This document shows, in pieces, positions 1-64,000 of a stretch of 64,000 bases of DNA; positions within the stretch are counted from its first letter, which is position 1, and every line of letters starts with the position of its first letter. Source of the stretch: Convolutriloba macropyga (Eukaryota); contig NC_134477.1 in the NCBI RefSeq assembly GCF_964194025.1, forward strand, positions 30,814,001 to 30,878,000. The letters are read 5' to 3'. Below the pieces are notes generated by a model. The model saw only the letters and a list, made by a program, of their open reading frames with translations, did no database searches and had not been told where the DNA came from. The position numbers were made by a program, and so were the translations under genes.

Positions 1-825
1 GTTTTTGGGATTTCATACAAATCATCTATCACCTTCTTGTATGATTATCGGGACTTACTGATTTTTACTGATTGAACGTTATAGCTGTTGCAATTAGAGT
101 GGTTTACAACTGATTTAAATTTTTTGTCTGAAAATCTTATGGTTATGGGGAAAATACAAATCATATTCGACCTTTTATGATTACCGGGGATCATATATGA
201 CCTTGTATGAAACCAAGGAATTATGTATAATGAGCGACCTGGGAACTGAAACTGATGGCAGAAACAAAAAAAAATTTTTTTTCATCCAGTGGGCAATTAC
301 TGAAACCCGGAACCGCTCGCGACTTCTATATGAAGACTAAATAGGGCAAAGTTTTCATGGTGGCGATAATTTCGTCTTTTAATGATTGAGCTGTTACGAG
401 TGGAGTCGTTTACGACAAATTCACGTTTTTGCATGAAACTTGTATGATTGCCGGGAAATCATACAAATCATATATGACCTTGTTTGATTACCGGGAAAAA
501 TGAAACTCAAGAACTCATCGCTTGGGTGACTCTGGTTTGTTTTTTTACGGATTGGGCGTTATGGTTGTTACGATTAGAGTGGTTTTCAACTACTTTAATT
601 TTTTGTATGAAACTTGTATGATTACGGGGAAATAATACAAATCATATATGAACTTGCATGAAATCAAGGAAAGTTGGTTGTATGATGGGCAGCCCGGGAA
701 TTGAAACTAATAGCAGCTGAAACAAAATAAAATATTTTTTATCCAGTGGGCGATTACTGAAACCCGGAACGGCTCGCATCTTCTATATGAAGACAAAAGA
801 GGGTAAAGTTTTCATGGTGGCGGTT
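1..825. repeat. Degenerate ~455-bp tandem repeat (likely TE-derived)
   Basis: Block GGGAA[C/T]TGAAACT...ATCCAGTGGGC[A/G]ATTACTGAAACCCGGAAC...TTCTATATGAAGAC...AAAGTTTTCATGGTGGCG occurs at ~241-365 and again at ~696-822. The sub-motifs ATACAAATCATAT and TATGATTACCGGG recur. Confidence 0.7.
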
Positions 826-1270
826 AAGCTAGCCAATATCCAAGCAAGCCGAATTTCGAAAAACGAAACAAGAAACGGAAAATTTTGGAAATTGATTATT
901 ATAAATTGTCCATCGTTGGGCGGTGCGCGGGCTTTAGTGGTTTTTTGGATTACATTCTTCAGTGGATGAGAGGCATGACCATGAACAGCGGTCCGCAATT
1001 GCGCTTAAACGATTATTCGGCTGTCTAAACTGTAGGCCAAGTAATATCGTGGTAAAGTGTAGCACAGAAGGGGTGGCGATTCTCTACTATGTACCAAAGG
1101 GGGGCAATTGTCGAAAAGATTTCGTGACGTTTTTTGTGGTGTTTTTGTTGTTTCAGTGGTGCATTTGAATACATTACAAAATGGAAATATTATGCACAGT
1201 CTTTGCTGGAACGATTAACAGTTTGTTATTCCTCGTTATTCTATAACTGTTATCTTTCGGCTTGCTTTTA

Positions 1271-1876
1271 CCCCGGTCGAGAAAATTTCCAAAAATTATG
1301 TAAGAAATGCGCCGAAAACCACTCAATTTCAAAAAAATTAAGCGCAAAAACCTGACATAATAATGCGCTGATATGCGCTGAAACGTGCTGAAATTTTGTA
1401 AGAGATGCGCTGAAATCCGCTGAATTTTCAAAAGTTCAGCTCTTTTCTTTCGCTCCGAGGCTCGAACCCCGATCATTGTGTCTCATCTATCAGTTAATCC
1501 ACTGCGCTATTGAGAACTGAAATGCTTATCATATAATTTGAATTAATTATGAAAAACTTTTGATATAAAAAGCGCTGAAAATATGTAAGAAAAGCGCTGA
1601 AAAATGTGCTAAAACTTATGTAAGAAATGTGCTGAAAGTGAGCTGAAATCATGTAATAAATGCGCTGAAGATGCGCTGAAACTTTGTAAGAAATGCGCTG
1701 AAAAGGTGCTGAAAATTATGTAAGAATTGAGATGAAAAAGCACTGAAATTATGTAAAAAAATGCGCTGAAGGTACGCTGAAATTTTAAAGTTTCAGCGCC
1801 ATCTTGAAATTTCAGCGCATTCAGCGCATTTCTTACAAAAACATGCGCTGAAACGGCGCTGACATCTCGACCCGGG
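1271..1876. mobile_element. Non-autonomous DNA transposon (MITE; CCC..GGG ends, CACTA/EnSpm-like) with internal tRNA-like cassette
   Basis: TIRs CCCCGGTCGAGA / TCTCGACCCGGG with TA on both flanks. Many subterminal GTAAGAAATGCGCTGAA repeats. Minus-strand A box (1499-1509) and B box (1459-1468). Confidence 0.8.
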
Positions 1877-4085
1877 TATGTCTGCTTACATTTTCTGTGG
1901 CATACTTGCGTTCACCAGTTTTTATAACTTCTGACTCACAATTTAGGTCGATGTTCCAGTTTTGGCCCGCAACTTAGGTTTTCTCTGAGTAATTTCAAAG
2001 GAATGTTTCTGTTTTGCGGAACTGTGTATTTGTTGTTCAAATTGTACAGTTAAACGCAATTGTAATTCTGCGTGCATCGTATTTCTTCCAATGCACGCAA
2101 GATCGCAATGACTTTATGCAATTGCCTGGTAATATTCAAACGGGCACTAGTGAAAATGGCAGACGTACAAAAATATAGAATTTTTTTGCTAGCCAATCAC
2201 AATTGAGGAAATGAAAATATGGTTTTCTGATTGGCTGACTGCTCAACAAAATCTCCGTGTTTTAAAATAGGGTATGAATGTTAACGTAAAATTGTACACA
2301 AGTCGCGATAAGCCGAAAGATAAAAATTTTATTTTTTGGGGGGAAGATGGTCTCATGTTCGATTGTGATAGATTCATATCAAGTCCCACGGGCCGCTGAG
2401 GCATGGCCATGGCCCGCAAGGCATGGCTAGATGCGGTTTAAAAAGTAATCTAGAATTAAGCTACGTCTAATTTAGGCTAATTGATTTCATAAAAGTACAA
2501 TGTATTATCTTTCTCGACCAATCACATACGTTGAAATTTCCACATGTTGGTACGTCTATTTGTTAAGATGTCACCATTCAAACGACCCCACAGATTAACC
2601 CAATGGCTGCTATTAAGCATGAGGGAGAGAGATGACTTTTCAAACAAATTATACATGCTACAGCTCGCCGAGCAAGAAACTGCGAGCATCCACATAAAAA
2701 ATACCCGATTTTCAAGTTCGTTATTTGACGAAATCGAAAATAAATTGTACCAGAAACTCACTCTTTTCTAAGCTAGCCATCACGAAAAATCATTTTGTTT
2801 CAAGCTTTATTTGCATCAGGCGCACCCAGAGCCAATTTTAGTTCAGTTTGAGTTACCCACTCACCCGATGAATAACTATTCTTTTCATAAGAGGTTTTAA
2901 TAATTTCGATTGCTCCTTTCACGAAAAAGAATGTTTCATATGTTATTAAATTGTTCACGAATGTTCACGTACCTCACGTTGCTAAAGAGTCTATATATTT
3001 TTAGAAATAATAAACCTCCATTGTTTTTGTCTGCAATTGCTCTTCATGCCTCACTGGGTTATTTATTTCGTCTGTTGAGCGCACGAAAGTCTGGACATGG
3101 GAAACTTTGAAGGCATGAAAGTTTGGCCAGAGGTCCTTTTGAACACATAATAGTCTGGACATAAACGATCAAGACTTTCAATTTCGGAGCGCACAGATTT
3201 TGGTATGGAACAAAAGTTTGAACATAGGCTATTTTGAACGCTTAAATATCTGGATTTGGGGGTTTTTAAACGCATAAGAGTCAGGATATAAAACCGCTGG
3301 ACATAGGGAATTTCTAGCGCACGAAAGTATTTTTTTTCACGAGCTTAAAATAACCAGGAGTACCAAACAGAATATGGATTCAACCCTTTTAACGGAATAA
3401 TAAGTTGATTTCATGCAGTATTTTTTTGGATCTTTTCGAAACCAAACTTCAATTCAATTCAAAATGACAGTGAACGGTTTACAATTTTATTGTTTCTCGA
3501 AAACATTTTGCAACAGTTTTTGTTTTGAATAAATCAAAAAAGTTTAAAATAAAATAAGAACAACTTATTTGTCGTTTCTTTAACAGGCATAATAATTGAA
3601 CTCGCTAGCTACCTCGTTTTATTGAGCATTGTTTTGCAGAGAAGCATTGGATAACGTCCAATTGTACAAATAAATCGCGCAACTTCTTATGTTCTTAAAT
3701 AATGAAAGTACCGCTCCATGGAATGGAAGAGTATTTTCATTAAAAATGGAAGTACTCTTCTCAAAAAAAAACCGAAAAACGAGGCAAACTCAATCGTTAT
3801 TTTTTATCGTAATTAAAAACACACTATAAAAAAGAATTTGTTGTTGAATTTTACTAATTCATTCATGGCAATTTTTGTGGCAGGTTTCTTTTATTTTATA
3901 TTTTTGTGGCGATTTCTCTTGTTTGATCAATTAATAATTTTAAATCAAACGCGCTTGTAATTTGACCAAGGGACGATGACGATTTTTTTTCGAATAACAG
4001 GCGAGCTAGTAGATCAGCACTAAACAGCCAAAACAGAGGATACAAATACCTAAGGGGATTCATCTTGTTTTTATTGTTAATATAT

Positions 4086-4676
4086 CGCGGGTCGAGGTTT
4101 TTTGGTGAATTTTCGTAATAAATGTGGTCAATGCGGTGAATTTTCGTAAGAAAAGCATTCACGGTGATTGCCGTGAATGCTTTTCACCGCATTTCTTACA
4201 AAAATTCACCACCAAATTCACCGCATTTCTTACAAAAATTCACCGCATAGACTATTATGACAAATTAATGTAAGAAATGCGATGATTGCGGTGAATGCGG
4301 TGAAAAAAAATAATTCACCACATTTCACCGCATTTCTTACAAAAATTAATCGCGAAATTCACTGCATTTCTTACAAAATTTCACCGCATATGATTTCCAA
4401 AAGTTACTCAATTTGATTTAAATTCACAAGAAATTGCTAGGATGGAAGTGAGAGTTGGCGCAGTGGACTGACCAGTGTAAGGCACGCAGTAGGTCATAGG
4501 TTCGAACCCGTCTGGGGAAGCTTCGTTTTTGTAAGAATACTGAGAACGCGGTGAAAATAAATAATTCACCGCGTTTCACCGCAAAAAGATGTAAGAAATA
4601 CGCGGTGAAAATGATTTTTTTTCGCCTCAATTCACTGCATTTCTTACGAAAATTCACCGCTAAACCTCGACCCGGG
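4086..4676. mobile_element. MITE of the CCCGGGTCGAGG family with tRNA-like cassette
   Basis: TIRs CGCGGGTCGAGG / CCTCGACCCGGG with AT on both flanks. GTAAGAAATGCGGTGAA repeats in both orientations. A box TGGCGCAGTGG at 4456, B box GGTTCGAACCC at 4499. Confidence 0.85.
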
Positions 4677-6198
4677 ATTTACATTATTGCCATGTTTATT
4701 TCTTGGGGCGAAAACAATTTGCGCGTACTTTTCAAGTGACTTTCAGTAGTAAACTGCCATTAACTTCTTAAGTTGCTTTAAAACATAAATAAGAGCAATC
4801 CAGTGTCATAAATTTCAGAAATGGAGCGTGAAAAGTAATTTGAGAAGCGATCAGACTGAAAATGTTGACAAAAATTGGCTGTGAGAAGAAATTAGCGCAA
4901 CAATAAAAAATAAAATGTCCAATTCACATTTAAATGTAAAATGCAAATCACTGTAAGGCACGCTTTGGTTAGTTCATATGATCTGCCCTATTGGAGTAAT
5001 TTTTTTTCTGTGACATTTAGCCAGACATTGGTAGAAACTTCAACTTTGCGTGGTCTGGCAAAATTCTCATCAACAGTTTTGCAAGATGAAAACACTTCTT
5101 GAGAATTTTTGGACAATAAGTTTTTTCTACACGTATGCAAATTGTTTTGATGGTTGAGCGCGTGTGAGCAGCAAAAAATTGAGAAGGTTTGCGCATAAGC
5201 ACACGAAGATATCCAAAATGCTCCATTAATATTTTTGTTCCGACCAATCTTTTGTTCTGACCCAACAACTGGTTTGTTTTGTTCAGTCAATTATGCCCGA
5301 TCGTTATATTCAACAAAGGGAGTATCATCAGAACTCCCATTCAGTGTAGAAAATAGATTTGAAATGGTTATTTTAATTTTGTTTTTTTTTCTACGGAGTT
5401 ATAGAACTTTAAACCTTTGTGAACATCTGACTCATTTCATTTGTTTTTGTTCACATTTTCTTTATTTTTAATAAACTTTTGTCAATTTCGCTTAAAAACC
5501 TGTTAAATATTAATAATAGCGTTATTGTTATTTCTTTTAAATAGAGATGAGAGTTGTTGAAGGATTTGATTCAAAGGTTGGCTGATATTTGGGCTTTTTT
5601 TAAGAAGCTCAGATTTTTTTTCATCAAAATGCTCTAATTAATCTTTTATAGCAGATTTTGTTTAATTTCGCCAGAAGTACAAGCCAGAAATCTGCGGGCG
5701 TAATTTTATCGTCCTCCGAAAAAGATTATTTTTATTTCTGCTTCCTATGCGAGCGTTGTGGAATTGAAATGTAGGCGGTTTTTGACAACTTAATTGCTTT
5801 ATTTATAGCAAATTCATCGTTTTTTTCAAAGAGTAACCCGTTTGTCAAATTACATATTTTGAAGCAAATGACTGCATAGAGACTGGCATAGATGAATCAA
5901 TTGACTGTTTTTGAAGATTGGTCATATTGGTCATTATTAACAAGGCTAATTTTAGGTTGTCTCTATATTTCTACAATAAAAAAATGTACGAACTTAATAG
6001 GGCGCTGTCTTTTAATTTTTACTTGTTTTGTTTCTTTTCTGTTAATTACTGGAAAGTTTTTAGACGTGAGTGATTTTAATTTTTGCTCAATTTTTGGCAG
6101 AACCCTTTGTCGTGCACATTAGGCTCCAAAAAACATTTATCTTTTCTTCTGAAAACTCACGGTTTTTATGGCTTCAGCACTCTTTCCGTAAAATTGTT

Positions 6199-6446
6199 CG
6201 TTGCGTCGCAACACTTATTTTTGTTGATTAGACTTGCTTTAAACGCTTTAAAGACTTAAATGCTTTATGCTTAAGAAGAACTCAAGCTCAAAAGGAAACA
6301 AGTGTTGTTGATAAAATCAGATGAAATTATGATTTCTTAGTTCAAATCACGTGGTGATTTATTGTTGCGTTTGTTGAAGAAGTCATCTTGAATTGAAGTT
6401 TTGAAGCTCTCGCAATATGAAGGTCAAAAGGTTGTTAACCACAATA
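6199..6446 (-). repeat. 3' LTR of element 1
   Basis: Direct repeat of 12605-12852; both terminal dinucleotides are mutated in this copy. Confidence 0.95.
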
Positions 6447-6848
6447 TAACCCGGCCTCCTTGAACGAGTTCAATTGAAAAGTAATATTGAAGTCACTTGA
6501 GACCTTTTGTCACAAGACATTTCACAGAAAATTTTTGACGAGGAAATTGTTTTCTGAAAATTGATTGTTGTTTGCCTTGTTGTCATCTTCGTTGTCGTAG
6601 TCGTCATCGTTGTCGTCTTTGTCGTTGTCGCCATCATCATCCTCGTGGTCATTATCAACATCATCATCATTGTGGTCATCATTGTCGTTGCTGTCATGAA
6701 GGTGAATGATTTACAATTAGCTTGACAGACTTCAAAATTTTGCAAATATTGAATGCTGATGATATTAACTTGAATATTGATTGCTCATTGTCTAAGGAAC
6801 GCTTATCTTCCGGTCTTGTTGTATTAAAATGGATTTGCTGCTGACTTG

Positions 6849-8099
6849 TCAATCCTCATCCATTGAGTCATCCGCTGTCTTCCATTTGGGTAACTGAGAT
6901 TCTGGTCTCTCCTTCTCCAATGGAACCAGTCTGGTTACTGGTCGTATGTAGAGCCCTGTTTTCGCTCTAACTTGGAATACTCGTACTATCTTGTCATTTC
7001 CGTCGAATATTTTTGTAATCCTTGCCAGTGGCCATAGCATTGGAGGCGTGTTGTCTTCCTTGATGATAACAATGTCATTGACGGCGTGATGTTGTTTGTT
7101 ATCCTGCCATTTTGGTCGATGTTGAAGTGTTGTCAAGTAGTCCACGGAGGACTTTTTCCAAAATTGTCTGACAATGTTGTTGATGCTTTTGAACCTTCTG
7201 TTTAGTGTCCGGTTGTCTTCTTGAGATGGCTCCGGCAAAGCTGTCAGTGGGCGTCCAATAAGCAAATGAGCGGGTGCTAGTGCTGAGGGGTCATTGGCAT
7301 CGCTAGAGGGGGCTGTAAGTGGTCGAGAATTGAGGATGGCCTCGATTTGAGTGATCAGGGTTGGGAAATTCTCAAAAGACATCTTTGTTGTCCCCACAGT
7401 CCTGTAAAAATGTCTCTTCATGGATTTTATTGCGGCTTCCCAGAGACCTCCAAAATGAGGCGTCCGTGGAGGAATCGTCAACCAGTTTATCTGATGTCCT
7501 GTAGTGAAGGCATCTACCAGTTCCTTGAATTCTCTGTCCATTAATAATTTACGAAATTCAATTTCTCCCCGAGTTCCAATGAAAGTCCTTGAGTTGTCAC
7601 TATAAATATTTTCGGGCAGTCCACGTCGTGCTGTAAAACGTTTTATGGCGTCCAGACAGTCCTCTTTGGTCAACGTTGTAACTGTTTCCATATGGACGGC
7701 CTTTGTGCTGAAACATACAAAAATGGCAACATACGTTTTCTGCAATTTTCCGCTGCTGTCTTTTGTGCTGAAAGGTCCACAGTAGTCCAAACCAGTGTCG
7801 GTGAAATCAAATGATGAAACAACACGTTCTGTTGGCAGATCTCCCATTTGCGGTTGAAGAATCCTGGCGTCGTGGCGAATGCAGGGCTTGCAGTTGTAAA
7901 TGATTTTTTTAACAGCTGATAGTCCTCCGGGTATCCAAATGGTTTGTCGTAGATAAAATAATGTTAACTGTGGGCCTCCATGTAAGTTCCTTGCATAAGC
8001 TTCCCGAATCAGAAGCACTGTGATTGGCGAATCTTTGGGAATCAGGATTGGAAACTTTTTGTCAATGTTGTATGGCGAATTTGCTAGTCGTCCGCCCAC
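6849..8099 (-). pseudogene. BEL/Pao integrase region (Zn-binding, DDE core, C-terminal WPLARI motif)
   Basis: LHGGP...CKPC, GLDYCGPF, IYSDN, GGLWEAAIKS, LNSRPL and WPLARI motifs. Separated from upstream pol by stops and frameshifts. Confidence 0.92.
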
Positions 8100-8266
8100 G
8101 CGAACAACTTTATTGTCTGGGTCTTAGAAGGGAGAAAGTCTGAAAAGTCGTCCTCTTTATGGCAAGAGTTTTTTTCTTCGTTTTGTTGTACTGTTGATCA
8201 ATTCTTCTTCACTTGTACCTACCTGTTGCTCCAATTCGTTGAAACTTGTTGGTCTAACTTCTTGGA

Positions 8267-10130
8267 TTAATTAGCTGAACTATTGAGTTGTTCTCCTGAG
8301 GTTTGCTTCAGTGTCTCTCGTTGCACTTCGTTGTTCATTGCAGGCTGATGTCCCTCAATTGATTCTGACTTCGGCCAATAATCTTCGCTTTTTTCTAGCC
8401 AGTTGGGTCCATTCCACCAAAGGTTTTTTTTGGCTAGGTTTGCGGCTGAGATCCCTCGTGATGCGCAATCAGCAGGATTCTCCTCCGTCGGCACGAAATT
8501 CCAATTGCTGGATGGAATGATGTTCTGAATTTTTGCAACACGGTTGGCAACGAATGTCTTCCACTTTCATGGAAAGTCTTGCAGCCAAGCAAGTGTTACC
8601 GTTGAATCTGTCCAGGCGTACACTTTTGTTGTCGGGAAACGTTGATCGCTCACAGATGATGATACCGCTTCCACCAAGTTTGCTCCAAGAAGTGCTGCAC
8701 AAATTTCCAACCGTGGAATGCACAAGCTCCTTATTGGTGCAACTCTGGTCTTTCCTGTCAACATCTTTGTGTGAACCGACCCGTCGAAAGAGTGTCGTAT
8801 ATACACAACTGCGGCGTAGGCTGTAGTTGATGCATCACAGAAGACGTGAAGTTCAATGTCCGATAATGTTGGTGAGATTGAAACTACCGTCCTGGGCAGT
8901 GTAATAGTTTCCAATTCCCTCAGTTGAACTCTGAGTCGGCTGTACTGTTGCTGAAGGCCTTTCGTCAAAGCTTTGTCCCATCCAAGTCGGTCCATCCAAA
9001 GCAGTTGTATAAAAGACTTGAACTGTATGGTTGTAGGTGAAAGCCATCCCAAAGGATCGAAGAGCCGGGTAACTTCCGACAGTATTTCGCGTTTTGTAGA
9101 TGGTGTCTTTTTGTCTAGGTTTGCTATGAAACTGAAGTGGTCTGGATTTGGGTTCCACTTGACGCCTAAAGTTTTTATACTGTAGTCGTCGCTTTTAATT
9201 GTCATCTCGTCGGTAGTTTCTCGAAAATTTGCAGGTAATCTTTCAACAAGTTCTGGGTTACTTGAAGTCCATTTGCGAATCTCAAATCCTGCCTTTGAAA
9301 GAACTGCTATGATTGGGTCCTGCAGATACATTGCGCTTTCCAGATCGGCTGCTCCTGTCAATAAGTCGTCGACGTACATGTCTGTCTTGATTCCTAGCTG
9401 TACATTTTTGTCCGTAACCTCTTCCGCTAAAACCTGTAATGGACGAATAAAATGGAACGCTGATGATGCTATTACGTACGTGACACGTGTCATCCTAAAT
9501 GTCTTTATATCTGTTGAGTTTGGTTCCTTCCAAAGTAGTCGATGATAGTCTTTATCTTCGACGTCCAGTTGCACTTGTCTGTACATTTTTGCAATGTCTG
9601 ATGAAAGGGCTACAGAATACATACGGAAACGGATCAGGATGCTGAATAGATCTTTCTGGATCTTGGGTCCCACCATCAATCTATCGTTCAAAGAAATTCC
9701 ACTGGTAGTCTTCGCTGAACCATCAAAGACTACACGCAGCTTCGTAGTTGTGCTTGAGTCTTTGAACACACAGTGATGGCTGAGATAGTAGCTTTTCTCT
9801 ATGGGCAGTAGCATCTTCTTTGCGGGTACTTCTTCCATGTGTCCTAGATTAATGAACTCATTGATGAACTCGTTGTATGGTCTGTACAGATCAGGCTGTT
9901 TCTGAAGTCTGTGAAGAAGACTTCTAAGTCTTTGTCGTGCTTGCTGCTGTGAATCCCCCTGTTCTCCAATTTCTTCCTTAAACGGCAGTTTTACGATGAA
10001 CCTTCCTTCAGGGCTTCTTCTTGTGGTTAACTTGAAGTGTTCGTCACATCTTTTCTTCGTCGGTCAGATGTTTAGTTGCAGGCACTTCCTCGATTTCCCA
10101 AAGACACAGTAAACTGACTTCAAATGATGA
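8267..10130 (-). pseudogene. BEL/Pao reverse transcriptase + RNase H (fragmented)
   Basis: KLRVVFDGS, DIAKMYRQV, YVDD, FDPLGW, FCDAS, WTDS and ENPADCASRG motifs. Confidence 0.92.
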
Positions 10131-10136
10131 CACAAA

Positions 10137-12039
10137 TCAGGTTTGCAAACTGGAAGAATTGGAAGTTTGCACGTTTTTGCGTCCGATTACTAACCAACCG
10201 AATACTGATGGTCGATAGGTAACGGGAATGTTTGGTTCTTTCAGTCGGTTGTTCCCAACCACCAAGTCCTCGTAGTGTCCAGCTCCAATGATTAGATCAA
10301 TTTGGGCGCGCTTGTTAAAGTCGGGATCAGCCAACTGTAGTTCCTTTACTGTCTCCCAATTGTCTGTGTTGATGTACCGAGAAGGCAAATCGTTTGTCAA
10401 TTTCGTTAAAACTGACGCGTCAATGATAATTGGTGCTTTATTTTTTGGTTGAATGCAGAGGTCTACAAATCCGCGATTAGTTGAGATTTCATTTCCTCCA
10501 AGTCCAAAAACACGAGTATTGTTCCTCTTTCTCTTTAGCTGAAGTCTTTGTGCTGCAGCTTCAGTTACAAGATTATTCTGAGATGCAGAGTCCAGAATTG
10601 CTCGCAGATATACTATTTCTTCTTGGACATTAACAGGAACAATTGCTGTTTGAAGAAAAATTTCCTGTGTCATGGGTGAGGGCTGCTGTTATCTTTTGAT
10701 CGATAGTTACTTGTTCTGAATTACTGCTTGAAGCTCCAGATGTAACCTTTTCCTGTTTCCCTGCGTTTGCTTTGCGGCTGTTTCCAAAAGAATTTTTCAC
10801 TTGATTGTTGACTTGATGCGCATCTTCTCGATGCAACAAGGTGTGATGCTTACGTCCACATTGGCGGCATGAAGAACCTTCGCAGTTCTCTGATCGGTGT
10901 CCTGGTCGCTGACAATTGAAACAAAGTCCTTTGAATTTGATCAACTGGGCTCGCTCCTTGACACCTATAACCTTTGAACTTCCCACATTTGAAAATTCGG
11001 TTTTCCTCTTCACAACATTTGCGTTGCTGATTCGTTGTCGTAACATGAGTATGAAGTTGTCTCTGTGCTTGATTTTGTTACGATTGCGATCGTTTTTCGT
11101 TATTTGATGAACTGCTGCTTGGTGCTGCTGACTCCAAGGCTTGAACACGTTTGTCCAGGAAAGTCTTTAGTTCCTGATAGGTCTGTAGTTCTTTCCCTTT
11201 TGAAGAAAGCTCCCAGAACTTTCATGTTTCGGTGGGCAGTTTTTCTGCGATGAAGTACACAAAGAAGGGGTCCTGATGCTCAACTGGTTGTCCCATGTTC
11301 CGGAAGAAAGTCTATGCACCTCAATTGTGTCGACAAGTTTTCGTAATTCCCGAGTGTTTTCGTTTGAAACTGGTCGATAGGAGACAATTCCATGGATATG
11401 GGCTCGCAGTATCTATCTTTTATTGTCGTATCGATTGTGCAAAATTTCCATTGCAACATCGAAGTTGTCGTCGGTGAGTGTGATTGAAGTTAACATCTTC
11501 GAGGCTTCTCCTTTCACTGCTGACTTCAGTTACTGCAATCTCAAACTGTTTGTCAACTGATCGTTATCTATTACAGCTCCCTTGAAGCGATCGAAAAACG
11601 AGATCCAGTCCAAGTAGTTTCCGGAAAAACTGGGCAAGTCGAGCTTCGGCAGATTGATGTTCTGTATATTTCTCGAAATCGTGGTGCCTCCGGCTGCAAA
11701 TGAGCTCTCTTGTGACGAGTGTCTTGTCTTTCGCTGAACAAACCGATGAACATAGTCAATGTTTTGGCATACCTTGTCGTCATACTCCCCTGTCTCAACA
11801 ATTTCATCGTCCAAGTTGTTGGTATCATCAAAAAGGGACTGAATCTTTTGGTTCTGCTCAGATAAGAAGGCTTGCTTCTTCTTCAAAAATTCAACTATCT
11901 GCTGCAGTCGCATAAGATCGTCTTCATTGAGAAGTGTGAACGGTTTGTGCATTATGCCCTCTGCTTCATTGTAGAGTTTTGTTGCAACTCCTCTGTGAGC
12001 CCCACGCGACTTTCGAAGAAGTTCTAGATTTTCTGGCAT
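10137..12039 (-). pseudogene. BEL/Pao gag (LPKLDLP domain, CCHC knuckles) and aspartic protease
   Basis: LPKLDLPSFSGNYLDWISFFDRF; CFNCQRPGHRSENC..CRQCGRKHHTLLH; protease RAILDSAS and DLIIGA. Stops and frameshifts present. Confidence 0.9.
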
Positions 12040-12604
12040 GTTTCTGATATGCTGTTCTGTGCTTTGTTCTTGATGCTGTTCTTTAGTTGTATTCTTTGGC
12101 TGTGTTCTTTGTCTTTATCTGTTGCTGTAAATCTTTTGTGACTAAAAGCTCAGAAAACAAGTTAAAACAGCGCAAAAGTTGTAAATATAGGGTTGTATCT
12201 ATCCCCCCAACAAAAGTGCGACCAAATTTAACGCGCGAACTTAGTCTTACTACCTCAAGGGGCAAAGTAAGCTAACAAAAACCGAGTTCTCGATGAGAAC
12301 TAGAGAGAAAGATTGACTTCCCCTGAAGTTTTCCAAAAAAATTTGCTGAATCTTGAGTATACAGTTACCCCACTAGATATCCTCTACCGGGTCCCTTGGT
12401 TAGATTAATCAACCTAGTTATACAAATTAATCAACTTGAATAACATGTGGGGGGATGATGGTATCTAGTGGGGGGTCCGCTTTTCAATATCCCTTTAAGT
12501 TTCCCCTTTTTAGGTTATCAACAAATTTTTGAGAGAGTGAATGCTTTGGGTGCTTAATGCTTTGACTATTTTATCCTTAAACTATTTTTCGGCGGACTAT
12601 TAAA

Positions 12605-12852
12605 TGTTGCGTCGCAACACTTATTTTTGTTGATTAGACTTGCTTTAAACGCTTTAAAGACTTAAATGTTTTATGCTTAAGAAGAACTCAAGCTCAAAAG
12701 GAAACAAGTGTTGTTGATAAAATCAGATGAAATTATGATTTCTTAGTTCAAATCACGTGGTAATTTATTGTTGCGTTTGTTGAAGAAGTCATCTTGAATT
12801 GAAGTTTTTAAGCTCTCGCAATATGAAGGTCAAAAGGTTGTTAACCACAACA
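12605..12852 (-). repeat. 5' LTR of element 1
   Basis: TG...CA ends; matches 6199-6446. Confidence 0.95.
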
Positions 12853-27100: not shown

Positions 27101-29689
27101 CCCAACATTGTATGTGTCGAATCAATTACTCTGGATGGATATGTAAGCAAAGAATTATTTGTTTCTTCTTTTTAATAGCCGCACAGCGATAGCTGGGGCT
27201 ATTATTGGCCTTCTCTTGGTTTTTTTTACAATCCAAGAATTGGATTGTATTGGTGCTCTGTCTTTTTTTTAATTTTTGTAAGATGTTTTCACGCCTGTTT
27301 TCATGACTTTGAGCTTTCAAAACGGGATAAACAGTTAGGGCTCAGCGGGCATCAAGTTTCATTAGAGCCCCGCGTTTAGTAGTCACTCAAGTACTCAGCG
27401 TGGTGAAGCTACTGGGAAGGCCGTAATTCAAGGTTGAAAGGTCATTTTTGGGAGTTTTTGAGCCTAAAATAATGAAAATTTTAGCACTTTTTTGTCATTT
27501 TTTGGATTTTTTGGAAGTTTTTTGTTAGTTTTGGGTTTATTAAAGTTGATAGAGGTCCTTTGCAAGACGTAGTTGCTTTTTACGACCACTTTAAGCGCTA
27601 TATCTATTGCTACTCCAAACATAAACACGGTAATTTATACTAATTTTTTCAATTTGTTTGAAAATGTTTGTCTTTTTTTGAGTTGTTTCAGACTTTGATG
27701 TCAAAAAAGCTCCTCTTGGGTTTAATAATAGGTTATTGCATAGTTTCTAGTGGTAATGAAGTGGTTTTAAACATTTTAACTTCATGAATTTTACCAATAT
27801 TTTTAAATCAATTTTGGTTTTTTTTTCAGATTTTGTGAAATTTATTTTCATTATTCAAGTTTTCCAGCCCCAGGGGCAAGAAGCCTCATCTAGGGTTTGC
27901 TAACAGTTAACTGAAAAAATTTTTGGCCAGGTAATGGTATTCAACATTTCAATATCTTTTACCAATTTTTTAAGAAAGTTGCAATTTTTTCTTTAAATTT
28001 TTGTTTGAAATTTTCATTCAGTGGCCAGGGAACTTGCTATAGGGTTTGCTAGTATGTTACTACATAGTTTCTAGGGGCAATAAAATATTTTCCAATTTTT
28101 CAATTTTGCAATTGTAGTGCATTTTTTAAATAAAGCTTGCAATTTAAAATTTTTGATTGTTTTCAAATTTTTCGAATTTTGTTTGTCATTCTCTGAGTTT
28201 AACTATCTTTCCTGGCCAACGAAATGTTTTAAATGTTGTAGACGGTATAAAAAACAGAACTCCAGAATAAAAAAAGATGTTTGTCCTTTTTAATAGCCCT
28301 ATTTTTGGAAATTTTCTTTAAATTTTCTCTCAGTTTCTTGATGCATTTGTCATATTTGTTCAGTTTATCTACTTTTAGTGGCAGATTCATCTCTTTCAAA
28401 GTTTTTGCGTGAGTTATTGAGTATTTTAAAATGAGTCATTTATGGCCTTCATGTTAAAAGCTTCAAGGGTTTTAGCAATGATCGTTTTTTTGGTTAGTTT
28501 GTTTGATTCTTTTAGTTTCTCAACTTTTGAGATTTTGTCTTGTTGGCTGGGATTGTTCAATTGATCTGCTGGTCAGGTTCATTAGGTCTGTCTTTCATTC
28601 AATTACTTGGATTGTATTTCAGGACTTGTCCTGCTGTGTTTTTTATTTCGTCGTCATGATTTTTGTTACGACCATATGACGTCACAGCCACTTTTTGTTC
28701 ATTCGTTCATGCAATTTCAACTGAATTGCATGCGTGACGTCATTTTTCGCTCTTAGTGAAGCGAGTTTTTTTGTTCATTCGCGTGATTAAGTTTTTGGTC
28801 ACGCTAGACTTACCTCACTCTCATAAATGACTTCCTCACTTTGAAATTGACTTTTATTTACTTTAATTCAAAGAGATAATGTCAAATGGGTGTGTGTCAC
28901 TCTAAATGAAGGTTATTTGAGATCAGCTAATAGAGGTAGCAATAACTTATACAGATTTTTAATCAAAATATACCAGATCAGCCTTCAATGAAAAGACAAA
29001 TTATTTTGGTCTGTCTTTTTTACTGTTTTTTTTAGACTGCCGATCTACGAATCTATTGCGGCTATTTTCTGGCAATCTGCCAGCTATGTTTTTATTGGTT
29101 GTTGATAAGATGCTTGACATATTGTGACAATCTTGCACAATAGTAACTGTGATCTTAGAATAGAAAAAGTAAATAAAAAATGCAAACATTTTTCATATAG
29201 ACCCTATCAATAACTACATGGAAATTTGGCAAAACCGCTTTCTGTGATCCAAGCGGCAAACCGCTTTCTGTGCTCCAAAATCGTTCTAATTATGTTCTTG
29301 TTAAAATAAGTGAATGGCTCTGGCCGTGTTAATTCCTCCCTATTCTGAAACCAACAAACTATTAATTCCATGTTTATAAGAATACAAACCAAAAAAGAAA
29401 TGGACATTTTGTTTATTAGGAAAGTCATATTTGCGATATGGACGACGGGAGTCCACTTTACACAGTCGAAAACTGTCAAGGTGACTTGCCTGCTCGATGT
29501 TTATATGGAGTAGCCAGTTATTACAAAAATGAAAGCAGTGAGGTTTCAAATCAGGAGACACCGGTCAGATGTGAAGGAGGCAGTTTCTTCGCCAGTGTTG
29601 TCCACTATAAAGACTGGATTCATGAAAAAATCAGTTTGAACATGAGGTTGTTGACAGCTGAACGAGAAATGATGAAACCTGAACCATGA
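15142..29689 (+). CDS. Secreted trypsin-fold (peptidase S1) serine-protease homologue, spliced. Exons 15142-15397, 19735-19837, 21939-(end uncertain) and/or 22489-22674, 27016-27142, 29420-29689
   Basis: Hydrophobic N-terminus, LINGR activation-like site, FCGATII...WAITAAHC; FYLQFGNF...KKFIHPE; VNDIALLR; LPIC...GYGS; CDMDDGSPL...LYGVASY...YKDWI. GT-AG junctions have matching phases (1, 2, 2, 0) along the exon 1-2-3b-4-5 path. Confidence 0.8.
17159..19302 (+). mobile_element. Helentron/HINE-like non-autonomous element in intron 1
   Basis: 5' TGTTCCGACCC and sub-terminal inverted GGGTCGGAAC (~19257) followed by a GC hairpin. T-rich flanks. A similar 3' end lies at ~14293-14340. Confidence 0.55.
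19880..21838. repeat. (CA)n-rich compound satellite with assembly gaps (N)
   Basis: CA/CG-rich units; 20148-20248 is repeated at 20814-20914, and 20379-20467 at ~21009-21099. Confidence 0.9.
22825..23647. mobile_element. MITE (CCC..GGG ends) with CAAGTCTTG/CAAGACTTG subterminal repeats, intronic
   Basis: Imperfect TIRs (CCCGA...AATTTCAAGTCTTGGTCAGTAC vs GTACTGATCCAACACTTGAAATTT...GTTCGGG) and dense near-palindromic 9-mers. Confidence 0.6.
24280..26540 (-). mobile_element. Inverted relative of the 17159 element (left boundary approximate)
   Basis: The reverse complement of 26450-26540 (TTGTTC...GGGAGGAA.TAT...CTGGGTTTTTTGTT...GGTATCATTAGAAAG) matches 17158-17280. A/T skew is mirrored. Confidence 0.5.
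27174..29092 (+). mobile_element. Helentron/HINE-like element, copy A (intron of S1 gene)
   Basis: 5' AATAGCCGCA, sub-terminal inverted TGCGGCTATT (29057-29066), 3' hairpin CTGGCA-ATC-TGCCAG, inserted in T-runs. Homologous to 41924-43766. Confidence 0.7.
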
Positions 29690-30308
29690 AAAGACTCGAA
29701 ACTTGATATACTCATGCGATAAAATTGCGTTCGATATATTGTTATGTTGACTTATAAATACTACGTTTCAGTATAGGATTTTTGTGTCGGCTGGTCGACA
29801 AAAGCGCAGCAAAATTTGTCTCTATCCGGTTTGATTTCTTAATTGTTAGTATAAACTTTTTATTCCTTCAATCCCCAGTTATTGCTGTGCGCGAATTTGT
29901 TTGTCACCCAATGAGCGGGGACAAGGCTCATTTCTTCCGTTCAACCCGATTGTGTGGGTTGATGATGACGAAATTTTGAGGACCCGATTGTGAGGGTTTC
30001 TGGGAACAAATAAAAGGCAAATACTCAATTCCGTGGGCACCGTTGTGATTTGTGGGCACAAGGTTGATCGCAAGAAAATTTTCTGAGAAATGACTTAGAA
30101 ATGGTTTCAACCATGATTTCCCCAGCCAAGCATACCTTAAATTTATGAAATCGGAAATTAAAATTCTTTAGAGACAATGCTATAGGCTCAGTTTAGTTGC
30201 TCTGGAACAGCCATTAATATAATCGTCCCACTGAATCGAAACTTGGTACATCTTGATAAAAAACATACTAAATCTTGGTAAATCTTGCCAAGATCTTGCC
30301 ATGGTACT

Positions 30309-30687
30309 TGTTACCGCGTAAATGAGCAACGCTATTTAAATTAAAGCGAGAATTTAAAGCGAGAAAGGATTACGTAATTTCTTAACCATTTAACATCTAA
30401 TATGCATAGAAAGCTCAGAAAAAGTTCGTGTAACATAATTTTTGTTAAGACTACTAATATACTAAATCGATTGCGCTCTTTTTAGGCTTAATATTTTTAT
30501 GTTTTCAAAATGTATCGGTGACCAATCTGAGTCGAAAATCTGCTCAGACAAAATACCTGCTAAAAAAGATCAAGCTAGATTTGCCGGGCCATTGAGATGG
30601 GCCTTTGCCTTAATGCGTTGTTGAATACAGTCGACTTTATCGTTTTGCTTCCTGAATTTACACATCGAAAGACTGTTATCAGCTTTA
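30309..30687 (+). repeat. 5' LTR of element 2
   Basis: Direct repeat of 40391-40769; TG...TA ends. Confidence 0.93.
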
Positions 30688-30787
30688 TTTTTGATGCCGC
30701 GACCGGCTTTAGCTTTTCTTTAGAAATAATTCTTTAGAGCCGAATTGTTATGATAAACGTATTAAATAGCAACCGCGACTGTACTGT

Positions 30788-31191
30788 ATGAGCAGAAGAT
30801 CACTCGCAACCGTGATAACCCAAACAGCAAGTCTTATATCTCAGACGGGGGCTACCATAACACGCTTCAACAGTTGGCATGTGCCTGCTTACTGTTATTA
30901 CAACTCAGAGGGACAAAAAACCGGGCAAGTCAGGACGCGATACAAGAAGCAGAACAGGCGGCCTGTGGCACCAATCAGTTCCAATTTTCATTTGATCTCT
31001 ACTTGGATGACACCTACCAGGAACAGTATACAGCCGAGGCACACCATTTGATTTTGAGTGAGCCTATCTACTTAATGGTGAAGGGTGACTTCAATCTGGC
31101 CAACTGGGTTGTGGTTGTCATTAGATGTTGGGCCACGTGGACATCTAACCCAGATGATGACTCATACGTCACTATTCAGTCAGAAATCTGA
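30788..31191 (+). pseudogene. Captured zona pellucida (ZP) domain fragment (end of ZP-N, linker, start of ZP-C), one frameshift
   Basis: ITRFNSWHVPAYCYY, then after a frameshift at ~30915-30930 GTNQFQFSFDLYLDDTYQEQY...LSEPIYLMV...VVVIRCWATWTSNPDD. This matches the ZP-C consensus F.(M/L).LY.D..Y / CWATPS.NP.D. Confidence 0.75.
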
Positions 31192-31779
31192 TGCGCACTG
31201 GTGTCAACCGAGCGGTCAATCTTTACAAAAATAGAAGAAGAGAAGTTTCAAAAAAACTGTAAGACTCGACCAAAACTTGGTTTTGATGCAATAAATTGAT
31301 TTTTTTCCGGCAAATCTAGTGCCCCCCATCGCCCCAGAAGGCTGATTTTTGAATAACGGTCACCGATAACCCACCCCATACACTTTTTTTTATTGAAAAA
31401 CATCGAATTTGAGAATTTTTGGTCAAAATTTTGGACTTGACCAAATCGGGCTAAATAATAGTTATTGGAGCGGGTAAAGTCTTATACGAAATAGAAATCA
31501 CGCGAAGCAAGAAAAATGTTTGAAAAAATTGACCAGATTTGAAAAAATTTGGGAAAAAATCTATCCGATCATCCTAGCATACTTATATAGTAGTTAGATA
31601 GATTAAAACGTTGTAAAAACAAATTTGGTCAAATTTTTTAAACTTCACAAAAAAGATCAGGTGACTGATTTTTTTTCACAATAAGCGCTTATTCTTGGTA
31701 ACTGGCGAAAATTGTACATTTAACATCAAGGTTCTGAGTTTGAGCAAAGCTCACATCAGTTATGTTGTAAAAACATTAT

Positions 31780-32419
31780 ATGGTTTTTGTATTAGCTGCT
31801 AGCTCACTGCATCACGCCATAAAAACTTTGCCTCAAGCGTTATATGACCATTTTAAAAAAAGGAATTTACGCATTACCGGGTCTGAGTTTCAACCCTAAC
31901 GCTTCGAAAGTCCAAAGAACAGCGCAGTTCCAGTTGGGTGATTTCTTTCATGATAAGAAGCGCCTAGTTATATGGCATGATGTAGTGAACAATTCGCTTT
32001 CACGTCATCGCAGTAACAACAACAAGCATTTAACACCTTCGCAGCTTATTTCAGTGCTTGAAAACTATCAGGAGCGCATAGAAGCTATAGTGTATTGCCC
32101 CAGAGAGGGAACTCCTGATATCTACGATCAGCTCAAGCGTAGTACTCTAGTTACCATCCATTTAGTGAAAAACATTGTGTCTAGACGTAAACAGAAAGAT
32201 CCTAGTTTACTTGAAGAGCACAGAGCATTACACCAAAGGCCTGCGCTTGAGCTGAAAACACTCACTATAGTCTTAGCTCATAAAAACAACCATCTGTCCT
32301 TGATAACACGCTCCCGACCGGAGAAACTTTCAAAGCGCCGTCGTAAAACGCTTCGCACCCGTCATGCGTTCGAGGAGGCGGAACTCACACAAGCCTTTGA
32401 TAACCTGAATGTCACTTAG
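31780..32419 (+). pseudogene. Accessory ORF (~212 aa), SGNH/GDSL hydrolase-like, single +1 frameshift in an A7 run
   Basis: ATG at 31780 gives MVFVLAASSLHHAIKTLPQALYDHFKK, joining the 31844 ORF at 31855-31861. Block-like motifs: VLAASSL (I), ALPGLS (II), LVIWHDVVNNS (III), ALHQ (V). Basic C-terminus KLSKRRRK. Confidence 0.55.
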
Positions 32420-33616
32420 TTTTGCGCTGTTGTAGGATTCTACCCGCTGACTGGCGATGTGACTTAGTTAACTCACGAGTTACGGGTTAGTTTGTGGTCA
32501 GTTCTTTCCAATAGCGCTTTACTAAACGTTTCGCTCTCCCCATTCTTCGAGTTTTTCACTACCGTCCGTTTTCCGCAGGTTATCTGGTTTCATTTTCCGC
32601 TTCCGTCCTTTTGTTTCCGTGTCACTTTGTTTCCTTCTATCCCCCGTTTATCTGTTGTATGATGTCGTATGTTGAATTTTTTGTTGTAGTAATTTTTTTC
32701 TGCTAGTATGCTGGTTGGTTGTTTAGTCTCGTTCCTTGCTAGGGTGTGATTTAAGTTCATTCTGGAGTTACGGCTGGTTTGTTTTGTGACTTTCACCACA
32801 CTTGTTTGCTAGCAATTTGTTGTAGCTTTATTAATTTTGGTAGTATGCACTTTTGTTGTCTGGGCATGGTGGTTTGCTAGGGTGTGACTTAAGTTTGTTC
32901 TGGAGTTACGGCTAATAAATTTCCTGACCTTTTCGACTTTCGGTTATACTACATTGTTCCTGTAAATTCTTTCATATTTGACGTTTTGATGCAGTTGATA
33001 AAGCCCCATAATGTTTTGTGCTAGTTTACCTGGCAGTAGCTTCTCTCCTTCTTTCCAGGGTGTGACTTAAGTTTATTCTGGAGTTACGGCTAGCTTGTTT
33101 GGTTGAGTTTGTTGCTGTGGTCTGCTTGCATTGATCTTCCCGGCTCCTTGCTTGTGGTTCGCCGTCTCCCTCCCGTGCTATCCCGGCTTCCCGTCCTGTC
33201 CCTCGCTATCCTCTCAACTTTCACTTCTCCTCCGTACCGTTTTCCCGTTTCGTCGCGCGCTATCCGCCCGACGTTTCCGCCCCGCCCGTGCCATTTTCCC
33301 GCTTCGTCGCGCGCTTTTCGCCCAACGTTCCCGTTTGTCCGTCTGGTTTCCCGTTGCGTCGTGCGTTACTCGTTCGGCGTCTCTTCCTTTCCGTCCCGTC
33401 TCCCTTCTGTCCGTTTCGCGCTTCCTGGGCACCGTTCTTTCTTTCTTTCGCCGGGTACGATTGTACTCGACGAACATCTTTGCTCTTTGGCGGTTCGCTA
33501 GGCAAACCGTCACACTAGGGTTCGGTATAACTCATTTGTGTTGTGCTGTTGCACGTGTATGTACTTTATATTAGTACCAAAGAAAACTTGTGGTTCCTGT
33601 TTTCATAAGATCGTGG

Positions 33617-36600
33617 TAACATTGCAGGAAAAATTTAACAAACTCTATAGTGCGAGGGCAAAATTAGAGGCTGAACTTAATAACATCTATGGTGAAATTA
33701 AGAATGCTGTTGACAAGCAAGACAGGAAAGTTAAGACTTAACGTCTGATTGTTAAGTGCGAGGATGCTTTTACTAGAGTAGTTGATAAGGAAGAAGAGCT
33801 CTTTGATCTGGCACAAAACAGTGAAGATCCAGATGCTGCCTGTGAGAACCTTGAAAAATGGTTAGAGACTGTAACAAAGAAAACTGATGAGTTCATTGCT
33901 GCTGCTCGAGGGTATATCAATACGGTCCATGACAAAGAGACAACAGAGCTGTATACCTCTCACCATTCAAGATCAAGTTCACATATGACTTCCTCAAAAA
34001 GACCAAGTCAGCGTCAACGAGACTTAGAAAAATCAAGACTCAAAAAGGAGGAACTCGAGAAACAAAATGAGGCAAAGCTTCGCATTGCTAGACAGCGTCT
34101 TGAAATTGAAAAACAAACAAAATTGCGGGAATTGGAACTTGAGCAGCTTGAGGAGGATCATCGCAAGGAAGTAGCTGCTGCAGCCCTTGAGGAAATTGAG
34201 TTGATGACAAAATCAAGCAGACGGGTCTGGTACAGACAAAATGAGTGGGCTCTTTACGGAAAGAAGTTCAGTCAAGAGCAACTTGTTCAAGATTGGGTTA
34301 ATTCGTCACCGGCCGGGAACATGGCAGATGTTGCAAACGAACCGAGTTTGCACTTTTCTGGTTCCATCGCCCAATCCAACCAAGCAATTGTCCAACGACC
34401 TTCCTCAACTCAACTTGCAAACTCACACTCCAATTTCAATACACATGGTCAAGTTGAGGCCAACATCAACCTCCCTGTCCATGAGCCGCAAGAACCAAGT
34501 AGTAGAAAAAATGTAGCCAATGAAGCACATAATGCAAACAACATCATGCAAGAGCAGCAACAACCTCAATATACGCCTCCATCATCAATAAACTTTGGTA
34601 TGCCAACTCAACTAAACACCCCAAACACAGCCCGACAACTGTCTCAAGCAACAATGCACTTCGATGGTTTACAGATAGATCATCAATTCCCGCGCAGGTC
34701 GAGCATGCCGGGACAGTTGAATTTAGTGAGCCCTCCGCATTCACCACCTTTAAATACACTCGTTAATGCTCCGCTAGTACTTAATACGCAACAAGCACAC
34801 ATAAATGTACCAGCCCCCCATCCCCCGTTCTAAACCCCGCACCACCGCATTTCCCGTTAATCCCACCAGCATTCCGCTTTCCTCCTTCGCCGCCACAAGC
34901 ACTCCCACTACACGCCACTAACACCGTAGCGAATAATGTCAATATGTTACCCCATTCTCCGCCTGCACCATTCATTTCCTCCGCAAACGTGTTTGTATCT
35001 CAATTAATTCATCCACCACCCCCACAACAGAGTTTTCAGCCCCAAAATTTTGTCCCTATAATCCACGCACCTCCTGCTCCTCCGGATCCAAATGTCTGGC
35101 GTTTTCCGGCAGCAGTCCCATCTATTGAAGTACCACCTGTACGAACATCTGCAAACTTATACACCGCACAACCGGCCCCGTTAACCAACCCTCATATCAC
35201 TACATCCCTCCGCTCCTCTCATGTACCAGCAGCAGCAGGCGCTCAAAATTACGTAACTTCAGACTTCATGCAAGCGAATCCATTTAGTTCTTCCACAGGT
35301 ATCGCCCACACCTTTGTCACTCCGATCATTCCGCCAACGTATGGAGCTACCGTTCCGAACCCGTTGTGTTGGGGTGGCCCGCCGCATCCCACACCTTCGG
35401 CTCCTTCTTTGGACTCTGCGGATTTGATAAAGCAGTTGGCGGAGGCAATTACTTATAAGAAGAACAATTCACTGCCCGAGTGAAAGTTGTCACAGTACAA
35501 TGGTGATCCAATGCAGTGGCACGAATGGTTCGGACAATTTAAAAACGCCATAGACGCACAGTCCTTGACTGATGATGTCAAGTTAACATACTTAAAAACT
35601 CTTGTAATTGGAAAAGCTAAAACCGCAATCGCTGAGTTCGTATACTGTGGTTTAATGTATAAGGACGCACTTAGTACACTCGAACGTAAATTTGGCCAAC
35701 CACAGGCAGTAGTCAGTGCACACTTAAACAACCTCAGCTCTTTTCCTCCACTTGAGATGCACAAAAGTGAAAACATCATAAACTATTCTGCAACAATTTC
35801 AAGTCTTGTTGGGGTCTTTAAATCACTTTCATATGACTCAGACCTTAAGAGCGCCTCACTTCTCAACACGGCTGTGCAAAAATTGCCGCCCAATCTGAAA
35901 GAGTCTTGGTCACTCTTCACAGTGAAGAAACATTGGTTTAAGCCAACACTCCTTGACTTCAACGATTGGTTGAAGGAGAAGGCCGAGGCACATGAATCAA
36001 ATTTAATGAATCAACCTACATCGAAGGCAAGAACTGAGGATAACAACAACTCAGTTAGAAAGACCAAAGTAGCCTCAAAAACATTCGCTGCTAACACGCA
36101 AACCAAGGGCACTCAAAGACCAGCCTCAACATCGGCAACGCCTCCAACACCCCACTGCATTGTGTGTAAGGGTAACCACCGCATCTGGGAGTGTAGGGTA
36201 TTTAAAGAAAAGTCTCCCACTCAGCGAGCAAAGGTAGTGGCGGAAGCAAAACTGTGTTTATAATGTTTGAGAGCAAAGCATATGTTTAGGCAATGCCCAA
36301 ATCCCAGGAGATGCAGGAAAGACGGATGTAACAGCTCCCATAATACACTTCTCCATGGAGCTGAGAGGGTTTATCCATCAAAATCCCCTTCAAATAACAA
36401 CATCAGTAATTCTAATGCTGGCGCAAATCAAAGTAAACTTCCTAGTGTCCAATCATCGAGTAATACCACTACTTTGTCATCTGTGAGTATTGTGAAAGGC
36501 CTCCTTCAGGTGACTGAATTACAGTTGAAGAGCTCCTCCGGTAAAGATACCACGGCTTTAGTTTTGCGTGATACCGCTTGCAGAAATCTTGGGTGTCCAA

Positions 36601-36760
36601 TGATCTTGCAAATAGACTTGGTTTGCACGGTACAGCAAAGAAACTAACAGTCAAGGGTATAAATACCGAGAAGGTTGTAGACACTAAGTGAGTTGAACTG
36701 ATTGTAACACCACGCAACAACCAAGCATTTGAACCATTTAAAGCAAGCCCTTACGTAAAG
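33617..36760 (+). pseudogene. BEL/Pao gag (coiled coil, Pro-rich linker, DUF1759-like domain, CCHC knuckles) and decayed protease
   Basis: YNGDPMQWHEWFGQF, KLTYLKTL, CIVCKGNHRIWEC, CRKDGCNSSHNTLLH, ALVLRDTAC. In-frame stops present; start approximate. Confidence 0.88.
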
Positions 36761-36766
36761 GAAGAT

Positions 36767-39700
36767 TTGAATGCAGGCGCCGATGTCATTAACATTAAAG
36801 CACTTCAGGAAACATACCCGCTTCTAGCAGTTCTAGACCCAGTTACATATTGCTATGGAAACATCGAGATGATACTTGGACAGGATGAGTATCATGCCAT
36901 CCGCCCGTTAGAGTTCTTCGCTGCCGACGAGAAGTCCTCGCCCTTCGCTGTTCGCTTGCCCATAGGTTGGGTTCTAAGCGGCCCTCTACCGTCGTCTTCA
37001 GGTTTAGTCTCGACTTGTTTCAAAGCTAATTTGGAGCAGGATTTCGATCTCGCTAGTCAGGTAAAATCTTGGTACGACATGGAGGCGTACGGCGCACTTA
37101 AGCAAGTAGACCCACGATCCTCCTCGAATGCACGTGCACATGAAATTCTTGAAAACACCACGGTGCATAATGGAAAAAGGTACAATGTCGGAATGCTATG
37201 GGCTGAAGATAACATCGAACTGCCCAAAAATTATTTCTCAGCTCTTGTTCAATTAAAATCTTTGGAAAAGCGGCTTGCGAAAGACCAGACTTTAAGGGAA
37301 AAGTACTCGAATACCATCAAAGAGGACTTCGACAAAGGCTACGTAGTAAGGATCAAAGATGCTCATAAGGTAGAAGGTCGCTCGGAACGACAGTGGTACC
37401 TACCACACCATCTGGTTGTTAACCCGAACAAGCCGGGCAAGGTCCGCAGGGTACTAAACGGAGCAGCTAAATTCCATGGCGCATCTCTTAATCAGTCGTT
37501 ACTCACCGTACTTGACTTACCGCAAAACCTAATCTATGTACTCCTACGGTTCAGACAACATCCATTTGCCGTATCCGCCGACATCGAGGGAATGTTCGTT
37601 CAGGTTGGAGTGTTACCATGTGATCAGCCATCATTGCGCTTTTTGTGGCGGGAGGACCCCACATCAAATGTTGTGGTACACCAGTTTACACGCCACATCT
37701 TTGGGGCAAAAGATTTGCCCAACTGCGCCAACTACGCGCTTCAACGCACGGCAAGTGATAATGCTAAGGATTACCCAGAAGCTGCAAAAGCCGTCCTTGA
37801 GAACTTCTACATGGACAATTACTTAGACTCAGTGGAATCCCCCGAGAGGGCCCTCATTAGGTCGAAGGAATTGGTACATCTTCTCCATCTAGGTGGGTTC
37901 AAGCTTACTAAGTTTGTAAGCAATGTACCAGATCTGGCTGTCCGAATTGATGGGTCAGCTCAATCCACTGAACCGAAGGTCATCGTTTCATCCAAGAAGG
38001 AATCAATGCACGTGCTTGCGCTTAAGTGGGATCACAACAACGATACTGTGGTTGTGAGTAGAGGTACTAACAGCACCATCACAAAAAGTCTAACACAGCG
38101 CTTGGTCTTAACTCTTGTGTCAAAGGTCTACGACCCGATTGGTCTTGTCGCACCGTTCACTGTTGGTGCTCGGTTAATCTTGAAAGACATTTGGCGTGTC
38201 AATGGACAAAGTTGGGATGACGAGTTACCTAAAGACACAGTTGACATATTCCTTGCCTGGTGTCTTGAACTGCCGCGGTTAGCTGAGATCACTATACCGA
38301 GAAGTTACTTTTCAGGACCATTCCAACATCTTGAACTCCACATGTTTGGTGATAGCTCGCAAGACGTATTCAGTGCAGTAGGTTTTCTTAGGGCTCAAGT
38401 AACTTGCACCTCCGGGGAGATTATAACAGAGCTGGCGTTTGTCTTGGGCAAGGCCCGTGTTGCACCTTTTAAGGTAATGACATTTCCTAAGTTGGAATTA
38501 CCAGCCGTTCTTCTCGATGCCCGTTTAAAACGGAAATCTGTCGAGCATTAACGGTTACAGTGGACAAAGTCTTTATGTGGACAGATAGTACCATCGTCTT
38601 GCAGTGGGTAAAACTCAACAAACAAACACCCCTTCTTCATTGCAAATTGTGTTAGTGAAATCTTGGAGAACACCAGCGTTGACCAAGGGAACCACGTCGC
38701 CAATTGTGATATTCCGGCAGATGCTGGCACTCGTGGTATGTCCGCTGAAATTTTGCAATTAAATAGCTGGGTGAGGGGTTCTGACTTCTTGAGAACTAAG
38801 CAATTCCCTTTTGTACCAAATACTGACGTCGTTGATAACATCAAGCTCGGCGTTGTAACTAAGGAACAAGAAGATGACTCCATCTCATCTCTAGCCGCAT
38901 CCGTAACGAAGCCCCCTAAGGAACAAAGCATTAATCTAATCCCGTTTGATAATTTCAGTTCTTGTCAAAAATTACTTCGTGTCACCGCATATGTGCTCCG
39001 TCTTTTACCATCTCATGAAAGTTACCGTACCTTAGACGGCAGCAAAGCCGACCCTGTTGAGCTTGACGAAGCCGCGCGTCACCTTCAGTACTTGGTTCAA
39101 GGAGAGTCCTTTAATACTGAAAGAAAGGATCTTCTTGACAACAAATCCGTTCAGAAGAGCAGCCGCATTGCTCAGTTCATTCCGTTTATTGGACCTCATG
39201 GTCTCATCCGTTCCTCTGGTCGACTCCGACGGCTAGTGGAAATTGACTTTGACACTAATCATCTTATCGTGCTTGATGCGCGTCATACTTTTGTTAAACT
39301 GTTTCTGCGGCATACCCATTTGACGAACCATCATCGGGGCATCGATTACATAAGGTCAAAGGTACAAGAACGTTATGCCATCCTAAAACTACGTTCCACA
39401 CTGCGTTCCATCAAATCAAACTGCGTCTTGTGTAGAAAGTTCCGTGCAGCAACCATTCAACCTATCATGGCAGACCTCCCAAAGAAGAGACTCGCATACC
39501 AGTCTCCTCCCTTTACCAACACCGGGAATGATTACTTCGGTCCATTCTACGTCACAGTTCGTCGGACTACCGAGAAGAGGTGGGGATTTCTCTTCACTTG
39601 TCTCACTACTCGTGCTGTCCATGTTGAAGTTGTCCCGTCTATGGACACTAGTTCCTGTATAATGGGAGTTGAGCAGTTCGTCTCCCGTCGGGGTACTCCT

Positions 39701-40380
39701 GCTATGATTTTGTCGGATAACGGTACGAACTTCATTGGAGCGGAGAAAGAGCTCCGTGAATGTGTGGAAAAATGGAATACGCTTAATATCGCTGCCGAAC
39801 TTGCCAATAAGTGCATTAAATGGAGGTTCAATCCACCCAGTGCGCCACACCAAGGTGGCATCTGGGAGAGGTTAGTTCGTAGTTTTTAAAGAGTACTGTA
39901 CTCTATCCTCGGTACGCGTCGCCTCACAGATGAGGTTTTGAACACTACTTTTTGTCTGGTCGAACACGCACTAAATTCACGTCCCTTAACGCCTGTGAGC
40001 GCCGACCCGTCCAACCTAGGCGCAATAACACCTAACCATTTTCCTACTGGTAACCAAACAACCAGAATGCCGTCTATCGTTGGCGTTCGATCATCGTAAG
40101 CGGTACGCCCGTGCACAGTCCTACGCTAATGCGATTTGAGCACGTTGGCTTAAGGAGTATGTACCTGCGCAGAAATGAAGAGCTAAGTGGCAGAAGCCTG
40201 CCGAGCATCACCTCAAGGTTGGTGACTTACTTTGGATTGTTGAAGAAAGCAACCCTAGGGGTTACTATCCAACTGCTCGAATTGAAGAACTTCGTTACGG
40301 CTCCGACAGCGTCGCCCGCTCCGCCGTCGTACACACGTCGTTCGGATCGCTCGTACCGATCCTCCCAACATTTTCTTCCA
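36767..40380 (+). pseudogene. BEL/Pao pol: RT, RNase H, integrase (decayed)
   Basis: YLPHH, RRVLNGAA, ADIEGMF, FYMDNYL, YDPIG, MFGDSS, PADAGTRG, DYFGPF, SDNGTNF, GGIWERLV motifs. Confidence 0.93.
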
Positions 40381-40390
40381 GGCCGGAGGA

Positions 40391-40769
40391 TGTTACCGCG
40401 TAATTGAGCAACGCTATTTAAATTAAAGCGAGAATTTAAAGCGAGAAAGGATTACGTAATTTCTTAACAATTTAACATCTAATATGCATAGAAAGCTTTG
40501 AAAAAGTTCGTGTAACATAATTTTCGTTAAGCCAACTAATATACTAAATCGATTGCGCTCTTTTTAGGCTGAATATTTTTATATTTTGAAAACTTATCGG
40601 TGACCAATCTGAGTCCAAAATCGGCTCAGACAATATACCTGTTAAAAGTGATCAAGCTAGATTTGCCGGGCCATTGAGATGGGCCTTTGGCTTAATGCGT
40701 TGTTGAATACAGCCGACTTTATCGTTTTGCTTACTGAATTTACACATCGAAAGACAATTATCAGCTTTA
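40391..40769 (+). repeat. 3' LTR of element 2
   Basis: Follows the PPT and is followed by TSD GTACT. Confidence 0.93.
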
Positions 40770-41923
40770 GTACTCACCAAGAAAACGTCAAGATATGTAC
40801 GAACTTGCAAGTTCTTTGCATGGCTGTCAAGAAAAAAGATCTTGGCAAGATTTCCAAGAAATATTAAACATATCATGGCAAGATATATCAAATATTAAAA
40901 GTTCAATAGCACTTAAGAATGAGATGTAGCAGGAAATCATAAGATTAAGCAAGAATAATCAAGAAATAGCTAGAATTATCAAGAATTATCAAGAATGTAG
41001 GAAAATACCGCTCCTGTTAATTTATTATTCAACAAATGAGTCGCTTTTTTCCCGTATAAAAAAATTTTTAAGTGGATGCTAGCTCGGTATGAACATAGTA
41101 CACACCTTATACAGGACAGCCACCGTTAAGGCCCCCACTAATGTCTCAAAGAAATCTAAAACTTGTAACATGACATAAGACAAAAAAAGCGTTGAAAACC
41201 AAGACAGCAAAAAAACAACACTCGGCAAGTTGAATACATACAAAGCAACTACAGTATTTAAGCATCTAACATCAAATAGGAAAAACAAAAAAAAAGTCAG
41301 CTTAAAAACCAAAAACTTTCATAACTCCATTTTTTTTAAAAAACACTAATTCTGACAGTTTAGGCTCATCGACATTCTTTTTGCAATTGAGAGTGTGAGG
41401 CTTTTTACAACGACGACGAGAACGGTATTCTACATGTTTTTACGATTCCAAGAGAAGTTTGGTATTCTACAGGTTTTTACGAAGCGGAGAGGAGTATTGG
41501 AATTTTTTATCCCCCACCTATCTAACTCTATTGGCCACCGCCTATGCACCCTCCACCATCTCTCTACCCTTCCCCGTATATACTAAACCCCTTCTCCACC
41601 TAGCTAACACCCACCATCCTACCTCCTCTTGTCTACCAGCCCCCACCATCAACCCAACCCCTCAAACTGAAAAGTTCGTTTATTTCTTTGCTCTTTGTTG
41701 CTTCCGATGTAGGTAGAACACCAGCTTTTTATCTTCAATTAGTCTGACTTAGAGATTATATAGCACGACTCTTCGAGCCGTTTCCGGTATTCTACCGGCT
41801 ATAATTTTTTTAGCTAATGCAAATGGTGCATGAGTTAAACTTTGATTTTGAATATTGAATTCTGTTTTAGAAATGTGGTTCATTTTTTCGAACACTACTT
41901 TACTTTAACAGTACCCTTGTTTT

Positions 41924-43766
41924 TATAACGGAAGCTGTTATGCGAAGCTGTAAGCTGATCGAAGCTATATTGCGGTGCTCTTGGTTTTTTACAATCCAAA
42001 GAACTTGAATTGTATTGGGGCGCTGTGTTTTTTTAAGATGTGTTCACACATTTTTCAATGACTTTGATCTTTCAAAACGGGATAAACAGGTAAAGCCCAG
42101 CGGGCATTAAGTTTCATTAGAGGCCAAAAGTGGGCTTTAGTAGTCCCTCAAGTGCTCAGAGTGGTGCTGCTGCGGGGATGGCCTTAATTCAAGGTTAAAA
42201 GGTCATTTTTAGGAGTTTTTGGGCTCAAAATGGTGCAATTTTTCACGTTTTTTTTGTAATTTTTTGAGTTTTTTGTTTGATTAGTCTTAGGTTGAAGTTT
42301 TTAAAGTTAATGAAGGCCTTTTGCGAGACAAAATTACTTTTGTCAATTGTTTTTTGTCAATTTTTGAGTTTTTCCTGCTTCAGGGGTCAGGGAATCTCCT
42401 TTAGGGTTTGATAATAGGGCATTGAATATTTTCTAGTAACAATGGATTGGTTTTCAACATTTTAATGTCTCGAATTTCGGCATTTTTTTGTTGATAAAAT
42501 CTGCAATTTTTTTAAGGTTTTCTAAAGTTTTGTCAATTTTTTTCCATTCTCAAGAGCCAGAAAACTTATTCCACCGTCTGATAAAAAGTTACGGCATTGT
42601 TGTTAGTGTCAATGGATTTGTTTTTCAAAAGTTTAACCCTTCGAATTTGAGAATTTTATTCATTTTTCTTGTCTCAGTAACCAGGTAACCTCATCCAGAA
42701 TTTGATAACATGTTATTATATACAAGCTTGGGTGCATTCGAATGGCTTTCAACATTTTAATAGAACAATTTTCTATTTTTCGAACTTTTTTATTTCTAAA
42801 AACTATCGCCAATGAATTTTTTGAGGCTTGAAATTGGGTTACTGAATAGCCTCCAGAGACAGGGAACTGATTCTGAAGATATTAATATCACGGTTTTTTG
42901 CAACATTTCATTAAATTCGCATTTGATTTGTCATTTTTTTTTTAAAATTTATTGGTCATTTTCAGGTTAATCGATCTTTGAGGGCCAATGAATTTTTTTG
43001 GGCTCTTGCAGATATAATACTCGACCGATTTCAAAAACAAAATTTTGTCTTGAACATATTTTTGAAACATGTATTTTTAAAGGGATGAAATTTTGCCTAA
43101 GGTAAAAAAAAGCTTCAAGAGTTTTAGTAATGAGTATTTTTTTGTTTATTTTGTCTGATTGTTTTAGTTTTCAATTTTTGAGATGATTTTTGTTCAGTTG
43201 ATGTTTTGGCTGGATTTGTTCAGTTGATCTGCTAGTCAGGTAGAGTACTTTTAAGTTTTTCAATCAATTCTTTGAATTGTATTTCAGGACTTGTCCTGCT
43301 ATGTTTTTTTGTTTCGTCGTCTGACGCTCTTTCTTCATTTTACATTTTTTCCCACAGCAAAGCTGAAAAAGTCAAATTTTCTGACTGACTTTTTCCTCTC
43401 ACTAACGGCATTTGCGCGCGTGACGTCATTTCTCACTTAGCAAAAGTTTCTAGGTTATTTGCGTGATTGGAATTTGATCATACGTGACTTACCTCACTCA
43501 ATAAAATGACTTTTGCACTTTAAAACTTAGGTTTAATTTGAATTTGTTTAAGGTCAAAGGAACTCATATGTGCTGTAAAGGTCCCTAATAAAAGGCTTCT
43601 TCGGACTGAATTTTAACAAGCTTTTTTAATTTATCGCTGAATGTTTTTTACTTAGTTTTTTGAGCGGCGGCGATTTTTTCAATTTTGATCGGTATCTGTG
43701 TTTGTATATTATATGGCACGCAGATCTATTCTTTTGCAGCTATTCCGGCAATCTGCCGGCTATGTT
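41924..43766 (+). mobile_element. Helentron/HINE-like element, copy B
   Basis: Collinear with 27174-29092 (e.g. CTTTCAAAACGGGATAAACAG, GTATTTCAGGACTTGTCCTGCT, ACTTACCTCACTC). 3' hairpin CCGGCA-ATC-TGCCGG. Confidence 0.7.
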
Positions 43767-46122
43767 CACTACATAGTTATTAGGAAGTGATGCAGTATTC
43801 AAGGTCGAAATGTGATTTTGAGAAGCTTTCTTCACACAACAGTCCTTCCAACAGATACCCCCACCAATCAGCCCCCCCACCACCACCATTGACCTACTGC
43901 TCAACAATACGCCCCCTTCTAAACTGTTCGCCTCACCAGTCGCTCGAAAAACTTAGCAAGAAACTCTTTCTTCTACAGAGCAAGCTATACACACTTGGCA
44001 TTTTAGCGAAGAAGAACCAGTTTGCACGAGACCCAAGTTTTGTACAAAGTCAATTAATAATAAATCTTAGGTGTAATATTAAAAGATTCTTTTCAATTGA
44101 TTTTTAGTTGAAAATTTTCTTTTTGCAGGTTTATCTTGCAATTGTATCTAGCTCGAAAAAAGTAACTGGTTCAGTCGGAAAAAGTTATTAATTATGGACA
44201 AAAATTGAAATAGTTTTCTTAAAGTTAAATTAAAAAGGCAAAATTAAAACAGATCCACAACGGTTTATCATATTCTTTTGTTTTGATAGAAAATTTCTCG
44301 ACCTTCTTATAATCAGATTAGGATTTTTTCTTCTGTCAGAAAAATCTAGAATTATTCAAGGGACCTGAAGTGAAACGCAAAATTAATTCAAGTTATATAG
44401 CAAATGTAACTGTTAGCTTTTTGGCGTTATAAAAGCTCTATAATCCTGAAAAACAATTGTAACTGATCAAAAATAAACACTAAAATTGAAGAAGTTTGAT
44501 GCAAGATTGCAATAACGACTTGCAAATTTTAATATGCCAAAATTGGTACACGATTATTTATGCGTCGGATTCCGATACAGACCACTGACAACCAGAACTA
44601 CTCAGCAGATCTCTTACATCCATCCAGCAAACAAGAGCATCATCGTCTCAAATCTGAGATGCGAAAAATATAAAGTTTTTCATTAAAAGTAATCAGAAAA
44701 CTCCTCCTTCGATTTGTAACTAATCTGTCTCAAAAGAAAATTTTGACAGCACGTCTGTAGAACCCCAATACGAACCAACATATTTTCCCAATCACCTGAA
44801 AAACACACATCTTAAGTCACAACTGAAAAACAACAAACTCCTACCGGTAATCTTTGAGGAAAATTCGACCACGTGGGAAATTTGTAAAACATTACAGAAT
44901 CAAACAGCTCTAAAATAAAAAGATCAGAAATCACACCCTGTATTATACCTAGTTATGCAACACAGAGCACAAAAATATTCGCAAGCATAGCAAGGTAATA
45001 CTAATGTCTAAATCTCAAGACATGGCCAGTCATCCAAATACAAGATTGCTTCGATTACTAGACTAGCAAATCTATGCCAAATCTTTTAGTGCTGCCAACG
45101 GTCTGTGGTCGAATTTTGATCCATACAGTAACCAACGCATTTTATTGGATAAAAAGGAGTCATTTGACTTCTATCGCAAAGAAACTTATACATCTATGTT
45201 ATCGTAGAGCCCCTCTGTCATTTTGAAGCTCTGAAACCCTGCCTTAGCAACAGCTCCTTCTAGCGCACGAAACACCGACATTTGACCACCGGTTCGCTGA
45301 ATTTGAAATCGCTGATCATCTAGTCGCTGACAACAGAAGTTAGTAATTAACAGTGATTTTCTATAGTTTCGTAGTACATAGAGCGTACAATTTAAAACAT
45401 AAACATCTTATGCTCCTTGGGAAAATGGATAAGCTGAAGAGAGCAATCCACATTAATACACACTCTTAAGCACAGCTTTCGATACACAATACGACACATG
45501 GGCTCGGTAAAAAACAACATTTTATTTTACGCCTTTAAATAACAAGTGCGGACAAATATGAAACTCTCCCTATAGTTTTTAACATCTAGCTGCAGTGCAT
45601 TTCATAACCGCATACTGGCGGATAACTCATCGTCCAACTCTCTTCGTAAACACACTCATACAGATTGTCTTTGTTATCATCGTCATTTCGAAAATTCAAA
45701 GAAAAACTTTTGCTTCTTGGTTCCCTAAAGAAAAAACTTACACACTGATGTCTGTTCCGAAGTCACAAATTGTTTTAAACAAAAAAATGAAAGATTTGGA
45801 TCTATTCTGTTTTGGGCTCCAGCGTAGTGAGCATAAATCTTTTTGAACCCCAGGCGAACGTGCAATTTTTTTTACAGAGTAAGGTGCTGTATAACAAAAC
45901 ATAATTTGTAACTGCGGGTCATGACAAACATTGGGAGGGGGGGGGGACAAAATAGATCCCGCAATTTTTTTGTAAATCGACAATTTAGCAAAACCCAGCC
46001 ACTGATATTTAGTACATATGTTCTCATTGTTTACAACACTCAACAAAAAGATTTGATAAAAGAGTACAACCAGAAAAATGGTTCTCCATAAAATAATTGA
46101 AATCCCCCTAATAGTTACATAT

Positions 46123-46664
46123 CCCGGGTCGAGGTTTTTGGGTAAAATTTTGTAACAAATGCGGTGAATGCGGTGAAATTTTGTAAGAAATGCGGTGATT
46201 GCGGTGAATGCGGTGAAAATAAATATTTCAGCGCATTTCACCGCATTTCTTACAAAAATTCACCGCAAAATTCACCGCTAATGTAAGAAATGCGGTGAAC
46301 GCGGTGAATGCGGTGAAAAAAAATAATTCACCACATTTCACCGCATTTCTTACAAAAAATTCACCGCATATGATTTCCAAAGTTTACTCAATCTGATTTA
46401 AATTCACAAGAAATTCCAAAGCTGTGAGTGAAACTTGGCGCTGTGGACTAAGCAGTTGAAGGCATGCAGGAGGTCAGAGGTTCGATCCCGTGTGGGGATG
46501 ATTCTTTTTTGTAAGAATACTGAAAACGCGGTGAAAATAAATAATTCACCGCGAGTCACCGCATTCACCGCTAAAAGATGTAAGAAATACGCGGTGAAAA
46601 TTATTTTTTTCACCGCATTTCACCGCATTTCTTACGAAAATTCACCGCCAAACCTCGACCCGGG
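46123..46664. mobile_element. MITE of the CCCGGGTCGAGG family with tRNA-like cassette
   Basis: TIRs CCCGGGTCGAGGTTT / AAACCTCGACCCGGG with AT flanks. A box at 46436, B box GGTTCGATCCC at 46479. Near-copy of 4086-4676. Confidence 0.88.
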
Positions 46665-49600
46665 ATTGGTCAGGGGGCTTTCATTGTGAACAAATTATTC
46701 GTAAAAAGAGCAATACTGTCGTTTTTCCCCAAGGATTTTTTCATTGAAAGGAAAAATGCAAAAAAATTGTAGATAATTATATCGTGAAGAGACTATCGCA
46801 AAAGCAGCGGTTGCAAAACCGAAATCCGTCTCGTTCATTGTTGACACACAAGAATAGAATAAAACACATTTTTTTCACAGCCCACAGACCGACTGTCCCG
46901 ACTAAGCAATGAAGACTCGGTAGAATACTATAATCTAGACGCTCGTTTACTAAGACATCCCTCAAAAGACTACCACCACTTTATAACACAAACGAAAAAT
47001 TCTGATTCACTATCAATGCATCTCTAAAAATACAGACACACAAAAAAATACAAAAATCTCCTCTTCTAGAAAATTTCAAGAGAGCGAATATTAGCACAAC
47101 ACAATAAACAGAACTATGTTCATTTTCCCACAAAAATAAATATTTATAACCCTCTTAAACAGGGCAGCGAAATACCTCAGGTCATTCAACCCATACCCAC
47201 CAATATTATTACCTTCAAGGAAACTTATTAATCAAAATCTTGTCATCCAAGACAAACTTGGCGAATAATGAATTCTCTTGTTAACCATGCATAATTTCAA
47301 TTTTTCTCCAATAGGAAATATAAAAAGAGTAAACACTCTTTCTTCAACAGTTTTTTAATGAAAAGATAAGCAAAATTTTATTTGAACACTGGTCTACTGG
47401 TTGGTGCGGGAAACCTCCAAAAAATTTAAGCAAACGAAAAACGACTTGGAAACTTTTCCCTACCATTAGGAAAGTCGAAGTTAGCTGCAAATTCATGAAA
47501 TACAGTCACTTTGTAGTCCTTTTCCTACTCAATTTTTTCTTTCAGCTCTTCTTCCCAATCGAAAAATATTTTGTCCAACTCTCTCTTAACTTCTAAAATT
47601 CTCAGCTCCATCTCTCTAATCTTCTAATTTTGTCTCAACCCTCTCTTAATTTTTCAGGTTCTGGACACATTCTCTCTCTTAGCTTCTAAATCTTCTCAAC
47701 TTTCTCTCTAGATTATCTTCCTGCACTTGGTAAAAGAGCCTAAATTGTATAACTGTTGTATTCACCTCTCTGGTTTTTGCACTCTCCACACTTTGTACTC
47801 TCCACACTTGGAAGGTTCACAATGGAAAATCACTCGTTTCAACGCAACAGAGCCGGTAAAACTCGGCGGCAAATTCAGCCAGTTTGCTCAAAAAACATTC
47901 TTCAAATTATACTTCTCAGTCACAGTCAATAATGAACAACCATTCCTCCTCAGTGATAACTGAGTTATTCTCACGACAACGCCTGGAGATACATTACAAA
48001 AGTATTACATACGCAAAAAATTTAGATAAATAATAAATTTCAGAACAAAGGATATCATTTTTCACAAAAAAATTTAAATCGGATTTTTCAAAATGAAGCA
48101 AGATATTTCTTCTTTGCACTCAAATTCCAAAACCTAGCAATTCCTAAAATCTTTAAGCACCTGTAAAAAGATGTAGTTTAAACACAAAAATTGGAAGCTA
48201 TTCTAGTTTCATACGACTTTACTTTCTTCAAAGATTTTATGAAAAGGAAAGACTAGCTCCAATTTCTATTATCAGTCGTATCCGTACACTAATTTCTTTT
48301 TGTATCGAAAAAACAACTCAAATAGCAATTTTTTGGGAAAATTTTCCTTCGTTTTGTAATTGCTTCTACAAACACAATTTCATTTCGCCAGAAACTCGCA
48401 TGGCGGCAATCCAACTAAGTAACCTCATTCAATTCGTTTACTTTTTAAATTCTGTCGAGCGACCACTATTGGATTTATTACTGTAATATTTGTCGCGATT
48501 CTAACAATTAGTAATGATGAAAATTATTGTCCTAGTCAAAATTTTACAATTCCGGTCCCTATCGACCTAGACCCCAGCACACCCTCATTCGAACAAGTGC
48601 CGACGTGTTGATACAACGACTCCTCAAAGCAGCCGACTTCCAAAAAATCATCATGAAAACTTTCAAAAAAAATGCGAGCTCAATAAACTGAAAAAGACCC
48701 CTAAAACTTCAATACACCTTTTTGGTCTGTAGATTAACCTCATCCCTGTGGACACTCTCCCCATATGTTTGCCGAATCAATAACGCTTCATCGGCTCCAG
48801 TAGCCTACCAATTTAAGCAACAACTAATTTCACATAACATATCACCGTGTTTAGTTTTATATATAGCAATAACAGCTTTGCTACAAATTTCTTTAACACC
48901 GGTTCTGCCACGAGCAGCACAATTACAAATAATATTTTATTCAAGATCTCCTATTATTGTTCCTATACTTCAATAAATTTAATTAAACCAACAAAAACGC
49001 AATGTTCAAATTCATCACAACCAGTGCAGAGTGTCTCAAGATTTTGAAAAACACTATAAAATATTAGCCTAGCGATTTTTGTCCCAAACGAGTTGTCAGA
49101 CAATGACTCTTCAAGCACATAATTCTCTTCACTAACTGCTTCTCAAAAAGCAAACAACCCTTTTAATCCTCATCAATGACTTACTACAAAAACTTAGAGA
49201 GAGTACCCTCTCAAGAACACTCGATTTTGAAATACACTATACTGAGTTGATAAGCAGCAAAGGATTTTTAACGAACACACCTCAAATTTAAAGATCTTTA
49301 CTTCCTTAACAAAGCAAAATAATGGAATGCCTTTTGCTTGATAAACAGAAACAAGATTCTGTAATTTAGAAAGTTGTTGAATGGAAAAAATATAACAACT
49401 GCCCTTCTACAATAACAATTGGAATACGAAAAATAAAAAGTTATTACATTTTTTGTCGTTGTGACATTATAAGTAATAGCGAAAGCAGTCAACTCTTGTT
49501 TTTCCTCCAAAAAAAACACGTCTTCTAAAATTTATCTGCCTTTCTCTTTACTGTTATCCCTTTTTCATTAAGTTTCTCATCAAAATCTCTCAAGCCATCC

Positions 49601-52600
49601 AGGTCCAGAGAAAAGATAAGCATTTATATCAGAAGAACACTAATTTTCCAATCCTAAAACTTGGTCAGCCATTCTCCTATAAGCTAGATTGCTTGGATTG
49701 TCAAACTAATAAATCTGTATCTTAACTTTTAATAGCCCCCCAACAACAGTTCTTAGAATGTTCTCCGAGCTTCAATCACCGCAGTGGATACCAAAGATTC
49801 AAATAAATCCGAATCCAACGAAAACGCCTATTTTTTAATGAAATACTTTTTGGAACCATGTAGTTCAAAAAACAAAAACAACGCTATTGACGCATTAAAT
49901 ATAATATTTGACCATTTTTTGCTAAGAAAGGCACTTCTATCCATTAGTAAAAAATAACGGAAAAGAATTCATTAACGTTGAGTGTAAATATTTTTTGTTG
50001 TACACACACATGCAAATAGTTTTTGTCACCATTCACAAAATAAAAGATTGCAAGAAAAATTTTTTGCTTCCTGGATCCTTGATTGAGGAAAAGCTCGCAC
50101 TAATGTTTACAAAGCACATCGATTTTACTTAATCCAAAGTATTCATTTTTGAGCCATTTTTTGCCACAAACAAACCATTTTAATTTATTATCTATGAACT
50201 CCTCGTTAATAAATGAAACTCTAACGCATCTATAATATAATATATTATATAGATTAGAAGATTTTAACGTTCGAAAAAACGTTTGACACAGTATAATATT
50301 TCCCCCTACTTCGCCAATGAAATATTCATTCACAAACTTGTAGAGATTAAAATTTTGGAAAAGCTTTATTCAAAAACACCCAGTGAAACCGACGGTTATG
50401 AAACCTGTCTCTTTCCATGAAGAAAAACAAGAAATACCGTTCAAAACATAACCCAATTTTCTTCACAAACCACAAACGAACCCTCTGGACCAACTAATAT
50501 AAAATCAGTAAAATTATCTACTCTACGACGACAACCCCAAAAGACTAAAAATTATGCGTAATCCAAACTAATTTTTTTTTCTTGCACGAACTCTATGGTA
50601 TAGAATGTACACACACATAATTAACAACATTCAAAAACTTTCGTTCTAGCAGTATTTAGCTGAACACGAATAAGCATAACAAAATAAGTATATCCGAACT
50701 CTGCCCGGGTTGACAAAAATTTTTAGTCATAGAACTTTTATATCATGGAGCATCGACTTCATACATTCAAAAAGTCGTAAGAAATTGGTAGGACTACGAC
50801 TTCGTCATAGATGAAAGTTTTATGACTAAACTTTTTCATAAATGGAAGTTCTATGACTACAACTACTCCATAATGAAGGCTACAAAAAATAACAATTTTT
50901 TTCTCCTAAACAGGTTATCAAACTCTCTCAGTTCTTTCACACCTCTCTCCAATAGTTTCTTTAACTTACGTAAACCTATCACAAAGAACCGCCATTGTTT
51001 TCCCACGCGTGGGAAATTGTTTATTCCAATTGCTATTTTAGCACAACCAGAAATCTTCATCCAACCGGAAGTGCGGAAGGGACAAAAGCTGGCCATTAAC
51101 AACAGAAATAGTGATTTTGATGACAACAGAAAACTAATTTGACAGCTGGTTCACTGATTGATTTCTATTTTGAAAGATTTATATTTTTCCCCATCTTTAC
51201 TTGATTTCTTAATTACTTTCCCCTCTCTTTCACTCACAATTATTATACACAGATTAGTCTACGCCTTAAACTTATATTCTACCCAATGTGACTTTAATAT
51301 TTTCAGGAACCTCTGAAATTGAGTGACCAGCTCCAGCCATCAAATTTGAACCATCATATCCAGATACATTTTTTTGATCTCAATAGGAAAAAATTATCCA
51401 CTTGATGTACTATTGGGAATATTTCTCCCAAATTTTCCAGATTGTCTGTCATATAAAAACGTAATATAATCCCACCAGAGTATCCTTTCGCAGCCCCTCA
51501 AGCAACTACAAAACATTAAAATCTTCTAACTCTGGTAGTTCTCTTGATGGTGCACTATCTTTTTAACTATTGCAAAATTTGTCCACATAATAGACAAAAA
51601 TTAAATAATTATTGCGGCCCCTAGATTTTTGCCAACACAAAGTGACTCCTTAAAGCTATCGACTCTTTAACAGTCATTATAAAACATCTTTAATGAAAGC
51701 TGGAAAAAGGAGGAAAACCCCTACTCCGTCAATACTCCTTCCCAATCTTCAGACAGACTTCGTATTTTTAGGCACTCTCCCCCACTCTACCCCACTGTCG
51801 AAAACCCTTTATCGGTTACCCCACCCCAGTCCACCAACAACAACAACAGCGACCACAACAATTAGAACAACAGCAATAACAACAACAAGAACAATAAGGT
51901 AAATAAAATCTAATAAGGTACATAAAATGACTGATTAAAACTTCCATAGAACAAACATAGTTTTTCTCCAAACTCCGACTTACCACCATTAGCTCAACAA
52001 CCAAATTTTTCCCTAAATCAAAATTTTTCAAATTTGTTAATACTCTCCACAATCAATTTTATTAAATATTTCAAGCATTATAAAGTTTTCCACTACTTCA
52101 AAACATTTTGCAAACACAACAAGAACTCTAAGTTCAGATTTGTCACAATCAGTGCAAAATGTCCCAAGGAAAAGAACAAATTATTGCAAAAAATTAGTGT
52201 GGTTTCAAACGGGTCATCGTTACAGATTCACTGATTAACATTCTTCTCCAACCTCTATTAAATTAGCATACAATTCCTTGAATCCTCCCAAGGGACCAAT
52301 TTCTCAATTGGAACTATTCTTTGCGAATAAACGTGGAATCAATCTTTTAGTTTAGTATACTTCTTCCTCTGTTTGTGAAGCTCACTGCTTCTTGGCTCTG
52401 ATGGAACACCTCCTATACTTGTTTTGAGCTCAAGTACAACAACGCCTCACCTGAATCAGCACGCTTATCATCGTTTGGGCAAAACTTTTGACAAAAGTGT
52501 CACCTATCCTAATTTACGTCCAGGATTAGTCCCACAATTTATAATACACCCACCCCTCCTATTTGGAAACCATTATAACGGAGGAACTTTACTTTTTTTG

Positions 52601-53299
52601 GCAAAGCAAATCAAGTCAGAAGAAAGCATCAGTCAATTTTAGAAACCAAGGGCCCAATTACAAAAACAGAGAGACAGAATCAAAGAACTGCTACGATACA
52701 CAAAAACAAAATTTTCTGTTGATATTGTTATCAAAAAGGCAGATTTATTTTTCGTCCACAATACACCACTTCACTTGTTTTGTGCAAAAAAACAGACCCC
52801 CGCCATTTTTTTGCCACGGAAAACATTATAAATTTGATCGCTACGCTGTAAGCGCAGCAGGATTTTTTAATACTATAATACTCACTCAAAATCTTACATA
52901 TTTCCGCTCCAAATGCAATAAAGTTTTCATTATTTTTTTCTATTCAATCTAAGCATCCGTAAAACAACCTAATACAATTGCTCAACAAAACATTTCAATT
53001 CCCAAATCGAGATAAAAAACTCATAGTAGCACACAACGACTGTTCCCCAAAAAAACATACAACCATGCAAGAGTACAAGTTTTAAAAAATCAGTGAATGC
53101 AAAAAAATCCCGCCGTAAAACGCCTCAGTGATGGAGATGATTTTGCCACAAAATCGCCCTTAAATTTTGATTGCTATAATTGGTATTTCAAAAATCTGGA
53201 ATCCCATTTCATTCACACAGACACTGAAGATCTTTGAGAACTTCCACAGCTCGGACCTTTAAAAAAATCAGTTTAAAGGATAAGTTATCTAGTTTGATC

Positions 53300-53550
53300 A
53301 CTTAGAGGATCCAATGTGCCAATCTAATACCAAAGCTTGACCAGGAAGTTTTTGATTTGATGGCTGAAATTCATTCGCCTTCCAATACGAAATTTCAGTA
53401 CACGACCCTTCAGGTCATAACTGGGTTGTTGCTGCAACTCACTAATGTAACACTCACTCTGGAGTGATAATCATAAAGTTTTTATTAGAAACGCACTCGA
53501 ATTAAGAGTGATAATGAATCGGGGTACGAAAATCAACCATTTGCGCAAAA
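53300..53550 (+). pseudogene. dUTPase-like remnant
   Basis: Across frames: TKA*PGSF*FD (motif 1, cf. TKATPGSAGFDL), VITGLLLQL, SGVI..IKFLL, NRGTKINHL (cf. GDRIAQL). Motif 2 and most of motif 3 appear deleted. Confidence 0.45.
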
Positions 53551-55430
53551 AAACTACTGTCATTCTGTAACCTAAAGAGCACTATCCAATTTTTTTTACT
53601 TAGGTTGACCACAGGCCCGAATGATAAAAATCTGGAGCGAATACTCATCGAACAACCACAAACAACGAAACGGACACCGGACACCAACACTGTGCCCACG
53701 TGTACAAAACCAGTTTCTAGGTCTAGTGGCATGAGAAATCGGCTTTTTCTCGATTCAAAGTAACGGTTGAACAACTTCACAAATGTAACAATGTTTGTCT
53801 TTATTACGCTGCATAATAATAAGATTTGTTTGTACAATAAAGCAAAGGTTTTGTTTTGCCACAGGCAAACGCGCAATGAGAGTTCAGGACGGTTACCCTA
53901 CAAAACCGTAAAACCACTCTCGGTATCCCCTAACACGAAAGCAGACTTTTGAAATGGTTATATTTTACCGCTTGAAACGAAAGTCTATCGTAAGTCTGAA
54001 AAGTATAAACATTTTAGATAACAAAATTGGTTTGACGCTGTACATCCAAAACAATTATTTGGGTACTGTCAGAAACGGATGAAACCAGTCTGGCAGTTTT
54101 CAAATATCTATGCAATTGAGATAGAGATCTTAAACTCACCGCCTCTGTTGTTTTAAGGCAAGAATTCCTTGTACTCTTAATATTTCGATGTAAGTCAGTC
54201 TTTTCCATTTTATGTACTTGAAAACCATTGTTTGGAACGCATGCAACTTTTCTATCAAAATAAAGTACATTTTGGTGATCATTTAACTGATATCGTCTTA
54301 CCCACCTTACCCAATTAACCCGCGAAGCTGCAAAAAAATATTCACGCCCGACAATATAGGGCGCCATTTTTCTCAAATTATTTTGACCGCTCAACAAATT
54401 ATCCCATTTCGTCATAGTGATTGGGCACACTCTACAGACAGAAATAATTTTAGCCAATTAGTAGATGACACAGCAGAGGTTTCTGAAGTCACCCAAGCGG
54501 TAATTTTTGCAGAACTTGCAAGACAGGCACAACTTCAAGCACATTAGTAGTAATCTGAACAACTGGACATGTAATCTGAACAATTATTGAGACCAAAGGT
54601 AACTTTGGCACGCATAATTTTCTCAGCTAAACGTTCAAAATGCAAGCGTCAATTTTATGCCAGATCAACGGTGAAATAAATGTCATTATCTAATAAAATG
54701 ATCTCTTTGTGCAAACTTTCAAGACCTCACAAAATAGGCGAGACTGTTAAAAAGGTGTAACTTTTTTTATTGATAATAGAATTTACTTGTCCCCCGCAAA
54801 ACTGCTTCAATTAGGCCAAATTTTGATGACTTGAAACTCTCGATTAAATAATAACCAGTTCGGAAACCAAAAGAAGTTTTTTCCAAGGTCGAGAAAAGTG
54901 CCTTTTTGAAACCATTGAACTCTGAACACAGGACTACAACAAAACTTAAATTCATTGATGCGTGTTGTGAAATGCAACGCTCTAACCTACTTCACCTTGA
55001 TATGGTTCAAACTGAATTAAATTTTTTGTGTCCTTTCATCCTTCGAATTTGATTGAGTCAAAGACATATTATACTTATTTTCTAAACCTAAGTTGACTAT
55101 TTTTGTTTGTTCTAGTTTTGATGAGAATAAAGTAGTTCATTAGCTAGTGCAATTTTGATTAATTCATGGTTGATCAAACTTACATCCTTTTCTGTTGGTT
55201 CAATGTTGTTTGTGTGAACAGGTGTGAGAGAATAGGTTGTTTATAAATATGAGTAAGCAAATTAGTATTCATTCTAACAAATAGACAATCGTCAAAGAGA
55301 TACGGTATACAGCAAAATATACTAATCTAAATTTGATTTTTAACAACCACCTGATTATACCTAAATTTACTATAGTAATTGTCTCGTCACTATTTTTTCT
55401 ACTGTCAAAAAGACCAAAAAGTGGAAAATA

Positions 55431-55686
55431 ATGAAAATATATATTTCATTGTCACTAGTGATTTTCAGCCTAGTTAGAGATATAGCGCCTTATGTTTTTG
55501 AAGGAGCGTCCACAGAGAGGTTAAAGAATAGTTTGATCAACAATATTATTAACGGAAAGCCGACAAGAACCAGGGATTTCGCTGTGCTTCTAAGACGAAC
55601 TGAAGGCGATGAAGTGTTTTGTGGAGCTACCATTATAGATGTTTATTGGGCTATAACCGCAGCTCATTGCGTCTACAATATTCCAG
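55431..55686 (+). CDS. Exon 1 of a second secreted trypsin-fold gene (paralogue of the 15142 gene)
   Basis: Signal-like N-terminus, [24 protein letters not shown]. Phase-1 donor CCAG|GTGAGA at the same position as in the first paralogue. Downstream exons not found in this window. Confidence 0.8.
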
Positions 55687-57874
55687 GTGAGAAAGAAATT
55701 GACAATTTTCAGTCTGTTTTGTAATAAGAACAAAGTAAATTTTAATACTCTTCCTTTGCGTAAATTTGGTTTATATAGAACCAACATCTAATTTGAGAAG
55801 CATAGTAAAAAATTTTTTCTTAGTCATTGCTTTTTCTAAGGGGCTGCGAAGAAAAGTGGCAAGAATCCATTGTTGATGTCAAGCTATCGTTTTAAAAATG
55901 TTTTCTTATAATCCAAACTACATTTTTAAGACCAGGACATATGGCAGTGGAGAAAGAAAATCAATTATTAAAACTCCAAATATGAGTCCGGGAACTTACT
56001 CCCGCCAGAAATAGACCTGTACGGAACAAACCCATTGAAATGAACCACCACAACCAAAGTGACTTTTCGGCTATTGAATTTTGATCACTTGTTTGGTTGT
56101 AATATAAGCATGCCAAGTCCTACAGTCCAGAATCTCCTGCGTTCGTGTCCAGAATTTAATGAGTTCAAAGACAGACAAAATGCAATAGCTACACATAGCT
56201 TTCATAATTGAACTTAACATAATTTAGTATATATATCCTCAAAAGTACTAACTGGTTAATAGAGTTATAAAAAGCTTTGTGTCAACTTAGAAAACGCTTT
56301 GCAATTTTTTGGCTTAATATGATGTCCCCTGGCTTGTAAGGCATAAATATGTTGTTTCTCAGCTTAATCTACTTTGTTTAGAACAAGAAATAAAATGTTT
56401 AAATTCAACGCAAAAGAGTGAGTGCCTTTCTTTTCGCATTTGACATTTGGCTATTTATTTTTACTCTAGTGAGTTTCGGCTTGACTTTCTGACTCGAAAG
56501 CTGCCACTTAAGTAGGTACTCCTGTGTAAGAGTGCTATGCCTTCTTATTGGTATTAGTTTCTTATCAGGGCCGAAAAATTAGGATGCGGTCATGTCCAGA
56601 ATTGTGTGCGTTCAGGTCCAGACTTTGGTGCGTACATGTACAGACTTTAATTTGTTTATCGATATTTCTACTTTATGTAATTTGGAATACCCGACGCCTC
56701 CCCCGTGCTTTCATCTTCGGTCTGGGCACACTTGATTCCGTCTGGACCTCACATTGGGAAATGCGCTAAATGCGCAGCTCATAACTGTCCAGTGGATATA
56801 AATCTGCGTTAGGATTTTTTTATTCTTTCCCTTGGGAGTTTATTTATCCTCCAAAATTAAATGGTTTCGCCAAAACTGTTTTGAAGAGTAGATACTATAA
56901 AAAAAATGTTGTTTTCGAGCTCCAAACCATAAGTTATGTCCATGCTTCACCAGCAAAATTAGAAAACTTAAAAGTATTTAAAGACCCGAAAAAGGGACAA
57001 ATTTGAAGCCAGAGCAGTTTTTCTTTGGATAAACTACAGCGTGCCGAAATGGAACCGAAGAGGGTTTAAAATTAAACCATTTTCCTTGATTATTTTGTTA
57101 TCCAGGTAAAACGATTACGGGTTATTTTGTTAAAATGTCTCAAGTCCCACCAGAATTTTGACCGAAAAAACTTTCTCATAAATTTCAAAATATTTTTCTG
57201 AGGTGGAAAGAATTGTGGTCACCATTTGAGCGGAAGAGACACACGCAAAAAAAGGTATCATCTATCAACCAAATAAATTAAAGCCCATCTTTTCTCAAAA
57301 TTGCCGAGGTGACTTTCATTGCTTCCACCATAAAACTGCTCAAGGTTACTGTTGCGGCTTCCCGAGAATCTCAGCGGGACAAAATTATCTCAGCCTACTT
57401 CTCGAGCTTTACGCCGGCCTGATTCTTTACTGAATCCAATTGCCTAATGATCTCGTGGAAAAGTTTAATAACTCCGACATTTAAAGGACTGTAACTTCAA
57501 TTTTGTTGATTGAAGTTAAGAATTTGTTTAGTGAAAAACTAAAATCAATTTTTAAAGCTCCATCAGGGTTAGTAATGTTTCTAGTTTATTGTCAAGAAAG
57601 TTCTTGTCTCGATCATAACTTAAATTAGAGTTAAACACTGAAAGTGATGAAGAATTAAATTTTAGTGTTTTCTGAGAACCAACTGCTCTTGGTAACAGTT
57701 TCAAATGAACTTAAATACAAAATGGTTTCACTTTTCAAACAATTTGGTTAGAATAATTGATGAGGTAGATATCATTTTTAACATCAATGCTACTCGATTC
57801 TGATTGATTAATTAAGTAAGTGTATTAGATCAGTATGTGCATATTAAATGTCAGATTACTGCATTATTTACTTT

Positions 57875-60800
57875 TGTTGACATAGACAAGGCTGATACGT
57901 ATATAAATCTATATGCCTCAAATGTACGCAACTCGATCACAAGTAAACACTTAAAAGATCATAGAGTAAATACTTTAAAAACTTAGACAACAATTAATAA
58001 ACTATCAAAAAAGCACTTTTTGCACCATATAGGAATAGCCACACTTGTGGGTCTGATGCCAGAACGTTTGTTGGCTCCATGAATAACCCATAGCGTACCC
58101 TAACCGTGTGCTTTAACTTCGAGTCACTCAGATCTTCCTTTTCCAAAATCGGTTTGGTGTACAAACTTTCGGCACGAACTTGTGCAAAATTTTCATTTTT
58201 TTGACCATTTCTGAGTTTTAACAACTTCTAAGTTTTTTAGTTTCAAAATTTATGACTTGCGTACTGATGGCAATACATGCTGATTTGAAGTGGTGCCAAC
58301 ATGGCTGACCTTGTTTTTTATCTCGAAAACACCATGTGCCATCTTGTCTCTCGATAATCGTATGACGCCATGGTCGCCTTTGAAGACCTGTTTTACTCTT
58401 CCCATTTTGTACTCACCTCGTTTCACTGAACCATCTATCATCCAAGCAAGTTCTGCTTCTTTTAGTTTTGACTTATCTTCTTTTGACCACTTCAATCTTT
58501 GGCTCCTTTGGGGAAGATATTCACGAGTCCAACTTTCCCGATCTTGTCGGCATATATTTGAGCCAATTTGAAGGACTTTCTCAGGTCATGGTAGCTCTCG
58601 CCAGATGTCATAAATGGATTACTCGTGTTTTCTTGCCCTAAAAGATTAGGTGGGATTGCTGTCAAATCTTCTTGGCGTTCACTTACTTCTGTCAGTTGCC
58701 TTGCGTTGAAAGTTTGTTCTGCAAGAAGCTTTGTTGTGCTAAGTACCTTGTCTGTGAGGCTTCGGTTGATCACGATTGCAATCATGTTTTTCTTGCAAAT
58801 TTGAACCAGTCTCTCCCAGGTTCCACTGAAATGTGGGGCTCCAGCAGGGTTGAAATTCCAAACAATCTTTTTCTGTGCTATGTCACTTTCAATCTAAGCT
58901 TTGACCCACTCGATCAGGACTGCTTTAGTTCTTTGGATGCTCCAACGAAGTTCTTGCCGTTGTCACTGATGATGGTACTTGTTTAGCCAAGTCTTGTAAT
59001 AATTCATTTAACTGCATCTAGACATGACTCGGTGTCCTATGACTGTGCGACTTCGATGTCCACTGCGCTCGTTGTTAGACAAGTGAAGAGGCAGCACCAA
59101 CTATTCGCGGTACGTCGTAGAGAGTTCACTTCAAAAGGTCCGAAGTCATGGGTGAATGGGAAAACATGTTCGTCGGGTCGTTTTCGGGGTAGGTCCGGCA
59201 TCGGTGATTGAAATGGGTTGGCGTTCCTGTGTCTGTATTTGATACGTCTTAAATTTATTTTACTGAAAGCAATTTGCAACCCAGTGATTCAAAACTCTTG
59301 TTGGAGAATCTTTCTGACATATTCTTTGCCTTTATGTAGATTGTCGCGGTCCAACAGAATTTGTGCAACAGGATGCTTCGCATTTAACAATATTGGGTGT
59401 TTGACCTTGTATTAAAGGTTTCAATAATTCGGTCGACTCTTCATTCAAATTGTTCCATCTAATTCTATGAAGGGTGAGTTATGGCAATGTTCAATGTTTC
59501 TGAGATCTCATTGCTGCCTGTTTTCGACTTTGAAACATTCGCGAAGCTTTTGCTTTGTACAAATCGAAACAGTATTTGCTCTGCTTGATGGATCTCGTCT
59601 TCTTTTAGAGGTCCCTTCTGCTTCCTCTTGAACCTCATGCAGCAGGCAATAAAGTTTGTAATTCTACTGAAACTGTTGTTGCGGTTTCAGTCAATTGGTT
59701 GCTTAGCTTGTGATTCTGTATCTACAGCACTGATAGCTTGCTTGTGACCGACCGTCGTTCTCTTGACAACACGGCTTTGGCCACTTATCTTTGTCCTTTT
59801 ATATGCATGCCCGTTTAACCACACAGAATCCCGGAGGCCTTCAATGGACATTCTGCGGGTTCCGATGTCAGCAGGGTGTGCAACACCTTTGACATGTCCA
59901 AATTGATCCATAAATGACTTTCCCAGTATTTCCGCTGCTCTGTTCACAACGAAAACTTGTTGTTTGTTGTGCGCTGCTTGTAGCCATTGCAGTGGCGTTA
60001 ATGACGGAGTCCAATGATAGATTTTAACAATTCGGACAACAAGTTTGCTGAGTATCTGCTTTCTGAGCCGAGCTTTGTAAACTGCGACCTGGAGTTCTAA
60101 CTTCAATATTGTCATGTGTCTGATGGGTGCTACACAACTTTTCCCTGTTACATAGGTCAGTCTCAATGGTCATATTGCAGATATACCACGATGCACATTG
60201 TTTCTTCTGATGCATCGCTAAAGATGTTAAATCTCAGGTTTGAAAATCCATTTTCAAAATAAAGTCTGTTTAATGACATTGATCTTATCTCCTCAGCTCA
60301 GAGCACCAATCAATGAACAGTTGTGTGTGGTCAGCTAAAACATTTATGTTCCATGCTTGCCTTATTGCTTCCAAATGCTTTTAAGTAGAAACCGCATTCG
60401 TATGGTGAGGGTTGAACATAATGTCCGAGCACTGCCGAGCACTGCTGAGACAAACGACAAGACAAGTGTCTCAGTTATTTTTGCTGTATTTTTGAATTTT
60501 CTCAATCAGTTCGGCAACAGTCAATGGGACTGTCTGTTTCAACGTTCCAGTTCAATCCTAGGATAGAAAATGATTGTGTTTTTGCTTCGAAAGTCTTGAC
60601 AACTATCCTTGATCTGTCTGCCTCTGGGATTTATGACTTGACTTCATCGTCACCTATTATCCATTTCGTCAAATTGAACCCACCTTTGATGAGGATGTCT
60701 CTGACTTTCTGGTAGATTTCGATTGCTTCTTGAGGGGTTCTGACTGACTTTAGGAAGTTGTCCATGTAGAAGTTTTGCTGAACCGTTCTGAAAAGACTTT

Positions 60801-63800
60801 TGTCGTTGACTGCATTACCTTTTGCCAATTGGTTCACCGTGTTTTTGCACATCTGGGCAAACTTTTCGCCCCAAAAACGTGTCTTGTGTACTCGTGCACT
60901 TCTGTATTTCGCTCCGGATGGTGTCGTCACGGAAATTGTAGAAATCGGCTGTTGTCGTCTGGGAGAGCGATTTGAAGAAACATTGCTTCTATATTGGCTG
61001 ATAATGCTATTTGGTGTTCTCGGAAGCGGAAAATAATTCCGATAAAACTCTGCAGCCCGTCAGTTTCAGATAAAAATGTGTCATTGAGGGCTACGCCTTG
61101 ATACTTTGCTGACGTGAAGCACACTCTTAGGACTCATTCAGGCTTATGCGGGTTATTGAAAGAATGATGAGGCATTTAACATTGTAGTTTGAATCGGTTT
61201 TCATTCAGTTAAGTTTGATCAACTTTCGGAACGTATCCAGCATTGACATCGGTGTCAGTGGTTTCTGTATAGCGCATCATTAGGGGTTCGTCGTAATTCT
61301 GAAGGCGTCGTTCTAGTAAATTGAACTCCCAAAAGGTTTTTGGTAACTTCACTCCTTCTTCTAGCCACAGAAATCCAATTTCTTTCACTAATTGAGTTGT
61401 TTGCGTTGAGTCACTGAATCGCGTTGTTTGCTCCAACGTCTTGATTGCTCGTTGTTCTTCTTTTGAATGACCGATGACGTCGCAGTTTGTGGCTTAGGAC
61501 TCGATATCCCATCATTTACTCAACTGGTTTGCTATTTTATTATATGCAATTGATGTTGCTCTTGTAGCAAGAGTTGCTGCTTGCTTAGCTGATAGCGGAC
61601 CACTTAGGGCTCAGGTAATCTTTGATTTCTCTGCCCGTGGTGCAACTTTGTATTCTTACTTCTTGAAATCGAGAAGGTGATGAATGTCATGTTAGTTTTG
61701 TCCAAGAATCGCCTTAACCTCATTTAGATTGTAGGTCTGATTCGCAAGCTCCTCAAATTTGGGTAAAGGCTTTCAACTCTTGCAGCTCCACAATCTGGTC
61801 AACCAAATTGAGTTTCTCGTGCTAATAGAATTGCACTTTTGTCAATGGTCGAAACTTCTCATCAGCCGAAACAGCTTTCGGCACTATTTCAATCTGAACA
61901 CCGTGTGAGCCATGGATCCCTGCTACCGATAAGGACGCTTTCCGGAATTGTTGTTGAAGTTTAAATACCGCTGATTTATTTTCAAATAATATTGAGGATC
62001 CCGAGTCAGTCACACATTGCTAGCACAATTAAGATTAAGTTTCTGTTTGTCGAATTGATCCGCACCACTTGGAGTCCACCTTGAGTTATGTTAGTTGCCA
62101 CTGACGTTGTAGCATCCGATATGTTTTTTGTAGTTTCCTTTTTTGAGAAATTGCTGCGCCAAAGTCTGTTGTGTCGCCTTTCAAAGTTGGGTACACTACA
62201 TGTACTGTTTTTGCATTCCTGTGACATACGGCCTCTTCTCAAACTATTGAAAAAAGTCGGAATTTCTGGATATGCTCTGGTCGTTCATTTGCTTTCATTG
62301 ATTAGAACTTTTCACGAGTCTAAATGGAGTATTGTCCGTCTTTGACGGGACTTTCTTGGTTCTGGGGTTTGCTTGAGGCGTCAGCGTTTGAGGCAAAGAT
62401 ACTCATCTTCGGCTTATCGGGGCTTTGAAATTTATCTCTGTCAAACGACAATTTGTCTGTGCAAACAAATTCTCATAAAAAACCACTTTGTATGCAAACC
62501 ACACTTCAAAAACAATCAGGTTTCCGCTCAGTAGTCCACGAATTTTCATATACTGTAATCGTCCTTCTCTCAGTTGTGGAGAAGATTTTTATACGTTTAT
62601 ACGTTGCTGAACTTAGCCCTGCTACTGCTACTAAGTCGGATGTGTATCCTAGTTGAGTTAAACTGTTTACCATATTTGTAATCTCATTTGCAAGTTTAAC
62701 GATGCTCGTAGACTTGTGGTGCCAAACTTGAGGTTTAGTTTGTATTTTCTTGAATTGAGCTTTGACTATGACATCTGATCTGACAGAGTATATTACAAGC
62801 ATGATAGTAAGATTGTGAGCTTAATCTTATTCCCGATATTGTTGCTTTCGATGATGAGACTGGTTTTCAGGTATTGCAGAATTTCAGTATCGCTGTTTTT
62901 TTTATGAAATACAACATCAAACAGACACCACCACAGTGGCCTGCCCGAAAGATCCCACGAATTTTACTTTCTGCAAATCACTGGCACCACCGCTCTCTAA
63001 TGGTTGGCAAATGACTTGTGAATTGGTTTGGTTCACTTTGTTCCTTTCTACTCTCGGCAGATCTGTTCCGATAGTTTTATGTGGGGCTCTGACTTCTGTT
63101 TCTGTTTTGGAATGCGATTGTTTCTTGCTGCTGAAATGTCGTCTTCGTCAACGGCGCTTGCGAATCCGTCACTTTAATTCTTTTGTGGACTTCTGGTTTC
63201 ATGAGAATCTCGGCTCGGTCAATTTTGCTAAAAAGATTCCTAAACCTGGTTGAAACAGCGGGCAAGTTTTCGGATAGGCACTGAAACGTTTGCCGTCTCT
63301 GGCTGGTGTGACATTTGTTGGAGGGTCGATAACACCGTCTGGGGATAGTGGCCGGCTAGGGACAGACCGTTGAGCCAATGATTTTGTCCACCCTGTTGTT
63401 TTTTCGTTATTTACTTTTAATGCATCACTTTCTATCTCATCTGCCACTGATCCGGATGCTCTTGAGCATCGATTGGTCAGCTCAAGTTTTAGAAGTTTTA
63501 GCTCTTCGACCGCATCAGCTTTCTTTTTTTCCTTTTCATTTTCAAGGGCCCGCTCATGCAGTCTCAGACGTAGTTCGGCCTCCTGCTGTTGCAAATTTGG
63601 AGGTAACTCTTGTTCTTGTTGTTGCTGCTGTAAATGTAATCTTTTATTGACAGTTCATTCAAAATTGGATCAGCAGCTTCTACTAATTGAATGCTCGCAA
63701 TGTGTTTTTCCGACAGTCAACAAATTCAGTGTGGAAACTTTCAATGTCTCAGAGAAAGGGCACTTTGTCAACTACTCATCACAAAGCTTTAATCTTTTCT

Positions 63801-64000
63801 TCTGACATACGCTTGGTGTCATTGTCAAAATTTTCAAAATACTTTGATTTCAATAGCAACCTCTGCTGTTGTCTGTGGTATTCTAAAGCGTCAAACGTCT
63901 CGAAAATGCTTTGATAGGCATTTTTATCTGTCGTCGTTTTTTATTGTGTCAGGTAGCCTTCTAGCTTGGTGAGATATCTGGAGAAAAGTATGTGTAGGCC
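57875..64000 (-). mobile_element. Heavily decayed BEL/Pao LTR retrotransposon (element 3), 5' end beyond the window
   Basis: Minus-strand fragments: DSGS protease, SANIEAMFLQI, NFYMDNFL, HPADIGTR, DFGPF..CLFTCLTTSAV, RGEYKMGRV. Putative 3' LTR 57875-58301 (TGTTG...CAACA). Confidence 0.85.

What the first reader, a model, noticed from the sequence alone, without database searches (positions are those of the whole stretch)
30788..31191. Host ZP-domain coding fragment captured just after the PBS
Seen: two overlapping ORFs join with one frameshift into ITR...CYY-linker-F.F.FDLYLDDTY...CWATWTSNPDD, with no intron. Known: this pattern matches ZP modules (uromodulin, cuticlin and egg-coat type extracellular polymer proteins), and LTR elements capture mRNA by template switching. 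Inference: transduced host sequence that could seed small RNAs against the parent gene or new chimeric genes.
Basis: partly seen in the sequence, partly recalled or inferred. Interest (0 to 1): 0.7.

Follow-up and report, generated by a model that had tools for sequence, protein, structure and literature searches.

The report
Host exon riding in a retrotransposon
A jumping gene in an animal genome picked up a roughly 400-base piece of one of the host's extracellular-matrix (ZP) genes and seems to have been copied a few more times with it; such capture is a known process, and the piece now looks like a broken passenger rather than a new gene.

Summary
The ZP fragment is real (Pfam ZP-C, E=1e-9). 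It lies 60-75 nt after the primer-binding site of a decayed BEL/Pao LTR element (30309-40769, 5-bp target duplication). A parent-like contig in public run X5 matches 30780-31184 at about 94% and reads on in frame into more ZP-C, so the piece is host-derived. There are two frame breaks, not one. 'No intron' does not show mRNA capture: the piece ends within 3 nt of where relatives appear to have an exon end, so it looks like a single exon. Element-type contigs share a 2-nt difference absent from parent-like contigs and are 2.6-6.2 times deeper in three DNA-like runs, which suggests re-copying after capture. One element-type contig in an RNA-like run bridges the fragment into its flank. Best reading: one exon, probably with short intron flanks, taken from an unspliced ZP template during reverse transcription and carried as a non-coding passenger. 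Capture from spliced mRNA remains a close rival. Small-RNA or new-gene roles are untested. LTR-mediated capture, also by Pao elements, is published (PMC5131818).

The parts
30304..30308 (+). 5-bp target-site duplication, left copy
   Evidence: identical to 40770-40774; X5 loose ends at 30305/30309 run on into sequence like the right flank, i.e. the empty site of the host repeat
30309..30687 (+). 5' LTR, 379 bp
   Evidence: 23 of 379 positions differ from the 3' LTR (8 transitions, 15 transversions)
30688..30706 (+). primer-binding-site-like stretch
   Evidence: position directly after the LTR; an X5 contig with a different upstream end joins at 30692; primer tRNA not identified (no tRNA in the window)
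30707..30765 (+). AT-rich flank before the ZP piece: element leader or co-captured intron, unresolved
   Evidence: GC 27% over 30706-30769 against 47% over 30770-31184; an AG ends at 30769; low depth in X1-X3
30766..31187 (+). host ZP gene fragment: end of ZP-N, linker, first half of ZP-C; sense orientation; two frame breaks (near 30830-30855 and near 30936). Firm limits 30780-31184
   Evidence: Pfam PF00100; relatives P0003, P0006, P0009; parent-like contig X5 record 25 with 23 other letters and 4 gap letters
31188..31260 (+). low-copy flank after the ZP piece: co-captured intron start or sub-lineage leader, unresolved
   Evidence: total contig depth at 31224 is 157/232/114 in X1/X2/X3, like the ZP piece and unlike the element body; the contig graph forks at 31187/31188; no Pfam or Rfam match
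31780..32419 (+). decayed copy of a conserved ~212-aa ORF of unknown function in the high-copy part of the element's 5' region
   Evidence: 144 relatives among 232 candidates, best 90% identical, one cluster of 432 members; two-frame match to P0012; no Pfam or PDB match at cut-off
33610..36647 (+). gag region, broken by stops and frame changes (start approximate)
   Evidence: DUF1759, E=5e-15, in frame 35484-36263; ORF list
36692..40403 (+). pol region (RT, Pao RNase H/Peptidase_A17, integrase, DUF5641), broken
   Evidence: Peptidase_A17 E=2e-28, Integrase_H2C2 2.7e-5, rve 6.9e-6, DUF5641 1.7e-7
40380..40390 (+). polypurine-tract-like stretch
   Evidence: purine-rich run directly before the 3' LTR
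40391..40769 (+). 3' LTR
40770..40774 (+). target-site duplication, right copy

Best explanation
A BEL/Pao LTR lineage took up one exon of a host ZP gene, probably with short stretches of the flanking introns, into its 5' leader just after the PBS. The most likely route is reverse transcriptase switching onto an unspliced (nascent or read-through) ZP transcript packaged with the element RNA, and switching back. Because gag-pol was not replaced, the chimera could be copied again: a few copies share a 2-nt difference that the parent lacks. The window holds an older, decayed copy. The fragment is a non-coding passenger transcribed in sense with the element. Shown: ZP identity, position inside one bounded element, a parent-like sequence ~94% identical that continues in frame, and the shared difference. 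Inferred: that the ends are exon ends, that the flanks are intron, the template-switch route, the copy number, and that X5 is an RNA run.
For: Element bounds and target duplication. Pfam ZP-C. X5 record 25 matches 30780-31184, and its loose end reads T-C-K-V-D-P-T-F-E (read by hand), like N-C-F-K-D-D-T-F in P0009. The window frame ends 21 residues after the C-W-A-T cysteine. Full-length relatives have the next Cys at that offset in 17 of 18 motif matches. 3 of 3 short single-ORF relatives lack that Cys: P0006 stops at exactly offset 21, P0007 and P0003 run into unrelated residues. This is the pattern of an intron just before that Cys. A random break would fall this close about 1-2% of the time. 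GC steps from 27% to 47% at about 30770, next to an AG. The flank 31188-31260 has ZP-like depth (114-232 at 31224), not element-body depth (14,000-596,000 in the bins from 31561 on), in X1-X3. At 30936, element-type against parent-like contig depth is 125.0/48.7, 149.7/35.0 and 93.5/15.1 in 3 of 3 DNA-like runs. Precedent for template-switch capture by Pao elements and for re-copying: PMC5131818, section 5.
Against: The base after the predicted exon end is C, not the G of a GT donor, and 2 of the last 3 exon bases differ from the parent-like contig. Three changes in four bases is unlikely at ~6% divergence unless loss of the donor was favoured. Rough depth bookkeeping puts the start of the mRNA-like match at 30749-30764, upstream of the AG at 30769 (it assumes an unseen contig). 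The parent's genomic flanks were not seen, because the tables were cut (4138 loose ends and 31652 pieces not shown). The genomic origin of P0003, P0006 and P0007 is assumed, not checked. X5 is listed as 'DNA?'; if it were DNA, the parent would have no intron at this place. Contig depth is not a copy number. The end of the LTR is also low in depth, so a low-copy leader is possible without any intron.
Confidence: 0.4

Rival explanations
1. Classical LTR-mediated retrocopy: template switch onto the mature, spliced ZP mRNA and back, the 3' switch falling 0-3 nt before an exon junction; both flanks are element leader.
For: The match to the mRNA-like contig stops at 31184 and the next bases look unrelated, with no GT at 31188. 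X5 holds the parent-like contig at depth 2441, which suggests an abundant template. [quoted passage not shown] The depth estimate allows the match to start upstream of the AG at 30769.
Against: No exon-exon junction is shown inside the piece. Both ends lie near apparent exon limits. The downstream flank has the depth of the ZP piece, not of the element family. In PMC5131818 the retrocopy replaced part of the internal ORFs in all 15 Drosophila cases; here gag-pol is present.
Confidence: 0.28
2. DNA-level capture: a genomic piece (exon plus intron edges) was copied into an already integrated element by gap repair, gene conversion or a nested cut-and-paste or rolling-circle vehicle, then spread by re-transposition or segmental duplication.
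For: It predicts the same exon-with-flanks anatomy and low-copy flanks. Repeat-like depth begins again within 31259-31409, so a nested piece cannot be excluded.
Against: No inverted repeat of 40 nt or more and no direct repeat of that size bounds the piece (shorter ones were not searched). The orientation is sense to the element and the site is next to the PBS, as expected from a reverse-transcription route (inference).
Confidence: 0.15
3. Exon trapping by splicing: an element transcript spliced from a leader donor to the host exon and from the exon's donor back to an element acceptor (cis, between two copies flanking the exon, or trans), so the exact exon was inserted without intron sequence.
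For: Both ends lie near exon limits. The contig graph forks at 31187/31188 in X1-X3 (distance to contig end 37 at 31224 and 39 at 31226; record 9 ends at 31186), as it would if a ZP-less path joined at the first base after the exon.
Against: 2 of the last 3 exon bases differ from the parent-like contig. The fork can equally be a single-base variant among copies. The depth of the flank leaves room for at most about one ZP-less copy.
Confidence: 0.12
4. Not a capture: a real exon of a ZP gene or pseudogene lying between two separate element insertions, or an assembly chimera.
For: The window's own letters at 30917, 30991 and 31057 occur in no contig of the four runs, so the exact window copy was not seen independently.
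Against: Matching 5-bp target duplication and empty-site reads. No other ZP exon in the 64 kb: tblastn with six ZP proteins finds only this locus, and an 18-nt piece of the parent's continuation has 0 matches at up to 3 mismatches. Independent contigs bridge the ZP end into the flank (X3 record 17, X5 record 26).
Confidence: 0.04

Closest known systems
LTR-mediated retrocopies in animals (PMC5131818; abstract, passages and section 5 read, supplements not read), including the Pao element BATUMI and mosquito BEL18_AG
   Same: A partial host coding sequence lies between the two LTRs of one element, in sense; several copies share differences from the parent; the chimera appears co-transcribed.
   Different: There the copies were found by exon-exon junctions and replaced part of the internal ORFs. 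Here no junction is seen, the piece looks like one exon, it sits in the 5' leader and gag-pol is still present. Junction micro-similarity could not be tested.
TART-A capture of nxf2 (PMC7785250; abstract only)
   Same: A retroelement carries a fragment of a host gene that is still close enough to match small RNAs.
   Different: TART-A is a telomeric element (non-LTR, recalled), and the captured gene is one the paper links to silencing of these elements, with antisense piRNAs shown. Here the gene is an extracellular ZP protein with no evident benefit to the element, and no small-RNA data exist.
ZP-module proteins (uromodulin, ZP2, choriogenin H); nearest full-length relative P0009 (546 aa, unnamed)
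   Same: End of ZP-N, linker and first half of ZP-C. P0009 274-445 aligns to a uromodulin-labelled solved chain (28yj_A, E=6.6e-8).
   Different: Only about 140 of the roughly 260 residues of a module (module size recalled), with frame breaks. No signal peptide, furin site or membrane anchor. The parent's subfamily (egg coat, cuticle or other) is not determined.
Extra ORFs in LTR elements of bdelloid rotifers (PMC5408684; passages read)
   Same: LTR elements carrying acquired non-gag/pol sequence; possibly relevant to the neighbouring 212-aa ORF.
   Different: Those are intact ORF3s in addition to gag and pol. The ZP piece is a broken fragment in the leader.

Membership tests
BEL/Pao LTR retrotransposon | Paired LTRs with a short target-site duplication | tested here: met
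   379-bp LTRs, 356 of 379 identical; 5-bp duplication
BEL/Pao LTR retrotransposon | gag DUF1759, then RT with Pao RNase H (Peptidase_A17), integrase, DUF5641, in that order | tested here: met
   (the rve and Integrase_H2C2 hits are below their curated cut-offs; the other three are above)
BEL/Pao LTR retrotransposon | PBS complementary to a host tRNA 3' end | tested here: inconclusive
   position fits and a second LTR type joins the same stretch; no tRNA available to compare
ZP-module protein | ZP-C domain match above Pfam cut-off | tested here: met
   39 bits against 24.6, profile 2-73 of 133
ZP-module protein | ZP-N domain | tested here: inconclusive
   no Pfam ZP-N hit for the window frames or P0009; indirect only: P0002 matches P0003 (E=2e-15) and P0009 (E=2e-8), whose ITR...CYY stretch aligns to 28yj_A
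ZP-module protein | Complete, secreted module in one reading frame | tested here: not met
   half of ZP-C only, two frame breaks, no in-frame ATG before 31075; filed as a fragment, not as a gene
LTR-mediated retrocopy (sense of PMC5131818) | Host coding piece between both LTRs of one element | tested here: met
LTR-mediated retrocopy (sense of PMC5131818) | Exon-exon junction inside the copy (intron loss) | tested here: inconclusive
   none seen; parent-like contigs in X1-X3 are continuous over 30936-30991; the rest of the parent's gene structure was not seen
LTR-mediated retrocopy (sense of PMC5131818) | Copy replaces part of the element's internal ORFs | tested here: not met
   gag and pol domains all present downstream; not filed as a member in this strict sense
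LTR-mediated retrocopy (sense of PMC5131818) | Micro-similarity at both switch points | not testable with these tools
   needs the ZP-less ancestor and the parent's flanks; no genome is held
LTR-mediated retrocopy (sense of PMC5131818) | Further copies sharing differences from the parent | tested here: inconclusive
   shared 2-nt difference at 30936 and 2.6-6.2 times the parent-like depth in 3 of 3 DNA-like runs; separate insertion sites not seen
TART-A/nxf2-type small-RNA targeting of the parent gene | Antisense small RNAs from the captured piece and reduced parent expression | not testable with these tools
   no small-RNA data; contigs show neither strand nor level

The most novel reading that the evidence does not exclude
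The element acquired an exact host exon by splicing (exon trapping) into its leader without losing gag-pol, spread as an autonomous sub-lineage, and its transcripts now feed small RNAs that tune a highly expressed ZP matrix or egg-coat gene.
Probability: 0.06. Interest if true: 0.65.

Novelty: new member of a known kind. Interest (0 to 1): 0.3.

Why it matters
It is a clean, checkable case of host-gene capture by a BEL/Pao element in an animal that seems to lack an annotated parent gene in the databases searched. If the flanks prove to be intron, it is a kind of capture that screens based on exon-exon junctions (as in PMC5131818) cannot see, so LTR-mediated capture of single exons from unspliced RNA may be undercounted. 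Parent, sister copies and a likely chimeric transcript all exist in public runs, so the mechanism can be settled with one genome assembly. On present evidence it is a passenger with no shown function.

Tried and rejected
No genome is held for the window, so parent locus and sister loci could not be read. Word-indexed protein searches for longer relatives found nothing at E<=0.001 (3 candidates; 5648 candidates); this is weak evidence, and no full-length parent protein was found. Names and sources of the seven ZP relatives could not be looked up. Viral contigs: no relative of the ZP piece or of P0012. Prokaryotic genomes: none for P0012. Metagenome contigs: 3 loci of 205 pattern matches, rejected as chance because they match only 11-28 residues and are not hit by P0003 or P0009. 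No RNA holder listed. A PBS-like echo just after the ZP piece was rejected: 89% of shuffles score as well. Rfam over 30250-33750 gave one sub-threshold match, snoR25, E=0.43, rejected. The flank frames have no Pfam match at cut-off. An SGNH/GDSL-like nature of the 212-aa ORF (recalled resemblance) found no support: no Pfam or PDB hit, no usable atlas hit, model pLDDT 43, so no fold search was run. The atlas placed P0009 among ZP clusters only at scores of 0.79-0.83, a lead only. The window differs from the sister-type contig at 7 of 403 positions against 12 expected from half the LTR divergence; not significant (P=0.08). Earlier scan findings: none. Paper searches: 0 papers hold 'zona pellucida' + 'LTR retrotransposon' + 'gene capture'; 0 hold all six terms on read-through exon transduction; some searches were seen as listings apart from the three papers cited. 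The library lacks most subscription journals.

Full report
Verdict. The finding is a real host ZP-gene fragment inside a decayed BEL/Pao LTR element. It is probably one exon, probably re-copied a few times, and has no shown function. The route of capture is open between an unspliced and a spliced template.

The element. Two 379-bp LTRs lie at 30309-30687 and 40391-40769 and differ at 23 of 379 positions; the same five bases flank both ends. Contigs of run X5 leave the window at 30305/30309 and go on with sequence like the right-hand flank, which is the empty site of a host repeat. Between the LTRs are DUF1759, Peptidase_A17, integrase and DUF5641 matches in BEL/Pao order, spread over broken frames. 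A PBS-like stretch follows the 5' LTR (30688-30706) and a purine run precedes the 3' LTR. The primer tRNA was not identified.

The fragment. Frame 30766-31191 matches Pfam ZP-C at E=1.1e-9, above cut-off. A full HMMER search of 1.84 billion representatives with the last 76 residues gave 7 hits at E<=0.001; 7 of 7 match Pfam ZP-C, 6 of 7 above cut-off. The nearest are P0003 (42%), P0006 (57%) and the full-length P0009, whose residues 274-445 align to a uromodulin-labelled solved chain, including the ITR...CYY stretch. Against P0003 and P0009 the homology runs in the first frame, moves to the second frame for ITR...CYY, and returns. So there are two breaks, near 30830-30855 and near 30936, which cancel and leave a stop-free 141-codon frame with a wrong-frame middle. 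No other ZP exon lies in the window.

The parent. I laid 4 of the 5 listed runs (X4 left out, same sample as X3) on 29900-34400. In X5, record 25 (1008 nt, depth 2441) matches 30780-31184 with 23 other letters and 4 gap letters. It then leaves the window and reads T-C-K-V-D-P-T-F-E (hand translation of the loose end), which matches the continuation of ZP-C in P0009. This is a parent-like sequence about 94% identical. X5 is listed as 'DNA?'. I take it as RNA-like because its ZP bins are at 2460-2655 and its element-body bins at 12-203, the reverse of X1-X3 (ZP bins 104-344; body bins from 31561 on, 14,000-596,000). That is my inference, and the tool warns that runs found with a gene cover it by choice.

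One exon, not an intron-less mRNA. Counting from the cysteine of C-W-A-T, full-length relatives have the next cysteine at offset 21 in 17 of 18 motif matches (P0004, P0005, P0008, P0009). All 3 short single-ORF relatives lack it: P0006 stops at offset 21, exactly as the window does, while P0007 and P0003 run into unrelated residues. I read this as an intron just before that cysteine, assuming the short ORFs were called on genomic DNA, which I could not check. The window's match to the parent ends 0-3 nt before this point; a random break would do so about 1-2% of the time. At the 5' side GC steps from 27% to 47% at about 30770, beside an AG. Parent-like contigs in X1-X3 are continuous over 30936-30991, so the parent has no intron there either. 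The flank 31188-31260 has the depth of the ZP piece, not of the element family, which fits intron taken along with the exon.

Against that reading. The window has C where a donor's G should be, and 2 of the last 3 exon bases differ from the parent. A rough depth sum puts the start of the mRNA-like match at 30749-30764, upstream of the AG. The LTR's own 3' end is low in depth too, so a low-copy leader could explain the flanks. The parent's genomic flanks were not among the rows shown (380 letter rows, 58 gap rows, 4138 loose ends and 31652 pieces were cut). I give 0.40 to an unspliced RNA template, 0.28 to spliced mRNA, 0.15 to DNA-level capture, 0.12 to exon trapping by splicing and 0.04 to no capture.

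Sister copies. At 30936 each of the four runs holds both a parent-like contig without the window's two extra letters and an element-type contig with them. Depths are 125.0 against 48.7 (X1), 149.7 against 35.0 (X2) and 93.5 against 15.1 (X3). Element-type records 9 and 17 differ from the window at 7 and 9 letters and have one 2-nt gap elsewhere, so the first break seems private to the window copy or its assembly. The window's letters at 30917, 30991 and 31057 occur in no contig. This fits a small ZP-bearing sub-lineage that was copied after the capture, with the window as a further, decayed copy. Depth is not copy number and separate insertion sites were not seen, so segmental duplication is not excluded. 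X5 record 26 (351 nt, depth 214) is element-type and bridges 30921-31267, a hint of a chimeric transcript if X5 is RNA; strand and level cannot be read from contigs.

Function. The ZP frame has no in-frame ATG before 31075 (38 codons), and the copies share a break in the linker, so a ZP-like protein is unlikely. The piece is in sense. Small RNAs against the parent would need antisense or cluster transcription, which was not testable. The TART-A/nxf2 case (PMC7785250, abstract only) shows that such targeting exists, but there the captured gene bears on the element's own silencing; a ZP gene offers no evident gain (inference).

Known context and novelty. PMC5131818 (abstract, passages and section 5) describes template-switch capture by LTR elements across animals. 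It includes the Pao element BATUMI, mosquito BEL18_AG, multi-copy retrocopies sharing differences from the parent, and switch points near exon junctions in BLASTOPIA. The present case works like these but is not filed under that strict class: gag-pol was not replaced and no exon junction is shown. No paper in the held library joins ZP, LTR retrotransposon and gene capture, and none holds all six terms on read-through exon transduction; the library is incomplete. I rate it a new member of a known kind, interest 0.3.

Noticed in passing
window 31780-32419 (+): Decayed copy of a conserved ~212-aa ORF between the ZP piece and gag. It has 144 relatives and a 432-member cluster but no Pfam, PDB or atlas match. 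Its motifs recall SGNH/GDSL esterases (recall only, not supported by any search). Overlapping contigs link it to downstream sequence up to about 33200. It may be a family-wide accessory ORF upstream of gag or a nested element.
   Followed up: partly
window 30309-30687 and 40391-40769: Both LTRs end TG...TA rather than the usual TG...CA, and differ by more transversions (15) than transitions (8). The LTR core is very deep in X1-X3 but its last ~30-100 nt are not, and loose ends at 30585 and 30692 show other LTR end types.
   Followed up: partly
window ~30239-30308 and 40770-40890: The element sits inside another repeat whose two halves look palindromic (MITE-like); similar short units form a tandem array at 22938-23081.
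   Followed up: no
window 6200-12853 (-): A second, younger BEL/Pao element; 4 differences in the 248 LTR positions compared.
   Followed up: no
window ~58000-64000 (-): A third, decayed BEL/Pao element running off the window (Peptidase_A17 hit at 59687-60166).
   Followed up: no
window 4081-4681 and 46119-46667: Two copies of a ~550-600-bp MITE-like element with ~50-bp terminal inverted repeats.
   Followed up: no
window 19786-21900: A ~2-kb array of ~8-nt units with very low GC and strong strand skew; it produces several long stop-free frames that are not evidence of genes.
   Followed up: no
window 32736-33109 and 33130-33500: Three 58-nt direct repeats followed by a GC-rich, pyrimidine-rich stretch just before gag; the deepest part of the element in X1-X3, with many length variants.
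   Followed up: no
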